A DNA stretch of 62,610 nucleotides, filler included. It is 4 parts of 4 records of this genome, joined end to end, with 100 filler letters (N's around TTAATTAATTAA, not from the genome) between each part and the next. Parts side by side here need not be neighbours in the genome. Positions count along the whole stretch, not along the records: positions 44,176 to 62,610 come from SRR31156797_19612; 3 more parts are not named here. One strand, 5' to 3'. The notes below the pieces were generated by a model. That model saw nothing but the letters and a program-made list of their open reading frames with translations, had not been told where the DNA came from and ran no database searches. A program made the translations under genes and the position numbers. Shown here one piece after another: positions 1 through 62,610 of this stretch (the stretch's first letter is position 1; each line of letters starts with the position of its first letter).

Positions 1-37
1 GTTTCTACGGGCCAGTCCCTCCACTTCTCTGGATAAG
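1..37 (-). ncRNA. SAM-I (S-box) riboswitch, 5' half only (cut by the window edge)
   Basis: The reverse complement reads CTTATCCAGAGAAGTGGAGGGACTGGCCCGTAGAAAC. This matches the SAM-I P1/P2 consensus (TTATC.AGAG.gG.GGAGGGAC.GGCCC.atGAA.C). It lies about 19 nt downstream of a consensus promoter. Confidence 0.9.
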
Positions 38-55
38 CTCTCAAATTGACAATCA

Positions 56-84
56 ATTATACATTAACACTACGCTCTTGTCAA
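56..84 (-). promoter_or_regulatory. Consensus sigma70 promoter driving the SAM riboswitch leader
   Basis: Minus strand TTGACA (84-79), 17-nt spacer, TATAAT (61-56); both hexamers are perfect. Confidence 0.85.
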
Positions 85-274
85 GAATTTTTCGTTTATT
101 ATTTTTAAAAAAATAATTTAGTATTAATAAACTTTTTTTATTTTTTTTCTAAAAATTTAATTATAAACTTTTTTTATTTTTCTTACTTTTAGCTTGAATT
201 ATCACTTAATAAAGGTTAAAATATTCTTATGCTCTGAACAAATTTTAATACTTAATCAGAATCTGGAGGGGATT

Positions 275-1894
275 ATGGGCAAATCATTAGTTCTAAAAAT
301 ACGTCTATACTTTTTGATTTTCTTCGTAATACTTTTTTCATCTCAATTGATTTTAAGAAATGTTTTCATCTACCCTAAACTTCGTTTAGCTGAAAAACAC
401 CTTGATGAAAACAGTATTCATATATTTAAGACCTTTTTAAATGAAGAACTAAACATGCTTGAACGAATGGCAAATGATTATGGGTTTTGGGATGATATTT
501 ATAATTTTGTTAATAATAAAAACATCGATTTTCTCAAGTCAAATTTAACTTCTGAGACATATAGAACTTTAGACACTGACTTAATTGCTATATATGATAG
601 AGAATCACAGTTAGTTTGGAACGGATATTTAACAGATGATTCTTCGAATAATATAAATTCTGACAAGGAATTTTTAGCTGATCAAGATTTAAATTTTCTA
701 ATTCCCTATGTCATAGACGGAGTTAATCAAATTAATACAATTTCCGGTTATACAATTATTGACGGACATCCATATCTTTATGCTACTTCATTAATCTCTA
801 ACTCTGAAGGTAGTTTAAAAACTAACGGATTTATTGTATTTTTAAAAAAAATGGACACACTATTCTTTGCAAAAATTGCCGCAAAAGTAAATATTGATAT
901 CAATGCCATAAATTTATACGATAAGCATAATTTAAAAAAATACTCCTCTTTAATAGAAAGTATTAATGCATCAGATTCAATATATAAATATAAAAAAATA
1001 GGAACTAATTATTTTATATATTATTCTGACAATAAAAATATACCAATATTATTGCTGACCTTAAAACCATATAATGCAATTCCGCAAGATTCAAGTTCAT
1101 TTTTCCAAGAGAATCTTTTAAGTTTTTTCTCAATCTTTTTATTTATGTTATTTTTGCAAAGCGCAATTAAGAAAAAAGTAATAATGCCTATAATTGAGTT
1201 AAATAAACACATCAAACAAATTAAATCTGAAAGCCATTATACACCTTTAGAGTATAGTAATAAAAATAATGAAATTGATAATGTTATTCATACTTTTAAT
1301 AGTTTAATCAAAATGATTGCACTTAAAGATAAAGAAATCAACGAATCAAATAGAAAACTATATTCACTTGCAAATAATGACCCATTAACCAAAATTCCCA
1401 ATCGAAGATTTTTTGAAAATAAATTTAAAGTTGGTTGGAAGATGGGAATGTTTTATAAAAAACAAGTTACTCTTATTATGATTGATATAGATCGCTATAA
1501 ACTTTTTAATGATTTTTATGGTCATCAAAAAGGTGATGAAGTACTTAAAAGTGTCTCAAAAGTTTTCCAAAGGGCTTTAAGACAAGAAAATGATGTAGTT
1601 GCCAGATACGGAGGAGAAGAGTTTGTCATCTTTCTTTATGATTGTACCGTTGATAATGCAATAGATATTACTGAAAATCTAATGAAAGAGCTTAAGAAAC
1701 TTGCTATTCCACATGAAAAATCAGATATTTCAAAATATGTCACAGCAAGTTTTGGTATCACATCTACCATCCCTAATCAAAACTTAAGTATGGATAAAAT
1801 GATTACAGACTCAGATGACGCCTTATACTCTGCCAAAAAAACAGGTAGAAACAGATATCATATCGGTAAATTAAATAAACTACCAATGAAATAA
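275..1894 (+). CDS. Membrane diguanylate cyclase (CHASE4-type sensor, HAMP, GGDEF)
   Basis: Two TM segments. CHASE4-like DYGFWDDIYNF motif, HAMP-like linker, DPLTKIPNRR, MIDIDRYK and RYGGEEF. ATG at 275 follows GGAGG. Confidence 0.88.
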   Translation: MGKSLVLKIRLYFLIFFVILFSSQLILRNVFIYPKLRLAEKHLDENSIHIFKTFLNEELNMLERMANDYGFWDDIYNFVNNKNIDFLKSNLTSETYRTLDTDLIAIYDRESQLVWNGYLTDDSSNNINSDKEFLADQDLNFLIPYVIDGVNQINTISGYTIIDGHPYLYATSLISNSEGSLKTNGFIVFLKKMDTLFFAKIAAKVNIDINAINLYDKHNLKKYSSLIESINASDSIYKYKKIGTNYFIYYSDNKNIPILLLTLKPYNAIPQDSSSFFQENLLSFFSIFLFMLFLQSAIKKKVIMPIIELNKHIKQIKSESHYTPLEYSNKNNEIDNVIHTFNSLIKMIALKDKEINESNRKLYSLANNDPLTKIPNRRFFENKFKVGWKMGMFYKKQVTLIMIDIDRYKLFNDFYGHQKGDEVLKSVSKVFQRALRQENDVVARYGGEEFVIFLYDCTVDNAIDITENLMKELKKLAIPHEKSDISKYVTASFGITSTIPNQNLSMDKMITDSDDALYSAKKTGRNRYHIGKLNKLPMK

Positions 1895-1903
1895 TTTCCA
1901 AAT

Positions 1904-1959
1904 AAAAATATGCATATAAAAAAGACCTGTTAATTGGTCTTTTTTATATGCATATTTTT
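1904..1959. terminator. Bidirectional rho-independent terminator (24-bp perfect inverted repeat)
   Basis: AAAAATATGCATATAAAAAAGACC, 8-nt loop, GGTCTTTTTTATATGCATATTTTT, between convergent genes. Confidence 0.8.
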
Positions 1960-1963
1960 TTGA

Positions 1964-2923
1964 TTACTTCATGATCCATTTTCCATTTTCATCGATATAG
2001 GCTTCTTGTTTTTTTCCGTTACTATAATAAAATCCATGAGTTGGAACACCATTTTCAAACTCGCCGACATATTTATCTCCATTTTCAAAATAATATGTCC
2101 CCTCTCCATGCTCAAAACCATTTAGATATTCACCTTCATATTTTGCTCCGTTAATAAAATAATACACTCCAATGCCATGTCTTAATCCATTTTTGTAGTT
2201 TCCTATATACTTATCTCCATTTTTAAAATAAAGAATACCTTCTCCGTTAAAGTAGTTTGCCTTTGAAGCTCCTTCATAAACATCGCCATTGGAAAATATA
2301 TATTTTCCAAATCCGTCTCTTGTCCCGTAGAAAAACTCACCTATATATTTATCTCCATTTGAATAATGAAACTCACCTGTTCCATTGATGAAGTTATTTT
2401 TATATTCACCTTCGTATTTAGAGCCATTTGAATTTTCCTGTTTTCCCACTCCATCTCTTACACCGTTTTTATAATCTCCGGTATACTTAGAGCCATCTCT
2501 AAAGTAATATGTCCCGCTACCATTTTTTATACCATTTACATATAATCCTACAAACTTATCTCCATTTGAATAATAATATGTTCCTTTTCCATCTTTTAAA
2601 CCATCAGTATAATATCCAACATGTACCTCACCGTTTACAAAATAAAATGTCCCAAAACCATTCTTCTCCCCAACACTAAATTCACCTTCATAACTTCCAC
2701 CACTTGCAAAGCTATATTTCCCTTCACCTTCGATAATACCATGCTCAAAACTCCCATGATAAACGTCACCATTAAAAAAATAGTAAATTCCTGTTCCATG
2801 TGCTCTATTATTTTTAAGCTCTCCAATATACTTATCTCCATTTACAAAATCAATTGTTTCAGAAAATAATATTGTATTTAAAAATAAATAACACAATAAA
2901 AATAGTCCCTTCATTATACTCAC
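1964..2923 (-). CDS. Exported MORN-repeat protein
   Basis: N-terminal signal peptide followed by about a dozen 23-aa YxGxFxxGxxxGxGxYxFxNGD repeats. Confidence 0.9.
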   Translation of the reverse strand: MSIMKGLFLLCYLFLNTILFSETIDFVNGDKYIGELKNNRAHGTGIYYFFNGDVYHGSFEHGIIEGEGKYSFASGGSYEGEFSVGEKNGFGTFYFVNGEVHVGYYTDGLKDGKGTYYYSNGDKFVGLYVNGIKNGSGTYYFRDGSKYTGDYKNGVRDGVGKQENSNGSKYEGEYKNNFINGTGEFHYSNGDKYIGEFFYGTRDGFGKYIFSNGDVYEGASKANYFNGEGILYFKNGDKYIGNYKNGLRHGIGVYYFINGAKYEGEYLNGFEHGEGTYYFENGDKYVGEFENGVPTHGFYYSNGKKQEAYIDENGKWIMK

Positions 2924-3171
2924 CTCTACTTTATACTCTTCTTATACCTATATTGTACGGGTATTCCTTTTTAGAAAACAACATATATTTAATTTATTAG
3001 TAAATTTTCTCTATAATTAAAAACTATATTCCTAATACAAAAAATCCTAGATAAACTATGATTAATTGTTCACTTTTACTTTACTTTAACCGATATTATA
3101 TATTATACTATATCGTACGAATACGTTAATTTGATTATACTAAATCATGTAATTTTTTCGAGGAGGCATAT

Positions 3172-3627
3172 ATGAATATAGAGTTTTACGATAATTTAGA
3201 AGATCACATAGAATTAAAATATGCTGTTATTACATGTCGATTTGCGAACAAATGGCTGCTAGTAAAGCATAAAAAACGGACTACATGGGAAATCCCCGGC
3301 GGTCACATTGAAGAAAATGAAACTGCAGAAGAAGCTGCAAAACGAGAGTTAAATGAAGAAACAGGAGCTGAAGAATTCTCTATTAGGAGGGTGGCATATT
3401 ACTCTGTAAATAGAGGGCAAGAAAAAAGTTATGGTGCTCTTTATTTTGCCAAAATTACTAAATTAGGACGACTTCCTAATTTAGAGATCGAGTCTACAGC
3501 TTTATTTGAAAGATTGCCTGATCTTCATGAGCTGACATATCCAAAAATACAGCCTACTCTTTTAGCAAGAGTAATAAAAGATAGTATCGAGCGACGAAAT
3601 ACCGCTATACGAAAAGAGGGAATATGA
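3172..3627 (+). CDS. NUDIX hydrolase
   Basis: Nudix box GGHIEENETAEEAAKRELNEETG; GGAGG RBS. Confidence 0.9.
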   Translation: MNIEFYDNLEDHIELKYAVITCRFANKWLLVKHKKRTTWEIPGGHIEENETAEEAAKRELNEETGAEEFSIRRVAYYSVNRGQEKSYGALYFAKITKLGRLPNLEIESTALFERLPDLHELTYPKIQPTLLARVIKDSIERRNTAIRKEGI

Positions 3628-4331
3628 CAATAGAACTTCATAATGATTTCAATATTCATGAGTCATATAATAAATTCTTTTCGAATGAAAATATTAAGGA
3701 GTTAGAAAATATTTTTAAACTTATAGAAGCTGATAATTTCACGCCCATTAAAAAAAATATTTTTAAAGCACTTCAAACTGATATTAATAGTAATAAAGTA
3801 GTGCTTTTGGGAATGGACCCTTATCCGCAAGAGGGAGTTGCTACAGGACTTGCCTTTCAGGTTAATATAGATAACTGGAATGACAAACGTGTAAATACTT
3901 CTCTTAAAAATATGCTGAAATTATTGTATAAAACTTATTTTGGAGAGATTCAGAATATTGATTTTATTAGAGAAAAGATTAGTAGTGGAGAGTTTAATTT
4001 ACTTCCTCCAAATAAACTTTTTTACAAATGGCAGGAAGAAGGAGTGCTTCTGCTTAATTCAGCGCTAACAACCAAAATCGGTACACCGGGTGCACATATT
4101 AAATATTGGAAAAATTTTATTATTAAATTAATAAAATTTATAGATGAAAATAATCCTGATCTCACATGGTTATTATGGGGTGGAAAAGCTCAAGTCTTTG
4201 AAAAATATATTATAAATGGAAAAATAATAAAACATAATCATCCTGCAATATGTGGAAAACTTGATAATCCAAAAGATTTTTTAAATGGTAATAGTTTTAG
4301 TGATACAATGGAAGAAATTAATTGGGTTTAA
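3624..4331 (+). CDS. ung: Uracil-DNA glycosylase (family 1-like)
   Basis: KVVLLGMDPYP, ATGLAF, GVLLLNSALT, LLWG and HP motifs. ATGA overlap with the NUDIX gene. Confidence 0.85.
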   Translation: MTIELHNDFNIHESYNKFFSNENIKELENIFKLIEADNFTPIKKNIFKALQTDINSNKVVLLGMDPYPQEGVATGLAFQVNIDNWNDKRVNTSLKNMLKLLYKTYFGEIQNIDFIREKISSGEFNLLPPNKLFYKWQEEGVLLLNSALTTKIGTPGAHIKYWKNFIIKLIKFIDENNPDLTWLLWGGKAQVFEKYIINGKIIKHNHPAICGKLDNPKDFLNGNSFSDTMEEINWV

Positions 4332-4398
4332 TTTTAATTAAATTTTAAATATGAACTAGTATAAATTAAATATAAATTTTAAAGAGGTGATATTAAAT

Positions 4399-5784
4399 AT
4401 GGAAAGACAAAAAATTAAAGCATCAAAATTTTCACTGCTTTTACTACTTTTAATTGTTTGTAGTTTCCCATCTTTTTCCAAAACGGATCAAGAGGAGTTT
4501 ATAGAAGTAGCAAAAGCTGTAATGCCTTCAATTGTTAATATTCGAACTAAAACAGTTGTTAAGCAATCAGTTGTTAATCCCTTTGATGAATTCTTTTATG
4601 GAGAAAATTCTCCAAGGGAAACTGAAAAAGAGGGATCTTCGCTTGGCTCTGGTTTCGTTATCGATAAAGATGGACTAATTATGACGAATAATCATGTAAT
4701 CGCAGACGCAGCTGAGATATATGTAAAATTTGATAATGGAAAAGAATATTTAGCTGAAATAATGGGGAAAGATCCAGAAACAGACCTTGCTATGCTTAAA
4801 ATTATTAATACAAAAGAGAAATTTAAACCTATGCATATGGCTAATTCGGACAATGTCGAAGTTGGTCAATGGGCTATAGCTATAGGGAATCCATTTGGAT
4901 TCAATAATACTATGACTCTGGGAATTATAAGTGCAACTGGAAGAAGTGGTTACGGCTTAGAAAGATATGAAGATTACATTCAAACAGATGCTTCAATTAA
5001 TCCCGGAAATAGTGGTGGACCATTAATCGATATTTATGGTAATGTAATTGGAGTAAATACTTGGGCCTGGACAAGTACAGGTGAAAGTAACGGAGTGGGA
5101 TTTGCAATTCCTATCAATATTGTCAAAAAAGTAGCTGAGAGTATCAAAAAATATGGTGAAGTTAGAAGACCAATGTTAGGTGTAAGGTTCCAACCAGATT
5201 TCGATGCTAAATTAGCTGAGAGCATGGGACTGGACTCTCCAAACGGTGCTCTAATAGCTGAAGTATTTGATGAATCACCTGCAGAAATAATAGGATTAAA
5301 AAAGGGAGACGTTATCCTATCTATCAATGATAGACCTATTGAAAATTACTCTCAAGCAGTAGGAATTATAGGAACGTATCAGCCTGGTGAAGAGATCACT
5401 CTTAAAGTGTTTAGAAAAGAAGGTAAAAATACCGGTAAAGAAAGAACTGTAAGTGTTGTTCTTACTTCAAGAGATGAAGATAATCTTAATCCAAGTTCTG
5501 ATTTACTGGGAATGAAACTTAGAACATTAAATGAAGTATTAAGAAATAAATATGATCTCCCTGATGTAAAAAAAGGAATCGCAGTTTTAGAAGTTGATCG
5601 AAAATCACAAGCTGCAAGATTAGGAATAACTGAAGGATCATTAATTTTAGAAATTAATAATATTGAAGTTCAGTCAGTTAAAGAATTAAGAGAAGTATAT
5701 GATAAAATTTCTAATGGAAGTAATATTTTACTTTATATCGAGAAAAATGATTATGGTAGATACCTACTTCTAAAAAAAGATTAA
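4399..5784 (+). CDS. htrA: Do/DegQ (HtrA/DegP) periplasmic serine protease with two PDZ domains
   Basis: Signal peptide; TNNHV, DLAML and GNSGGP triad motifs; QTDASINPG; two PDZ domains. Confidence 0.93.
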   Translation: MERQKIKASKFSLLLLLLIVCSFPSFSKTDQEEFIEVAKAVMPSIVNIRTKTVVKQSVVNPFDEFFYGENSPRETEKEGSSLGSGFVIDKDGLIMTNNHVIADAAEIYVKFDNGKEYLAEIMGKDPETDLAMLKIINTKEKFKPMHMANSDNVEVGQWAIAIGNPFGFNNTMTLGIISATGRSGYGLERYEDYIQTDASINPGNSGGPLIDIYGNVIGVNTWAWTSTGESNGVGFAIPINIVKKVAESIKKYGEVRRPMLGVRFQPDFDAKLAESMGLDSPNGALIAEVFDESPAEIIGLKKGDVILSINDRPIENYSQAVGIIGTYQPGEEITLKVFRKEGKNTGKERTVSVVLTSRDEDNLNPSSDLLGMKLRTLNEVLRNKYDLPDVKKGIAVLEVDRKSQAARLGITEGSLILEINNIEVQSVKELREVYDKISNGSNILLYIEKNDYGRYLLLKKD

Positions 5785-5793
5785 CAAACTATA

Positions 5794-5834
5794 AATAAAA
5801 AAACCAAGAGCAGCCGGCTCTTGGTTTTTTTATT
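5794..5834. terminator. Bidirectional terminator between htrA and panD
   Basis: AATAAAAAAACCAAGAGC-agccg-GCTCTTGGTTTTTTTATT inverted repeat. Confidence 0.8.
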
Positions 5835-5856
5835 CGTTAAATTTAATAACAATTAA

Positions 5857-6255
5857 TTATTCTCCATATTTGTCAGATAATTTACCGTGCTCTTCATAAT
5901 GAGCGATTCTTGCTACAGTATTATTATCGTCTACGAAAACAACTGTTGGTTGATATGTTTTCATATCCTCTTCAGTCATTTGAGCATAAGCCATAATAAT
6001 CACTTTATCGTTCTTTTGAACCATTCTTGCTGCAGCACCATTTAAACAGATAGTTTTACTACCTCTGTCTCCGGCAATAACATATGTTTCAAATCTAGCA
6101 CCATTATTAATATCAACAATTGCAACTTTTTCATACTCTAAAATCCCTGAAGCATCTAATAGATCTCTATCTATTGTAACACTTCCAACATAATCAAGCT
6201 CAGCCTGAGTTACAGTTGCCCTATGGATTTTAGCTTTTAACATATTCAATAACAT
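5857..6255 (-). CDS. panD: Aspartate 1-decarboxylase
   Basis: [12 protein letters not shown]...YVGSVTID self-cleavage site, NGARFETY and NGAAAR. Confidence 0.97.
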
Positions 6256-6278
6256 TTTACTTCCACCTCTATAAAATT

Positions 6279-7127
6279 TTATAATTCAAAACTAAAATTA
6301 TCAATTAGTCTAGTTTTCCCAATAAATACTGCCATTGCTACCAACACATTTTTTTCTATTTTTTTAACGTTTTCAAGAGTATACAAATCTACAATTTGCA
6401 CATAATCAATTTTTGCCAGTTTTTCTTTTGAAATATTTTCACTTGCAAAATTTAATAATTTCTCTGCATTTTTTTCACCAGACTCTATTTTTACTTTCAT
6501 AGAGTTCAGAGTTTGAGATAAAATAAGTGCTGCTTTTCTCTCTTCCACGCTTAAATATTTATTTCTTGAACTCTTAGCAAGTCCGTCATTTTCTCTTATT
6601 ATATCACAAGGTACTACCTCTATGTCAAAGTTTAAATCTTTCACCATTTTTTGAATAATAGCCAGTTGCTGAGCATCTTTTCTACCGAAGTATGCTCTGT
6701 CAGCCGGAACTATATTAAATAACTTAGTAACGACTGTACATACACCTTCAAAATGACCATCTCTGGAAGCTCCGCATAACTCCTTATCCAAATTATTAAC
6801 ATTCACAAAAGTATATAATTTTTCAGAATACATCTCATTTACTTCAGGGTTAAAAATTAGATCAGCGCCTGCTTCTTGAGCTTTTATGCTATCTCCACTT
6901 AGATCTCTGGGATAAGTCTCTAAATCTTCATTTGGACCAAATTGAATAGGATTTACAAATATACTCACAATAACTTTATCATTTTCTCTACTTGCTCTGG
7001 AAACTAAGCTTTGATGCCCCTCATGTAAATATCCCATTGTTGGAACAAATCCTACTTTTAAACCTTCTCGCTTCCATTTTTTAACTTGCTCTCTTATATC
7101 ATTAATGCTTTTAATTACTTTTATCAT
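6279..7127 (-). CDS. panC: Pantoate--beta-alanine ligase
   Basis: [28 protein letters not shown] and RLIDN. Confidence 0.97.
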
Positions 7128-7142
7128 TATTACTGCTCCCAA

Positions 7143-7970
7143 TTAATATAATTTTTTTAGCACTTCATCATTTATTTTAAATGTATGCTCTTCTGAAGGA
7201 AAAGATGAGTTCTTAACTTCTTCATCATATTTATTAAGTCCATCTCTTATATGTAAACCAACATCAGAAAAAGTTTTCACAAATTTAGGCTTAAATCCTG
7301 AAAACATATTTAGCATATCCTGATAAACCAATACTTGTCCATCACAATTTTTTCCAGCTCCGATTCCAATTGTTGGAATATTAAGTTTTTCAGTGATAAT
7401 AGCAGCTAATTTATGAGGTACACACTCAAGCACAATTGCAAATGCTCCTGCTTCCTGAACAGCTATTGCATCCTCTATTAATTTTTGAGCAGCTTCTTCA
7501 GATTTACCTTGAACCTTGAAGCCCCCCATTGCATTTACTGATTGAGGAGTTAATCCTATATGACCAACTACAGGAATTTGAGCTCTTGTTACAGCTTTTA
7601 TAGTGTCTGCCATATCTACGCCACCTTCTAATTTTACAGCTGTTGCAGCAGTTTCCTTGATTAATCTACCGGCGTTTCTCACAGCATCTTCTATAGACAC
7701 ATGATATGACATGAAAGGCATATCTATAATTACAAGAGTTTGTTTTGCTCCTCTTACTACTGCTTTGCCATGATGTATCATATCTTCCATAGTTACAGAC
7801 AGTGTATTATCATAACCTAAACAAACCATCCCAAGTGAATCTCCTACTAATATTGAATCTATTTCTGTATCATCAATTAACTTTGCCATTGAATAATCAT
7901 AAGCAGTTAACATAGTCAATTTTTTATTTTGTACTTTTGCATCAATAAATCCTGGTACTGTTGTTTTCAT
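7143..7970 (-). CDS. panB: 3-methyl-2-oxobutanoate hydroxymethyltransferase
   Basis: [27 protein letters not shown] and GIGAG...DGQVLV. Confidence 0.97.
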
Positions 7971-8807
7971 TTATATATCACTCCTTAAAGTCCCTACCAA
8001 TTTTGAATAATCACGAGTTTTATTTTTTTCCTTTGCAATCTCCACTAAGTTTTCAGACAAATTTTTATACACCTTGATATCTTGCTTCTCCAAAACGTCA
8101 ATATGCTTCTTCAGCGTAACTGCATCTCCACGTTCTACAGGGCCTGTTATCGCTTCAGTAAAGGCTTTTTTCTCTATATTGCTGATATTCAGCTTAATCA
8201 GAGGCATCAGCGCTTCCTTAGCGTCATCAGAAGAGACACCACACTCTTCTAAATATTTACTTCCTTTATTAATAAGAGATAAAACTAAATTAGATACCAT
8301 TACGTTTGCTAAATGATATTTAGATTTTTTTTCACTTGAAATTAATAATACTTTATTTCCAAGATTTTCTATCATATTTTTAATTTCAACTAACTTCTCA
8401 CTATTTCCCTCAAGAGAAAAATAAGTATGATTTAAATCTAAATAAGTGGTAAATTTGTCAGAAAAAGGAAACATTGGATGTAATGAATATGCAAAATTTT
8501 TGTCGCTACTCAATAATTCACTACTAAATGAACCACTGCAATGAATAAATATTTTATTCTCATATGATTTTTGTTTTATATCTTCCCAGACATTTATAAT
8601 ATTATCATCATTTACTGTTATGAAAATAACTTCACTATTATTAATAAGAGAGTACATTGTATCATACAGCTTTACACCTAAAAACTCCGAAGATTCCTTT
8701 GCAGAATCAAAATCCTTATCGTAAACTCCGGAAATTTCTAAGTTATTTTGAATAAAATATTTGCACAATGATGTCCCTACTTTACCAGTTCCAATAAAGG
8801 CTATCAT
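7971..8807 (-). CDS. Rossmann-like/DUF2520 oxidoreductase, probable PanG-type ketopantoate reductase
   Basis: GTGKVG, HCSGS, SLHPM, YHLANVMVSN and TGPVERGD; first gene of the pan operon. Confidence 0.8.
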   Translation of the reverse strand: MIAFIGTGKVGTSLCKYFIQNNLEISGVYDKDFDSAKESSEFLGVKLYDTMYSLINNSEVIFITVNDDNIINVWEDIKQKSYENKIFIHCSGSFSSELLSSDKNFAYSLHPMFPFSDKFTTYLDLNHTYFSLEGNSEKLVEIKNMIENLGNKVLLISSEKKSKYHLANVMVSNLVLSLINKGSKYLEECGVSSDDAKEALMPLIKLNISNIEKKAFTEAITGPVERGDAVTLKKHIDVLEKQDIKVYKNLSENLVEIAKEKNKTRDYSKLVGTLRSDI

Positions 8808-9087
8808 TTTTTAAACTCATCTCCTAAATTAATACTAATTAGTAATATATTAGTTAGTACTATTTTTTCTTTTGCTTATTATACTCCTAATGCAAAATTT
8901 ATGCAAGCACTTCTTGTAAATTTATATTTAACAAAAAAATATCGAATTTTAAGCAATAAATATAAATTTAATTTGACATTTGCTTCTCTAATGAAATAAA
9001 ATAGTAATATCTATTGTCAGTTAAGTAAAAAGATGATAAGATATTAAAAATTATCAAGATTTTGTAAAAAGACAATATTAATGGAGA

Positions 9088-10176
9088 ATGCCTATGAACT
9101 TTGAACTTGCGGAAGAAAATAAAAAATTGAGAGACAATCTTAAAAAAATGCGAAAACAACTTTCTAAGATCAAAATTGAATATGAAGTTCATAAAAGTCA
9201 TATTCAAAGGATAATCGATTTCAATAGTAAGCTAAATCCACATTTAGATTTAGACGAGATTTCAGAACTATTTTTCGATTTTCTTTTTCAGATATTCAGC
9301 TTTGAAAAAGGTATATTATTAATAGTAAATAAAACTCTAAAATATTCTTGTCAAGTTGATTTTTACGATCAGAAGATCAAAAGTAATTCCGCTGAAAAAT
9401 TGCGTAGTACTTATGAAAATCTATTTAACGAAGCTATTCGCCTTGAGCAAACGTTTTTAATAGAAGAGTCTAAACTCATTAATGAAACTAAATTTGGAAA
9501 CTCTTGTATGATTACTCCTATATGGTTCGAAGGTGAAATTATTGGTGTTGTTATTTTAGAAAATAGCCTTGAGGATGTTTTTTCAGACAATGAGAAAAAT
9601 CTTATTGATGAATTAATTCATAATGTCGGAAAAGTATTATATAATGCCATGCTCTTTTCCAGTATAACAACTACTGCTTTTAAAGATGAAAAAACAGGAG
9701 TTTATAGTAAAAATTATTTTTTTGAAGTTCTTGTAAGTGAAATTGAAAGAGTCAAGAGGCATGAAAAAAGTTTTTCCTTAATTATTGCTGATATTGATGA
9801 TTTTAAATCAATCAATAAAAAACATGGTTTCGATTTTGGTGATAATCTTCTTAAAAAAATCGCATATAGCTTTCAATCTTTTTTAAGAGGTTGTGACACC
9901 GTTTCAAGATATAGTGGAGATAAGTTTATATTTTTGTTGCCTGACACTGATCTGGAAACAGCAGAAGTAATTGCTGAAAGAGTTATTGCAAAAGTTCAAG
10001 AAATTAATATCGTTCCAGAGCCAATCACAGTCAGTCTTGGTTTAACAGAATATAGTCACTCAGAGGATAAAGAAATAAAAGAACTACTTGTAGAAGCTGA
10101 AGATGCACTATTGCGTGCTAAAAAATTGGGTAAAAATAAATTTATATCTTATAGAGTAGGGAAGCGAAATATCTAA
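9088..10176 (+). CDS. Coiled-coil/GAF/GGDEF protein with degenerate active site
   Basis: GAF-like region (CMITPIWFEGEIIGVV), ADIDDFKSIN, RGCD I-site, and RYSGDKF in place of GG[DE]EF. Confidence 0.82.
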   Translation: MPMNFELAEENKKLRDNLKKMRKQLSKIKIEYEVHKSHIQRIIDFNSKLNPHLDLDEISELFFDFLFQIFSFEKGILLIVNKTLKYSCQVDFYDQKIKSNSAEKLRSTYENLFNEAIRLEQTFLIEESKLINETKFGNSCMITPIWFEGEIIGVVILENSLEDVFSDNEKNLIDELIHNVGKVLYNAMLFSSITTTAFKDEKTGVYSKNYFFEVLVSEIERVKRHEKSFSLIIADIDDFKSINKKHGFDFGDNLLKKIAYSFQSFLRGCDTVSRYSGDKFIFLLPDTDLETAEVIAERVIAKVQEINIVPEPITVSLGLTEYSHSEDKEIKELLVEAEDALLRAKKLGKNKFISYRVGKRNI

Positions 10177-10188
10177 GGGGGAGAAATT

Positions 10189-10554
10189 ATGAACAAATTC
10201 CTAGTTGTTGATGATTTTATAGGAATGAGAAACATGTTAAAACTTATTCTAAAAAATGCAGGTTACGAAGTTGTAGGGGAAGCTGAGGATGGAATTGAAG
10301 CAATTGAGAAATTCAAGAAACTTTCTCCTGATTTTGTTACTCTTGATATTACAATGCCTAGAAAAAACGGTATTGAAACTTTAAAAGAATTAATGGAAAT
10401 CAATAGTGATGTAAATGTAATAATAGTTAGTGCTATTAGTGAGAAAAATTTAGTTTTAGAAGCAATTGAATTGGGAGCAAAACATTATATATTAAAACCG
10501 TTAAAACCGGAAAAAGTTATGTCAGTTATTGAAGAAGTAATTGCTTTTAGCTAA
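10189..10554 (+). CDS. Single-domain response regulator (CheY-like)
   Basis: VVDD, LDITMP and KP motifs; 121 aa. Confidence 0.9.
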   Translation: MNKFLVVDDFIGMRNMLKLILKNAGYEVVGEAEDGIEAIEKFKKLSPDFVTLDITMPRKNGIETLKELMEINSDVNVIIVSAISEKNLVLEAIELGAKHYILKPLKPEKVMSVIEEVIAFS

Positions 10555-10742
10555 TTTTTTTAATATAATAATTTTGTAAAAAATCAAATTAATCCAAAGA
10601 TTATTCTCATATTTCCGATAATAGTAATATCTGCTATTTTGATATTACGCTTGATTTTTTGATTGTTTTCTATTATAATCAAAAACTGTAAAATTTGTTT
10701 CGATTATTTATTTAATTAATAATCGAAAGAGAGGTGTTTAAA

Positions 10743-11150
10743 ATGAAAAAAGAGGAAAAATTTTTGGATGTATTAACTGAAGTCGTGAACAGTATGATGA
10801 ATCCTTTTAATGGAAATATAGAAAAACTTGAGAAATATATAGTTGAAAAACTAGTAAACAAGGGGTACGAACTTCACGAGATCGATGATCTTCTTGAAGA
10901 GATATTTGAGACCCTTAACAGTAAAAAAGAGGAAGTTAGGTTTAGAGTATTTAGTCCGGTAGAAATCATTAATTTAAGTGATGAAGCTAAAGAATATATA
11001 CTTAAATTAAAGGTGGATATGATTATCTCTGATGAAGAGTTCGAGGAAATTTTAGACGAAGTTACTATGAGTTTTTTCGTTTTAGAAGTTGAGCATATCA
11101 AAGAAATTCTTAATTTCAAAGGTATCTCAGAGAACATAATTATAAATTAA
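10743..11150 (+). CDS. Smg/DUF494-like protein
   Basis: L...GY...EID and RVFSPVEIINLSDEAKEYIL resemble Smg; position directly upstream of topA is typical. Confidence 0.65.
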   Translation: MKKEEKFLDVLTEVVNSMMNPFNGNIEKLEKYIVEKLVNKGYELHEIDDLLEEIFETLNSKKEEVRFRVFSPVEIINLSDEAKEYILKLKVDMIISDEEFEEILDEVTMSFFVLEVEHIKEILNFKGISENIIIN

Positions 11151-11358
11151 TTTATTTTTTTAAACTTACATGATTTATACTATCTATTCATCAATATAAA
11201 AAATTTCACGTAATATTTCATGCCTCTGTTATTTTAACAGAGGTAATTTATTAAATTTGAAAATAAATTTTGACTTTATATAATATGATTGAAACACAAC
11301 GGTATAATAAATATACTCCGATTTGTAATCGAACAATTCGGAAAACAGGAGGAATACA

Positions 11359-13614
11359 GTGGGAAAAAAATTAGTAATAGTTGAGTCCCCGGCAAAAGCC
11401 GAAACAATAAAAAAAATACTGGGACGAAACTATGAAGTTACTGCTTCATATGGGCATATTAGAGATCTTCCTAAATCAAAAATTGGGGTTGATGTAGAAG
11501 ATAACTTTAAACCTTCATACAATACTATCAAAGGTAAGGGAGAAATAACTAAAAAACTACGGGCTCTAGCCAAAAAATCAGACAAAGTTTATCTTGCTTC
11601 CGATATGGATAGAGAAGGAGAAGCTATTGCCTGGCATGTAGCTAATATATTAAAACTTGATCTTGATCAGGAAATGAGAATTGAGTTTAATGAAATTACT
11701 AAAACTGCAATCAAAGATGCCATTAAACATCCTCAAAAACTAAATATGAACAAAGTAGATGCTCAGCAGGCAAGAAGAATTCTTGATAGAATTGTTGGAT
11801 ATAAAATCAGTCCGTTATTATGGCAGATCATTGATTCAAATACAAGTGCAGGTAGAGTTCAATCAGTTGCTCTTAAATTAATCTGTGATTTAGAAGATAC
11901 TATTAAAGCTTTTATTCCTGAAAAATATTGGGAAGTAAAAGGAGAATTTAATAAAGTATTTGAATTTAATCTTAACAAGATAGATAATAAAAAAGTTGGT
12001 AAAATTAAAGATGAAGAGCTTGTTATAACTCTAAAAAAAGAAGTGCCTGCTCTTGAATACAAAATTTCTTCTATTAAAGTTTCTCAGAAGAAAAAAAATC
12101 CACCTTTACCTCTAAAAACGAGTACTTTACAACAGTTAGCGTCATCATATATAGGTTTTTCTGCCTCAAAGACTATGAGAGTTGCCCAGTCTCTATATGA
12201 AGGACTTGATATTGACGGAGCTCACATAGGTCTAATCACTTATATGAGAACGGATTCAACGAGAATCTCTGAAGAAGCGAAAAAAGCTGCTAAAGAGTTC
12301 ATTATAGAAAAATATGGTGAAAAATACGTTGGAACAAATAAAGTAAAAAAATCTAAAAAGAAAATACAAGATGCCCATGAAGGTATCAGACCTACTGATA
12401 TTCATTTAGAGCCAAACAATATTAGTGAGTATCTAAATAAAGATCAATATAGATTATATAAATTAATCTGGGACAGATTTGTTATTTCCCAATTAGCTCC
12501 AATGGAATATGAGCAAATGGAAATAATTTGTGAAGCTGATAAATATCAATTTAGAGGTATCGCAAATAAAATCACATTTGATGGATATTATAAATTATTC
12601 AAAGAAGAAGATGAGATCCAAACGGAAGACTTCCCTGATCTAAAAGAGGGAACAGTTATGGATCTATCTAAACTAGATGTCAAAGAGGGAATTACTAAGC
12701 CGCCTGCAAGACTTACAGAGTCAAGCTTAGTAAAAAAACTTGAAGCTGAAGGTATCGGAAGACCATCTACATATGCCTCAATTATTGAAACACTAAAAAA
12801 GAGAGAATATGTTGAAGTTGATGCTAAAAAATTCATACCTACTGACTTAGGATATGAAGTTAAAGAAAAACTTGAAAAATATTTCCCTAATATAATGAAT
12901 GTAAAATTCACAGCTCAGATGGAAGGGTTTCTAGATGAGATTGAAGAGGGAGATAAGATCTGGACTAACGTTCTTCAAGAGTTCTATGATGATATGAAGG
13001 GTTACCTAAAAGACTTCGAAAAAGAAGTTGAAGCAATTATGAACAGAAGAATCGAATCTGACGTTCTTTGCCCTGTTGATAGCAGTCATGGTGTTTTACT
13101 TCTTAAAACAGGTAGATTTGGTAAATATCTCGCGTGTGAAAATGAAGAGTGTACAGGTAAGTTTAATCTTAAAGGAGTAAATCTTGATAAAGAACAGATC
13201 GAAGCTGGAAAAATTATAGTTAATGATGTTGTTCAAGAGAGAGAGAAAGCGAGAAAAGGTAAACCTACTGATTTTAGAACTAAAGATGGTAAGATTTTCT
13301 ATCTTAAACTTGGTAGATTTGGTAGTTATCTTGAAAGTGAAGATTTTGCAAATGATGAAATCAGAGAGAGTCTTCCTTCAGAAGTTAAAAAAATGCTAAT
13401 GAACGGATTAGTTCAAGAAATTGATGAAGTAGTTCAGCTTAAAGGTATTTTGGACGGAATTAAAGCTGAGGATGATAAACTACTTGCTGAAGCAGGAGCT
13501 TGCGAAAAGTGTGGTAGTCCATTTGAAGTAAAAGCCGGTAGATGGGGTAAATTCCTGGCATGTACAGGATATCCTGATTGCAAAAATATCAGAAAAATTC
13601 CTAAGAAAAAATAA
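11359..13614 (+). CDS. topA: DNA topoisomerase I
   Basis: IVESPAKA, DMDREGE, SAGRVQS, LITYMRTDS, GIGRPSTY and C-terminal zinc ribbons. Confidence 0.98.
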   Translation: MGKKLVIVESPAKAETIKKILGRNYEVTASYGHIRDLPKSKIGVDVEDNFKPSYNTIKGKGEITKKLRALAKKSDKVYLASDMDREGEAIAWHVANILKLDLDQEMRIEFNEITKTAIKDAIKHPQKLNMNKVDAQQARRILDRIVGYKISPLLWQIIDSNTSAGRVQSVALKLICDLEDTIKAFIPEKYWEVKGEFNKVFEFNLNKIDNKKVGKIKDEELVITLKKEVPALEYKISSIKVSQKKKNPPLPLKTSTLQQLASSYIGFSASKTMRVAQSLYEGLDIDGAHIGLITYMRTDSTRISEEAKKAAKEFIIEKYGEKYVGTNKVKKSKKKIQDAHEGIRPTDIHLEPNNISEYLNKDQYRLYKLIWDRFVISQLAPMEYEQMEIICEADKYQFRGIANKITFDGYYKLFKEEDEIQTEDFPDLKEGTVMDLSKLDVKEGITKPPARLTESSLVKKLEAEGIGRPSTYASIIETLKKREYVEVDAKKFIPTDLGYEVKEKLEKYFPNIMNVKFTAQMEGFLDEIEEGDKIWTNVLQEFYDDMKGYLKDFEKEVEAIMNRRIESDVLCPVDSSHGVLLLKTGRFGKYLACENEECTGKFNLKGVNLDKEQIEAGKIIVNDVVQEREKARKGKPTDFRTKDGKIFYLKLGRFGSYLESEDFANDEIRESLPSEVKKMLMNGLVQEIDEVVQLKGILDGIKAEDDKLLAEAGACEKCGSPFEVKAGRWGKFLACTGYPDCKNIRKIPKKK

Positions 13615-13621
13615 ATTTTAA

Positions 13622-13650
13622 AATCGGGATGCTATTATGCTATCCCGATT
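13622..13650 (+). terminator. Hairpin, putative terminator after topA
   Basis: AATCGGGAT...ATCCCGATT inverted repeat followed by a T-rich tract. Confidence 0.55.
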
Positions 13651-13794
13651 ATCTTTTGTATAGATTTTTTAAATAAAATTAGTTTTTTATAAAAAAATTT
13701 GTTTTAAACAGAAAATTTATATATAATAGAAATAATGCATTTATTATAGTGATTAAATTAAAAATAACAATTTAGATATATAGAAAGGAAGTAT

Positions 13795-15096
13795 ATGGAA
13801 GAAGTAATTGTAGTTGGAGCAGGTTTAGCTGGAAGTGAGGCTGCTTATCAGCTAGCTAAAAGAGGTATTAAAGTAAAATTATACGAAATTAAACCACATA
13901 AATTAACAGAGGTGCATACTACTAAAAATTATGCTGAACTTGTTTGTAGTAATTCATTTGGATCAAATCTATTAACTAATGCATCTGGTCTAATGAAAGA
14001 AGAGATGAGATATTTCGGCTCTTTATTAGTTGATATCGCTGATCAAACTAAAGTCCCTGCTGGTCAGGCCCTTGCGGTTGATAGAGATATCTTCTCTGAA
14101 AAAATCACAGAAGTATTAAGCAATATGGAGAACATCGAAATTATAAACGAAGAATTAACTGAAATTCCTGAAGATAAATATGTTCTAATTGCATCAGGAC
14201 CTCTAACTAGTGATCCTTTAGCTGAAAAAATTAGAGAATTAACTGGAGATGAATCATTATATTTTTATGATGCAGTAGCTCCAATTGTAACTTTTGAATC
14301 TATTAACAAAGATATAGTTTATTTCCAGTCAAGATATGACAAAGGTGATGGTGAATATATCAACTGTCCAATGAATGAAGATGAATATGATAAGTTCTAT
14401 ACTGAGCTAATTAATGCTGAAAGATCACCTCTGAAAAAATTTGAAGAGGAAAAAGTTTTCGAAGCTTGTATGCCTGTTGAAAAATTAGCATCAAGAGGAG
14501 TACAAACTCTTTTATACGGTCCACTTAAGCCAAAAGGCTTAACTAATCCGAAAACCGGCACTAGAGACCATGCGGTTGTTCAGCTTAGACAGGATGACAA
14601 AGAGGGAAGGTTATACAACTTAGTTGGTTTCCAAACTAATTTAAAATGGGGAGAACAAAAAAGAATTTTCAGTATGATTCCTGGTCTTGAAAATGCAGAA
14701 TTTGTTAGATACGGAGTTATGCATAGAAATACTTTTATCAATTCATCTAAATTATTAAATAAAAACTTAAGTCTTAAATCTAATGAAAAAATATTCTTTG
14801 CAGGTCAAATTACTGGTGGAGAAGGATATTGTTCTGCTATTGCAACTGGATTTATGGCTGCTGCTAATCTTTATAACAAAATGAATGGTAAAGAAGAACT
14901 TGTACTTGAGGACTTAACTTCTACAGGTGCAATTATCAAATATATCACAGAAGAGAAAAAGAACTTCCAACCAATGGGGCCTAACTTCGGAATCATCAGG
15001 TCACTTGAAGGGAAAAAAATAAAAGATAAAAGAGAAAGATATGGTAAACTGTCTGAAAGAAGTCTGGAATACTTAAAAACTATTGAAAAACCATAA
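13795..15096 (+). CDS. trmFO: tRNA (uracil-54-C5)-methyltransferase TrmFO
   Basis: GAGLAGSEAA, ELVCSNS, GFQTNLK, RYGVMHRNTF and FAGQITG. Confidence 0.96.
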   Translation: MEEVIVVGAGLAGSEAAYQLAKRGIKVKLYEIKPHKLTEVHTTKNYAELVCSNSFGSNLLTNASGLMKEEMRYFGSLLVDIADQTKVPAGQALAVDRDIFSEKITEVLSNMENIEIINEELTEIPEDKYVLIASGPLTSDPLAEKIRELTGDESLYFYDAVAPIVTFESINKDIVYFQSRYDKGDGEYINCPMNEDEYDKFYTELINAERSPLKKFEEEKVFEACMPVEKLASRGVQTLLYGPLKPKGLTNPKTGTRDHAVVQLRQDDKEGRLYNLVGFQTNLKWGEQKRIFSMIPGLENAEFVRYGVMHRNTFINSSKLLNKNLSLKSNEKIFFAGQITGGEGYCSAIATGFMAAANLYNKMNGKEELVLEDLTSTGAIIKYITEEKKNFQPMGPNFGIIRSLEGKKIKDKRERYGKLSERSLEYLKTIEKP

Positions 15097-15113
15097 TTAT
15101 TAAATGAGAACGG

Positions 15114-16010
15114 ATGATTAATATGGATATGCAAGCTATTGTTGAAAAATTTATATACTATGAAGATTTAACTCATAACAAAACCGAGAATACTCTAAAA
15201 TCTTATAGAAGAGATTTACTTCAATTTGTTGAGTTCTTAGAAATTATTGAAAAAAAAGAGAATTTTTCTGAAATTACTGAACTAAGCATTAGATCTTTTC
15301 TGATGCACCTTAGGCAAAATAAACTTACTAAAAGATCAGTAAATAGAAAACTTTCTGCAGTTAGAACTTTTTTCAAATTTCTAAAAGAAAAAGAATTCAT
15401 ATCAAAAAATCCTTCTCTATTTTTAGGTAATTCTGAGTTTAATCCTAAAATGCCTGTGATTCTCGAACCTGGTGAGATCGAGGAATTAAGAAGTGTTATT
15501 CCTGAAGTTAAAATGAATGATTTTAGAGATAGATTAATTATAGAACTTCTATATTCTAGCGGTATTAGAGCTAATGAATTACTTTTACTTAACGAAAAAT
15601 TCATAGATATCGAAAATCGAGAACTAAGAATTATTAACCAAAACAAACAAGAGAGATTAACTTTTTTTAGTAAAACTGCAAGATATTATTTAATTAAATA
15701 TCTTGAAGCTAAAAAAAAGAAGTTTGGAGATAAATATAAATCTGATATAGTTTTTGTTAATAACAGTAACGAAAGACTTAGTGACAGATCATTAAGAAGA
15801 ATAATTGCTAGAATTGTAAAAAGAACTGAAATAAAAAAAGAAGTTAGTCCGCATACTTTCAGGCATTCATTTGCAGCATATATGCTTAGAAATGGTATGA
15901 ACATCCATTATTTGCAAGAATTAATGGGACATACCAGTTTGGAAAGTACTAAAATTTATGTTGATATAGATGGAAAAAACGAAATTTTTGAAGATAAATC
16001 ATATTTATAA
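15114..16010 (+). CDS. xerC: Tyrosine recombinase XerC-like
   Basis: LYSSGIR, HTFRHSFA and LMGH...TKIY; topA-trmFO-xerC-hslV context. Confidence 0.85.
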   Translation: MINMDMQAIVEKFIYYEDLTHNKTENTLKSYRRDLLQFVEFLEIIEKKENFSEITELSIRSFLMHLRQNKLTKRSVNRKLSAVRTFFKFLKEKEFISKNPSLFLGNSEFNPKMPVILEPGEIEELRSVIPEVKMNDFRDRLIIELLYSSGIRANELLLLNEKFIDIENRELRIINQNKQERLTFFSKTARYYLIKYLEAKKKKFGDKYKSDIVFVNNSNERLSDRSLRRIIARIVKRTEIKKEVSPHTFRHSFAAYMLRNGMNIHYLQELMGHTSLESTKIYVDIDGKNEIFEDKSYL

Positions 16011-16069
16011 TAAACTAAAAAAATAATTTAATGCTTTTTATTATAGACAATACAAAGGAAGTGAGATAC

Positions 16070-16615
16070 ATGGAATTTAGAGCAACCACTATACTTGCTG
16101 TTAAAAAGGATAATACTATTTCAATTGCAGGAGACGGTCAAGTAACTCTTGGATCAACTGTAGTTAAAAGTACTGCCAAAAAAATAAGAAGATTATATAA
16201 TGATAAAATAATTGCAGGATTTGCAGGTGCCGCAGCTGATGCATTTACTTTATTTGATAAATTTGAAATTAAACTAGATGAACACGCTGGTAATCTTAGA
16301 AAATCTGCTGTTGAACTAGCTAAAGAGTGGAGAAACGAAAGAGGAAATCTCGACGCTATGCTTTTAGTCGCTGATGAAGATAGTCTGCTTATTATTTCAG
16401 GTAACGGAGATGTATTAGAACCTGATGATAATCTGGCTGCAATTGGTTCAGGGGGAAACTTTGCTTACGCTGCTGCAAAAGCACTATATATGCATAGTGA
16501 CTTATCTACTGAAGAAATTGCGGTAGAAGGACTAAAAATAGCAGGAAATATTTGTATTTATACCAATACAAATATTTCTGTTGAAACAATAACAAAAAAA
16601 GAAAATAAAAAATAA
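16070..16615 (+). CDS. hslV: ATP-dependent protease subunit HslV (ClpQ)
   Basis: TTILAV after a short propeptide, AGDGQVT, GFAG, AIGSGG and ICIYTN. Confidence 0.95.
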
Positions 16616-16817
16616 GAATTAAGAATTAATTAAATTAGATTAGATTAGTGAATTAGAACGGGAAGTAATGTGTCAAAAATAATTATCGAACTATTAAAAA
16701 ATATATTAAACAGTATAAATTGGAACGGGAAACATAAAATATAAAATAATCGTAGAACCATCGATGATTTTTTATTCTATGCTATTTCTTTAAACAATTT
16801 ATATAAAGGAGGAAGCA

Positions 16818-17945
16818 TTGGCAAAAAAATGTTTAGGATGTGGAATTAAGCTTCAAAGTGATTCGCCAAAAGAAGCTGGTTATGTTCCTTCATCTGTAAT
16901 TATGGAACAAGGAGAACCTATCTGTCAAAGATGTTTTAAAATAAAAAACTATGGGGCCTATATTCCGGTAGATATTGAAAATGAAGACTATAAAAATGAA
17001 GTTATAAAAGTTATAAAAGACATGGATGCTGTTTTACTTTTAGTTGATATTATTGAATTTGAAGCCTCTTTTGATAAAGAAATTTTAGATTTAATAAGAG
17101 ATAAAAAAGTAATAGCAGCTATTAATAAAATTGACCTTATTCCAGGTGACAAACATCCATCAGAAGTTTCTGAATGGGTAAAAGTAAGATTATTTAAAGA
17201 AAATATTCAAACACTTGATGTGGCTATTTTAAGCGTTAAAAACAAATATGGTGTTAATGGAATAATCAAAAAGTTTAGACATTTCTATCCTAAGGGAGCT
17301 AAAATAGCTGTTATAGGAACAACAAACGTAGGAAAGTCTAGTTTAATAAATAGTTTATTCCAAAAAGACAGATCAACAGTTTCAAAATATCCTGGAACTA
17401 CACTAAAAACTATTAAACATACTATTAAGGAGAATAATTTATCATTCTTCGATACTCCTGGAATTATCCCACATGGTAGAATTTCGGATTTAGTCTGTGA
17501 AGAGTGTAATCTAAAAATAGTTCCTTCAAATGAAATTTCAAGAAAAACTTTTAAATTGGGTAAGGATAGAATTCTTATGTTTGGTGGTTTAGCATGGATT
17601 AAAATTCTAACTGATGCTGAAACTAAACCTATTTTCTCAGCCTTTGCTTCGAAAAAAGTTATTTTCCATGAAACTAACGAAGCTAAAATTGATGAACTTC
17701 TTGAAAAGCATGGTGGAGATATGCTAACCCCTCCATGTGAGCATTGTAAAGATCAGTTCTATAAACAAGATTTTAAAAAAGAGATTGTTGAAATAGAAAC
17801 TAATGAAGAATTAGTTTTAAAAGGCTTAGGTTGGATTACAGTAAAGAGAGGCCCTTTGAAAGTTGAAATAACTATGCCTGAAAGTGCTTCATTTACAATT
17901 AGAGACGCTTTTATTGAACCTAAAAGACCTGAAGACGCATACTAA
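16818..17945 (+). CDS. yqeH: Ribosome biogenesis GTPase YqeH
   Basis: N-terminal CxGC...CQRC zinc finger; circularly permuted NKID, GTTNVGKS, PGTT and DTPG. Confidence 0.93.
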   Translation: MAKKCLGCGIKLQSDSPKEAGYVPSSVIMEQGEPICQRCFKIKNYGAYIPVDIENEDYKNEVIKVIKDMDAVLLLVDIIEFEASFDKEILDLIRDKKVIAAINKIDLIPGDKHPSEVSEWVKVRLFKENIQTLDVAILSVKNKYGVNGIIKKFRHFYPKGAKIAVIGTTNVGKSSLINSLFQKDRSTVSKYPGTTLKTIKHTIKENNLSFFDTPGIIPHGRISDLVCEECNLKIVPSNEISRKTFKLGKDRILMFGGLAWIKILTDAETKPIFSAFASKKVIFHETNEAKIDELLEKHGGDMLTPPCEHCKDQFYKQDFKKEIVEIETNEELVLKGLGWITVKRGPLKVEITMPESASFTIRDAFIEPKRPEDAY

Positions 17946-17963
17946 TATAAGTAATTAAATTTT

Positions 17964-17989
17964 AAGAGCAGATTTTCTGCTCTTTTTTT
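17964..17989 (+). terminator. Rho-independent terminator after yqeH
   Basis: AAGAGCAGA-ttt-TCTGCTCTT followed by a T run. Confidence 0.8.
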
Positions 17990-18031
17990 GATTTTATAAA
18001 TTAAATAGACTATAATTTATTGATTTAAAGA

Positions 18032-18060
18032 AATCAACAACCCACGCCGCAAGCGGACGG
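18032..18060. mobile_element. Possible terminal hairpin of an IS200/IS605-family element, cut by the contig end
   Basis: Abrupt GC-rich TCAACAACCCACGCCGCAAGCGGACGG with a CCGC-AA-GCGG hairpin in AT-rich DNA at the assembly break. Confidence 0.45.
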
Positions 18061-18160
18061 NNNNNNNNNNNNNNNNNNNNNNNNNNNNNNNNNNNNNNNN
18101 NNNNTTAATTAATTAANNNNNNNNNNNNNNNNNNNNNNNNNNNNNNNNNNNNNNNNNNNN
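18061..18160. other. Artificial contig spacer
   Basis: N44-TTAATTAATTAA-N44 (stops in all six frames); composition jumps across it. Confidence 0.99.
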
Positions 18161-18902
18161 ACAGCTTTTCAGTCGTCGTACTGTCAAAATAGATAATGAC
18201 ATTCCGACAAAATATAATATCCATTTTCCGGCGGATTCGAAAATCATTGTCCATGAGATTCAGGTGTCGAAAACGGACTTTTTTTCTAAGGCCGGGGGCG
18301 ATCCTCACAAGCTGTTTTGCTTTGTCCCTGCTTTTCAAAAGATATTTTTTCCGCAATTCCATCGGGACCGGCGCTATCTCACCTGCGTCGTAAACGCCCT
18401 TTACGGCGATATCCAGCACCCGGGTCGAAATGTCGGTTGCCAGCACTGAAAAGTCAAATCCGGTACAGGCCCGGGAAAAATCGCTCAGCACCATGGCCAG
18501 GGTATAGGGCTCATGGCCCCTGGATGCGGCGCAACACCAGACCATCAGGTTTTTCCCGGATCCCGCGCCATGGGCCGTCACCAGAGCAGGCACGGCGCTT
18601 TCAACCAGATAGGTGAAATGACGGGGTTCCCTGAAAAAGTCGGTTTTGTTGGTCGTTATCACATTGATGAACTCGGCCTGTTCTCTCTCCATCCCCTCCG
18701 GGCTGAACAGATAGTCACAATACCCGGAATAGGATGTAAGTCCCAGGATATTCAACCGTTTGCGGAGGCGGGACTCAATCATCCGTCTTTTGGAATCGGG
18801 CATTTTGATGCCAAACCGAGAATGGATAAAGGTGCCCAGTCTTTTAAAATCGCATTGCGAAAGGGGGGACGCTTTGGGCATGACATCCGCCGGTTCCGGC
18901 AT
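18161..18902 (-). CDS. cheR: Chemotaxis methyltransferase CheR (3' end truncated)
   Basis: TTNKTDFFRE, WCCAASRGHEPYTLAM, ATDIS and DIIFCRNVIIYF. Confidence 0.95.
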
Positions 18903-18930
18903 AAAGGCGCCGTTTCTCCCCGGGAACTGT

Positions 18931-19455
18931 TCAGGCCGGGGCTTCACTGGTCTCCGGCCCTGCCGCGGATTGCCGTTCCGTCTCCTGTACCCCCTCGAGT
19001 TCCTCGGCGGAAAACACCCGGTCGATATCCAGGAGAATAATGAACGCCTCGCTCTTTTTACCCATCCCCTTGATAAACTCGGTTTTGAGCCGGGTGCCGA
19101 TTTTCGGTGCCGGCTCTATCTGATCGGGTTCCAGATCCAGGACTTCCTGGACGGAATCCGCAAGGGCGCCAAGGAGGGAGATATTTCCGTCAATGATAAC
19201 TTCCATGATGATGATGCAGGTATCCACGGTCTTTTCCGTTCCCGACATGCCGAATTTCAGGCGAAGGTCGACCACCGGCACCACCCCGCCCCTCAGGTTG
19301 ATCACCCCGCGCATGAAATCGGGCATCCGGGGCACCCGGGTTACTTCCGTAAAATCAAGGACTTCACGCACCTGTTTGATGTCAATGGCATAGGTCTCTT
19401 CATTGAGCATGAATGTCAGGTACTGGCCTGTTTCGGTGATTCCTTCAATTGCCAT
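18931..19455 (-). CDS. cheW: Chemotaxis coupling protein CheW
   Basis: YLTF, GVINLRGGVVPVVDLR and LADSVQEV. Confidence 0.96.
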   Translation of the reverse strand: MAIEGITETGQYLTFMLNEETYAIDIKQVREVLDFTEVTRVPRMPDFMRGVINLRGGVVPVVDLRLKFGMSGTEKTVDTCIIIMEVIIDGNISLLGALADSVQEVLDLEPDQIEPAPKIGTRLKTEFIKGMGKKSEAFIILLDIDRVFSAEELEGVQETERQSAAGPETSEAPA

Positions 19456-19473
19456 TTTAAAACCTCTCCTTTT

Positions 19474-22356
19474 CTAATAGGTTTCGAATTCATCATCCAG
19501 GGAGTCACCCTTTGCCGGACTTTCAACCATATCCATGTGCATGCCTTTTTGTATTTCGTCCGGGTGTTGTCTCTGCCCGGCGGAGGATGGGATACGCTTG
19601 ATGCCGGCCTCATTCGGTAATTGACCGGCCGCCTCTGTTTGTACCGGCGCCTTGATGGCATTGTCTATGGTGAAAAAGCCCACGGATTCCTGGAGCTGCT
19701 CCGCCTGGGCCGACAGCTCTTCAGCCGTTGAGGACATCTCTTCCGCGGCGGCGGCATTCTGCTGGATCACTTGGTCCAGCTGGGTCAGGGCCTGGTTGAT
19801 CTGCTCCGCGCCGATATTCTGTTCATTGGAAGCGGCATTGATCTCCTGGACCAGGTCCGCTGTCTTGCGAATATCCGGAACGATCTTGCCCAGCATCTCC
19901 CCCGCGTTTTCCGCTATCTCCACACTGGAAACGGAGAGATTACTGATTTCAGCGGCCGCGGCCTGGCTTCGCTCCGCCAGTTTTCGAACGGCATCGGCAA
20001 CCACGGCAAAGCCTTTGCCGTGTTCTCCGGCCCGTGCGGCTTCGATGGCCGCGTTCAAGGCGAGCATATTGGTCTGGCGGGAAATCTCCTCGATGATCGA
20101 AATTTTATCCGCAATTTCCTTCATGGCATCCACGGTTTGAACAACGGCCCGGCCGCCTTTTTCAGCGTCCTCGGCCGCTTGAACGGCCAGCCGTTCGGTA
20201 TGCTGGGCATTTTCGGCATTCTGCTGTATGTTGGCGGTCATCTCCTCCATGGAGGCGGAGGCCTCTTCCGCTGCCGATGCCTGCTCCGTGGCGCCCTGGG
20301 ACAGCTGCTCGGATGCCGAACTGAGGGTCAGGCTCCCTGACGCCACATTGTCCGATCCTGTTTTCACATCCTCCACGATATTCTTCAGGTTGGACACCAT
20401 ACGGCCCATGGAATCCGCCAGCATGCCGATCTCATCCTTCTGGTCGACATCGGACGTCACGTTCAGGTTCCCGTCGGCCACGGTCTTTGTCAGCTGTACG
20501 CTCTTGAGAATGGGGCGGGTGATTCCGTTTGCGATCATCAGGGCGATACAGGCCACGATCACCGCCATGGCCATGACCATAAACAGCAATGAAAACAGAA
20601 GGGTCCGGATCGGCGCCCTGACTTCGGCCTGATTGATCTCAGCCAGGATCGCCCAGGTGGTCTCTCCGATTGGAACAGGCGCATAGGCCGAAAGCACCGG
20701 TTTGCCGTTGTAGTTTGAAATGACCTTCCTGCCTGTCTTGCCGGAAAACGCCTCCCTGGCCGCTTCCGTATCAACCGTGCCCTTGGACGGATTTGCGAAC
20801 GACGCCGTTACCGTATGGTTCTGGGAATCCAGGAACGAGTCCGACCGCATCAGCATATCGCTGCCGATAAGATACGTCTCCCCGGTCTTTCCCATGCCCG
20901 TCCGTTCGGTCATGATGGCGTTGATGGCTTCCAGTGAAAGCTGAAGGGCGACAATGGCCTCGACGTCGCCTTTGCCGTTGAGAACCGCCTGGGCGATGAA
21001 GGCACAGGGGGCGTTGTTGCTCGCGGCATAGGGCTCGAAATCAGCCATCCCGTATGCCCGGGTCTTGAGAACCCTGGCAATAAGCCTGCCCAACCCGGAA
21101 TCCGCATATTTGCCATTTACCAAATTGGTCCTGTAATCATCCTCCTGTGCAACCGTATAGAAACAGAATCCATCGGGATTGATCAGGAAGAAATCATAGT
21201 AACCGTACATTTCCGTATACTTGGCAAAATAGTAGTTTCCGGATTCGTCCTTGGGGCAGAACGCCTCGGCAACGTCTATTTCAGCCAGCAATCCCCATGT
21301 CGCCTCCCCGATTTTGACCGGGGTATAGGCCGACAAAACCGGATTTCCGTTATAATCCATGGTCACTTCGGCCGCGGTTGCCCCGTTCAGGGCGGCTTTG
21401 GACGCCACGGTGTCCACCTTCCCTTTTGCGGGATCCCTGAATGACGCGGCAACCGAGTGATGGGCCTTGTCCTTAAAGGCGTCGCTGCGCATCAAAAGAT
21501 CGCTGCCCACAAGATAGGTCTCACCGGTCTCACCCAGGCCGGTCCGCTGGCCCATGATCGTGTTGACGGCATCCAGGGAAATCTGAAGGGCGATCACCCC
21601 GATAAGCTTATCATCGTCCATGATGGGCGCGGCCACGAACTGGGCGGGGGCGCCTGCGGACGGGGCATAGGGTTTTGTATCCGTAAGGGCGACCCGCCCC
21701 TCTTTTACCGCGATGCGCCATGAATCCCTGAGGGATGAATCGATCATCTCCGCCCGCTGGCCGAAATCGGCCCCCTTGGTAACGGAAAATGCGATATCGC
21801 CGTGTTCAGGCTCCATTAAAAACAGGTCCTCGTATCCATACCGTTCCATGTAATTTTTCAATACGGGGAAGTAGTAATCATGTATTTCCCTGTATGAGAT
21901 GGGTGCATCATATTGTTCATTGGTACGCCCCCTGAATTTTCCCCCGGCATATCCGCCGTTGGCTCGAAATACGCCATTCAGATCCTTTATTGCCCGATGG
22001 ATATACGGATTGTCGGCAAACACACCGGCATCGCCCATTCTGTCCGAGAAATAGGCTTCAATCTGAATCTTTTTGATTTCCCGCAGGGCGATAAGCTTGT
22101 TTATGGCTTCCCGGCGAAGGGTCCCCACCGTTTCCACAAGAACCCCCATGTCCCCTTGTCGTTCGGCAAAGAATTTCTCAATCTGGTGCATCTTGATCCC
22201 TCTCACGGATTCAAGCTGGCCAAATGATTTATCCATCAATGAACGGGTGGCCAGCCGTCCTGCCCACAACCCGCCGATGATCATGGGGATCAGGCCGATG
22301 AGTAGAAAAAGCCCGACCAGTTTCGGTTTCATTTTGATGTCTTTGAGTTTTGGCAT
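19474..22356 (-). CDS. Methyl-accepting chemotaxis protein with duplicated dCache-type periplasmic region
   Basis: Two TM segments flank a very long periplasmic region with internal duplication. [27 protein letters not shown], and C-terminal EFETY pentapeptide. Confidence 0.93.
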
Positions 22357-22402
22357 TCCAGCCTCCCTGTTTTTAAGGGTTGATGTGTCATGGTCCGCAC
22401 GT

Positions 22403-24451
22403 CTAATACTTCTCAAACTCATCATCCAGAATGTCACCGGAGGGGGATGTCTCATTCAGATCCAGCTGAACCCCTTTGACAGGATTAGAGATTCGGGGTT
22501 CGGATTTTTTTACCCCGGAGGTGGTTCTCTTCCTGACACGGTTTGTCTCCTTTGGGGGCTGAATTTTATTTCCGGTCTCCTCCCCGCCGGAGTCTATATC
22601 AAAGAACCGGATGGCGCCCTTGAGCTGTTCCGCCTGGGCGGCCAGCTCTTCCGCCGTGGAGGAGAGCTCTTCGGAAGCGGAAGCGTTCTGCTGGATCACA
22701 CTGTCAAGCTGCTGAAGCGCCTGGTTGATCTGGTTGGATCCGGTGTTCTGTTCCGCACTTGCCGCGTTGATCTCCTGGACAAGTTCGGCGGTCTTTCGAA
22801 TATCCGGGACGATCTTTTCCAGCATCCTGCCCGCGGTCTCCGAGATCTCAACGCTGGATACGGCAAGGCTGCTGATTTCCCCCGCTGAGGTCTGGCTCCG
22901 CTCGGCCAGCTTTCGTACGGCGTCCGCCACCACGGCAAATCCCTTGCCGTGCTCGCCCGCCCGGGCCGCCTCGATGGCGGCGTTCAAGGCCAGCATGTTT
23001 GTCTGACGCGCGATCTCCTCGATGATGGATATTTTTTCCGCGATCTGTTTCATGGCGTCCACGGTCTTTACAACGGCCTCGCCCCCTTTTTCCGCGTCCG
23101 CGGCCGCCTGGGAAGCGATTTTCTCGGTTTGCTGGGCATTCTCGGCATTCTGTTTTATATTCGCGGCCATCTGCTCCATGGAGGAGGAGGCTTCTTCCGC
23201 CGCGGCGGCCTGCTCCGTGGCGCCCTGGGACATCTGCTCTGTGGTGGCGCTCATCTGAACGCTTCCGGAAGCCACGGATTCGGAAGAGTGCATCACCTCC
23301 ATTACGATCTCTTTCAGTTTACTCACCATGGAGCCAAGGGCCCTCATGAGGATATCCTTGGACGAGCGCTCCCTTATCTCGATGTTGAGGTCTCCCCCGG
23401 CCATCCTTTCCGCAACGGTGGTGATTTCATTCATGGCGTCGATCAGTACGTTCAGGTTGTTTTTGATGACATTGAAATCCCCTTTGTAATCCTCCGTGAT
23501 CTTCTCAGGGGTGTCTCCCGAGGAAATCCGGTTCACGCACTCCGCGGCCACGGTCAGGGGTTTCACCACCGCGTCCAGGGCTGCGTTGACCCCTTCGACA
23601 ATCCGCCTGTAATTGCCCTCGAACTGATTGGCGTCCGCCCGGGTGTCCAGCACCCCTGCCGCCGCATCGCCTGCCATTTCCACGACACCGTTCGTGATGG
23701 CCATCTCCTTACTGATATCCACCACATATTCCAGGCCGCCCGTGACATTTCCTTCGGAATCCGTCAGCGGCGCCCCCGTGTACCGGATGGGAAGTTCCCC
23801 TGAGGGAAGATGGGCGATGGTATCGTTTGTAAAGACACGGTTTTGCTGCATGGCCTTTGCCACCTGACAATCAGGGGTATTGCAATGGCCTGTGTTGAAC
23901 AGGCTGTAGCACTTCTGATCCAGGCAGGATTCAGGCGTTCTTCCCAATGCGGAGGCCCCGGCGGGATTGATGAACCGAACATTAAACTCCTTGTCGATCA
24001 CCATGACGGGTGTGGGAATAGTATTCAGGTAATCCACCTTCACAGACGCGTCAGCCAGGGCTTTTTTCGTTTCAGAGATGTCAACCACGAACTCCAGGGC
24101 GCCTGTAACCCTGCCCGCTTCATCCGTGATAGGTGCGCCGGTATACCGGATGGGCAGGTTCAAACCGTCTGGCTCCACAACGGTTTCGCCGGTTACCACC
24201 TCATTCCGGGCCATGGCCTGGCTGCACCGGCAGTCGGCGGTGCCGCAGTGGTCGGTTTTGAAGAGATCGTAGCATTTCATGCCCATGGCCTGTTCCGGGG
24301 TTTTGCCGACCACCCCCGCCCCTGCGGGGTTGATGTGGGTGATGGTAAAATCCTTGTCAATGGCGACAACCGGGGTGGGCAGAAGGTCAATATGATTTTG
24401 ACTGACATTTGTTCCAAAGGAATTGAAACGTCCTAGGAATTTGGCAAACAC
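22403..24451 (-). CDS. Soluble chemoreceptor with two Cys-rich PAS domains and HAMPs
   Basis: No TM segment. Two PAS repeats, poly-HAMP linker, MCP signalling motif and C-terminal EFEKY. Confidence 0.93.
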
Positions 24452-24521
24452 GGTTTCCTCCTTTCATGGATTTCATGATCGCGAAATACTGCGATAACCG
24501 GATTATCGCCATAATCCGTAA

Positions 24522-26591
24522 TTAAACATCCAGAATTTTATTCACATCGATGATCAGGGCTACGGTGCCATCCCCCAGGATGGTTGCGCCGGAGATATCA
24601 CGGGCCTTTTTGAACGCCCTGCCAAGGTTTTTGATCACCGTCTGATGACCGCCGATCACATGATCCACCACAAACCCCACCCGTTTTCCGTTTACCTCCA
24701 TGATCACCACATGCTCGAGCTCCGGCCTGTCCTCACGGATGTCATACTCTTTCCGCAGGCGGATATAGGGAACGATGTCACCGCGGACATTGAGGATATT
24801 TCCCCCCTTTTTCTTCTCATCCCTCTTCCGGGGCAGCTCCACACACTCTTCCACCGACGCAAGGGGGAGCACGAAATAATCACCGCCGATGGTCACCAGC
24901 AGCCCGTCAATGATGGCGAGGGTCAGGGGCAGCTTCAGGGTGATGGTGGTGCCCTCCCCTTTCCGGCTATCCAGGTCGATGCTTCCCCTCAGCCCTTCAA
25001 TGCTGGTCTTCACCACATCCATGCCCACCCCGCGCCCGGAAACATCGGTCACCTGGCGTGCGGTTGAGAACCCCGGGGAAAAAATAAGGTTGAGAATCTC
25101 CCTTTCCGAGAAATCCGCATCAATGGAGATGATCCCTTTTTCCATAGCTTTTTGGCGGATCACTTCGGAATCAAGCCCCTTGCCGTTGTCTGAAATCTCA
25201 ATGAGCACATTGGCGCCGGCGTGTTGGGCTTTGAGATGGATGGTCCCGGTTTCGGGTTTTTCCGCGGCTTTTCGGACACCCGGGGATTCAATGCCGTGAT
25301 CGATACTGTTCCGGATAATATGCACCAGCGGGTCTTTCAGCCTTTCGATCACGGTTTTATCCAGCTCCGTGTCACCGCCCGTGGTCGTCAGTTCAATCTT
25401 CTTACCCAGCTCGTTTGACAGGTCCCGGACCAGCCGCTTGAAATTTGAAAACGTGGTACCGATGGGAAGCATGCGTATGCTCATGGCGTTGTCCCGAAGC
25501 CCACTGGTGAGCATCTCCACCTCTTCCGCAATGGCCACAAGGTCGGCATCCGTTTCCGTGACCGCTTTCTCGCTGAGGCGCGCCTGGACCGTGACAAGCT
25601 CCCCCACGAGGGCCACCAACTGGTCCAGCTTGTCCGCGGGCACCCGGATACTTGAGGAAACCACCGCCTTTTTCCGCTGGTCCAGCCGTTTTTTGACCTG
25701 CTCCTGCTCCGCCAGTGCGGACGCGACCGATGCACGGCTGGCTGCGTTCTCCTCTATCAGGATCTCACCTATCCGGTTCTGGCGCTTCAGGGCCTTTTTC
25801 AGGACCGTGTCCGAAAGATCCCCCCGCTGGACCAGGATCTCTCCCAGCCTGTCGGGCTGAGCCTCTTCGACATCCCCCTCCCCATCGTCAACCACATCGA
25901 TGGTAAGCTCGCACTCATCCTCCATGAAAATGAACACATCCTTGATGGCGTCAATTCCCCGGGACGTGGTGAGGATGATATCCCAGAAGATATAGCAGGA
26001 TTCGGGATCAAGATCCTTCAAGCGCGGGATACATTCCGTATGGGCGGTGACCGTGCACTCCCCCAGCTCCCTGAGTTCGCTGAGGAGAAGCAGGGGGTTC
26101 ATGCCGCTTGCAAAAACGCCCGGTGCCGGCCGGAACCGGATACGGCAGGTGATGACAGGGCCTGGGACAACCTCCTTTTTATGGACAATTCCGGATGGGG
26201 CCTTCTCCTCTATATCGCCCCCCTTGCCCTGGACGGCGAGGTTTCGAAGGTCGGCTATGATCCCCTTCGCCCTGGCTTGATCCGCATCCTTGTCATCCAG
26301 TAGATCCTTAATGTGATCCCGGGCAGAGAGGGTCAGGTTGACAAGTTCCCGTGTGACTTGAATGCTTCCTCCACGGACCTTGTCAAAGACGGTTTCCACA
26401 TTATGGGTGAAATCCGCGATATCATCGAATCCAAACATGGCCCCCGACCCCTTGATGGTATGCATGGCCCGGAACACCCGGCCGATCAGGGTCGTATCGT
26501 CGGGGGTCTCCTCCAGTTCCAGCAAGGAGGATTCAAGCTCTGCGAGCAGTTCATACGCTTCTTCCTTAAATGCTTGCCTTTGAACGTCCAT
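24522..26591 (-). CDS. cheA: Chemotaxis histidine kinase CheA
   Basis: Hpt FRAMHTIKG, HIIRNSIDHG, DNGKG, SGRGVGMDVV and C-terminal CheW domain. Confidence 0.97.
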   Translation of the reverse strand: MDVQRQAFKEEAYELLAELESSLLELEETPDDTTLIGRVFRAMHTIKGSGAMFGFDDIADFTHNVETVFDKVRGGSIQVTRELVNLTLSARDHIKDLLDDKDADQARAKGIIADLRNLAVQGKGGDIEEKAPSGIVHKKEVVPGPVITCRIRFRPAPGVFASGMNPLLLLSELRELGECTVTAHTECIPRLKDLDPESCYIFWDIILTTSRGIDAIKDVFIFMEDECELTIDVVDDGEGDVEEAQPDRLGEILVQRGDLSDTVLKKALKRQNRIGEILIEENAASRASVASALAEQEQVKKRLDQRKKAVVSSSIRVPADKLDQLVALVGELVTVQARLSEKAVTETDADLVAIAEEVEMLTSGLRDNAMSIRMLPIGTTFSNFKRLVRDLSNELGKKIELTTTGGDTELDKTVIERLKDPLVHIIRNSIDHGIESPGVRKAAEKPETGTIHLKAQHAGANVLIEISDNGKGLDSEVIRQKAMEKGIISIDADFSEREILNLIFSPGFSTARQVTDVSGRGVGMDVVKTSIEGLRGSIDLDSRKGEGTTITLKLPLTLAIIDGLLVTIGGDYFVLPLASVEECVELPRKRDEKKKGGNILNVRGDIVPYIRLRKEYDIREDRPELEHVVIMEVNGKRVGFVVDHVIGGHQTVIKNLGRAFKKARDISGATILGDGTVALIIDVNKILDV

Positions 26592-26627
26592 GGGGAACTC
26601 CTGCAGAATAACGGTTATGGGAATGGA

Positions 26628-26993
26628 CTATTTTAAGACTTTTTTGATCACCCCCAGGAGCTGTTCCGGCTTGAACGGCTTGATAATCCAGCCGGTGGCC
26701 CCGGCGGCCTTGCCCTCTTTTTTCTTGTCAGCCTGGGATTCGGTTGTCAGAAGAATAATTGGAATGAATTTGTATTGGGGCATGGCCCGAACGTTGCGAA
26801 TCATCTCGATGCCGTCCATATTCGGCATGTTGAGATCCGTAATGATCATATCCACCTTGGTCTGGGAGATCATGGACAGTCCTTCCTTTCCATCCTCCGC
26901 CTCCACCACCTCATACCCGGCCCCTTTCAGGGTGAAACTTACCATTTGCCGCATACTGGCCGAATCATCCGCCGTAAGAATCGTTTTGGTCAT
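26628..26993 (-). CDS. cheY: Chemotaxis response regulator CheY
   Basis: ADDS, TDLNMP, LTTES and GWIIKPF; upstream of cheA. Confidence 0.93.
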   Translation of the reverse strand: MTKTILTADDSASMRQMVSFTLKGAGYEVVEAEDGKEGLSMISQTKVDMIITDLNMPNMDGIEMIRNVRAMPQYKFIPIILLTTESQADKKKEGKAAGATGWIIKPFKPEQLLGVIKKVLK

Positions 26994-27337
26994 TATTTCT
27001 CATCTCCTTTCCAAAAGCATTTTTTGCACGGTATTCCATGACACACCATCTGTGCGGTGTAACCTGCATCAAACAGGACCTGGGTAATAACTTTTGGGTG
27101 AGCGCTTTTCCGGATGAGCCGTTTCCGGGTATTGTCAAAGCAAAGGTTAGCCGAACAGAGAAGTTGAATGCAGGACAGGTCCATTTCGCTGACGTCGTCC
27201 AGGTCCACAACAATATTTTCAGACTCCGCAAACACATTGGTTATGAATGTTTTCAATTCGGCGGCATGTTCGATGGTGAGGGGACCACCCATTTTCACAG
27301 TAACGGTGTTGCCGTTTTTTTCCGTTTTAAGATCCAT
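26993..27337 (-). CDS. STAS-domain protein of the chemosensory cluster
   Basis: GPLTIEHA...VDLDDVSEMDLSCIQLL; ends with a CxxxxCxxC-like Cys cluster (CHGIPCKKC). Confidence 0.85.
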   Translation of the reverse strand: MDLKTEKNGNTVTVKMGGPLTIEHAAELKTFITNVFAESENIVVDLDDVSEMDLSCIQLLCSANLCFDNTRKRLIRKSAHPKVITQVLFDAGYTAQMVCHGIPCKKCFWKGDEK

Positions 27338-27788
27338 TGCTCTTCTCCATAAAAAAACAACGATATATTGTCTTTCGGATGATCCTTTTTTGGGGCATCT
27401 TTTACATCGTCAAATGGGTACGATGCCCACGGGTAGAAGAGTTCAGGGTGTGCTCAGGCGTAATGAAAGTCCCATGGACTCTGCCATGGCAGGAAAAAAT
27501 CGAGGCTGTTTTCAGCTTCAATAGTAGTTGTTTTATCATAAAACCCGCCATGAATTCGCCACGGTTCAAACACTCGCGTCCATGCTGGTCTCGGGATTAA
27601 AACAGATTGAGATTCTGAAGTGATCGTATAAGCCTGTTTTCGAATGATTTTAAAGGCTGTGATCTCTATTTATACAAAACCATTAAATTTTCGTCAACAA
27701 CTTATCCGGGGTAAATCAGGACCACCGCCGTCACCTTGCAATGGAGATGGGGGTAGTGCGAATGCTGACAATGAAAGTTTTGCCATGT

Positions 27789-28667
27789 TCAAACTTTTGT
27801 TTTTGGGATGATCCGGTCTATTTTCTTTCCAATTCGGCTCCAACGAATTTTAAAAGCCTTTTTATCCCAGGACCAATATAAGCCAATGACCTTTCCCCGG
27901 ACATCCCCAATTGGTACAAAGCCCCAAAAACGGCTGTCATAACTGTTATCCCGATTATCTCCCATAACAAAAAGGAAATCCGGGGGTACGGTTACCGGTC
28001 CAAAAGTATCTCTCCCGGTGAAGGATGCACTCATTTGTCGCGGATCACAATGAATCGCATACTCTTCATTTTGTTCAATCCTGTTAACATACAATCGTTT
28101 TTTCCTGATTTCAATGATATCCCCCCCGACCCCGATAAGGCGCTTGATAAAATCCTTTGACGGGTCTTCGGGATATTTAAAAACAATGACATCGCCCCTT
28201 TGTGGTTCCCGGGCCCTGTAAATAAATCTATTGACAAGAATACGATCTCCAACAAGTAAAGTAGGTTTCATTGCTCCGGAAGGTATTTTGTAAGCTTGTA
28301 TTATATTTCCTTTAATTATGGATCCTCCAACCGGGCTGAGGATGAAAGCTGCCAGGACATAACATAAAAGATAAACATACCATTTATTATATCTTTTAAG
28401 GGTATAAGCCGTTCTATTTCGTCTTGCGGTTCTCACCGCGTCAACAAGACAGAAAAGAAAATATATCAGCAAAACAATGAGAAAAAAGGATAGAAGAAAC
28501 ACATTAAAGTTGAAAACAAAAAATAACAATAAAAATACGAACAGTAAGGCTTGCCCGACATAGAGAATCATTCCCCTTTTTGCTTGTCCGGCATAAACAT
28601 GTCCCAACCCAACGAGAAAGAAGGTTAATAGACCGGCGACCCACGGTTTTCTTGGTTTATGTTCCAA
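27789..28667 (-). CDS. lepB: Signal peptidase I with extra N-terminal TM segments
   Basis: IPSGAMKPTL, DFIKRLIG and GDNRDNSYDSRFWG. Probable TTG start after AGGAGG. Confidence 0.92.
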   Translation of the reverse strand: MEHKPRKPWVAGLLTFFLVGLGHVYAGQAKRGMILYVGQALLFVFLLLFFVFNFNVFLLSFFLIVLLIYFLFCLVDAVRTARRNRTAYTLKRYNKWYVYLLCYVLAAFILSPVGGSIIKGNIIQAYKIPSGAMKPTLLVGDRILVNRFIYRAREPQRGDVIVFKYPEDPSKDFIKRLIGVGGDIIEIRKKRLYVNRIEQNEEYAIHCDPRQMSASFTGRDTFGPVTVPPDFLFVMGDNRDNSYDSRFWGFVPIGDVRGKVIGLYWSWDKKAFKIRWSRIGKKIDRIIPKTKV

Positions 28668-28716
28668 TGTTCCTCCTTTCATTACAGTCCTCGCTCAGGC
28701 CGGATATTAAAAAAGA

Positions 28717-28752
28717 GGGCAGCCTCCCGGCGAAAATGGCTCGAGGCTGCCC
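28717..28752 (-). terminator. Putative terminator after nhaA
   Basis: GGGCAGCCTC...GAGGCTGCCC inverted repeat with a T run downstream on the minus strand. Confidence 0.55.
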
Positions 28753-28764
28753 TACAGGAAGAGG

Positions 28765-29946
28765 CTATTCAGAACGAAAACTGCCACGCAACACCAGGTA
28801 CCCCAGCACGCCCGAAGCCAGGGACCCTGCAATAATGCCAACCCGCTCATCAAAGAGCATATTGATACCGGTTTGCTCAAAAGACAGGGAACCGATAAAC
28901 AAGGCCATGGTGAACCCGATGCCACTCAGGACGGCGGTACCGTACAATGCGCTCCAGCTCATACCTTCAGGCAATTGGGCAAGCTTGCATTTGATGCCCA
29001 ACCCGCAGAAGGCAAAGACACCGACCTGCTTTCCAATAAACAATCCAAGGGCGACCCCTAACGTAACGCCATGGAATATCTGATTTGCGTCAATGCCGGC
29101 AAAGTTGATCCCTGAATTCGCAAAAGCGAATATGGGTAGAATAAAGTACGCCACAACAGAATGCAGGTCATGCTCCATGCTCTTCAGGGGCGAGTGTTCC
29201 GGATCGGCCTTTGATTCCATGGGAATGAACATCGCAAGGATGACGCCTGCCAGCGTGGCATGGACACCGGATTTAAGCATTGAAACCCACATCACAAGGC
29301 CAACGGTAAGATAGAGACTTTTCGATTCCACCCGGATTGCGGTCATCACGAACAAAACGCCGATACAAAGGACAACGACCATCAAGGCGGCCAGGGACAC
29401 TTTCGAAGTGTAAAAGAAGGCAATGATCAGGATGGCTCCGATATCATCAAAAATGGCCAGGGAGGTCAGGAACACTTTTACCGAATTGGGCACTTTCGAC
29501 CCAAGCAGGGAGAGGACCCCCAAAGCAAACGCAATATCAGTGGCGGCCGGAATGGCCCAGCCCTGTATGGCAAAGGAATCTCCGATATTAAAATAGACGT
29601 AAATCAGCGCGGGAATCAGCATCCCCCCAACCGCACCAAGCCCCGGAAGAATAATTTTTTTTATATCGGAAAGTTCCCCTTCCACAAATTCTCTTTTCAG
29701 TTCCAGACCGATAAGGAAAAAAAACACGGCCATCAGTCCGTCATTTATCCATAGCAACGAGGGCTTGGCGATTTCCAGGGCACCGATCCGAATTTCGACA
29801 GGCGTATCTATCAAAAGATTGTAATACGATTCAAGGGGAGTGTTCGCCAGCACCATAGCAATCGCCGCGGCAGCCATCAGCAAAAGCCCTCCGGCCGATT
29901 CAAGCGCGAAAAATTTGCTGATAAACGATTCTTTTGTTTCCTTCAT
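28765..29946 (-). CDS. nhaA: Na+/H+ antiporter NhaA
   Basis: WINDGLMAVFF, GWAIPAATDIAF, LAIFDD, SGVHATLAG and GIGFTMALFI. Confidence 0.97.
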   Translation of the reverse strand: MKETKESFISKFFALESAGGLLLMAAAAIAMVLANTPLESYYNLLIDTPVEIRIGALEIAKPSLLWINDGLMAVFFFLIGLELKREFVEGELSDIKKIILPGLGAVGGMLIPALIYVYFNIGDSFAIQGWAIPAATDIAFALGVLSLLGSKVPNSVKVFLTSLAIFDDIGAILIIAFFYTSKVSLAALMVVVLCIGVLFVMTAIRVESKSLYLTVGLVMWVSMLKSGVHATLAGVILAMFIPMESKADPEHSPLKSMEHDLHSVVAYFILPIFAFANSGINFAGIDANQIFHGVTLGVALGLFIGKQVGVFAFCGLGIKCKLAQLPEGMSWSALYGTAVLSGIGFTMALFIGSLSFEQTGINMLFDERVGIIAGSLASGVLGYLVLRGSFRSE

Positions 29947-30213
29947 AGTTTTTCCTATCAATTTTAACATTTACAAAGATTACGCAGGGATGTCCCTCGA
30001 AAGATCCGGAACAACCCCCGTATATAAAAATTCAATTCTTAAAGCAGTTTGAGTTTTTTTATATCGCTAACCTTCCCGGGGAGCAAGGGGAAATTAGATT
30101 ATTTTTTGGTAATGGAAACCATCGGTAAAAGACTTGCCCCCCCCCTGGCCCGGTTGACACCCGGCAAGGGATATCTTAAGATAAATTACATATCACATGC
30201 CATGGATGGAAAA

Positions 30214-31173
30214 ATGAAAAAAATCACTGTAGGCTTATCGATCCACAGACCGGAAATGGTTCCTGTAGCGTCGGAAATGATGCAATGCCATGATGCCGTT
30301 TTCCTGGAAGAGCCGCCCACGGACGGCTTCGAAGAGATGCTTGCCAACACCCTTTCCGTGGACGAATATTTGCTATCCATGGATATTGAATACCCCGAAT
30401 TCAGCCGGCGAATGTGTCATATTCAACAACAGCTTCATGCCGGGGGTAAGGCCATCTTTCAGGTTGAGCCTTTCATTGAAGAGCTTCTTGGCATTCATGA
30501 CCTGTTTGGCCGGGGATACGGGCCAAAGGATTTAAAACCGGACTCCCGGCAATACCGGGTCTACCGTGCAGAAAGGAATGCCACCGGCACGCTCCTCAAT
30601 TACTACAAAACCGTGATGACCGGTTCATTTGAAATGACCGTTGAGGCGATCAGACACTTTGCCCGTGCGGATGCCGCCCGATTCCGGCTGCGGGACAGGC
30701 TCCGGGCCGAGGCATTGATACACAGGTTCGGCGATTACGCTTCCGTTTATATCGAAGCCGGTGTCATCCATTATCACCTATGGCAGCTTCTCTTCCGTCA
30801 GCTTCCCCGGTCCATACGGGTCCGGCCGGTCTTTCTGGCAGACATCGCGTTTAAGCAAATGAAGCAAAAACGGCTCCTCTACGGACCGGGGGATCAATTG
30901 ACCCTCTGGTATATTTTCCATCCGGCCCTGTCACAAAAAAAACGCGAATCATTGCTTGCGGCCAGGGCCATCATCTATTCCAAGATCATACAAAAAGAAG
31001 AAATGTATGATACTTCAAGCCCGTTTCCCCACCTCGAGGATGAAACCGCCTGCATCCGGATCACCCGTACCCTGTCCATGCCGGACTGCCAGCGCCTGTT
31101 TCCCCTCATCCGGCATGCCAAAACCGCAGACGCCCGCCGGAAGGTGAAGGAATATCGAAACCGTCCGGCCTAA
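30214..31173 (+). CDS. Hypothetical protein, possibly TraB/Tiki/EreA/ChaN-like fold
   Basis: Long ORF with GLSIH, FLEE, RDRLRA and EAGVIH motif spacing. Start codon uncertain (30202 or 30214). Confidence 0.6.
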   Translation: MKKITVGLSIHRPEMVPVASEMMQCHDAVFLEEPPTDGFEEMLANTLSVDEYLLSMDIEYPEFSRRMCHIQQQLHAGGKAIFQVEPFIEELLGIHDLFGRGYGPKDLKPDSRQYRVYRAERNATGTLLNYYKTVMTGSFEMTVEAIRHFARADAARFRLRDRLRAEALIHRFGDYASVYIEAGVIHYHLWQLLFRQLPRSIRVRPVFLADIAFKQMKQKRLLYGPGDQLTLWYIFHPALSQKKRESLLAARAIIYSKIIQKEEMYDTSSPFPHLEDETACIRITRTLSMPDCQRLFPLIRHAKTADARRKVKEYRNRPA

Positions 31174-31175
31174 AT

Positions 31176-31442
31176 TCAGTTCAAGGACCTGCAAGGCACA
31201 TCAAAATCGATGTGGTAATGATCGTCGTGGCGAACCCAAGACCTTCGCCCTGAGAATTTGAGCCAGCCCTTGAGGGCGGGCCATGCATCCTTCGCCCACA
31301 AAAACGATTGAAGTTTGGGGTCGAAAATGATCCTCCGGATTTTCACGTTCCCTGCATCGGCTGCCCGCTTGATGGCAAGGATATGGGCCGCCAGCACCAC
31401 CTCCGACACCCTGCAATGGACATAGGTACGGCCCAGATAACC
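31176..31442 (-). pseudogene. Remnant of a MepA-like (penicillin-insensitive murein endopeptidase-related) gene
   Basis: The frame reads GYLGRTYVHCRVSEVVLAAHILAIK...IIFDP...WVRHDDHYHIDF. There is no proper start and it is far too short for the family. Confidence 0.6.
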
Positions 31443-31503
31443 TTTCTGAGCTGCCGGATGTTCACCATATTCGCCCTTGTGCAGTCCAATGCCGCAAGTC
31501 CTC

Positions 31504-31893
31504 CTAGGAGAATTGATACCCCGCGCCTTCCAGGGCTGCGACCGCTTCCTTTGATTTCACGGATTTCACCAGAATGTAATCCGTGTCATAGGTTGACAGC
31601 GCAAAAATGCTGATTTGCGCTTCAGCCAATACGCCCGAGAGTTTTGCCAGGACGCCGGTCAGATTGAAATCCAATGGCCCCAGCACTTTGATACAGCGCC
31701 AATCATCATTACACCGATCGCTGTCCAGGTCCAATGAAGATGGACAAACGATGGAAAGTTCTTCATCTGATTTACTGATATTGAAAAAGCTGCTTTGGAA
31801 AACCTTTGAAGGTATTTCCGCAGATTCCTTAAAACGATGGATTGAATAAGTGTAATCCAGCAATTTCAGTTTTAAACCGGTCATGGTTTTCAC
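31504..31893 (-). CDS. ACT-domain protein (ACT_7/CASTOR-like)
   Basis: DEELSIVC, WRCIKVLGPLDFNLTGVLA and SIFALSTYDTDYILV. Confidence 0.88.
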   Translation of the reverse strand: MKTMTGLKLKLLDYTYSIHRFKESAEIPSKVFQSSFFNISKSDEELSIVCPSSLDLDSDRCNDDWRCIKVLGPLDFNLTGVLAKLSGVLAEAQISIFALSTYDTDYILVKSVKSKEAVAALEGAGYQFS

Positions 31894-31914
31894 CTTTCCT
31901 GCTTTTTTTACAAC

Positions 31915-32619
31915 TTAAATCCCGAACGATTCCAAGTCAGCGGACAGCATCCCCTCCGTCCCCAGATGCGTCTGCCTGTATTTATTAACCCCACTATGGG
32001 TTTCGATCACGCCACTGTCCAGTGAAACCTTCCACACCCGTTCAAAATTTAGATTCAGGCCGATATAGATGCTATTGGTCCGGGGATGGAAAATCATGGA
32101 GCAATAGGTTATACAGCCGGGATCCCGGGAATACGCCTTACCTAAAAGCTCAAAGCCTTTATCAACGGTGAAATCATTCTTGTGTTTTAAAAGATATTCA
32201 TGGGCGATCTTATATCTATCCGCACCAACACCAACAGCCTCATCGGGCTGTTTACCAATCATACTTTGATTTGCAAAATTTGCCATCACCAGGAAATCAG
32301 AATTCCTCTCAACAATAATATTTTCAGTATTGTCTGTTTCCGAGACGATTGCATTCCCTTTGGAATCCGCAAACAAGTTGTGCAGGGACGGACCGGTATA
32401 TTGAACTGCCTGCTTTTTAGAAATAAACTCCTGAACACTTTCCACATCAGAATACATGGAGATGGTTTCATATTGATCACCGATATGAATCTGGTCATCA
32501 CTTGGTTTCTCGAGACCTTCAATATACGGCTCGATTTCATGGCAGGCACAAAAGAGCCCTTTATCGTTCATTCCGCAAGTATTAGCAAAATAATCGCCGA
32601 ATGTCGTATCCTTGATATA
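31915..32619 (-). CDS. Ntn-hydrolase (C45/choloylglycine hydrolase-like) family protein, 5' end truncated
   Basis: GMNDKGL, HNLFADSKG, MANF and RY motifs. The frame stays open to the contig end. Confidence 0.6.
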   Translation of the reverse strand, partial: YIKDTTFGDYFANTCGMNDKGLFCACHEIEPYIEGLEKPSDDQIHIGDQYETISMYSDVESVQEFISKKQAVQYTGPSLHNLFADSKGNAIVSETDNTENIIVERNSDFLVMANFANQSMIGKQPDEAVGVGADRYKIAHEYLLKHKNDFTVDKGFELLGKAYSRDPGCITYCSMIFHPRTNSIYIGLNLNFERVWKVSLDSGVIETHSGVNKYRQTHLGTEGMLSADLESFGI

Positions 32620-32719
32620 NNNNNNNNNNNNNNNNNNNNNNNNNNNNNNNNNNNNNNNNNNNNTTAATTAATTAANNNNNNNNNNNNNNNNNNNNNNNNN
32701 NNNNNNNNNNNNNNNNNNN
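32620..32719. other. Artificial contig spacer
   Basis: N44-TTAATTAATTAA-N44. Confidence 0.99.
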
Positions 32720-33054
32720 AGTTTCTTGCGCTCGTGCGGCATCCGGATGGCCTCGTCGGCGCGGCCGTCGACGATAACCATGAAGTTGCTCATGATGGCG
32801 TTGCCCGGCACCACGATGGGGCCGTGCTTGGTGCCCTTCATGACGCCTTTATAGCTGGTCAAATCGAGGCCGCTTTCCCCGTATCCGTCGCCGCCCGGCT
32901 GGTGGCATTGAATGCACCGGACTTCGAGGATCGGCATCACATCTCCCTCGAAGGAAATGGTTTCCGCCGCACCGGGCCCGGAAAAACAGACGGCGGCAAT
33001 GGCAAACAGGGCGACGCCCGCAAGCGGGCGGCCGATCTTGACGAGTTTCGACAT
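32720..33054 (-). CDS. Exported c-type cytochrome (planctomycete cytochrome c-like domain), 3' truncated
   Basis: Signal peptide, ISFEGDVMPILEVRCIQCH, GLDL...VVPG and RMP (distal Met). Confidence 0.8.
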
Positions 33055-33257
33055 CGTTCTCTTCCTCCATTCGCCCCGCCGCTTGTTTCGGCGGCTTTTG
33101 TTACAGTTTTATTGTAACACTCCGATGCGGAAACGCCAAAAAAGCGCCCCAACCAATACGTTCCTAGAACGTGCGTGTGCGGTGTCAGAGTCGGAAAACC
33201 GATATCGTTTTCCGTTTCCCATTGCCAAACCGGCAGATCCGCCGTCAATTCGCGGGA

Positions 33258-34139
33258 TCAGAGAACCCGCCCGGCGACCGCGCCCAATTTATCGGCCAAC
33301 GCCGGATCGCGGGCTTCCGGTGCCGTTTGGATGGCGACGGAAAGCGCCGTCTGGCAGCCTTGTTCGCAGGTCGTCGCGCGGCCGACCAGTTTTGGTACCG
33401 CCTGTTTGATCAGTGCCCGGCCCTTGTCGGCGTTCTCCATGACGACCTTGATTACCTGATCGACCGTTACCGCCTCGTGGCCGGTGTGCCAGCAATCGTA
33501 GTCGGTGACCATGGCGATCGAGGCGTAGCAAAGCTCGGCCTCCCGGGCCAGCTTCGCTTCCGGCATGTTGGTCATGCCGATCACCGAGCAGCCCCAGCTG
33601 CGGTAAAGTTCGGATTCGGCCCGGGTCGAGAACTGCGGCCCTTCCATGGCCAAATACGTGCCGCCGCGCACCATGTCGAGGCCCAGATCCTGGGCGGCTT
33701 CCCAAAGCGCGTCGCCGAGGCGCGAGCAGACCGGATCGCCGAAGCCCATATGGGCGACCATGCCGGTCGAGAAGAAACTTTTCTCGCGCTTGAAGGTGCG
33801 GTCGATGAACTGATCGACCAGCACGAATCGGCCCGGCGGCAACTCCTCTTTCAGGGACCCGACGGCGCTGACGCCCATGATTTCGGTCACGCCGGCGCGT
33901 TTCAGGGCGTCGATGTTGGCCCGGTAGTTGACTTCGCTGGGCGGGATGCGGTGGCCGCGGCCGTGGCGCGGCAGAAACACCATCTTCTGGCCGTCGAGAT
34001 CGCCGAACAACAACTCGTCCGACGGCGTGCCGAACGTCGATTCCACCTTCTTCCATTCGGCGTTTTTCAAGCCGTCGATGTCATAAACGCCACTGCCGCC
34101 GATAACGCCGATGACCGGGGGGGTGCCGGGTTCCGCCAT
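33258..34139 (-). CDS. mtnP: S-methyl-5'-thioadenosine phosphorylase
   Basis: GVIGGSG, RHGRGH, EGPQFSTRAES, GMTNMPEAKLAREA and VTDYDCW. Confidence 0.95.
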   Translation of the reverse strand: MAEPGTPPVIGVIGGSGVYDIDGLKNAEWKKVESTFGTPSDELLFGDLDGQKMVFLPRHGRGHRIPPSEVNYRANIDALKRAGVTEIMGVSAVGSLKEELPPGRFVLVDQFIDRTFKREKSFFSTGMVAHMGFGDPVCSRLGDALWEAAQDLGLDMVRGGTYLAMEGPQFSTRAESELYRSWGCSVIGMTNMPEAKLAREAELCYASIAMVTDYDCWHTGHEAVTVDQVIKVVMENADKGRALIKQAVPKLVGRATTCEQGCQTALSVAIQTAPEARDPALADKLGAVAGRVL

Positions 34140-34372
34140 GTTTCTGATCCTCCAAAGGTGTGAAAACGCGGGCGCCAGTTTTTCAGGTTCGCGCGCCGGG
34201 TTCAACCAACTTACTTGCATCTATTCCGCAAGACAGCGGGGCTCAGTTCGGGGTTGCCGCCGCCGAATACGATAAATGGGTGAATCCTACGGTTTTTACT
34301 CGACAAAATTGTATCTCGACGATACCGTAACCCGAAAAACAAAGAGAGAACAACGAAGCGGGGAGGGAATCC

Positions 34373-36682
34373 ATGAGGTGCGCGCCGGCATCGTCCGGGA
34401 TCTCTACGTTCCTGGCACTCTTTGCCTGTATGAGTTTGTCCGCCTGCCAAACCACGGGCGGCGGACCGGCGATGACGGTGGGAAACGAAGCCGTTGCCGA
34501 AAAACCGGTTTCAATGGCCTTCTACACACCGTTCTATGACCAGGGCGATCATTTGGCCAAGCTCGTCGACGCCGGTGAATTCGACGACGCATCCAAGTTG
34601 TTTTCCGAACAAAGAGACTTTTTCAACCAAAAGCGCGATCAGCACCGCCAAGTTCTGGCAACGTTGGCCAGCCATTTCAGTGCAACCGCCGAGGGCCGTC
34701 TGCGAATGGCCGAACGTGCCCTGAAAGATGTCCGCTGGTCGGTTCCGCTGGAGGATTGGATGGATATCCGGGCGGCGCTGGCATTGGCGAAGACGGCAAT
34801 CGATACCTATCCGAAAGAGGCGATCCTTGAGGATGCCGAATTCAGATCGTTCCGGCTGTCCGCCGTCGAGCAGGCGAGATCGAAGCTCGTTGCCGAAATC
34901 AAGGAAGATGCAGCCGATCAGTTCCGCGGCTACGACCATTTCGGCGAAACGGGTTTTTTCGAAGTCTACCCGGTCAACGTCAAATCGCCCGGGTTCCTGC
35001 GTGACAATTTCAATGCGCTGGAGGCCGGGCTCGACGGCGTAGGGGCAGACAAGCTCACGGCTTTCTCGCGGCATTTCACGAAGAAAGATGTTGGGCTTGC
35101 CGCCTGGAACCGGCTTGGGAACAGGTACCTTAAGGCCTTGCTGGCCGAAGGTGGCGGGACGGCCAAACCCGATCTGAAAACGGCGTTGGAAGCGGTGTCG
35201 AAGGCACGAGATGCCGGTTTCGAACCGAACGGAATTCCCGGTCTTGAAATCGCCTTTGTCGAAATTACCAGTCGGACTCTGCTCAAACAGGGACAGATCG
35301 AATTTCCCGTTGCCGTCGATGTCGACCTGCCGGTCGAAACGGTGAGAGCCGAATTGGACAAGGCCCTGATCGATCACACGGCGCAGTTCTCCGATTATAC
35401 GATCATTCTCGACGTTGCCCTGGCGAAAACCAAACGCCGCGTAACCGGCACCAAAAAAATGCCGGCGAGGATTCTGGCGGGATACCGAACCGAACCGAAC
35501 CCCGAATACCGGGTTGTCGAAAACGAAGTTGCCGAAGCCCGCATGACGGTCCAGAACGCGGCGCTGGATTCGGCTTCGGTCAACTCGCAGTACTGTCAGG
35601 GGATCGGATGCTTCGGCAAGGCCATCGCCCAGCTTGCGGCCGGTGCCGCCCGCGGCAAGGCGCAGGAAGGGCTCAAGGCGTCGATGGAAAGACTTCGCGC
35701 CACGCCGATGACGCTCGAAATTCCCGTTTACCGGAAGTACCGGTACGACAAGGCGACCGTAAAATCGTCGAAGCTGATGACGGTTCACTACTATGTCGTC
35801 GACCGCAAAAAACGGGAATTCTTCAAATCGACATTCGATATCGAAGAAGAGCGCACATTTGGTGTCGCCTACGGGGTCCATGAAGACGATCCCGAAAAAT
35901 CATCTCACATGGCTTCGGCCGACAGCGAAGACGACGTCATCGCCTGGGAGGAAGAGGGCGCCGGCGTTGCCCTGTCCAGATTGGTTCAGCACTACATCGA
36001 CAACGCCGGGGAAAGCCGCCCTCTGCCGCGATTGACCGATCTGCGCGAAGAAATGCTGCGAGACAAGAACCAGGCATTGGCGCGCTATCGCGAACAGACC
36101 TTCGAAGGCAGCACCCAGTCCGATCCCCGCTTCGACAGCGTCGTCGTCATTTACACTTTGGATGGCACCCTTGGGACCGGATTTTTCGTTCGGCCGGATG
36201 TTGTCATGACCAATCATCACGTGGTCGAAGACGGCGAATTCGTCGAAATGAAGATGTATGGCGGTCAGGAAACGTTCGGCAAGGTCATTGCCCGCGATGT
36301 TCGGATCGATCTCGCCTTGATCAAGGTTCAGGCTCGGGGGAAGCCGGTCAAGTTCTACTCCGACAATAAAATTGAACTCGGCAGTACGGTTGAGGTGATC
36401 GGCCATCCTAGGGGACTGGAATTTTCCATAACCCGCGGAGTCATTAGCGCCGTGCGAGAAATGCAGGCGCCAAACATCAGAACGAAGAGGGGTGTACTCC
36501 ATTTGCAGATTGATGCCGCTACGAATCGAGGGAATTCCGGAGGACCGGTATTCATGGAGGACAAAGTGGTCGGCGTCGTCTCCTGGGGACTGCCCAAAAG
36601 CAAAGTGGAGAACCTCAATTTCACCATTCACTATTCCGAGGCGATCCGGTTTTTCAAGGAGGAACTCGGTGTAAGTTCATGA
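34373..36682 (+). CDS. Large lipoprotein with C-terminal trypsin-like (S1C) serine protease domain
   Basis: Lipobox LSAC; GTGFF, TNHHVV, DLAL and GNSGGP in the last ~190 aa; no PDZ. Confidence 0.85.
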   Translation: MRCAPASSGISTFLALFACMSLSACQTTGGGPAMTVGNEAVAEKPVSMAFYTPFYDQGDHLAKLVDAGEFDDASKLFSEQRDFFNQKRDQHRQVLATLASHFSATAEGRLRMAERALKDVRWSVPLEDWMDIRAALALAKTAIDTYPKEAILEDAEFRSFRLSAVEQARSKLVAEIKEDAADQFRGYDHFGETGFFEVYPVNVKSPGFLRDNFNALEAGLDGVGADKLTAFSRHFTKKDVGLAAWNRLGNRYLKALLAEGGGTAKPDLKTALEAVSKARDAGFEPNGIPGLEIAFVEITSRTLLKQGQIEFPVAVDVDLPVETVRAELDKALIDHTAQFSDYTIILDVALAKTKRRVTGTKKMPARILAGYRTEPNPEYRVVENEVAEARMTVQNAALDSASVNSQYCQGIGCFGKAIAQLAAGAARGKAQEGLKASMERLRATPMTLEIPVYRKYRYDKATVKSSKLMTVHYYVVDRKKREFFKSTFDIEEERTFGVAYGVHEDDPEKSSHMASADSEDDVIAWEEEGAGVALSRLVQHYIDNAGESRPLPRLTDLREEMLRDKNQALARYREQTFEGSTQSDPRFDSVVVIYTLDGTLGTGFFVRPDVVMTNHHVVEDGEFVEMKMYGGQETFGKVIARDVRIDLALIKVQARGKPVKFYSDNKIELGSTVEVIGHPRGLEFSITRGVISAVREMQAPNIRTKRGVLHLQIDAATNRGNSGGPVFMEDKVVGVVSWGLPKSKVENLNFTIHYSEAIRFFKEELGVSS

Positions 36683-37476
36683 AATTTAGGGAGCGAGCGA
36701 AGACAGCCATGGGGAATCAGGCAGTACGGCGTTTTATCGTGCTGGTCGCGATCTCGGTGATTGCCACCGGATGCATTGGAAAACCAACAACCCGATTGGG
36801 CATGGTCGAAGATCGGGAAACGGGGCTCCAGTTCGGTTCCGTCGTTGACGGAAGCCTTCTTACCGATGCTTCGTTCCACAAGAACAAACGCATCAAAATC
36901 AGGACTCGCAACACCTCCGGTGACCTCGCCTTCGATCTTCACGGATTTACCGACCGGCTGAGCCGGGACTACGCCGCGAAAGGGTACGAGCCCACCACGG
37001 ACGACGATTTCGGCCTGTTGCTTGACGTCAATGTCAAATACAGCGGGCAGATCCAGGAATCCCTGGCGCTTGAATACGGGCTATTGGCGGCGGCCGGCGG
37101 CGGTGTCGCCGGCATGGCAATCCGCAGCGACCAGACTGCCACTGCTGCCGGCGTTCTTACCGGTGCGACCTTCGGCACTATCGCCGGCAGCTACGTGACC
37201 GACGATACCTATATCGTCATTGCCGACGTGACCTTCGCAACCATCAAAGAGCCTCGAAAGACGTCTTCGAAAACGATCACTTTCAGCCGCAGCCTCAAGC
37301 CGCACGAGGACGAGGACGAGCGACAGCAAAAAGAGGAACGGCGGTCCGCGCGTGGGTTCAAAAAAACCTATCAGGTGGAAGTGGCGGTGTTCGCTGGAGG
37401 CCGCAATGCGGTGCAATCGAAAATCGCCGAAGACGTTCGCCAGCGCCTGATCCGCATCGTCGGTGACATTATTTGA
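36679..37476 (+). CDS. TraT-like (complement-resistance family) lipoprotein
   Basis: Lipobox ATGC; RNTSG...L..KGY; glycine-zipper hydrophobic hairpin; D.TY....DV. ATGA overlap with the protease gene. Confidence 0.7.
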   Translation: MKFRERAKTAMGNQAVRRFIVLVAISVIATGCIGKPTTRLGMVEDRETGLQFGSVVDGSLLTDASFHKNKRIKIRTRNTSGDLAFDLHGFTDRLSRDYAAKGYEPTTDDDFGLLLDVNVKYSGQIQESLALEYGLLAAAGGGVAGMAIRSDQTATAAGVLTGATFGTIAGSYVTDDTYIVIADVTFATIKEPRKTSSKTITFSRSLKPHEDEDERQQKEERRSARGFKKTYQVEVAVFAGGRNAVQSKIAEDVRQRLIRIVGDII

Positions 37477-37486
37477 TTGGTAAGAG

Positions 37487-38587
37487 CTAGACGTTGAAGC
37501 GGAAAAGAATCACGTCGCCGTCACGCAGGACATAGTCGCGGCCTTCCTGGCGCATCTTGCCGGCTTCCTTGGCGCCGTGTTCGCCGCCAAGGGCAACGAA
37601 ATCGTCAAACGAAATGGTTTCGGCACAGATGAAACCGCGCTCGAAATCGGTGTGAATGGCGCCGGCGGCGCGCGGTGCGGTCGATCCGCCGCGCACGGTC
37701 CAGGCCCGGCTTTCCTTCGGACCCGTGGTGAAAAAGGTGAGCAGATCGAGAAGATCGTACCCGGCCCGGATGACCTGGCCCAAACCGGTCTCCGCCAATC
37801 CCAGGGATTCCAGAAACTCGGCTTTTTCTTCCGCGTCCGAAAGCTGTGCAATCTCGGCTTCGATGGCGGCCGAGATAACGACGGTTCCGGCGCCCTCGGC
37901 CGCGGCCATTTCGGAGACGGCCTTGGCGTATCCGTTGCCGTCGGCGGCCGATGATTCGTCGACGTTGCAGACGTAAAGCACCCGCTTGGCGGTGAGAAGC
38001 TGAAGGTTGCGGAACTCCTGGCGACGTTCGGGCGGAACTTCGACCTTGCGGGCCGGTATGCCTTGGCGCAAGGCTTCCAGCGCCGGTTCCATGACGACCA
38101 GGCGGTCCCGCGATTCTTTGTCCCCGCCCTTGGCCCGTTTGATGACCGGTTCGATGCGCCGCTCCAGGCTTTCGAGGTCGGACAGCAATAGCTCGGTCGA
38201 CACCACCTCGGCATCGCGTACGGGGTCGATCGAGGATTCGGTATGGGCGATGTTGTCGTCTTCGAAACAGCGCAGCACGTGGATGATCGCATCGACCTCG
38301 CGGATGTTGGACAGGAACTGGTTGCCCAGCCCCTCGCCTTTGCTGGCGCCGCGCACAAGACCGGCGATGTCGACGAACTCAAGGAAGGTCGGCGTCTTTT
38401 TGGCCGATTTGGTGATGGCGAAAACCTGATCCAATCGCGGATCCGGCACCGCCACCCGTCCCGAATTGGGTTCGATGGTGCAAAACGGATAGTTCGCGGC
38501 CTCGGCCTGGGCGGTCTCGGTCAGCGCGTTGAATAGCGTCGATTTGCCGACATTCGGCAAGCCGACAATGCCGCAGTTAAATCCCAT
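37487..38587 (-). CDS. ychF: Redox-regulated ATPase YchF
   Basis: GIVGLPNVGKSTLFNALT, NYPFCTIEPN, DIAGLV and IHTDFERGFI. Confidence 0.98.
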   Translation of the reverse strand: MGFNCGIVGLPNVGKSTLFNALTETAQAEAANYPFCTIEPNSGRVAVPDPRLDQVFAITKSAKKTPTFLEFVDIAGLVRGASKGEGLGNQFLSNIREVDAIIHVLRCFEDDNIAHTESSIDPVRDAEVVSTELLLSDLESLERRIEPVIKRAKGGDKESRDRLVVMEPALEALRQGIPARKVEVPPERRQEFRNLQLLTAKRVLYVCNVDESSAADGNGYAKAVSEMAAAEGAGTVVISAAIEAEIAQLSDAEEKAEFLESLGLAETGLGQVIRAGYDLLDLLTFFTTGPKESRAWTVRGGSTAPRAAGAIHTDFERGFICAETISFDDFVALGGEHGAKEAGKMRQEGRDYVLRDGDVILFRFNV

Positions 38588-39236
38588 TGCCCGGTGTCTT
38601 CTCCGTTTTGATTGCGGCCGGTGTGCCGTCTTTGCCGTCGAGCGCTTCGTCCGGTTTCTTGTGGACCGGAGGTTTCATGATCAAGGCGACCTTGGTCATG
38701 AAACCGGAATCGTCGCCTTCGGCCAGAAAAGGAAAAGCCTGGGCGATGGCGTCGACCAGCTTTTCCACCCACTGGCTGTCGGATTTAGAGAAATCCTTCA
38801 GCACATGACCGACGACACGTTCTTTATCGCCGGGATGGCCGATGCCGATTCTCACCCGCCCATAGTTGGGGCCGATGCGGGAATGGATGGATCGAAGCCC
38901 ATTGTGCCCGGCATGACCGCCGCCACGTTTGACCCTGATCTTGCCGGCGGCGAGATCCAGTTCATCGTGCAGGACGATCACCTTCTCGGGCGGGACCTTG
39001 AAGAAACGAACCGCGCCCAGAACGGCGTCGCCCGACCGGTTCATGAAGGTCATGGGCTTGAAGGCGATCACCTTGTAGCCCAGCACCTCGCCTTCGGCCA
39101 GTTTGCCGTGGAACTTCGTGCGAAAACGCGAGAACCCATGGCGCAGAACGATCTCGTCCAGCGCCATGAATCCCACATTGTGACGGTTCCGGGCGTAGTC
39201 GGATCCCGGGTTTCCGAGGCCGACCACCAGAAGCAT
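38577..39236 (-). CDS. pth: Peptidyl-tRNA hydrolase
   Basis: GLGNPG, RHNVGF, TFMN, GGHNGL-like GHNGLRS and RIGIGHP. Confidence 0.97.
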   Translation of the reverse strand: MLLVVGLGNPGSDYARNRHNVGFMALDEIVLRHGFSRFRTKFHGKLAEGEVLGYKVIAFKPMTFMNRSGDAVLGAVRFFKVPPEKVIVLHDELDLAAGKIRVKRGGGHAGHNGLRSIHSRIGPNYGRVRIGIGHPGDKERVVGHVLKDFSKSDSQWVEKLVDAIAQAFPFLAEGDDSGFMTKVALIMKPPVHKKPDEALDGKDGTPAAIKTEKTPGNGI

Positions 39237-39266
39237 GACGGGTCCTCCTGCCTAAGGCGAAGATCC

Positions 39267-39944
39267 CTAATCTTCGGATGCTTCCTCGGCGTCTTCGGCA
39301 GCGCCCTCTTCGCCCTCGATCTCTTCGCCTTCCTCGCCTTCCTCACCTTCGGCGGCTTCCGCGGCCTCGGCCTTGACGACAGACGGCGCGGCGATGGTTG
39401 CGATGGTGAAGTCGCGGTCGGTGATGGCGGATTCGACGCCGTCCGGCAGCTCAATATGGCTGATATGGATGGAATCGCCGATTTCCAAACCGGTCAGATC
39501 GACGATGATCGTCTCCGGAATGTTATCGGGCGAGCACACCAGATCGAGATCGCGGCGCACGATATTGAGCACGCCACCGCGTTTGAGGCCCGGCGAGTCT
39601 TCTTCGTTCTGGAAGATGACGGCAACGTCGATATTGATTTTCGTATCCGCAGAGAACCTCAGGAAATCGACATGCAACGGTCGGTCCGTAATCGGATCGA
39701 ACTGCACATCGCGAGGCAGAACGCGGTGCGTATCCTTGCCAAGGGTAATATCGAAAACGCGACCGAAGAAGCCGGGTTTATTCAGCTCCTGAAACAGGAC
39801 GAGGGGATCGATCGAGATCATCATGGGGTTAACCTTGTTCCCATAAATGACCGCGGGTACCCGGCCGGCGCGACGAGTCGCGCGGGCTGCCCCCTTACCT
39901 GCCCGCTCGCGAATTTCGGCGGAGAGAAGGTTCTGCTCGGCCAT
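39267..39944 (-). CDS. rplY: 50S ribosomal protein bL25/Ctc
   Basis: GKGAARATRRAGRVPAVIYG, HVDF, PGLKRGG and acidic tail. Confidence 0.97.
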   Translation of the reverse strand: MAEQNLLSAEIRERAGKGAARATRRAGRVPAVIYGNKVNPMMISIDPLVLFQELNKPGFFGRVFDITLGKDTHRVLPRDVQFDPITDRPLHVDFLRFSADTKINIDVAVIFQNEEDSPGLKRGGVLNIVRRDLDLVCSPDNIPETIIVDLTGLEIGDSIHISHIELPDGVESAITDRDFTIATIAAPSVVKAEAAEAAEGEEGEEGEEIEGEEGAAEDAEEASED

Positions 39945-40135
39945 TTCGCAAACTCCTAGTCAAATTGAACAACGCCGGCCTCCAGGGGTGCCGACGTGAT
40001 TGGACCGGCGTGCAATAAAGCTACGCGGCCGTTTGGTCAACCATTTTGTCGAAAAACAGCGGAAAAAGAGGGCCTGTGACGGCGCCACCGCCGACGACGA
40101 TTCGCCGTATCGACGCGCTTTTTTCGCCGGTTGAC

Positions 40136-41068
<933 letters not shown>

Positions 41069-41357
41069 TAGTCCGGCTTTCCTTTGCCGCCATTGCGGCA
41101 GGAAAATTGAGGTGATAACCCGCAAACCCCCCCGGGGACTACATCGTCCCGCCCCCGGACGGCGCGGAATTTAACAGCGCGTTCCCGGGCTGTAAACGCC
41201 CTTGTCGGTCTGCCGGGTCGATACGGCACACACAGGGGCTCAAATCGGCATCGCTCGGGTTTTTTTCTTGAAGCCGACACTGCGGCCATGAACAATCGGG
41301 ACCTTCCGATGCACTCCTTGAATTTCCAAGGGATAATAAAAAGTAGGGGATGAATAA

Positions 41358-42950
41358 ATGCGCAACCTCGAACTGCCCGGCCGCTCTCCGGTGCATGGTA
41401 CACACGGCGTCGCCGCGACCTCACATGCGCTGGCGACATTGACGGCGATCAACGTCCTGCAGAAGGGCGGCAACGCGATCGACGCGGCCGTAGCCGCCTG
41501 TGCCGTGCAATGTGTCGTCGAACCCGAGTCGACCGGCATCGGAGGTGATTGCTTTTGCCTGATATCCCCCAAGGGATCCGATCAGATCATCGGGTACAAC
41601 GGTTCCGGTGCGGCGCCGGGGGCGGCCACCCAGGAATGGTTTGCCAGCCAAAATATTTCGCGGATCGAGCGCAATACCCCGCATGCCGTCACAATTCCCG
41701 GCGCCATCGATGCCTGGGCGCGGCTGGTGGCCGATCATGGTCGTTTGCCCTTCGGCGATGTTTTGGCTCCGGCTATTCGTTTTGCCGCCGACGGATACGC
41801 CATTTCTTCGCGGGTTTCCGTCGATTTCGAATCGCAATCCGAATTGCTGTCACGCAACGAAACGGCTTCGCGCATCTTCCTCCCCGGTGGACGGGCTCCC
41901 AGGGTCGGGCAGCTTCATCGCCAACCGGAACTGGCCGCCACCCTTGAAGCCATCGCCGAGAAGGGCCGAGACGCCTTTTACACGGGCGCCGTTGCCGAAG
42001 ACATGGTGTCTTATTTGAACGAGCTTGGCGGTCTCCATTCGATGGACGATTTCGCGGCGCACAAGGGCGAATACGTCACCCCGATCAAAACCAACTACCA
42101 GGGTTACGACGTTTTCGAGATTCCGCCGAACGGCCAGGGGATCACGGCGCTTATCCTCTTGAATATCCTTTCGGGTTACGATCTGTCGGGCATGGACCCG
42201 ATGTCGGTCGAACGCCTTCATCTGGAGATCGAGGCAACGCGCCTGGCGTATGCCGATCGCAATACCTTCATTGCCGATCCGCGCCATGCCGACGTACCGG
42301 TCGAATATCTGCTTTCGGCCGACCACGCCGCCGACCTGCGCCAGTTGATTTCAATGGACAGGGCCATGGAAAAAGTGCCGCGGCCACGGCTTCCGGCCCA
42401 TTCCGACACGGTCTATTTGTGCGTTGTCGACGAGGACCGGAACGCGGTCAGTTTCATCAATTCCCTGTTCAATCCGTTCGGCAGCGGTCTGGTCGCTCCG
42501 AAATCTGGCATCGTTCTGCAAAACCGGGGATGCGGCTTCGTTCTCGACCCGGACCACCCAAATTGCATTGCGCCCGGCAAGCGCCCGTTCCACACGATCA
42601 TTCCGGGCATGCTGGTGAAGGACGGAAAGACCGTCATGCCCTTCGGCGTCATGGGCGGGCCCTATCAGGCCTGCGGCCACGCGCATGTATTGACCGGGTT
42701 CCTCGATATGGGTCTGGATGTCCAGGAAGCCATCGATCAGGCTCGGGTTTTTCCGGATGGCGATGGTGTCGTCGAAACCGAAAGAGGCATCCCGGCGAAA
42801 GCCTTGCATGGATTGCGCGCGCTTGGCCACCGCACGGAATCACCGGGCAAGCCGCAGGGTGGCGGACAGGCCATCTGGATCGATTGGGACGAAGGCGTGC
42901 TGACCGGCGGCTCGGATCCACGCAAGGACGGCTGCGCGATCGGATACTGA
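41358..42950 (+). CDS. ggt: Gamma-glutamyltransferase family protein (YwrD-like)
   Basis: GGNAIDAA, GIGGD, SDT nucleophile site, PGKRPFHTIIP, GVMGG and SDPRKDG. Confidence 0.93.
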   Translation: MRNLELPGRSPVHGTHGVAATSHALATLTAINVLQKGGNAIDAAVAACAVQCVVEPESTGIGGDCFCLISPKGSDQIIGYNGSGAAPGAATQEWFASQNISRIERNTPHAVTIPGAIDAWARLVADHGRLPFGDVLAPAIRFAADGYAISSRVSVDFESQSELLSRNETASRIFLPGGRAPRVGQLHRQPELAATLEAIAEKGRDAFYTGAVAEDMVSYLNELGGLHSMDDFAAHKGEYVTPIKTNYQGYDVFEIPPNGQGITALILLNILSGYDLSGMDPMSVERLHLEIEATRLAYADRNTFIADPRHADVPVEYLLSADHAADLRQLISMDRAMEKVPRPRLPAHSDTVYLCVVDEDRNAVSFINSLFNPFGSGLVAPKSGIVLQNRGCGFVLDPDHPNCIAPGKRPFHTIIPGMLVKDGKTVMPFGVMGGPYQACGHAHVLTGFLDMGLDVQEAIDQARVFPDGDGVVETERGIPAKALHGLRALGHRTESPGKPQGGGQAIWIDWDEGVLTGGSDPRKDGCAIGY

Positions 42951-43002
42951 TCACGCCAAATCGGCACACGTCGGCGGCCGGGCAGAGACCATCGACGGGA
43001 AA

Positions 43003-43959
43003 TCAAGCGCCGGAATCGCCTGAAGCGTCCGGGCCTTCCAGCGCTTCCGGTTTCGGAAGGGTCCGGTCCGGCGGTACCGTGATGGCCGGGGCCGATTTGC
43101 GGTCGCGACCGCGTTCCAGAATGTCGGCGATTCCATCGACGGCAGCGGTAGCCGCGTATCCGGCGACCACTCCCCAGCGTCCATTCAGGCTGCCGGCCGG
43201 GATGTCATTTACCTGGGCGGCATCACCGATCGGTTCGCCGTCCGGCAGGGCGACCTGCCAGGAAATCGAAACTTCCTGCTGACCGTCGACCGGCGGGGCG
43301 ACACGAACTTCGGCGCTCAGCAGATGGGCTGCCGATTTCTGATCGGCGGCCAGGGGAATGTCCTTGGTTTTCAGGGCTCGCCGAATGGCATTGGCGAGAG
43401 ACGTATTGCCGTCGCCGGGAGCGCCGGTGATACCGGTTAGAAACAGGCCAATGCGCCCGGCCGTTTCGGATTTCGGCAACTCGGCGTCGATTTCGACCAA
43501 TCCGGCAAGGGCTTTGGCCGGAGCCGATCCTATCCGGCGCATGACTCCTGGGTCGGGCCTTTGCCAATCGGTCCAGGCGGCACGCAGTTCCTGAACATGC
43601 AACCCGGTTTTTTCACCGGCCCCGTCGGTCAGTGTCCAGGTGATGGTCAGATTGGCGATATCGGTGCCGGAAGCGCCGATTTGCTCTATCGCGCCTTGCA
43701 GCACAAACCGGCTTGGGGCCCCGGGGTGATGGGTTGCCGTGACACCATAGCCGCCCAGGTTTTCCGCCACCGACCGTGCCAGGGCCTTTGCCGCCGGTTC
43801 GGGGATGCCGGCAACGGGATCAATCCTGACATCGACCGCCAGTTCGGCCAGGGGATAGGCGGCTTTTTCCGGTCCGTGGGCAAAGGGCTGCGGCAACTGG
43901 CCACAGGCTGCCCCAAACAGGAGAGGGATGACGATCAGGAATAAATTAAGCCGCTGCAT
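43003..43959 (-). CDS. Uncharacterised alphaproteobacterial lipoprotein
   Basis: Lipobox AAC-GQLPQPF; GAPGDGN and Q.N.IPAGSL...WG motifs. Confidence 0.7.
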   Translation of the reverse strand: MQRLNLFLIVIPLLFGAACGQLPQPFAHGPEKAAYPLAELAVDVRIDPVAGIPEPAAKALARSVAENLGGYGVTATHHPGAPSRFVLQGAIEQIGASGTDIANLTITWTLTDGAGEKTGLHVQELRAAWTDWQRPDPGVMRRIGSAPAKALAGLVEIDAELPKSETAGRIGLFLTGITGAPGDGNTSLANAIRRALKTKDIPLAADQKSAAHLLSAEVRVAPPVDGQQEVSISWQVALPDGEPIGDAAQVNDIPAGSLNGRWGVVAGYAATAAVDGIADILERGRDRKSAPAITVPPDRTLPKPEALEGPDASGDSGA

Positions 43960-43960
43960 C

Positions 43961-44029
43961 TCACATCAAGGCGCAGGTGGCGACCAAGGCCATTACCATA
44001 ACGGCCATCATGATGATGATATACGGCAT
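43961..44029 (-). CDS. Putative 22-aa hydrophobic small protein (MPYIIIMMAVMVMALVATCALM)
   Basis: ATG after GAGGGA, in-frame stop upstream, and own stop 1 nt before the lipoprotein ATG. Confidence 0.4.
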   Translation of the reverse strand: MPYIIIMMAVMVMALVATCALM

Positions 44030-44075
44030 CCGGGTCCCTCGCAGTCTTTTCGGAATTCAGCGGCCTGCTATCCGT

Positions 44076-44175
44076 NNNNNNNNNNNNNNNNNNNNNNNNN
44101 NNNNNNNNNNNNNNNNNNNTTAATTAATTAANNNNNNNNNNNNNNNNNNNNNNNNNNNNNNNNNNNNNNNNNNNN
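44076..44175. other. Artificial contig spacer
   Basis: N44-TTAATTAATTAA-N44. Confidence 0.99.
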
Positions 44176-44432
44176 GTCGTGAACCGAAGGTGGCCCTGAC
44201 AGTATTCGTCGGCGATATCGCACAGGTTGCGAATGGTATAGACGTCGAGCTGCCGGGCGGTGCCGGCCTTGACGGTCCAGACTTCATCGCCGCTTTCGGC
44301 GACGTGGTAGAGGACACCGGCGCGGGGACGTTCGTGGTATTTCCACTGCCCGTAGTTCTTCTTCAGAACCGGGTGCATCCACGCCATATGGTCCGGCACG
44401 CCGCTTTCAATGGGTTGACGGGGTTCAGCCAT
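44176..44432 (-). CDS. dsrB: Dissimilatory-type sulfite reductase beta subunit, N-terminal part (truncated)
   Basis: MAEPRQPIESGVPD...HPVLKKNYGQWKYH...CDIADEYCQGHLRFT, directly downstream of dsrA. Confidence 0.93.
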
Positions 44433-44478
44433 TATAACCTCCAAAAACCTCTTTCTTTTGTGTACCAGCGGGCCGGAA

Positions 44479-45729
44479 TTATTCCGCCGCAGCCGCTTCG
44501 CGTTTGTTCCACTTTTCGGCCTGGTCTTCCCAGTCGTCCATGCGGACGTACGGGTTTTCGCGCGGGTGGACGACCATGTTGGGGTCGACCTCGAGGCCAA
44601 GACCTTCGACGTAGTTGGCAAGGCCGATCCGTTCGATCATCTCGCCGGTGCGTTCGTGTTCGAGCGCGTTCTCGGCATAGAACTCGATGATGTTTTCGGA
44701 CAGTTCCTTGAGCTTCTCATAGTCTTCGTCGGTTTCGAGCCGCATGAAGGGAACCACGCAGATGCCCATCAAATCGCCGATCTGCAGGGTGTGCTTGCCG
44801 CCCAGCAGAATGGTGACGCCGCGTTCCTTGCCGGGCTTCAGGGCCTTGGTAAGGACGTTGATGCAGTGCATGCAACGCACACAGGACGGATTGTCGACTT
44901 CGACCGTATCGTCGTCGTTGAGGCTCATCGCGTTGGTCGGACAGCGCGTGATGACGTTGTCGATGATTTCCTTGCGGCCGCGCTCGGCAACGTACTTCTT
45001 GAATTCGTCCTGGTCGACCTGCATGTCGCCCCGCCAGGTGCCGATGATGGCGCCGTCCGAGCGGTGAATGGCGTCGGCGCAATCGTTCGGGCAGCCGGAG
45101 AATTTGAACTTGAACTTGTACGGCAGCGACGGCCGGTGCAGGTCGTCGATCAAGTTGTTCAGGATCATGCGCATCGAGCGGGCTTCGTCGTAGCACGAGA
45201 ACTCGCACCGGGCGTGTCCGACGCAGGCCTGCGAACTGCGCAGGCACGGCCCGGCGCCGCCCATGTCGAAGCCGATCTCGTTAAGGGCGTCGAACGAGGC
45301 CTGGACCTGTTCGGTCGAGCAGCCCTGGAACATGATGTCGCCGCTTTGACCGTGCAGCGCGATCAGGCCGGTGCCGTGTTCCTCCCAGATGTCGCACATC
45401 TGACGAAGCACTTCGGTGCTGTAGTGATAGCCCGGTGTCGGCATGATGCGAAGGGTATGGAATTCGGCCGATTCAGGGAACTTGTCGGCAACTTCGGAAA
45501 AACGCGGGATGACCCCGCCGCCGTATCCGCGAACACCTACGGTGCCGCCTTTCCAATACCCCTTGATCGTTTCGTAGGAGTACTCGAGCTGACCGAGAAG
45601 ATCCTTCATCCGGTCGGCGTATTGCTTGCCGTCGGATTCCGCGAGCTTTTTGATGTTGGTTACAAAGCTCGGCCACGGCCCTCCTTCGAGCTGGTCGAGC
45701 ATCGGGGTTGCCGGCATTTTTTTCGCCAT
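44479..45729 (-). CDS. dsrA: Dissimilatory-type sulfite reductase alpha subunit, probably oxidative (reverse) type
   Basis: TPMLDQLEGGPWPSFV, GYWKGG, CVGHARC, YKFKFKFSGCPNDC and CVRCMHCIN. HGQSGDIM and GYWKGG resemble rDsrA of sulfur oxidisers. Confidence 0.97.
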   Translation of the reverse strand: MAKKMPATPMLDQLEGGPWPSFVTNIKKLAESDGKQYADRMKDLLGQLEYSYETIKGYWKGGTVGVRGYGGGVIPRFSEVADKFPESAEFHTLRIMPTPGYHYSTEVLRQMCDIWEEHGTGLIALHGQSGDIMFQGCSTEQVQASFDALNEIGFDMGGAGPCLRSSQACVGHARCEFSCYDEARSMRMILNNLIDDLHRPSLPYKFKFKFSGCPNDCADAIHRSDGAIIGTWRGDMQVDQDEFKKYVAERGRKEIIDNVITRCPTNAMSLNDDDTVEVDNPSCVRCMHCINVLTKALKPGKERGVTILLGGKHTLQIGDLMGICVVPFMRLETDEDYEKLKELSENIIEFYAENALEHERTGEMIERIGLANYVEGLGLEVDPNMVVHPRENPYVRMDDWEDQAEKWNKREAAAAE

Positions 45730-46535
45730 GGACTTACCTCCAGGAACTCAGAATCAAGTTTTATTCCTTCCGCCGTCGGTGCCGTTCCCGTGAAATAAAG
45801 GGGATTGCTGGAACGGAGCCGCCCGGCCGCTTTATGTTCTTAAAACACCCCCTGTCTTTTGAAGCCCGGGTAAAACCACTGTCTTGCCAAATAAACCGCC
45901 GGTACAATCATTATCGCCGTCCCGCCAAATACTGGTCAGTCGACAAGTTTCAGCTTCAAAGGATTTTGGGACTGTCTAATTTCTTTGTCTTCTTCCCGTT
46001 ACCTCCGCGCCGGCCCTGGATTCGGGCAGGCTTTATGATTATTTCGCGAATTTGAACGCTTTCAATTTAGAATGTTTTATAGTCGATGTGGCAAGCAGAA
46101 ATCCACATGTTTTTGAAGGCTAAGTGCCCTTTTTTGTTGAGAGTTTGTTTCAATATCATGAGTTTTTATTAAGAACCTTTCTCAACAAGAAATAAAAAGA
46201 TATTTTTTCCTTAAAAATCGAACCGAACTGGGCAGAAAAATCGACTCAATACATTTGCCCCGAAAATAATCGTTCTTTGTTTTGTCGATGGATTTCATCG
46301 GGACGATGCCGTTCTTCGTGTGTATTCCAGGGGCGACATTTCCATGAACGAAATATTCATGCCCGGACAGCCGGTACATACATTGGCGAAAGGAAATTAC
46401 TGTAAGCGCTTGCATTTATCCGGGACTCTCGATGAAAAGGGGAGGGCCGAAGGGAATTCAGGGTGAAAGCCGGTTTAAAACAGGCTAGCTTCCGGGATGC
46501 GTCGCAACGGATAGACGAAAACGGGAGACCTGCCG

Positions 46536-46772
46536 GTGCCAACCTATACGCGCGTTTCGGACCTCGGCGACATGAATGTGCCGTGGGGCCGCGTGATCCA
46601 GCTGCAAGACGTGGAATACACGGGCGGGGAGACGATGCTGCGCCTGCGCATACGCGAAGGCCGGCGCATTACCGATCTTGAACTTACGGCGGAAATCGCC
46701 GATGAACTTGGGCGTAAAATGTTATCCTGGGCGAAGGCGTTGCCGAATGGGGCGGCGGACGCCGGCGGCTGA
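46536..46772 (+). CDS. Small conserved hypothetical protein
   Basis: GTG after GGGAGA; PWGRVIQLQDV...LRLRIREGRRITDLEL beta-rich pattern with GC-typical codon use. Confidence 0.6.
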   Translation: MPTYTRVSDLGDMNVPWGRVIQLQDVEYTGGETMLRLRIREGRRITDLELTAEIADELGRKMLSWAKALPNGAADAGG

Positions 46773-46915
46773 GGGTTTTTAGGGCGTTTATGGGTTGAAC
46801 GAAATCGTCGTTCGAACCACCTCAGAAAAGGGTTTGCAGGTATCTGTGAATTGCCGGTACGCGATTGGCGGGCTGCCCGAAACGCAATTGATTGAGTATT
46901 TTCGGAGGGGATGAG

Positions 46916-47848
46916 ATGTCCGAACAAAAATTTCGGTTGGTGACGCGTAGCGATTTCGACGGCCTGGTCTGCGCCGTGCTTCTGAAGGAACTGGACTTGA
47001 TCGACGACATCAAGTTCGTGCATCCGAAGGACATGCAGGACGGCGCCGTCGTCATTTCGGATAACGACCTTACAACCAACCTGCCCTATGTCCACGGCGT
47101 CCATTTGGCGTTCGATCATCATCTCAGCGAGACCATTCGGCTCGACGAAAAGCCCGACAACCACGTCATCGATCCCGAGGCTCCGTCGGCGGCGCGCGTC
47201 GTCTATGACTATTACGGCGGTAAAAAGAGCTTTCCGAATGTTTCCGACGATATCATGGCGGCGGTCGATCAGGGCGATTCGGCGCAGTATTCGGAAGACG
47301 AGATCCTCAATCCCCAGGGCTGGGCGCTGCTGAATTTCCTGATGGATGCCAGAACCGGTTTGGGGCGGTTCAGGACCTTCCGGATTTCGAACTACCAGTT
47401 GATGATGCAGTTGATCGATGAATGCAGAAAACATGACGTCGACGGCATTCTGGCCTTGCCGGACGTGAAGGAACGCATCGAAGTCTACAACGATCACCGT
47501 GGCAAGGCGGCCGAACAGATCCGCCGTTGCGCGACCGTGCACAAGAATTTCGTCGTTCTCGATCTGCGCCAGGAAGAAACGATTTATGCGGCCAACCGTT
47601 TTCTTATCTATGCGCTGTTTCCGGAGACCAACATCTCGGCCCACTTGATGTGGGGTCTGAACAAGCAGAACACGGTTTTCGCGGTCGGCAAATCGATCAT
47701 CAACCGTTCGTCGAAAACGAACATCGGCGAATTGATGCTGTCCTATGGCGGCGGCGGTCACGAGAACGCCGGGACATGCCAGGTTGCCAACGACGATGCC
47801 GATCGTGTCAGGACGGAGCTGATTGCCAAGATCAACGCCGATGGATAG
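46916..47848 (+). CDS. DHH/DHHA1-family phosphoesterase (often labelled exopolyphosphatase-like)
   Basis: TRSDFDG, FDHH and GGGGH motifs. Confidence 0.88.
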   Translation: MSEQKFRLVTRSDFDGLVCAVLLKELDLIDDIKFVHPKDMQDGAVVISDNDLTTNLPYVHGVHLAFDHHLSETIRLDEKPDNHVIDPEAPSAARVVYDYYGGKKSFPNVSDDIMAAVDQGDSAQYSEDEILNPQGWALLNFLMDARTGLGRFRTFRISNYQLMMQLIDECRKHDVDGILALPDVKERIEVYNDHRGKAAEQIRRCATVHKNFVVLDLRQEETIYAANRFLIYALFPETNISAHLMWGLNKQNTVFAVGKSIINRSSKTNIGELMLSYGGGGHENAGTCQVANDDADRVRTELIAKINADG

Positions 47849-47914
47849 CGTCTCGCCGGGCATTTCTGACAGGACCGGTTCGTGCCGGTCCGGTGCCGCC
47901 GCCGGAAAGGCGTG

Positions 47915-49408
47915 ATGAGGATTGGGCCGAACAGGGTTACCGTTGCGACGATGGCGGCCGTCGCAATCGGCGGCATCGCGCTGTTGCCGGTTCTATCGGG
48001 CTGTGTTCCCGACGATTCGGCCCTGTCGCGCGCCGTCGAATCGATCCGCAGTTACACCTATTCCCTGCCGGCCGGCGCGCAGGCGGAACTGTCGCGCTTC
48101 AATCAGGTCTATCAGACCTACGCGTCGAATACCAAGGACACCCGCGAACAGAAGCACTTCAAGGACGCCTTCCTGCGGGTGCGGTCGGATTATATTCAGG
48201 AAGTGCCGGACGCCGACCTCATCGATTCCGCGATCGAAGGCGTCCGCGCCATGGACGCGGAACCGGCAAGCGCGCCGTCCGGCGAAGTCGTCGAGGCGGC
48301 CCTGGACGCGATGGTCGCGTCGCTCGATCCCCATTCCACCTACCTGAACGCCGAGGAACTCAAGGAAACCTTCATATCGACACGCGGCCAGTTCGGCGGG
48401 CTCGGCATCGAAGTGACGATGGAGGACGGCTTGGTCCGGATCGTATCGCCGATCGAGGGCACGCCGGCGTTTCGCGCCGGATTGAAGTCCGGCGATTTGA
48501 TCACGCATCTCGACGGCCGGTCGATCCAAGGTTTCACCATCATGGACGCGGTCAAGATCATGCGTGGCCGGCCGGGCACGGACATTCGTTTAAGTGTGCG
48601 CCGTGAAGACGTTGCGCCGTTTGATGTCACCATTATCCGGGCGGTCATTACCATCCAGGCCGTCCGCTGGCACAGCGAAGGCAATGCCGGCTATATCCGG
48701 GTGGCCAGTTTTACCGAACAGGCGAGGGAAGGCCTCCATAAGGCGATCGCCGCACTGGAAGCGGAAATCGGACCCGGCATGGAAGGGTACATCCTCGATC
48801 TGCGCAACAATCCGGGCGGTTTGCTGGATCAATCGCTGGCCGTCGCCGATACCTTTCTGAACGACGGCAGAATCGTTTCGGTACGCGGGCGCGACGCTTC
48901 GCGCGAACAGGTCTTCTGGGCCGAGGCGGGCGATTTGGCCGCCGGCCGGCCCCTGCTGGTTCTGATCAACCCCGGTTCGGCTTCGGCTTCGGAAATCGTT
49001 GCCAGCGCCCTGCAGGAAGGCGACCGTGCCACGGTCATGGGCCAGCGGTCGTTCGGCAAGGGTTCGGTTCAGACGATCACGCCGTTGCCGGTACAGGGTG
49101 CGTTGAAACTGACGACGGCGCTATATCTGACCCCGCACGGCCACGCCATCCAGGCCCGGGGGGTCATTCCCGATATCGTCGTCGACGGCAAGGCGAAGCC
49201 CGAGCTTCAGAGGGAATCGGACCTTCCCGGCGCCCTTGGCGGCGGCGATAAGATGGTCGGCCCAAGCATCGGCCGGATCGACGAGGACGCCTGTCCGGCC
49301 GCCGGCGAAAAAGGAGACGATCGCCTGCTGGGCTGCGCCCTGGCCTTTCTTACGCTCGGATCGGCCGAAAAGTTTCTCGCCTCATTTGCCGGGGCACCGC
49401 GGATCTGA
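47915..49408 (+). CDS. ctpA: S41 carboxy-terminal processing protease (lipoprotein)
   Basis: LSGC lipobox, LDPHS, GLGIEV PDZ, DLRNNPGG, SASASEI and FGKGSVQ. Confidence 0.92.
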   Translation: MRIGPNRVTVATMAAVAIGGIALLPVLSGCVPDDSALSRAVESIRSYTYSLPAGAQAELSRFNQVYQTYASNTKDTREQKHFKDAFLRVRSDYIQEVPDADLIDSAIEGVRAMDAEPASAPSGEVVEAALDAMVASLDPHSTYLNAEELKETFISTRGQFGGLGIEVTMEDGLVRIVSPIEGTPAFRAGLKSGDLITHLDGRSIQGFTIMDAVKIMRGRPGTDIRLSVRREDVAPFDVTIIRAVITIQAVRWHSEGNAGYIRVASFTEQAREGLHKAIAALEAEIGPGMEGYILDLRNNPGGLLDQSLAVADTFLNDGRIVSVRGRDASREQVFWAEAGDLAAGRPLLVLINPGSASASEIVASALQEGDRATVMGQRSFGKGSVQTITPLPVQGALKLTTALYLTPHGHAIQARGVIPDIVVDGKAKPELQRESDLPGALGGGDKMVGPSIGRIDEDACPAAGEKGDDRLLGCALAFLTLGSAEKFLASFAGAPRI

Positions 49409-49587
49409 CGGCTCCCCCTATTGCATGGTTACGAAAAAAACCCCAATACATTCCCTATATCGATGTGATCCTATTCACTCTGGCGCTCGGCAGGCGTGTG
49501 ATATGGTTCTTCGTTGGTCGTTTTGTTGAAACCGATGAAGCGGCCTTTTCAATCGCCTGCGTACGAGGGGGGCGCGCGTAGTTACTG

Positions 49588-50802
49588 ATGACCGGCACGC
49601 GCATAGAACGCAAACTGACGGCTATTTTTTATGCCGACGTGGCCGGCTACAGCCGTCTGACGGGGGCTGACGAAGAAGGCACGCACCGTCGTCTCAGCGC
49701 CCATCTGGACATGATATCGGCCGCCATTGAATCCTCGACCGGCCGGGTCGTCCACTATGCCGGCGACGCCGTCCTGGCCGATTTCCCCAGCGTCGTCGAT
49801 GCGGTTTCCTGCGCCGTTTCGATCCAGCGCCAATTGCGCGAACGCAACGAAACGACACCGGTCGACCGCCGTGTCGAATTCCGGATCGGCATCAATCTCG
49901 GCGACGTCATGGTTGACCGCAACGACATCTATGGCGACGGCGTCAACGTGGCGGCGCGCCTTGAAGGGTTGGCCGATGTCGGCGGCGTTTGCGTATCCGA
50001 AGCCGTCTACAGCCAGGTCCGCAATCGTCTCGACGTCGGTTTCGAACTCCTCGGCGAAAGAAGCGTCAAAAACATCGCCGAACCGGTCACCGCCTATCGC
50101 CTGCTGATCGATGGTGAGCCGCCGAGAACGCAGCCGCAGCCGATGGCGGAAAAAGCCCAAAAAAGCGGCCGTTTGAAAAGACTATGGTTGAGAAAGCGGC
50201 TCGCATTGCTGGCGATTGCCGTTGCCTTGGGGACCGCGATCGCGGTCGCTTCGGTGCTGGTGGCGCCGACCCAGGTCGCCGAATCGGCGCCGTCGGTGAC
50301 GATCGTTCCGTTCCAGGTGATCGGCGGCGGCGAGGCGTCGGAAAACTTCAGTCAGGGCCTGACCGCCGATCTTGTGACCGAGCTGTCGAAAATTCCGGGC
50401 TTGAAAATCGTCACCCTGCCGTCGCCGAACGTCGAGGACAAGGTGAACCCGGCATCGCCGGTCCTGACCCGTTATCGCGTCGTCGGCAGTGTCCAGGTCG
50501 CCGACGAAAAAGTCCGCGTGACGACCCAGCTCAAGGGAACCGAGAACGGCTTCAACCTTTGGGGCGGCCGCTATGACCGGCCGTTTTCGGATACGTTGCG
50601 GGTGCAGGCGGAAGTGGCGACGAAGATCGTCGCGGCCTTGCAGGGCCAGCTTTCGACCGCCGAGCAGGAGCGTTCGGCATCGAAAACTTCGGTTGCCGGA
50701 TTTCTCGTCACGGGGTTGGAGCAACTGGGCCGGTTCAGCGAATGGTCCTATTCGAGAACGCTGGAACTTTTTGAACGCGTGACCGGTGAAGGTGGTGACT
50801 AA
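49588..50802 (+). CDS. Class III adenylate/guanylate cyclase with TM segment and TolB-N-like domain
   Basis: ADVAGYSRL, AGDA, FRIGINLGD and GDGVNVAARLE. One TM, then VPF...FSQGLTADLVTELS...WGGRYDR. Confidence 0.88.
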   Translation: MTGTRIERKLTAIFYADVAGYSRLTGADEEGTHRRLSAHLDMISAAIESSTGRVVHYAGDAVLADFPSVVDAVSCAVSIQRQLRERNETTPVDRRVEFRIGINLGDVMVDRNDIYGDGVNVAARLEGLADVGGVCVSEAVYSQVRNRLDVGFELLGERSVKNIAEPVTAYRLLIDGEPPRTQPQPMAEKAQKSGRLKRLWLRKRLALLAIAVALGTAIAVASVLVAPTQVAESAPSVTIVPFQVIGGGEASENFSQGLTADLVTELSKIPGLKIVTLPSPNVEDKVNPASPVLTRYRVVGSVQVADEKVRVTTQLKGTENGFNLWGGRYDRPFSDTLRVQAEVATKIVAALQGQLSTAEQERSASKTSVAGFLVTGLEQLGRFSEWSYSRTLELFERVTGEGGD

Positions 50803-50909
50803 TGGTCGAAAATAGGTGGGTTTGCCTCGGTCGCGGGAATGTGAACCGGTTAACAGTGCGGATTGTCGAACTGTGTTATGAAAAGTATGAAATGCTACGG
50901 AGAGGACCG

Positions 50910-52199
50910 ATGAGCGTAGTGAACGTCAGGCAGTTTTCCGCCGTGTTCGGAAGCTTGATCTGCTTGCTATCGATGTCGGCTGTGGGCCAGGAAATCGGCG
51001 ATAAAATCGTCAAGACCGGGATCCACGACGGGCATCTGTACCTTTCCGGCGAAGACGTATCCATCCGCGCCGAAGTTACCGGCAATGTGATTGCCATGGC
51101 CGACGACCTTTTGGTCGATTCGAAAATTTCCGGCGACCTGATCGCGATGGCCGGTGATATCGATATTGACAGCGACGTCGCGGGCGAGTTGCTGGCCCTT
51201 TCCGGAAGCGCCGATATCAGCGGTCATTTCAAAAGCGGCGCCACCATCATGGGCGGAGAACTGGATGTCGAAGGCGAGATCGTAGGTCCGGTTTTTATCG
51301 CCGGCGGCAGCATAGAGACCTCTGGCAGTTTGATTGGAAATACCAAGCTGATGGGGGGGAAAGTCAAAAGTTCGGCGACGGTCGAGGGCGACCTTCTGGC
51401 GGCCGCCGCGAAGGTCGAGTTGACGGAGCGATCGGTCGTTTCCGGCAAGGTCTGGGCGACCGGCGCCAAGGTCGAAGTTTACGGCATTGTCGGCGGCGAA
51501 CTGCGAATTGCCGCGAGAAAAGCCGAGGTCGGCGGGCGCATCGAAGGAGACGTGCATATCGATGCGGTCGAGATCGAAATCATGCCGTCGACCGTGATCG
51601 CCGGAAGCCTGCATTACCGCAGCAGCGAAGAGGCGGAGATCGACCCGAGCGTGACGATCGCCGGCGACGTCGTTTTTGAACGCTCCGACCGGCCGTTACG
51701 CACCGTCGGCATAGCCCACGCCGGCATTGCCATGTTTCTGTTGGCGACCATCGGCGGTTTGATCCTGCTTGGCGCCGTTCAGATTCTGCTCTGCCCGAAC
51801 TTCTCCGTCGAAGCGGCGCGAACGATCCACGCAAGGCCCTGGCCGACGCTGGGATTGGGTTTCGCCATTCTGGTAGCGGCGCCGGTTCTGACCTTTATTC
51901 TGTTCGGCATCATTGTCGGTATCCCGCTTGGTCTGGCTTTGATCGCGCTCTATGTGCTGTTGGTGTTGGCCGGCCTGTTGGTGTCTTCGACCGCAATCGG
52001 AATGAAGGTAATCCGGCTTTTCGGCCGGTCGACCGGCGACAGATTCTGGTCCAGGTTCGGTGTCCTGGTTCTGGGCGTGCTGATTCTCGCCGTCGTCACG
52101 GTGATCCCCATCCTCGGCGCCATCGTCTTCTGCATCTCCCTGTCGTTCGGTATCGGGGCGATGGTCATGAAGTCGCGGGACGTTTGCGTCACCCCGTAG
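50910..52199 (+). CDS. Membrane protein with bactofilin-like/beta-helical repeats and C-terminal multi-TM domain
   Basis: Signal peptide, repeated (V/I)xGD(L/V)xxxGGx(V/I) units, then about 5 TM helices. Confidence 0.75.
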   Translation: MSVVNVRQFSAVFGSLICLLSMSAVGQEIGDKIVKTGIHDGHLYLSGEDVSIRAEVTGNVIAMADDLLVDSKISGDLIAMAGDIDIDSDVAGELLALSGSADISGHFKSGATIMGGELDVEGEIVGPVFIAGGSIETSGSLIGNTKLMGGKVKSSATVEGDLLAAAAKVELTERSVVSGKVWATGAKVEVYGIVGGELRIAARKAEVGGRIEGDVHIDAVEIEIMPSTVIAGSLHYRSSEEAEIDPSVTIAGDVVFERSDRPLRTVGIAHAGIAMFLLATIGGLILLGAVQILLCPNFSVEAARTIHARPWPTLGLGFAILVAAPVLTFILFGIIVGIPLGLALIALYVLLVLAGLLVSSTAIGMKVIRLFGRSTGDRFWSRFGVLVLGVLILAVVTVIPILGAIVFCISLSFGIGAMVMKSRDVCVTP

Positions 52200-52369
52200 G
52201 TTTCGCTTCACGGGCGGTTGCGGGTGTCTCGTTTTCCGGCTGTTTTTCGGTCAAGTCGATCCCTCGGACGCGGGCCGACCCGTTTCGTCCGGCAAACGCC
52301 GCTTGACAGAATCTTTCCATCCCCTCAATTTCTGCGGACAAAAATTTCCTTATTTCAAAGGGGGGATCC

Positions 52370-53356
52370 ATGAAACGTTTATTCGTTGCGGTGTTCGCCG
52401 CGTGTCTCGGCTTTGCATTGGCGCAGCCGGCGCAGGCCGAAAAAGTTCTTCGCATCACCCTGCAACTGCCGATTACCCATCACCTCGGCAAGAACCTCAC
52501 GGCCTTCAAGGACGAGGTCGAGCGCGAGACCAAGGGCGAGATCAAGGTCGAGATCTATCCCTCGGCCCAGCTCTACAAGGACAAGGAAGTGCCGCAGGCG
52601 GTGTCGTCGGGCGCCGTTGAAATGGGCGTCGCATCGATCACCCGTTTTGCCGGGACGATCCCGGCGGTCGATATCTTCTACGTTCCTTTCACCTTCCCGA
52701 CCTGGGATCTGGTGACCAAGGCGACGGCGCCGGGAAGCACGGTTCGCGGGCCGATCGACGCCGAGGTTCTGAAAACCGGTGCCCGTATCCTGTGGTGGCA
52801 GGCCTATGGCGGCGCCATTCTTCTCAGCAAGGGCGATCCGATCGTGACGCCGGCCGACATGAAGGACAAGAAGGTCCGCGTCTTCGGCAAGACGCTGGGC
52901 GAATTCGTCAAGTCCGTCGGTGGCGCGCCGGCGCTTGTTTCCGGTTCGGAACAGTTCCTGGCCTATCAGCGCGGCACGGTCGATGCCGGCATGACCGGCG
53001 TCACCGCCGTCGAAAAGCGTAAGCTTTTCCAGGTCATGGACTATCTGACCGTCACCAACCATGCCGATATCGAGTTCGTCGTGCTGATCAACGAAAAGGT
53101 CTGGCAGGGCCTGACCGACGGCCAGCGGGCGATTGTCGACAAGGCGGCCAAGCGCGTCGAAAAGGAACTGCGCGATGCGATGGGCAAGCTCGAGGCCGAC
53201 GCATTCGCCGCCGTTCGCGACAAGATCAAGGTCATCGAACTGACGCCGGATCAACTCGCCGATTGGCAGAAGTCGACCGCGAGCGTGATCGAAACCTATA
53301 TCAAAACCGCCGGACCGCTCGGCAAACAGCTTGTCGAGGCGGCGAAAAAACTCTAA
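52370..53356 (+). CDS. dctP: TRAP transporter substrate-binding protein
   Basis: Signal peptide, EIYPSAQL, DMKDKKVRV, AYQRGTVD and W..L...R. Confidence 0.93.
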   Translation: MKRLFVAVFAACLGFALAQPAQAEKVLRITLQLPITHHLGKNLTAFKDEVERETKGEIKVEIYPSAQLYKDKEVPQAVSSGAVEMGVASITRFAGTIPAVDIFYVPFTFPTWDLVTKATAPGSTVRGPIDAEVLKTGARILWWQAYGGAILLSKGDPIVTPADMKDKKVRVFGKTLGEFVKSVGGAPALVSGSEQFLAYQRGTVDAGMTGVTAVEKRKLFQVMDYLTVTNHADIEFVVLINEKVWQGLTDGQRAIVDKAAKRVEKELRDAMGKLEADAFAAVRDKIKVIELTPDQLADWQKSTASVIETYIKTAGPLGKQLVEAAKKL

Positions 53357-53419
53357 ACAGCCGGCCGGGGCGGCGGAATCGTTTCCGCCGCTCCAGCACT
53401 TTTGTTGATCCGGCCCCAA

Positions 53420-53923
53420 ATGCTTAACTTCGTCGAACGCCTCAGCGAAATCTGCGGCAAGCTGGCCGCGGGCATGTTTTTCGTCGTCGGCGGGATGATC
53501 ACCTACGAGGTGGTCGCCCGTTACGTCTTTCTTGCGCCGACGGTCTGGGCCGAGGAAATATCCCGCTTCGCGCAGATCTGGGCGACCTATCTGGCCGCCG
53601 CCTATGTCCTGAAAAACCGCAACCTCATCCGCATCGACCTGTTGACCGGGCGACTGAATGCGGCTTGGCGCCGCTTTTTCGAGGCCCTGGCCCTGGTCTT
53701 CATCGGCGTTTTCTGCATCGTTGCCATCACTTACGGGACCGGCATCGTCGCCGAATCGATCGAAATGGGCCGTGCCACGTCGACCATGTTGGCGGTTCCG
53801 CGTTGGATGACCGAAAGCGCCGTGCCGATCGGTTTTGCCATCCTGCTGCTGCAATGCCTGGCCGAACTGGGCCGGGTTTTCACCGACCCGTCCTACGGAA
53901 CGGCAAGCGGGGATGAAACATGA
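53420..53923 (+). CDS. dctQ: TRAP transporter small permease
   Basis: EVVARYVF..PTVWAEEISR, IRIDLL and four TM helices. Confidence 0.92.
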   Translation: MLNFVERLSEICGKLAAGMFFVVGGMITYEVVARYVFLAPTVWAEEISRFAQIWATYLAAAYVLKNRNLIRIDLLTGRLNAAWRRFFEALALVFIGVFCIVAITYGTGIVAESIEMGRATSTMLAVPRWMTESAVPIGFAILLLQCLAELGRVFTDPSYGTASGDET

Positions 53924-55191
53924 CCGCGCTGATCATCCTGCTGGTGCTGCTCGGCCTGCTGCTGGCCGGAATTCCGGTCGCCTTTGCCTTGGGCGGGCTC
54001 GGCCTGATCCTGATGTGGCTGGGCGATATTTCGCCGGTGATGGTGCCGCAGGCCTTGTACAGCACGGCCGACAACTTCGTCCTGCTGGCGGTGCCGTTGT
54101 TCCTGCTGATGTCGAACGTTCTGCTCAAGGGCGGCGTCGGACGCGATCTTTTCAACGCGGTTCAAACCTGGGTCGGACATTGGCCGGGCGGCCTTGCCGT
54201 CGCGACGATCATTTCCTGCGCCCTTTTTTCGGCGATCTCGGGTTCGTCGGTGGCCACCGCCGCGACCATCGGCACGGTGGCGATCCCGGAAATGATCGGC
54301 CGCGGCTATCACCGGCCGTTCGTTCTTGGACTGCTGGCGGCGGGCGGAACGCTGGGCATCCTGATCCCGCCGTCGATTCCGATGATCGTCTATGGCGTCA
54401 TTACCGAGGAATCCATCGTCGATCTGTTTCTTGCCGGGGTCGGTCCGGGGCTATTGCTGTCGGGTATTTTCATCCTGTTCAGTCTCGGTTATGCCCGTTT
54501 CGGCGGCGGCTATACGCCGACGGAAAAAGCGACCTGGCAGGAACGCTCGGCCGCCACCTTGCGGGCCCTGCCGACGGCCATCCTCGCGGTCATCGTCATC
54601 GGCGGCATCTATGCCGGCGTCTTCACACCGACGGAATCAGCCGGCGTCGGGTTCGCCGTTTCGCTGGTTATCGTCTTCGCGCTTGGCACCATGACCTGGG
54701 AAAAACTGAAGGACGCGGTCCTCGATGCCATGCGCACGACGGTGACCATCTTCCTGATCATCGGCGGTGCCAAGGTGTTCGGCAAGGCGATCACGCTGTA
54801 TCGCATTCCGCAGGATATCTCGACGGCGATTGCCGCCAATATCCCCGAGGCCGGCCTGTTCATCCTGATCGTCTGCGGCGTCCTGCTGATCATGGGCTGT
54901 TTCCTCGAATCGCTGTCCATGTTGCTGATCATGGTGCCGGTGCTTTTGCCATCGCTGATGGCGCTCGGCATCGATCCGATCTGGTTCGGGGTGATCTTCG
55001 TCATCATGATCGAATGCGCCCTGATCACGCCGCCGGTCGGCCTCAACCTGTTCGTCATCCAGGCGGTCGGGAATGTCACCATATCCGAGGTTCTGCGTGG
55101 CGTCTGGCCGTTCATCCTGATGCTTTTCGCGACCGTTGCCATCGTCTATTTCATTCCCGACGTCGCCCTGTATATTCCGTTCAAACTATAG
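53920..55191 (+). CDS. dctM: TRAP transporter large permease
   Basis: SGSSVATAA, GILIPPSI, FTPTES and ITPPVGLNLF. Confidence 0.95.
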   Translation: MTALIILLVLLGLLLAGIPVAFALGGLGLILMWLGDISPVMVPQALYSTADNFVLLAVPLFLLMSNVLLKGGVGRDLFNAVQTWVGHWPGGLAVATIISCALFSAISGSSVATAATIGTVAIPEMIGRGYHRPFVLGLLAAGGTLGILIPPSIPMIVYGVITEESIVDLFLAGVGPGLLLSGIFILFSLGYARFGGGYTPTEKATWQERSAATLRALPTAILAVIVIGGIYAGVFTPTESAGVGFAVSLVIVFALGTMTWEKLKDAVLDAMRTTVTIFLIIGGAKVFGKAITLYRIPQDISTAIAANIPEAGLFILIVCGVLLIMGCFLESLSMLLIMVPVLLPSLMALGIDPIWFGVIFVIMIECALITPPVGLNLFVIQAVGNVTISEVLRGVWPFILMLFATVAIVYFIPDVALYIPFKL

Positions 55192-55214
55192 AATCTCTGC
55201 ACCGGGAGGGTGCC

Positions 55215-56078
55215 ATGCAATCATCGCCGGCCGAGAGACTGCGCACCCTGTTGGCGCGTCCCGGCATATTGGTCATGCCCTGCTGTTACGACGCCTTCTC
55301 GGCGCGATTGATCGAACGGGCCGGTTTCCCCCTGACCTTCATGAGCGGTTTCGCCGTTTCGGCGGCGCGTCTGGCGGTGCCGGACACCGGCCTGATCTCG
55401 TTCGCCGAGATGCTCGATCAGGGGCGCAACATCTGCTCGGCGGTGTCGATCCCGGTCTTCGGCGACGGCGATACGGGTTACGGCAACGCGCTCAACGCCA
55501 AACGCACGGTTCGCGAATACGCCCGGGCCGGATTCGCCGGCATCATGATCGAGGATCAGGTCGCGCCGAAACGATGCGGGCACACCCGCGGCAAGCAGGT
55601 GATCGGTTTCGATATGGCCTGCCAACGCCTGCAGGCCGCCGTCGATGCGCGTGACGAAGGGGCCGATATCGTGATCATGGCGCGCACCGATGCGCGCGAA
55701 ACCGACGGCATCGACGAAGCCCTGCGCCGCATCCGCGCCTTCGCCGACATCGGCGCCGACGTGCTGTTCCTCGAGGCGCCGCGCTCGGAAGACGAAATGA
55801 AAGCCTTCTGCGAGGCCGTTCCCGGCCCGAAAATGGCCAACATGGTCGAACAGGGCGCAACACCGGTGCTGCCGCCCGACCGGCTGGCCGACATCGGCTA
55901 TAAGATCGCGGCCTATCCGCTGACCCTTCTTCTCGCCGCCATTCCCGCCATCGAGCGGGCGCTGAAATCCATTGCCGAAGGGAAAACGCCGGAAGGCCTG
56001 GCGACCTTCGCCGAGCTGCAGGATGTTGTCGGTTTCCCGGAATATTTCGAAGCCGAAAAACGGTATTCGACGGAATAA
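55215..56078 (+). CDS. Isocitrate lyase/PEP mutase family protein (CPEP-mutase/dimethylmalate-lyase-like)
   Basis: YDAFSAR, MSGF, DGDTGYG, IEDQ..PKRCGH, ARTDA and ANMVEQG. ATG at 55215 after GGGAGG. Confidence 0.92.
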   Translation: MQSSPAERLRTLLARPGILVMPCCYDAFSARLIERAGFPLTFMSGFAVSAARLAVPDTGLISFAEMLDQGRNICSAVSIPVFGDGDTGYGNALNAKRTVREYARAGFAGIMIEDQVAPKRCGHTRGKQVIGFDMACQRLQAAVDARDEGADIVIMARTDARETDGIDEALRRIRAFADIGADVLFLEAPRSEDEMKAFCEAVPGPKMANMVEQGATPVLPPDRLADIGYKIAAYPLTLLLAAIPAIERALKSIAEGKTPEGLATFAELQDVVGFPEYFEAEKRYSTE

Positions 56079-56190
56079 TGAACCGGCCTCTGGTCCAAAA
56101 ACCCAATAATCCCGGGATTGCCTGCCGGTCCGCGCGTCCGCATACTCGGGTTTTATCGGCGCCGTCGAATGCCGGCGGAATCGCGCGGAC

Positions 56191-57261
56191 ATGACCAAAA
56201 GGAGGAGGAGCCTGGACTTGGGCGGTATGGACGACAATCAAAAAGCGGACCTTTCAATCGCGGCCGATGCGACCCGCATCCGGGCCGATCTGGTCCGGCT
56301 CGGCCTGGCCGGACCGAGGGAAAACCCGCGCATCGAACCGCTCGCCGGCGGCGTTTCGTCGGACATCTTCCGGGTCGATCTCGCATCGGGTCCGGTCTGC
56401 ATCAAACGCGCCCTGGCGAAACTGAAGGTCGCCGCCGATTGGCGGGCGCCGGTCGAACGCAACCAATATGAATTCGCCTGGATGCGGGCGGCGGCCCGGG
56501 TCGAACCGACGGCGGTTCCGGAACTGCTGGCCGAGGATGCCGAAGCCGGCCTTTTTGTCATGCGCTTTCTCGATCCCGCCGACCATCCGGTTTGGAAAGC
56601 ACAGCTGCTGGACGGCCACGCAATTCCCGAAACGGCGCACGCCGTTGGCTTGCGGATCGGCCACATCCACGCCAGCACCGCTGGCGACGATACCGTCCGC
56701 GAGGCCTTCGCGACCGACCACATTTTCCATCCGATCCGGCTCGAACCCTATCTGCTGGCGACGGCACAGGCGCACCCGAAAGTCGCCGCGCAATTGGAAA
56801 GCCTGGCCGAAACAACGTTGGCCACCAAGAAGGCGCTGGTTCACGGCGATGTCAGCCCGAAGAACATCCTGGTCGGACCCGACGGGCCGGTGTTCCTCGA
56901 CGCCGAATGCGCCTGGTACGGCGATCCGGCCTTCGACCTGGCCTTCTGCCTCAATCACCTGCTGCTCAAATGCCTGTGGAAACCGGCGGTTACCGGCGAC
57001 TACCTTGGCTGTTTCGATGCCATGACCGTGGCCTACCTGTCGACGGTGTCGTGGGAGCCGCCTGACGAACTGGAACGGCGCACCGCGGCGCTATTGCCGG
57101 CCCTGTTCCTGGCCCGCGTCGACGGCAAATCCCCGGTCGAATACCTGACCGACGAGGCCGACAAGAACAGGGTGCGCCGGGTCGCGCTGGCCTTGCTCCA
57201 ATCCGAAGTCGAAACCCTGGAATCCATAAGAAACGCCTGGAATAAGGAGATGCACACGTGA
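56191..57261 (+). CDS. APH/methylthioribose-kinase-like small-molecule kinase
   Basis: LAGGVSSDIF, IKRAL..L.V..DW.AP.ER...E, HGDVSPKNIL and LDAECAWYGDPAFD. Start may instead be 56227. Confidence 0.85.
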   Translation: MTKRRRSLDLGGMDDNQKADLSIAADATRIRADLVRLGLAGPRENPRIEPLAGGVSSDIFRVDLASGPVCIKRALAKLKVAADWRAPVERNQYEFAWMRAAARVEPTAVPELLAEDAEAGLFVMRFLDPADHPVWKAQLLDGHAIPETAHAVGLRIGHIHASTAGDDTVREAFATDHIFHPIRLEPYLLATAQAHPKVAAQLESLAETTLATKKALVHGDVSPKNILVGPDGPVFLDAECAWYGDPAFDLAFCLNHLLLKCLWKPAVTGDYLGCFDAMTVAYLSTVSWEPPDELERRTAALLPALFLARVDGKSPVEYLTDEADKNRVRRVALALLQSEVETLESIRNAWNKEMHT

Positions 57262-58547
57262 ATCCCAACATCATCACAACGGTACGCGGCAGGCGGGTAT
57301 GGGATTCGCGTGGGCGCCCGACGGTCGAAGTGGAAATCGGGCTGGCCGGCGGCAAGACCGGCCGTGCCATCGCCCCAGCCGGCGCATCGACCGGCGCCGG
57401 CGAGGCGTTGGACCTGCGTGACGGCGGCGAAACCTTCGGCGGATACGGCGTTGAAAAGGCGCTGGCCAATATCAACGGCGAAATCAGGCTGACCATTGCC
57501 GGTCTCGATGCCCGCGATGGCGCCGAGATCGACCGCACCCTGATCGAACTCGACGGCACGCCGAACAAAAGCCGTCTCGGCGGCAACGCCATCATTGCCG
57601 TTTCGCTGGCCTTGCTTCACGCCGCCGCGGCTGCCGCCGACGAACCCCTTTGGCGCTATCTGGGCGGTGACGGCGTGAAGACGATTCCGTTGCCGGAAAT
57701 TCAGATTTTCGGCGGCGGCGCCCATGCCAGCACCCGGATCGATATCCAGGACTTCATGGTGACGATGCCGGGCGCGTCGAGCTTCGACGAGGCGATGGCC
57801 TGGACCGCCGAGGTCTATCGCAAGGCCGGGGAAATCATGGCCGATTCCGGCCGCCTGCGCGGGGTGGCCGACGAAGGTGGCTTCTGGCCGGTGTTCGAAA
57901 CCAACGAGGAAGGGCTGGGCCTGCTGGTGCAGGCGATCGAAAAGGCCGGCCTGGTGCCCGGCGAGCAGGCGGCCATCGCGCTTGATATCGCCGCCACCGA
58001 ATTCGGGAAAAACGGCCGCTACAAACTGGCGCTTGAGGAACGCGAATTGGATTCCGACGGTCTATGTGAACTGCTGATCGGCTGGATCGACCGCTATCCC
58101 ATCGTTTCGATCGAAGATCCCCTGGGCGAGGACGACGTTGAAGGCACGCGGCGCTTCACGGAAGCCGTCGGCGATCGGGTTCAGATCGTCGGCGACGATT
58201 TCGTCGTGACGGACGCCTCGCGCATCAAGGAAGCGGCAAAGCTGGGTGCCTGTAACTGTGCCCTCATCAAGCCCAACCAAGCCGGCACCGTTTCCGAAAC
58301 CAAGGCCGCCGTCGACGCCGCCAAGGATGCCGGTTGGGGCGCCATCGTATCGGCCCGGTCGGGCGAGACCGAGGACGTGTCGATCGTCCATCTGGCCGTC
58401 GGCTGGGGCGTGTCGCAGCTCAAGGTCGGAGCCTTCGCGCGGGCCGAACGCATGGCCAAGTGGAACGAGGCCCTGCGCATCGAGGAACTGCTGGGCGCCG
58501 ATGCCAGGTTTCCGGGGAACGCACCGTTCGAAAGGTTCGGGCAATAG
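57258..58547 (+). CDS. Enolase-family protein, divergent paralogue
   Basis: DSRGRPTVEV, GASTG, DEGG, IEDP, GDD, IKPNQ, RSGETED, KVG and ER.AK.N. GTGA overlap with the kinase stop. Confidence 0.92.
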   Translation: MNPNIITTVRGRRVWDSRGRPTVEVEIGLAGGKTGRAIAPAGASTGAGEALDLRDGGETFGGYGVEKALANINGEIRLTIAGLDARDGAEIDRTLIELDGTPNKSRLGGNAIIAVSLALLHAAAAAADEPLWRYLGGDGVKTIPLPEIQIFGGGAHASTRIDIQDFMVTMPGASSFDEAMAWTAEVYRKAGEIMADSGRLRGVADEGGFWPVFETNEEGLGLLVQAIEKAGLVPGEQAAIALDIAATEFGKNGRYKLALEERELDSDGLCELLIGWIDRYPIVSIEDPLGEDDVEGTRRFTEAVGDRVQIVGDDFVVTDASRIKEAAKLGACNCALIKPNQAGTVSETKAAVDAAKDAGWGAIVSARSGETEDVSIVHLAVGWGVSQLKVGAFARAERMAKWNEALRIEELLGADARFPGNAPFERFGQ

Positions 58548-58623
58548 GGCGAACGCCGGCTGGGTCTGTCATAGCCCTGCTTGAAACCGGCGGCGGACAC
58601 ATCCGCCATCGGAAAAACCTGTA

Positions 58624-59202
58624 ATGAAAGGGGACGTCGGGATGAGGCTCCCATATTCGCTTTTCGGTTTGCTGTCTTTGGTCATTCTCGCCGGTTGCGC
58701 CGCGCCTGCCGCGATGCCGCCGCCGCAACAGCAATTGCCGCCCGTCGGCGGTCCTGTGTATCGGCTCGATGTCGCCACGGTTGAGATTTTTCGACCGGCG
58801 GCACAACCGGCCGGAACGGTGATCGACATGTCGGTCGCTGTCGAACAGTACCTGCGCGACCACCTTCTGGCGGTCGGAACCAGCGGACGGGTGCGCGCCA
58901 GCATCAACGACGCGGCCGTGCGCCAATCAGTCATGCGCCGAACCGCCCCGGGCGGCACGTCGTTCCAGCGGGTCCGCCAATACGACGGCATGGTTCATGT
59001 CCGTATCGACGCCACCGACCGCTCGACCCAACGGGCCGCCTTTGCCGGCGGTTCGGCCAGCCGCAGCCAGGCGGCGGACGCCAATATTCCGGTCGATCAG
59101 CAACAGCGGATGGCCAGTGATATGGCCGACGCCCTGATGTTGGATTTCGAGGCCAGCCTGTCGGCCGATGTCAACCGTAGGTTGGGTGCATTCCTGCGCT
59201 AG
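58624..59202 (+). CDS. Uncharacterised lipoprotein
   Basis: Lipobox LAGC followed by a Pro/Gln linker. Confidence 0.65.
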   Translation: MKGDVGMRLPYSLFGLLSLVILAGCAAPAAMPPPQQQLPPVGGPVYRLDVATVEIFRPAAQPAGTVIDMSVAVEQYLRDHLLAVGTSGRVRASINDAAVRQSVMRRTAPGGTSFQRVRQYDGMVHVRIDATDRSTQRAAFAGGSASRSQAADANIPVDQQQRMASDMADALMLDFEASLSADVNRRLGAFLR

Positions 59203-59741
59203 ACGGTTCCGGTAAATCCGGAGATTGGTGCGGCAGGTCCAGACCGTTTCGGGGTAAACACGAAACCCTCGATCGGGACGATTTTGCTTCGTGGCCAGGC
59301 AGGCTTCGAAATGCGATGTGCGAAGCATCGAACGAGAAGGCCAACGCCGCCACGGAGCAAAAGAATCCGGCCGAAGGTTGGTATTCGGGCCCATCGTCCG
59401 CGTTGCGGCGCTTGTCCAATGGCCCGAACATTGCCCCGCGCGCCGCGCCGATTCCGGTGGCCCCATCCGTTCCCATCAAATTGCCTCCGACTCACCCGGA
59501 CGCGCCCTGAAGGTCAGAAGTCCTGATCTCCCTTGAATTCTCCTTTATACCTCCTATCTGTCTGACGTCTTTTGTGGGGGAAATTCTCGAAATAATTGTT
59601 TCTTTTTGGGGGCGGGTTGTGAAGCATTCTTTTAAGGGGTTCGCGGGAGTTTTGCGCGAGCAGGCGATAAAACAGTTTGAGTTGCACAAAAATTACATTG
59701 GGCGTCGGAATGAATCCTGGGGCAAAGGCCGCTTGGAGGCT

Positions 59742-61529
59742 ATGCGGACATTGCGTATCGGGCTGGGCGCCCTGTCGCTGGTTTTTGCCTCATCGCAGGC
59801 CTTCGCATATGACGTTACAGAAGATGACGGAGCAACCGCGGCAACGGAGCCGTATAAAACGATCACAGTTCAAGCATCGGAATTTATAAACGGAGACAGT
59901 CTTGTTTTAGGTAGAAGCGGATCGCCCGCCTTTGCCGTCGGCGATACCATCGAGATTACGTTGAGTGGCGGCGCGACTTTTGCCGACAGCACCATCGTTC
60001 TTGAGAACTCCTCAGGCGGTGCCGGCACCGGCGCCCTTACGGACGCCGTCGTGCAAACGGGTTCTCCGGCCGGCAAGTCGACGATCAGATACACCCTGCA
60101 GAACAACAGCGGAAACATTGCTACAACAGTAGGGTATATTTTGAGCGGCGATACTATTGCAGGTCAACGCGTTAACTTTAACCTGCCTCAGGTTCACGGC
60201 AGGGATATCTATATTACTTTTACGGTGCGTAATTCGGGAGGCGCGTTGAAAGGCAGCGTGCGGCATTTGCTGTTTGACAATACTCTGGCTCGAGGCTCAA
60301 CCGCAGCTGAATCCCAAAGCGCGGTCCAAAATGTGTTGGCGACACACATTCGAAACATGACGGCCCAGAGTGTCGGGCTATCCGGTTTGATGACGGGACG
60401 CGGATTTGGCGGCGGCAACGCCGGCAACCTGAGCGGTCTGTTCGGAAATTCCGAACCCCTGAACAAGTTTATGGCCGCAGCTCCGGAGATCAGCCTGCCC
60501 GTCTCAGTGGAGATGTTGGGCGGGCAAGGCAATTTCGCCGCAAGTTTGAATCAAATAAAAGCCTGGGACGGAAGCCTTGGCATCGGCGAACAGAAGTCCG
60601 GCGGCATGCCGCCAAGCCAACTTGTCGATATGGACACTCCTTTCAATGTCTGGATCAAGGGGCGTTGGCAAGGCTTTACGGATACCCGTGGCGGATCAAA
60701 GGGTGAGGGTGATTTCGGTTTGCTTATGACGGGGGCGGACTACCGCTATAGCGAAAACACCCTGATCGGCCTTCTCGCACAGTTTGATTTATACAATCAA
60801 ACCGCCACCGGCCAGGACAGCAGAGGCAAGGGACATGGCTGGATGTTTGGGCCCTATCTTGTCACGCGCCCGGTCGACAATCTGATTTGGGATGCCCGGA
60901 TCGCCTGGGGAATGTCGAAAAACAAGATCGATCCATCGGGCTTTGGCTGGGAGAAATTCGACGGTGAGCGTTGGCAGTTCGAGACAAACCTGACCGGCGA
61001 ATTTGAATACCAGGACTGGGATATCTTCCCGCAGTTGGGGATGACCTACTTCGAGGAAGAACAGCAGGCTTACACCAACCCCAACGCAAGCATTAACGGA
61101 ATCGAAGTTGGATCGCAGACTGTCGGGGTCGGCAATCTTAGCTTCGGCCCCGAGGTTTCACGTTCCTGGGAACAGTCGGAGGACATCACCTTACGTCCTT
61201 TTGCGGCCTTCAGAGGAATATGGGATTTCGAAGCCCCCGACATCGCCCACACCGACGGCAGCAGCATCAACACGGAAAAGCTGCGGGCGAGAGTCGAGTT
61301 CGGAGGGGACGTCACTTTTAAAGACAGCAGCAGCGTATATGCCAAATATACCTATGACGGGATCGGTCTGGCCGGCTACGAGGCGCACAGCCTGGAACTC
61401 ATCGCCAGCACTCCGGTTGATTTCGGGTTCTTGCCGCTTGGCGGTAATTTGAAAAGTTCCTTTAGCCAGTCCGTAAGTGAAATTAACACAAGCCAATTCA
61501 AGCTTAACTTGGATGTGCCCTTGAATTAG
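59742..61529 (+). CDS. Autotransporter beta-domain outer-membrane protein with short passenger
   Basis: Signal peptide (AFA), beta-rich passenger, then W.KGRW, GADYR..E..LIGLLAQFD and GWMFGPY amphipathic strands. Confidence 0.8.
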   Translation: MRTLRIGLGALSLVFASSQAFAYDVTEDDGATAATEPYKTITVQASEFINGDSLVLGRSGSPAFAVGDTIEITLSGGATFADSTIVLENSSGGAGTGALTDAVVQTGSPAGKSTIRYTLQNNSGNIATTVGYILSGDTIAGQRVNFNLPQVHGRDIYITFTVRNSGGALKGSVRHLLFDNTLARGSTAAESQSAVQNVLATHIRNMTAQSVGLSGLMTGRGFGGGNAGNLSGLFGNSEPLNKFMAAAPEISLPVSVEMLGGQGNFAASLNQIKAWDGSLGIGEQKSGGMPPSQLVDMDTPFNVWIKGRWQGFTDTRGGSKGEGDFGLLMTGADYRYSENTLIGLLAQFDLYNQTATGQDSRGKGHGWMFGPYLVTRPVDNLIWDARIAWGMSKNKIDPSGFGWEKFDGERWQFETNLTGEFEYQDWDIFPQLGMTYFEEEQQAYTNPNASINGIEVGSQTVGVGNLSFGPEVSRSWEQSEDITLRPFAAFRGIWDFEAPDIAHTDGSSINTEKLRARVEFGGDVTFKDSSSVYAKYTYDGIGLAGYEAHSLELIASTPVDFGFLPLGGNLKSSFSQSVSEINTSQFKLNLDVPLN

Positions 61530-61571
61530 GGCGCGTCGGAGTCAAACGGTTCCTACTGACCCCAACACGTT

Positions 61572-62285
61572 TTAGAACAGCCGTCCGATTCCGATCAGGC
61601 CGTTGGCGTCGGCCGCCAGATTGAAGCGCTTGGCGCTGCGCAGTTCCTCGCCGTATGACGCACCGTGGATTTTTCGCGGATCGGTTTTTCTGGGCGGGTT
61701 GACCGCGATGCCGCTGGTATCCAATGCGAAAAGGGCCTCGGGGAACGTCAACTTGGCGAACCGTTCCGACGGATAGGCATAGGCGTTGAACCGAAACCGT
61801 CCGTTTTCGCAGGCCGAGACCACCCAATAGAAATTGTCGGAATGAAGCTGGATCCGCCCGGTCAGCGGCGTCTCGAAGCCGCTTTCCGTCAGGGATCGGC
61901 GAATTTGCCTGAATTCCGTGTCCGTCAATTGCCTTTCGAACGCCTTCGCGCGCCATGGCGACAGCAGGTCGAGCGGATTTTCCAGCCTGATCTTGGAAAG
62001 GTCGGGGCGGCCGGCAACACGGGTCCGCAGGACCGTTCGTCCGTCGTTGGCCACCGTCAAGTCGTAGGCCCGCACCTGTTCGACATAAACCCCGTTATAG
62101 ACCATGCGGTACCGATCGATGCCGTCATTGCCGCAGCCGTATCCGATGTCGTCGCCGTTAAGATAGCTGTACCAAGACAGATTGCGTTCGACCGGCGTCG
62201 TCGTTTCGCCATCGTAGGCACAGCCGGCAATAACCAACCCGGATAAAACGATTGCGGCCGTCCGGCCAATCCACGTGTCTCCCAT
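61572..62285 (-). CDS. Uncharacterised lipoprotein
   Basis: Lipobox IAGC; WYSYLNGDDI...C and RYRMVYNG.Y.EQVR.YD. ATG after GGGAGGA. Confidence 0.7.
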   Translation of the reverse strand: MGDTWIGRTAAIVLSGLVIAGCAYDGETTTPVERNLSWYSYLNGDDIGYGCGNDGIDRYRMVYNGVYVEQVRAYDLTVANDGRTVLRTRVAGRPDLSKIRLENPLDLLSPWRAKAFERQLTDTEFRQIRRSLTESGFETPLTGRIQLHSDNFYWVVSACENGRFRFNAYAYPSERFAKLTFPEALFALDTSGIAVNPPRKTDPRKIHGASYGEELRSAKRFNLAADANGLIGIGRLF

Positions 62286-62610
62286 TCGATCCTCCCGACG
62301 ATGCCAACGATCCGCTGGCAATATAGTGCAACTCAAGACAGGCCGTTTCAAACCATTGCTTGAACGGCCCGTTCGTTCAAAACCTGATATGACAGGTTTT
62401 GGTCTGCCCTTGTTTTTCGAATCGGCCGGCTTTTGGCGGGTTTCGGCCGTGATTGCAACGCCAGCCGGAAAAGCCCGGAATTCCGGGCCTGTGACGGCCG
62501 TCACAGCCATATTACCGCAAGTTTTGATAATGTTTCTCAGGTTCGAACAGGTGCCGGTGCGCCTGCGCGCAGCCAACTGTTTGAAATATATGGATAAAAT
62601 TTTATGGAAA

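Follow-up and report, generated by a model that had tools for sequence, protein, structure and literature searches.

A conserved pair of a predicted MtnK-fold kinase and an enolase paralogue that probably supplies central metabolism with a glycerate-like acid, next to a separate TRAP-lyase module

A kinase gene and the enolase paralogue gene that follows it form a conserved core, a unit separate from the TRAP transporter and lyase genes that precede them in the window (the whole stretch of DNA analyzed, 62,610 nucleotides). The six genes, which the original prediction had joined in a single catabolic pathway, are two separate modules, adjacent by chance of lineage. The reading in which, with these two modules, the kinase would phosphorylate O2 of a 2-hydroxy acid and the paralogue would beta-eliminate to phosphoenolpyruvate (PEP) or an analogue was given a probability of about 0.6.

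Gene content and layout of the locus

All six predicted genes were present as plus-strand open reading frames and matched the families named for them (Table 1). DctP (328 aa) has a signal-peptide-like N-terminus. The spacing between dctP and dctQ was 45 nt, dctQ and dctM overlapped at an ATGA, and the lyase followed dctM after 23 nt, with GGGAGG ahead of its ATG. Kinase and enolase overlapped at a GTGA, with AAGGAG 8 nt upstream; this overlap and ribosome-binding site indicate that the enolase is likely translationally coupled to the kinase. The short gaps that had been described thus held at the overlaps and between dctM and the lyase, but not between lyase and kinase, where the gap was 112 nt to ATG 56191 and 148 nt to ATG 56227. 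Judging from homologues, the true kinase start is probably TTG 56218 or ATG 56227.

Table 1. Features of the locus, with positions counted along the whole window
Feature	Position	Strand	Evidence or remark
dsrA	44479-45729	-	TIGR02064, 571 bits
dctP, TRAP solute-binding protein DctP	52370-53356	+	PF03480, 188 bits
dctQ, TRAP small permease	53402-53923	+	PF04290, 106 bits
dctM, TRAP large permease	53920-55191	+	PF06808, 356 bits; TIGR00786, 388 bits (cut-off 268)
ICL/PEP-mutase-superfamily C-C lyase, 287 aa	55215-56078	+	PF13714, 165 bits
APH-family, MtnK-fold kinase	56191-57261	+	PF01636, 62 bits; MTRK TIGR01767, 63 bits (cut-off 275)
Enolase paralogue, 429 aa	57258-58547	+	TIGR01060, 479 bits (cut-off 300)
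Conserved hypothetical ORF, 192 aa, lipoprotein-like N-terminus	58624-59202	+	Downstream of enolase

The last open reading frame gave no match in Pfam and NCBIfam scans. Among the pair loci compared, it was found at the same position in L001 only (78% identity), and its membership of the kinase-enolase unit is uncertain. Neither kdsA nor ftsB was present among the scanned neighbors of the window enolase. The contig had been described as carrying oxidative dsrAB; dsrA was identified, but dsrB was not found beside it.

Conservation of the kinase-enolase pair

Across several bacterial phyla, 160 related loci were compared, and in 157 of them an enolase gene adjoined the kinase gene. In the first set, 80 loci kept from at least 591 genomic relatives of the kinase, the enolase lay downstream of the kinase in 78; in the second, drawn from a marine alphaproteobacterial clade, the pair was found in 79 of 80. 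With heuristic start calls, the two genes were separated by no more than 152 nt in 68 of 76 pairs and overlapped by 4 nt in 26 of the 76. The pair also occurred in Rhodococcus, Methylobacterium, Rhizobium, Azospirillum, Cupriavidus, Roseibium and Paracoccus, and in the archaeon Haladaptatus, on a haloarchaeal plasmid. The predicted kinase-enolase unit was therefore borne out by its recurrence in both sets (78/80 and 79/80), and the loss of adjacency in other genomes that had been named as grounds for abandoning it did not occur in the relatives. The literature searched held no published account of the pair, in agreement with the original prediction, which knew of no characterized pathway with this gene set.

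The TRAP-lyase module

The TRAP and lyase genes lay beside the pair in only 2 of the 160 loci, the window and its close relative L001. Three other genomes (L189-L191) carried orthologous TRAP and lyase genes without the pair, followed by genes on the opposite strand; their DctP orthologues (60-61% identity) were encoded upstream of the lyase, and their DctM orthologues were 72% identical. Eight loci orthologous for the lyase were found, and kinase and enolase were present only in L184, on the same contig as L001.

These distributions bear on the single pathway that was originally proposed, in which the TRAP system would import one acid to be processed by lyase, kinase and enolase in one route. 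The genes are co-directional, no terminator-like site was found on the plus strand between lyase and kinase, the lyase-kinase gap in L001 is 12 nt, one contig of run X1 covers dctM, lyase and kinase, and L003, L013, L025, L035 and L096 have other TRAP systems close to the pair. However, the proteins of those systems are only 23-36% identical to those of the window, and the rarity of this lyase and TRAP type beside the pair, together with its self-contained occurrence in L189-L191, makes a single pathway improbable.

Module 1 (dctPQM and lyase, the lyase being its last gene) would import an organic acid for C-C cleavage. By analogy with the relatives of its proteins, the putative substrate is a 2-hydroxy-dicarboxylate resembling malate, an alkylmalate or isocitrate. 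The best solved relatives of DctP scored only about 100 bits and included C4-dicarboxylate-binding DctP proteins. For the lyase the best solved match was petal death protein (1zlp, 201 bits), ahead of 2-methylisocitrate lyase (165 bits) and 2,3-dimethylmalate lyase (164 bits); it shares with this group the catalytic KRCGH loop ('APKRCGHTRG' in the translation). It scored below both equivalog cut-offs, at 256 bits for prpB (TIGR02317, cut-off 354) and 229 bits for CPEP mutase (TIGR02319, cut-off 420). Unlike the methylisocitrate lyase group it comes with a dedicated TRAP transporter, and no methylcitrate-cycle genes were seen among its neighbors. Phosphonate chemistry, one of three options offered originally, is unlikely given the C-C-lyase loop, the petal death and methylisocitrate relatives and the score below the CPEP-mutase cut-off.

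The kinase

The structure model of the kinase (pLDDT 94) matched MtnK structures as best folds (TM 0.80-0.84, 14-17% identity), so the MtnK-like assignment was upheld, and MtnK structures were the sole solved proteins recovered by sequence search. On the model, the protein is predicted to be an MtnK-fold (APH superfamily) small-molecule kinase, of a family without a name. This family comprised 930 cluster representatives at E <= 1e-30; across 181 sequences, conservation was at least 97% for the catalytic motifs K72, E94, HGDxSPKN and LDAEC and for a further motif, RxDGKSPVEY, and many basic residues were conserved. MtnK itself (TIGR01767; PDB 2pyw, 2olc) is the top structural match and shares the protein-kinase-like catalytic motifs, but the kinase is about 50 residues shorter, scores far below the MtnK cut-off (Table 1), and is partnered by an enolase, whereas the partners of MtnK are methionine-salvage enzymes.

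MtnK-type kinases normally phosphorylate the anomeric hydroxyl of a sugar. The kinase and the paralogue might thus act non-consecutively, for example with an inhibitor-insensitive or regulatory enolase and a kinase that, like MtnK, phosphorylates some unrelated sugar; the solved relatives of the kinase, only MtnK, PsiK and LxmK, agree with this. This is highly improbable given that 157 of 160 loci hold the pair, frequently with the two genes overlapping, and general tblastn queries and Pfam scans of the neighbors gave no mtnA/mtnB-type partners.

The kinase falls outside both bacterial glycerate kinase families searched, PF02595 and PF05161, and members of both occur alongside it. A member of a conventional glycerate kinase family was found in 10 of 10 related genomes (9 MOFRL, 1 PF02595); the pair is therefore not gap-filling.

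The enolase paralogue

A canonical enolase was present besides the linked copy in 9 of 10 related genomes, with TIGR01060 scores of 590-686 bits for canonical and 420-495 bits for kinase-linked copies. The canonical copies formed one side of a branch in a quick tree (99% SH-aLRT). The linked copy is thus a second enolase, 100-200 bits lower than the canonical one and partnered by an APH-fold kinase, as expected of the altered, non-housekeeping enolase that had been proposed; the case of this being the only enolase in the genome, which had been considered as a refutation, did not arise in relatives. By extension, the window's own organism would also be expected to carry a canonical enolase. One genome (G010) had a second copy of the paralogue, with no kinase within 1.5 kb.

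Homology to enolase (EC 4.2.1.11) was full-length (408 bits to a solved enolase), with both domains present. The metal ligands, three in number, and K345, E211, K396, R374, S375, H159 and S39 were kept in 74-77 of 77 linked sequences. The alteration was evident against solved enolases, where the window sequence reads 'diqDfmv' for 'diqEfmv' and 'vsArsge' for 'vsHrsge', i.e., Asp for Glu and Ala for His. These changes, E168D (77/77) and H373A (74/74), were invariant in linked sequences, including distant bacterial and archaeal ones, whereas E168 and H373 were kept in 9 of 9 canonical copies examined, among them copies from the same genomes. In yeast enolase numbering, Glu168 and His373 are presumably the residues around the substrate C3 hydroxyl. 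The paralogue further differs from enolase at the second residue ahead of Glu211 (Ala for Gly), at 382 (Gly for Ala) and at Thr397 (Val or Ile instead), the last two lying near the C3 group; the signature in window numbering is D165, A204, A366, G382 and V390. The pocket is enlarged, and in the main clade a new Trp lies beside Glu211. The carboxylates of E211 and D168, beside C3, offer no obvious fit to an anionic leaving group.

Proposed reaction and candidate substrates

The kinase would use ATP to phosphorylate O2 of a small D-2-hydroxycarboxylate with a leaving group at C3. The paralogue, which retains all of the enolase machinery for two Mg2+ ions (Lys345 as base, Glu211 as acid, Lys396, and Arg374/Ser375 as phosphate site), would then remove the C2 proton and expel the C3 group, and the product would be PEP or a 3-substituted analogue. 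The original prediction's 2-O-phosphorylation followed by beta-elimination stays the best mechanism, although the order of the reactions, the phosphorylated position, the substrate and the product are all deduced from homology and gene order. The invariant replacements on the C3 side suggest that the substrate is perhaps not ordinary 2-phosphoglycerate, or is handled differently. Another C3-substituted lactate or a longer aldonate is a plausible substrate at rather less than even odds, with sulfolactate taking up a small part of this; D-glycerate itself is a tentative candidate of only slightly lower weight, and the remainder falls outside this scheme.

A D-2-hydroxyacid dehydrogenase (hydroxypyruvate-reductase-like) was found in 21 of 80 main-clade loci, the gene order on two Rhizobium plasmids was ppc-dehydrogenase-kinase, and 2 loci had pyruvate kinase next to the pair. 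Directly downstream of the pair, marine-clade loci carried a 2,4-diketo-3-deoxy-sugar-acid hydrolase homologue (34/80 loci) and SDR genes (31-36/80). The pair was directly preceded by uxuA in 3 loci, with an in-frame fusion in P0297, and accompanied in Haladaptatus by an HpcH aldolase and MR/MLE dehydratases. The neighbors are very varied and many of the pairs are solitary, which makes gene context weak evidence. Nearly all contexts suit plain D-glycerate; the altered residues would then need another explanation. The dehydrogenase, ppc, pyruvate kinase and sugar-acid contexts point to a small hydroxy acid that feeds PEP.

The conversion of plain glycerate to PEP, which had been set against the proposal from the start, is a serious rival, though still a tentative one. 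As a special case of the preferred reading, a new APH-fold D-glycerate 2-kinase and a dedicated 2-phosphoglycerate enolase would complete routes from sugar acids, glyoxylate or hydroxypyruvate. The diketo-hydrolase and SDR operons and the uxuA contexts would be expected to end in D-glycerate, the Haladaptatus enzymes, the dehydrogenase and the ppc and pyruvate kinase neighbors fit, and the enolase lies above the TIGR01060 cut-off with both catalytic residues kept. Yet the genomes tested already hold a conventional glycerate kinase (10/10) and a canonical enolase (9/10), and the replacement of E168 and H373 in all linked copies, bacterial and archaeal, is hard to reconcile with an unchanged substrate.

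The enlarged pocket with its Trp gained beside Glu211 would accommodate an ATP-coupled aldonate dehydratase, in which the kinase would make a 2-phospho-aldonate (from gluconate, mannonate or xylonate, for example) and the paralogue would yield the enol phosphate of a 2-keto-3-deoxy acid, a 3-substituted PEP. Self-contained operons of Paracoccus and Roseibium, with sugar dehydrogenases, a hydrolase and an ABC transporter and no classical dehydratase, are in line with it, as are PQQ sugar dehydrogenases in 9 loci and, in L041, a lactonase immediately upstream. It is nevertheless unlikely: classical dehydratases stand beside the operon in L118 and L131, as does uxuA in its 3 loci, an enzyme that uses the product is not known, and linked enolases from widely differing gene contexts share 60-70% identity and the same pocket, as would suit one common small metabolite.

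Sulfolactate, the first of the original options, is another special case of the preferred reading, in which (S)-3-sulfolactate would be converted to 2-phospho-3-sulfolactate and then to PEP and sulfite, the ComA-type reaction reversed. ComA forms phosphosulfolactate from PEP and sulfite, has reportedly been called 'an enolase that is not an enolase', and to our knowledge is not homologous to enolase. The proposal would share with ComA, in the reverse direction, enolate chemistry on a 2-phospho C3 acid, whereas no feature specific to sulfonates was found in the pair. The enolase changes sit at the C3 substituent, (S)-sulfolactate by reasoning shares its spatial configuration with D-glycerate, its release by the diketo-hydrolase route on a 6-sulfo sugar is conceivable, and the window also has dsrA. 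In L146 and on an annotated Paracoccus seriniphilus plasmid, a cluster of SuyAB, a TTT transporter, an SlcC-like protein, ComC and an exporter adjoins the pair operon, but these were the only sulfonate genes near the pair (1/160 loci and the plasmid), and the TTT binding protein adjoining the pair is only 26% identical to that of the SuyAB cluster. No recurrent sulfite exporter or sulfite dehydrogenase was seen among the loci examined, and two acidic residues stay beside C3. The similarity of the dehydrogenase partner to SlcC-like proteins is generic (150-164 bits, against 169.5 bits for its best solved-structure match), and the Arg-Ser loop that binds anions in the SerA/SlcC group is missing from it; section 22 of PMC6303947 describes this loop for the SerA clade, with SlcC in or beside it. 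Specific support was wanting, and sulfolactate is unlikely.

Relation to known routes

Glycerate 2-kinase followed by enolase operates in the non-phosphorylative Entner-Doudoroff, serine-cycle and glucarate routes. The pair resembles these in the proposed 2-O-phosphorylation of a 2,3-dihydroxy C3 acid with elimination to PEP, and in having a hydroxypyruvate-reductase-like dehydrogenase, ppc and sugar-acid enzymes as neighbors, but the paired enolase is not the canonical one. The kinase and the second enolase are a widespread, unstudied pair, through which a glycerate-like acid probably enters central metabolism.

Gene content of the window

The original prediction described six plus-strand genes in the window, and these were read in the sequence as open reading frames, with each family backed by scans (see table). 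Its account of the junctions was likewise confirmed: dctQ and dctM overlap in ATGA, 23 nt precede the lyase, and kinase and enolase overlap in GTGA with AAGGAG. The domains PF03480, PF04290 and PF06808 fell on three adjoining genes, as in a TRAP DctPQM system. The widest gap in the row was that between lyase and kinase, at 112 nt to ATG 56191 or 148 nt to ATG 56227, and contained no terminator-like site on the plus strand; going by homologues, we suggest that the kinase may start at ATG 56227. Independently assembled contigs, from a run that is the probable source of the window DNA, spanned dctM, lyase and kinase, and then kinase, enolase and the DNA 3' of it. A seawater metagenome contained a relative with about 95% identity. 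The genes 5' of dctP carried bactofilin (a sub-threshold stretch), adenylate-cyclase and S41-protease domains.

Coordinates of features in the window and in related loci
Feature	Locus	Coordinates	Strand	Basis or remark
dsrA	window	44479-45729	-	571 bits, above curated cut-off
dctP	window	52370-53356	+	PF03480
dctQ	window	53402-53923	+	PF04290
dctM	window	53920-55191	+	PF06808
ICL/PEP-mutase-family lyase	window	55215-56078	+	family scans
APH-family kinase	window	56191-57261	+	family scans
Enolase	window	57258-58547	+	family scans
192-aa ORF, downstream of enolase	window	58624-59202		no family match; conserved in L001 (closest relative) only, 78% identity
651-aa protein, after 192-aa ORF	window	59574-61529		autotransporter beta-domain
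VOC gene insert	L002	8984-9376		
VOC gene insert	L028	8992-9378		
VOC gene insert	L033	8993-9412		
VOC gene insert	L052	4430-4825		
uxuA, 5' of kinase	L150	8807-9958		
uxuA, 5' of kinase	L108	7079-8233		
uxuA, 5' of kinase	L124	1584-2738		
Enolase, altered type	L198 (Falsihalocynthiibacter, genome G010)	C1:2632565-2633815		no kinase within 4.2-kb locus

No dsrB was recognised beside dsrA, and a 318-aa ORF at 43003-43959 was without a family match. The spacer at 18062-18161, which joins two contigs, consists of a run of N, TTAATTAATTAA and a run of N. The part to its left (1-18061) had a GC content of 0.26-0.32 and held panB, panC, topA and xerC-like genes; the part to its right, where the kinase-enolase finding wholly lies, had a GC content of 0.46-0.64, mostly 0.50-0.64. 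It is very likely that each part derives from an organism of its own, and the bin may hence contain contamination.

Separation of the TRAP-lyase module from the kinase-enolase pair

The six genes had been read as a single pathway, and the comparison of loci divided them into two modules instead. Among the loci compared, a TRAP system of the window's type and the lyase joined the pair in the window and in its closest relative alone (L001, identity 74-86%). Close lyase orthologues were found in eight loci. In three of these (L189-L191), orthologous dctPQM genes stood directly 5' of the lyase (dctP 60-61%, dctQ 45-49% and dctM 72% identity), kinase and enolase were absent, and the following genes lay on the opposite strand; in four of the eight, the lyase occurred without a window-type TRAP system. 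With TRAP system and lyase standing without the pair in L189-L191, the six-gene pathway was given up, and the original interpretation is supported in part: kinase and enolase do form a genuine unit, widespread and so far uncharacterised, whose enolase is unusual. Other TRAP, TTT or ABC importers recurred near the pair, from subfamilies unrelated to the window's TRAP system.

The lyase scored below the cut-offs of the PrpB model TIGR02317 (256 bits, cut-off 354), the carboxy-PEP mutase model TIGR02319 (229 bits, cut-off 420) and the PEP mutase model TIGR02320 (103 bits, cut-off 320). Its best solved relatives were petal death protein, methylisocitrate lyases and dimethylmalate lyase, and it carries a KRCGH cysteine loop, which we take to be a mark of C-C lyases in the ICL/PEP-mutase superfamily. 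Scores under the mutase cut-offs, together with the lyase-type loop, make the phosphonate chemistry that had been put forward for this region unlikely. DctP was only distantly related to solved binding proteins, C4-dicarboxylate binders among those. We read the TRAP-lyase module as import and C-C cleavage of some hydroxy-dicarboxylate, lying beside the pair by chance or local convenience.

Conservation and spread of the pair

A kinase search across one genome per species gave at least 591 confirmed relatives. In the best 80 of these (the main clade, which includes the window), the enolase was found downstream of the kinase at 78 loci, and the remaining two end at a contig edge. These 80 loci came from Alpha-, Beta- and Gammaproteobacteria, Vicinamibacterales, Nitrospira, Methylomirabilales and Thermoleophilia. 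By heuristic start calls, kinase and enolase were at most 152 nt apart in 68 of 76 and overlapped by 4 nt in 26 of 76. A second scan started from the kinase on a Paracoccus plasmid; it yielded 80 loci (the marine clade), most from marine Alphaproteobacteria, and the enolase was present in 79. The pair was also found on replicons of Rhizobium, Rhodococcus, Methylobacterium, Azospirillum, Cupriavidus, Roseibium, Paracoccus and the archaeon Haladaptatus. At E <= 1e-30, the kinase family had 930 cluster representatives (50% identity), and its members come from Proteobacteria, Acidobacteria, Actinobacteria, Nitrospira, Methylomirabilales and haloarchaea.

Present annotation names the enolase 'eno, phosphopyruvate hydratase, glycolytic process' and the kinase 'aminoglycoside phosphotransferase family protein'; kinase names in the source annotation and Atlas clusters were generic, as were those of the dehydrogenase partner described below. 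In the openly accessible papers searched, no account was found of the pair, of a sulfolactate kinase, or of 2-phospho-erythronate, -threonate or -tartrate, and no mention of the pair was found in PMC12421959, PMC6303947 or PMC6336799.

An enolase paralogue with two altered active-site residues

The window enolase scored 479 bits against TIGR01060 (cut-off 300). Nine of ten related genomes, from five phyla and including that of the closest relative, held a canonical enolase (590-686 bits with the same model) besides the copy linked to the kinase (420-495 bits). The tenth, a Nitrospira MAG, was fragmentary and yielded just a part of the linked copy. The nine canonical copies made up one side of a branch with 99% support when a quick maximum-likelihood tree was built; the midpoint root of this tree is unreliable because of the long branch of L098, an Enterobacter chuandaensis plasmid locus.

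In yeast numbering, we take Asp246, Glu295 and Asp320 to be the metal ligands, Lys345 and Glu211 to be catalytic, and Arg374/Ser375 to form the phosphate site. Comparison with solved enolases showed that the window enolase retains the metal ligands, Lys345, Glu211, Lys396, His159, Ser39, Arg374 and Ser375, as do 74-77 of the 77 linked copies compared. Glu168 was replaced by Asp in 77 of 77 and His373 by Ala in 74 of 74; all 9 canonical copies examined had both Glu168 and His373. Further exchanges were fixed relative to the canonical copies: Ala for Gly two positions ahead of Glu211, Gly for Ala at window residue 382, and Val for Thr397; in the main clade, Trp also replaces the Ala that follows Glu211. 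Asp168, Ala373, Gly382 and Val or Ile397 were present too in the remote linked copies from Rhodococcus, Methylobacterium and Haladaptatus (identity 41-46%), whereas the canonical copies of the same genomes had Glu, His, Ala, and Thr or Ala at these places. The rows of this last comparison of linked and canonical copies include some loci twice (e.g. L001, L184 and L087).

Glu168 and His373 of the yeast enzyme lie beside the C3 hydroxyl of 2-phosphoglycerate, with the acid Glu211. On these positions and the residues retained, the proton-abstraction and phosphate-binding apparatus therefore appears intact, and only the leaving-group side rebuilt. To our knowledge, enolase is a single-function family with invariant catalytic residues. 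The paralogue passes the family model and keeps the catalytic core, yet two residues regarded as invariant in the family differ; it is therefore filed as a variant inside the enolase family, distinct from the housekeeping copy, and not as 'the' enolase.

Enolase-like genes also occurred in other arrangements. The complete Falsihalocynthiibacter genome had three enolase genes, one canonical and two altered, and a kinase was absent from the 4.2-kb locus of one altered copy (L198). On the Enterobacter plasmid (L098, 6202-16835), a distant kinase homologue (41% identity) was divergent from an enolase-like 'hypothetical protein' (35% identity) with Glu211 changed to Lys and His373 to Gly. The two lie within an apparent biosynthetic cluster that includes a U32 peptidase, an aminotransferase, an iron-containing redox enzyme, an M14 peptidase and an MFS transporter.

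The kinase

The kinase model, built on 30 homologues, had a mean pLDDT of 94. Its best structural matches were methylthioribose kinases (TM 0.80-0.84, identity 14-17%), followed by PsiK and the lanthipeptide kinase LxmK; the top 12 among the matches listed were MtnK chains (TM 0.76-0.84, query-normalised). The fold is thus shared with 5-methylthioribose kinase MtnK, but the curated model TIGR01767 excludes the pair's kinase (63 bits, cut-off 275), and general scans of the neighbours recognised no MtnA or MtnB, the methionine-salvage partners. For Pfam, APH matched above its cut-off (62 bits), Fructosamin_kin and RIO1 were sub-threshold, and PF02595 (Gly_kinase) and PF05161 (MOFRL) gave no match; neither of these known bacterial glycerate kinase families takes in the kinase, and both occur elsewhere in the related genomes. 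Conserved to at least 97% in 181 kinase sequences were a glycine-rich loop, Lys72, Glu94, HGDxSPKN, LDAEC and a C-terminal RxDGKSPVEY. The same holds for many basic residues, in keeping with an anionic substrate.

Fused forms were noted among database proteins of the kinase family. P0310, P0308, P0282 and P0324 look like frameshifted reads through kinase and then enolase, and P0386 and P0296 like gene-call joins. The sole genuine-looking in-frame fusion was P0297, a 720-aa UxuA-kinase with a full mannonate dehydratase (387 bits to PDB 4eac), which could alternatively have arisen through loss of a stop codon. For P0291, no solved structure matched its N-terminal 690 residues.

Gene contexts of the pair

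The gene caller was GC3-based and heuristic and missed known genes, so the neighbour counts below are lower bounds; part of the neighbours were judged by tblastn alone. In the main clade, the pair was often solitary, and a D-2-hydroxyacid dehydrogenase was the only partner recurring across phyla (21 of 80 loci, co-directional in L030 and L031). Two Rhizobium plasmids had LysR, ppc, dehydrogenase and kinase in order with the enolase nearby, and in Rhodococcus the order was FAH, dehydrogenase, enolase, kinase, FAH. A lactonase lay directly 5' of the pair in L041, and pyruvate kinase adjoined it in two loci. Four Burkholderiales loci had a glyoxalase/VOC gene of 128-139 aa inserted between kinase and enolase (see table); L065 and the Rhizobium plasmids also have VOC-family genes next to the enolase.

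In the marine clade, 34 of 80 loci had a homologue of L-2,4-diketo-3-deoxyrhamnonate hydrolase after the pair (277 bits to PDB 8gsr), 31-36 of 80 had SDR dehydrogenases there, and 11 had a sugar ABC transporter. Classical sugar-acid dehydratases stood beside some of the pair operons, and uxuA (mannonate dehydratase) lay directly 5' of the kinase in three marine loci. Together, the contexts describe routes ending in a small hydroxy acid, with PEP-using enzymes next.

Proposed mechanism and candidate substrates

Homology and gene coupling lead us to give a probability of roughly 0.6 to a two-step mechanism, in which the kinase would phosphorylate O2 of a D-configured 2-hydroxy acid bearing a C3 leaving group, and the paralogue would then run an enolase-type elimination to PEP or a 3-substituted analogue. 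At somewhat less than even confidence, the linked enolases may act on a substrate that is not 2-phosphoglycerate, which would be a first within the enolase family proper. They would then be 2-phospho-acid lyases, either expelling another group from C3 or carrying a C3 substituent, and the dedicated MtnK-fold kinase would complete a two-step route into PEP metabolism that is so far undescribed.

Within the two-step mechanism, D-glycerate was given about one third of the weight as the substrate. It suits almost every context, but a conventional glycerate kinase was already present in all ten related genomes (nine MOFRL, one PF02595) and a canonical enolase in nine, and D-glycerate gives no reason for the invariant loss of Glu168 and His373. 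If the substrate were a 2-phospho-aldonate, the pair would be an ATP-coupled dehydratase, and the larger pocket and new Trp would be accounted for; this reading was weakened by the classical dehydratases adjoining several pair operons and by a pocket that is identical across very different contexts. Other C3 substituents (thiol, amino, alkyl-hydroxy) are further candidates.

Sulfolactate, an option of the original prediction, is stereochemically sensible, and an island of SuyAB, SlcC and ComC adjoins the pair operon in Paracoccus seriniphilus and one further locus. On the P. seriniphilus plasmid (L103, record 31034-38665), the complete sulfolactate-type cluster lay a few kb from the pair operon, with small and large UxuA-family subunits like SuyAB, a TTT transporter, a SerA-like hydroxyacid dehydrogenase, an Ldh-family ComC-like dehydrogenase and a YeiH-type exporter. 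At 42-46% identity, the recurrent dehydrogenase partner at first seemed a relative of a sulfolactate dehydrogenase. Section 22 of PMC6303947 describes an Arg-Ser anion-binding motif in the beta3-alpha3 loop of the SerA clade/SlcC group; at the aligned place the dehydrogenase partners had W-H or C-W, and the Paracoccus SlcC-like enzyme V-R-N-R. Because the similarity is generic and the anion loop is absent from the partners in the alignment, the SlcC link, the single specific-looking one, was dropped as support, and no sulfite-handling gene recurred near the pair. Sulfolactate is left with no specific support.

Implications for PEP metabolism

A large enolase clade alters two residues regarded as invariant in the same way, and always together with one uncharacterised kinase. 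If the substrate is the same as that of the classical route, the kinase would belong to a novel class of glycerate 2-kinases, and the enolase would be a natural one that does without Glu168 and His373; if it is different, both the reaction and the route to PEP would be new. With either outcome, the pair is a good target for enzymology. Current annotations of both genes hide this, and the metabolic networks reconstructed for many bacteria from soil and sea are hence probably in error or have gaps here.

Follow-up and report, generated by a model that had tools for sequence, protein, structure and literature searches.

Genes at the locus

The window, meaning the whole stretch of DNA that was analysed (62,610 nt), carries a TRAP transporter followed by three genes, the last of which belongs to the enolase family. 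The features are:

52370..55191, plus strand, TRAP transporter as a whole, with the same gene order at locus L052
52370-53356, plus strand, TRAP transporter gene dctP
53402-53923, plus strand, TRAP transporter gene dctQ
53920-55191, plus strand, TRAP transporter gene dctM
55215..56078, plus strand, gene for an isocitrate-lyase/PEP-mutase family member that has a KRCGH loop (Pfam PEP_mutase, 4e-48)
56191..57261, plus strand, APH-fold small-molecule kinase gene, 356 aa (Pfam APH, 7.2e-17)
57245..57250, plus strand, Shine-Dalgarno-like AAGGAG within the 3' end of the kinase gene, 8 nt ahead of the GTG that starts the enolase gene
57258..58547, plus strand, variant (Asp/Ala) enolase family gene (Pfam, TIGR01060 and alignment to solved enolases)
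57711..57713, plus strand, codon of Gly152, in place of the Asn of the NGG loop
57750..57752, plus strand, codon of Asp165, equivalent to yeast Glu168
58353..58355, plus strand, codon of Ala366, equivalent to yeast His373

The enolase family reading frame (57258-58547) begins with GTG, encodes 429 aa and overlaps the stop of the kinase gene by 4 nt. The isocitrate-lyase/PEP-mutase family gene ends 113 nt before the kinase gene begins.

An enolase family member with an altered C3 side

The 429-aa protein matched both Pfam domains of the family (Enolase_N, 1.9e-46; Enolase_C, 4.7e-87) and scored 479 bits against the enolase equivalog model TIGR01060, which makes it a member at the cut-off of 300. 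Yeast enolase chains matched it at E 2.9e-88, and yeast residue numbers are used here on the assumption that equivalent motifs mark equivalent residues. The motifs GASTG, DEGG, ALD, IED, GDD and IKPNQ, the RS pair and the Lys of QLKVG are all kept. The canonical set of ligands and acid/base residues is thus present as D243, E286, D313, K338, E206, K389, R367, S368, H156 and S44, for which we take the yeast counterparts to be Asp246, Glu295, Asp320, Lys345, Glu211, Lys396, Arg374/Ser375, His159 and Ser39. Pfam, TIGR01060 and the retained motifs therefore agree with the initial annotation, which had described an enolase paralogue with an intact core. The AF2 model (pLDDT 95.3, pTM 0.93) superimposed on solved enolases in Foldseek with a TM of 0.96 and an rmsd of 1.2-1.7 A, a result that bears on the fold only; none of the top Foldseek hits was the solved structure of a variant-type enolase.

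On the side of the C3 hydroxyl, where an enolase has Glu168 and His373, the protein does not conform to the family and has Asp165 and Ala366. In alignment with solved enolases, the window sequence reads IQIFGGGAHA, QDFMV and SARSGE where canonical enzymes read MNIMNGGQHA, QEFMI and SHRSGE. All three replacements that had been listed from the sequence (SHRS to SARS, QEF to QDF and NxxNGG to QIFGGG) are visible there, and the codons assigned to residues 165 and 366 are arithmetically correct. His373 of the yeast enzyme is presumably the residue tied to the chemistry of the C3 hydroxyl and water. For the glutamate, the available excerpt of a study on M. tuberculosis enolase describes that the terminal carbon of PEP is acted on via water by Glu163 and Glu204 (PMC10619443). 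Judged from the alignment, two positions of the window enolase that adjoin the 3-hydroxyl of the substrate are occupied by smaller residues.

Conservation of the substitutions and phylogeny

Alignment columns were compared between 39 representatives of the Asp/Ala type and 87 of the Glu/His type. Position 165 is D in 39/39 of the former versus E in 87/87 of the latter, and position 366 is correspondingly A (39/39) versus H (87/87). Further columns differ less strictly: the NGG-loop Asn, present in 81/87 canonical rows, is S (21/39) or G (16/39) in the variants; position 204 is A in 30/39 versus G in 85/87; and the residue after the Lys396 equivalent is V/I in 38/39 variant rows and T/A/S in most canonical ones. 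D165, A366, G152 and A204 occur together in 121/121 of the closest cluster representatives, so the substitutions are not peculiar to the window sequence. On the evidence of these columns, chance is excluded as the source of the Asp/Ala pattern.

Among 62 family members, little or no variation is seen at D243, E286, D313, K338, R367, S368, K389, Q164, H156 and S44. The 35 columns that are invariant over these members, which are 40-97% identical to the window protein, include every metal, phosphate and carboxylate ligand as well as both acid/base residues. The initial annotation had argued against decay, and this holds because the changes are fixed in 121/121 close relatives and in a group defined by a branch, while the other catalytic and ligand residues stay (nearly) invariant.

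In a FastTree analysis of 151 rows, one branch (support 99) sets apart 39/39 Asp/Ala rows together with 19 other rows that are not of the Glu/His type, and no canonical row falls on the Asp/Ala side. An IQ-TREE analysis of 66 rows placed 30 canonical and 3 other rows on one side (SH-aLRT 93). The idea that SARS and QDF together define a clade is thus borne out as far as one supported branch separates these sequences from canonical enolases; the trees are unrooted, describe only a split between the groups and do not prove that the variant state has one origin.

A kinase gene coupled to the variant enolase

The translationally coupled kinase gene, which the initial annotation did not mention, is the main clue to this enolase. 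Its product matches APH-type families only and neither of the known glycerate kinase folds (PF02595, GarK/GlxK; PF05161, MOFRL). A weak likeness to the 5-methylthioribose kinase MtnK was found with TIGR01767 (63 bits, below the cut-off of 275 and hence outside that family) and also via PDB entries 2pyw and 2olc; no methionine-salvage genes lie near the kinase. A look-up in the ESM Atlas returned generic phosphotransferase clusters only, and a literature search found no description of an APH-type glycerate kinase. Among the invariant residues of the kinase are G53, G54, K72, E94, G219, D220, N225 and D237, and in addition R90, R183, R297, R309 and R329. These five invariant arginines lie outside the nucleotide motifs, which suggests an anionic substrate.

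In 75/80 related loci, the gene immediately preceding the enolase is a kinase ortholog, and three of the five remaining loci stop at a contig end. Fusions of the APH and enolase parts exist in the proteins P0127 and P0202 and, as a partial sequence, in P0122. Co-occurrence was followed in a single class, represented by 201 genomes. The kinase is present in 14 of these, each of which belongs to the 21 that have two enolase matches; a kinase without a second enolase was not seen in this sample. By coordinates, the two genes are adjacent in 11/12 genomes with a P0001-like enolase and in genome G194. The sole variant enolase without a kinase, in genome G121, carries H156P, Q164R and D205N. The variant enolase is thus obligately coupled to the kinase at the genetic level. 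The Enterobacter copy of the pair had no counterpart at the DNA level in E. coli genomes.

Both features by which the kinase-coupled Asp/Ala branch was assessed are found in the window, namely D165 and A366 with Ser/Gly at 152, and an APH-fold kinase gene directly upstream. The window gene is a member of a large unstudied branch of the enolase family which travels with its own small-molecule kinase.

An extra copy beside the canonical enolase

A canonical Glu/His enolase is also encoded in all five cultured carriers of the variant (5/5), scoring 675-692 bits compared with 458-479 bits for the variant. Cultured carriers of the pair include Paracoccus seriniphilus, Rhizobium panacihumi and Sneathiella chinensis. 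None of the 201 genomes has the variant as its only enolase. Apparent cases of a sole variant enolase were rejected, as the weak best hits came from fragments of canonical-type genes at contig ends. The variant is probably not the sole or main glycolytic enolase of the cell, a judgement drawn, like the paralogue status claimed initially, from carrier relatives and not from the genome of the window itself. The same five cultured carriers (5/5) also possess a glycerate kinase of known type (PF02595 or PF05161) elsewhere in the genome, which is weak evidence because several glycerate kinases per genome are common.

Genomic neighbourhoods of the pair

The neighbours of the kinase-enolase pair vary and are mostly genes of sugar-acid catabolism. 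Among them are 2,4-didehydro-3-deoxy-L-rhamnonate hydrolase homologs, which scored 356-358 bits (cut-off 500), as well as SDRs, aldolases, an aldehyde dehydrogenase and dehydratases of acid sugars. The commonest additional neighbour is a D-isomer 2-hydroxyacid dehydrogenase, which accounts for 9/62 directly downstream genes; its cluster reaches 17/81 sources, the highest value after the pair, and there is no conserved third gene. Directly upstream of the pair, locus L073 has a gene string of a GarR equivalog, a MOFRL glycerate 2-kinase and a GarL equivalog. Pyruvate kinase is close to the pair in 4/81 sources, and on a Rhizobium plasmid PEP carboxylase adjoins the kinase. Many loci show only housekeeping neighbours (TPR proteins, SAICAR synthase, FolD) that give no hint of a pathway. 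The neighbourhoods contain no specific pointer to 2-phosphosulfolactate or 2-phosphotetronates.

The isocitrate-lyase/PEP-mutase family gene stands beside the pair in 2/81 sources, the window and L052. Its product scored 256 bits with the PrpB model (cut-off 354) and 228 with the CPEP-mutase model (cut-off 420), and it has the KRCGH loop, which we take to be typical of lyases. A phosphonate pathway was considered and rejected on these grounds, that is, the scores below the family cut-offs, the loop and the presence in only 2/81 sources.

A proposed two-step route into PEP

The kinase and the variant enolase probably form a dedicated two-step route into PEP, the variant not being the enolase of glycolysis. 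With slightly better than even confidence, we regard the two as one module which converts a glycerate-type 2-hydroxy acid into PEP. The kinase would phosphorylate, with ATP, the 2-hydroxyl of such an acid bearing a leaving group at C3. In the variant enolase, the two-Mg, Arg/Ser and Lys/Gln sites, which are unchanged, would hold the resulting 2-phospho acid, the Lys345 equivalent would take the C2 proton, and the Glu211 equivalent would expel the C3 group by beta-elimination, so that PEP could enter central metabolism. The sugar-acid genes, pyruvate kinase and PEP carboxylase among the neighbours are in line with a C3 acid as input and PEP as output. The phosphorylation site, PEP as the product and the substrate class are what we infer; candidate acids are L-glycerate, a 3-substituted lactate and D-glycerate itself. 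Plain D-glycerate is an unlikely substrate, since five carriers own a glycerate kinase of known type and L073 has one in the same gene string. The altered substrate that had been suggested initially is thereby plausible, because the variant has an obligate dedicated kinase and the carriers have known-type glycerate kinases of their own.

Some observations count against the proposed module. A D-isomer 2-hydroxyacid dehydrogenase using hydroxypyruvate would yield ordinary D-glycerate, and all neighbourhoods seen also fit the ordinary series from D-glycerate through 2-PG to PEP. PEP as the product rests on the four pyruvate kinase neighbours and one PEP carboxylase neighbour, and the TRAP transporter and isocitrate-lyase-like neighbours of the window recur in only 2/81 sources.

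A more far-reaching form of the module, which we put forward tentatively and hold to be somewhat short of an even chance, is that members of the enolase family proper do not all have the same function. The branch and its APH-fold kinase would then assimilate a C3 acid that is beyond the reach of the housekeeping enzymes, via a non-canonical 2-phospho acid directly to PEP. The most attractive candidate would be L-glycerate, the hexose counterpart of the L-lactate from diketo-acid hydrolase/aldolase routes of the L-rhamnose/L-fucose type, homologs of which flank the pair; a 3-substituted lactate would be the alternative.

Alternative explanations

The pair could instead be a non-orthologous version of the lower glycerate branch, in which the kinase would represent a new D-glycerate 2-kinase class and normal D-2-phosphoglycerate would be dehydrated by the variant enolase, so that Asp/Ala only tunes kinetics, regulation or inhibitor resistance. 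This is consistent with the TIGR01060 score above cut-off, with the first-shell residues, all of which are kept, and with neighbours that could make D-glycerate (D-2-hydroxyacid dehydrogenase, aldolase, aldehyde dehydrogenase). Pyruvate kinase and PEP carboxylase nearby would fit as well and have their parallel in the known gene sets for tartrate and the serine cycle. If the kinase made normal 2-PG, however, the housekeeping enolase would suffice, and the kinase comes with a second enolase in 14/14 genomes and is fused to it in some proteins, while the sole kinase-less copy is degenerate. Carriers that already have known-type glycerate kinases, in L073 within the same gene string, and the replacement of two residues that are invariant in 87/87 canonical rows also speak against it, and we consider this explanation unlikely.

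Rated lower still is an enlarged subsite for the bulkier C3 substituent that the initial annotation had suggested, in which the 2-phospho form of a C4-C6 acid sugar such as threonate, erythronate or an aldonate would give a substituted phosphoenol-2-keto-3-deoxy acid and the pair would be an ATP-primed sugar-acid dehydratase. The strict differences are all towards smaller residues on the C3 side (E to D, H to A, N to S/G), some operons with the pair, those of Roseibium and Paracoccus among them, have no dehydratase within 8 kb, and the HpcH-type aldolases at L015 and L073 could cleave a keto-deoxy product. Such a route needs a conserved downstream enzyme, yet the next family reaches only the 17/81 sources given above. 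Other operons do have dehydratases, with two of the MR type directly upstream of the pair at L043 and two UxuA genes in the operon of a Burkholderia plasmid, and the pyruvate kinase and PEP carboxylase neighbours are in better accord with PEP.

It is improbable that the leaving group is not hydroxide and that a 3-substituted lactate (3-sulfolactate, 3-O-methylglycerate or isoserine) is turned into PEP and sulfite, methanol or ammonia. Both replaced residues are tied to C3 hydroxyl/water chemistry, the histidine presumably and the glutamate through the M. tuberculosis enzyme. The subsite also appears larger and less polar (A366, A204, V390), and diketo-acid hydrolase routes would be expected to turn a 6-substituted hexose into a 3-substituted lactate. 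Nevertheless, no sulfite exporter, sulfite oxidase or sulfoquinovosidase-like marker occurs in the neighbour families of at least three loci, and the variant group has no new conserved cationic residue to hold a sulfonate.

A non-catalytic or decaying copy, whether as a pseudo-enzyme or as a partner of the kinase with a moonlighting or structural role, could account for the replacement of two normally invariant catalytic-site residues and for the clearly degenerate copy in G121, but is hardly credible given the 35 invariant columns with all ligands and both acid/base residues and the finding of decay only where the kinase is missing.

Implications

The enolases are regarded as a family with a single function, and automatic annotation names every member of the branch phosphopyruvate hydratase. 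If the family is indeed not isofunctional, thousands of such annotations would name the wrong reaction. A substrate specific to the branch would mean that a widespread bacterial step in the use of sugar acids or C3 acids is missing from pathway maps, that a new class of hydroxy-acid kinases is to be described, and that two "catalytic" residues of enolase are specificity determinants.

Comparison with known systems

No description of a kinase-coupled Asp/Ala enolase branch was found in the literature. A preprint on 2-phospho-L-glycerate (10.64898/2026.05.18.725363) deals, in the portion available, with a cytidylyltransferase and mentions no enolase there, and the accessible part of PMC12994016 concerns L-threonate dehydrogenase and not this branch.

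The canonical reference is enolase itself (EC 4.2.1.11; TIGR01060; Pfam PF03952 and PF00113), represented by the Chloroflexus, M. tuberculosis and E. coli enzymes. The window protein has the same two-domain fold (TM 0.96) with 42-50% identity to solved chains, and shares the metal, phosphate and carboxylate ligands, the Lys345 and Glu211 equivalents and the His159 loop. In contrast, canonical enolases have Glu168, His373 and the NGG Asn where the variant has Asp, Ala and Ser/Gly, and the variant is always an extra copy in the genomes examined and genetically tied to a kinase.

For the kinase, the nearest characterised relative is MtnK, with which it has the APH/protein-kinase-like fold in common; it differs in scoring far under the MtnK cut-off and in having no adjoining methionine-salvage genes.

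PhpH, an enolase homolog of phosphinothricin biosynthesis that works together with a carboxy-PEP mutase, acts on a modified 2-phosphoglycerate. The window pair is alike in containing an enolase family member and in adjoining a gene of the PEP-mutase/isocitrate-lyase family, but differs in that neither a PEP mutase proper nor other phosphonate genes lie beside it.

Glycerate 2-kinase (MOFRL/TtuD or GarK/GlxK), housekeeping enolase and pyruvate kinase together serve the tartrate, glucarate and serine-cycle routes. The logic is the same as proposed here, with a hydroxy acid being phosphorylated and then dehydrated to PEP, and the neighbours are similar (aldolases, a GarR-like reductase, 2-hydroxyacid dehydrogenase, pyruvate kinase and PEP carboxylase). 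Unlike these routes, however, the pair has an APH-fold kinase that is unrelated to either known glycerate kinase family, and its dehydratase is a dedicated, altered enolase instead of the housekeeping enzyme.

A variant enolase with an altered active site

The enolase gene of the window overlaps the stop of the upstream kinase gene by 4 nt at its GTG start, and AAGGAG is found 8 nt 5′ of this GTG. The following genes are located in this region:

52370-55191 (+): TRAP transporter dctPQM, 5′ of the isocitrate-lyase/PEP-mutase family gene
55215-56078 (+): isocitrate-lyase/PEP-mutase family gene, between the TRAP genes and the kinase gene
56191-57261 (+): APH-fold kinase gene, 356 aa, directly upstream of the enolase gene
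57258-58547 (+): variant enolase, 429 aa, GTG start

The enolase protein comprises the Pfam domains Enolase_N (1.9e-46) and Enolase_C (4.7e-87), and reaches 479 bits with the NCBI phosphopyruvate hydratase model, above the cut-off of 300. An AlphaFold2 model (input alignment of 62 relatives, mean pLDDT 95.3, pTM 0.93) was superimposed on solved enolases with a TM-score of 0.96 and an rmsd of 1.2-1.7 Å, at identities of up to 50%.

Alignment to solved enolases bears out the residues listed as retained or changed in the initial annotation. GASTG, DEGG, ALD, IED, GDD, IKPNQ, the Arg-Ser pair and the last Lys are retained, while QIFGGGAHA takes the place of N-x-x-NGG-x-HA, QDF that of QEF and SARSGE that of SHRSGE. 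The codons had also been placed correctly, residue 165 at 57750-57752 and residue 366 at 58353-58355. Yeast residue numbers are taken from motif equivalence, so that Asp165 and Ala366 presumably correspond to Glu168 and His373; the latter is tied to the C3 hydroxyl. As to the role of the first changed residue, one study states that in M. tuberculosis enolase the terminal carbon of PEP is acted on via water by Glu163 and Glu204 (PMC10619443).

The substitutions as a family trait

The closest 120 of 8000 matches from a word-index search share 66-97% identity with the window enolase, and those with names are all called enolase or phosphopyruvate hydratase. D165, A366, G152 and A204 are present in 121/121 sequences (query and best 120), and V390 in 120, the remaining one having a gap; the substitutions, whose uniqueness to this sequence had been raised as a concern, are thus shared by its close relatives. 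A set of 151 rows was assembled from the query and 150 representatives of an exhaustive search, minus 10 rows in which under 380 of the 429 positions were aligned, plus the 10 enolases encoded by five carrier genomes. It contains 87 Glu/His (canonical), 39 Asp/Ala and 25 other rows. Strictly group-specific are positions 152 (N to S/G), 165 (E to D) and 366 (H to A), followed by 204 (G to A, 30/39) and 390 (T/A/S to V/I, in 38 of the 39 Asp/Ala rows).

In a FastTree analysis of these rows, a branch with support 99 unites all 39 Asp/Ala rows with 19 other non-Glu/His rows and zero canonical ones. A quick IQ-TREE run on 66 rows (window, 10 genome copies, and a random 20 Asp/Ala, 25 Glu/His and 10 other rows) gave a branch with SH-aLRT 93 that parts 30 canonical rows and 3 others from all 26 Asp/Ala rows. 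The grouping by SARS and QDF that was to be tested was recovered in both unrooted trees, with the Asp/Ala rows on one side of a supported branch. The Asp/Ala and position-152 changes are the trait of a family; since the trees are unrooted, a single origin of the variant state is likely rather than certain.

Coupling to an APH-fold kinase

The kinase is the key to the module. It belongs to the phosphotransferases of APH fold (Pfam APH, 7.2e-17) and has PDB matches 2pyw and 2olc. In 75/80 loci from species genomes, the gene immediately 5′ of the enolase, in the same orientation, is its ortholog. The five misses comprise three loci ending at a contig edge (L006, L046, L049) and two without a kinase in the available stretch (L026, L038). 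In addition, fusion proteins of APH and enolase were detected (P0127, P0202 and the partial P0122). The kinase alignment retains the nucleotide and catalytic motifs and has five more invariant arginines, which may point to an anionic substrate.

Neighbour families were defined by all-against-all clustering of ORFs from 81 sources, and no third conserved gene beside the pair was found by this clustering.

Gene families in the neighbourhood of the pair (of 81 sources)
Variant enolase: 80
Kinase: 74
D-isomer 2-hydroxyacid dehydrogenase (next family): 17
SDRs: 10
Sugar ABC ATPase: 8
TRAP DctM: 7
FAH-family hydrolases: 6
LacI regulators: 6 and 3 (two clusters)
Aldehyde dehydrogenase: 4
Pyruvate kinase: 4
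DeoC-type aldolase: 4
Galactarate/altronate dehydratase: 3
IlvD/Edd dehydratase: 3

The neighbourhoods vary between loci, and genes directly 5′ of the kinase often have housekeeping or regulatory functions (TPR, IclR, GNAT, SAICAR synthase). In the window, the stop-to-start gaps are 23 nt from the TRAP genes to the isocitrate-lyase/PEP-mutase family gene and 112 nt from there to the kinase gene; no plus-strand terminator-like site was found in the latter gap. The isocitrate-lyase/PEP-mutase protein has a KRCGHTRGK loop and falls short of the PrpB (256 versus 354 bits) and carboxy-PEP mutase (228 versus 420 bits) cut-offs. Among the loci compared, L052 alone repeats this gene order; it is also the nearest of the genome loci (77% identity). 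The TRAP and isocitrate-lyase/PEP-mutase genes are a local addition outside the conserved module.

Other genes of the region encode a 192-aa protein directly 3′ of the enolase (58624-59202, +), which carries a lipoprotein-like signal (LAGC) and matches no Pfam family, and a protein of 651 aa in which an autotransporter beta-domain is recognised (59574-61529, +; PF03797, 4.9e-21). At 49588-52199 (+), the final base of an adenylate/guanylate cyclase domain gene is the first base of the start codon of the next gene, whose 465-aa product weakly matches a bactofilin domain. A nitrite/sulfite reductase 4Fe-4S family gene (44479-45729, -; 416 aa) is found some 11 kb 5′ of the pair.

Co-occurrence in genomes

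Five cultured carriers (G001-G005) each possess a canonical Glu/His enolase (675-692 bits) and an Asp/Ala copy (458-479 bits). Of 201 genomes sampled evenly from one class, including the flagged unpublished G037 here and in the variant-only check, an enolase match was obtained in 195 and two matches in 21. Three of these 21, and the other weak best matches, are contig-end fragments of canonical type (42-47% identity); five genomes, G037 among them, were inspected for this. No genome with the variant as sole enolase was found among the 201. The kinase occurs in 14 genomes, all within the two-match set. P0001-like enolases (53-67% identity) occur in 12 genomes and adjoin the kinase by coordinates in 11. 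Beyond these, a more distant Asp/Ala enolase adjoins its kinase in G194, the kinase accompanies a second match of unassigned type in G026 and G166, and the second copy of G106 is canonical.

The sole kinase-less variant enolase of the sample is that of G121:

L101 (G121:C14:5305-9555), 1501-2781 (-): variant enolase without kinase

Judging by His156 to Pro, Gln164 to Arg and Asp205 to Asn, this copy looks as if it were decaying. Because these residues were lost, this one case suggests that the variant enolase is unconstrained without the kinase.

Substrate and product of the pair

Plain D-glycerate is an unlikely substrate. All contexts still fit it, and a D-isomer 2-hydroxyacid dehydrogenase is the commonest partner, directly downstream in 9/62 cases. 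However, a glycerate kinase of known type is already encoded in all five carriers (two PF02595 proteins in G002, MOFRL in the other four), and for ordinary 2-PG the housekeeping enolase would suffice, so that strict co-inheritance, the fused proteins and the decaying orphan copy would be poorly explained. A string of kinase, variant enolase, TcuC-like MFS acid transporter, D-2-hydroxyacid dehydrogenase, MhpD-like hydratase and HpaI-like aldolase is common to a Rhizobium (L073, 3720-13559) and an Enterobacter (L015, 6973-13302). In L073 it is directly preceded by a GarR equivalog (469 versus 451 bits), a MOFRL glycerate 2-kinase and a GarL equivalog (439 versus 393 bits), and a second D-glycerate kinase would be redundant.

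Other acids are candidates. A FAH-family protein comes next after the pair in operons of Rhodobacterales type and of Roseibium, and after it SDRs and a sugar ABC transporter. The best model of this protein is 2,4-didehydro-3-deoxy-L-rhamnonate hydrolase, with 356-358 bits under the cut-off of 500. L043 also has a sugar porter, a sugar dehydrogenase-like SDR, two MR-type dehydratases and an aldehyde dehydrogenase. Hydrolase routes of the L-rhamnose/L-fucose type release pyruvate and a C3 2-hydroxy acid or aldehyde. By analogy with L-lactate from such routes, L-glycerate, its counterpart from a hexose, is a possible substrate, as are a 3-substituted lactate with a different leaving group and a longer acid sugar, the latter proposed in the initial annotation.

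On plasmid pPR12A204 of Rhizobium indicum (L099, 8986-19248) the two genes are split, 4.5 kb apart on opposite strands. The enolase is part of an ABC-transporter operon, flanked by a cupin on one side and a two-domain VOC protein on the other, and the kinase is grouped with a CtBP-type 2-hydroxyacid dehydrogenase and PEP carboxylase. Given this PEP carboxylase and the pyruvate kinase neighbours, PEP is the most economical putative product of the pair, and it would account for the lack of a conserved downstream enzyme.

Comparison with known systems

Among the papers searched, no published description of a kinase-coupled Asp/Ala enolase branch was found. The closest named family to the kinase is methylthioribose kinase, but its score of 63 bits is far under the cut-off of 275. 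Unlike the APH-enolase fusions of the variant type, canonical enolases have unrelated domains as fusion partners. The window enolase passes the model score of the phosphopyruvate hydratase equivalog, but is placed outside it, because two residues that define the equivalog are replaced and the variant did not prove to be the housekeeping copy in the carrier genomes examined.
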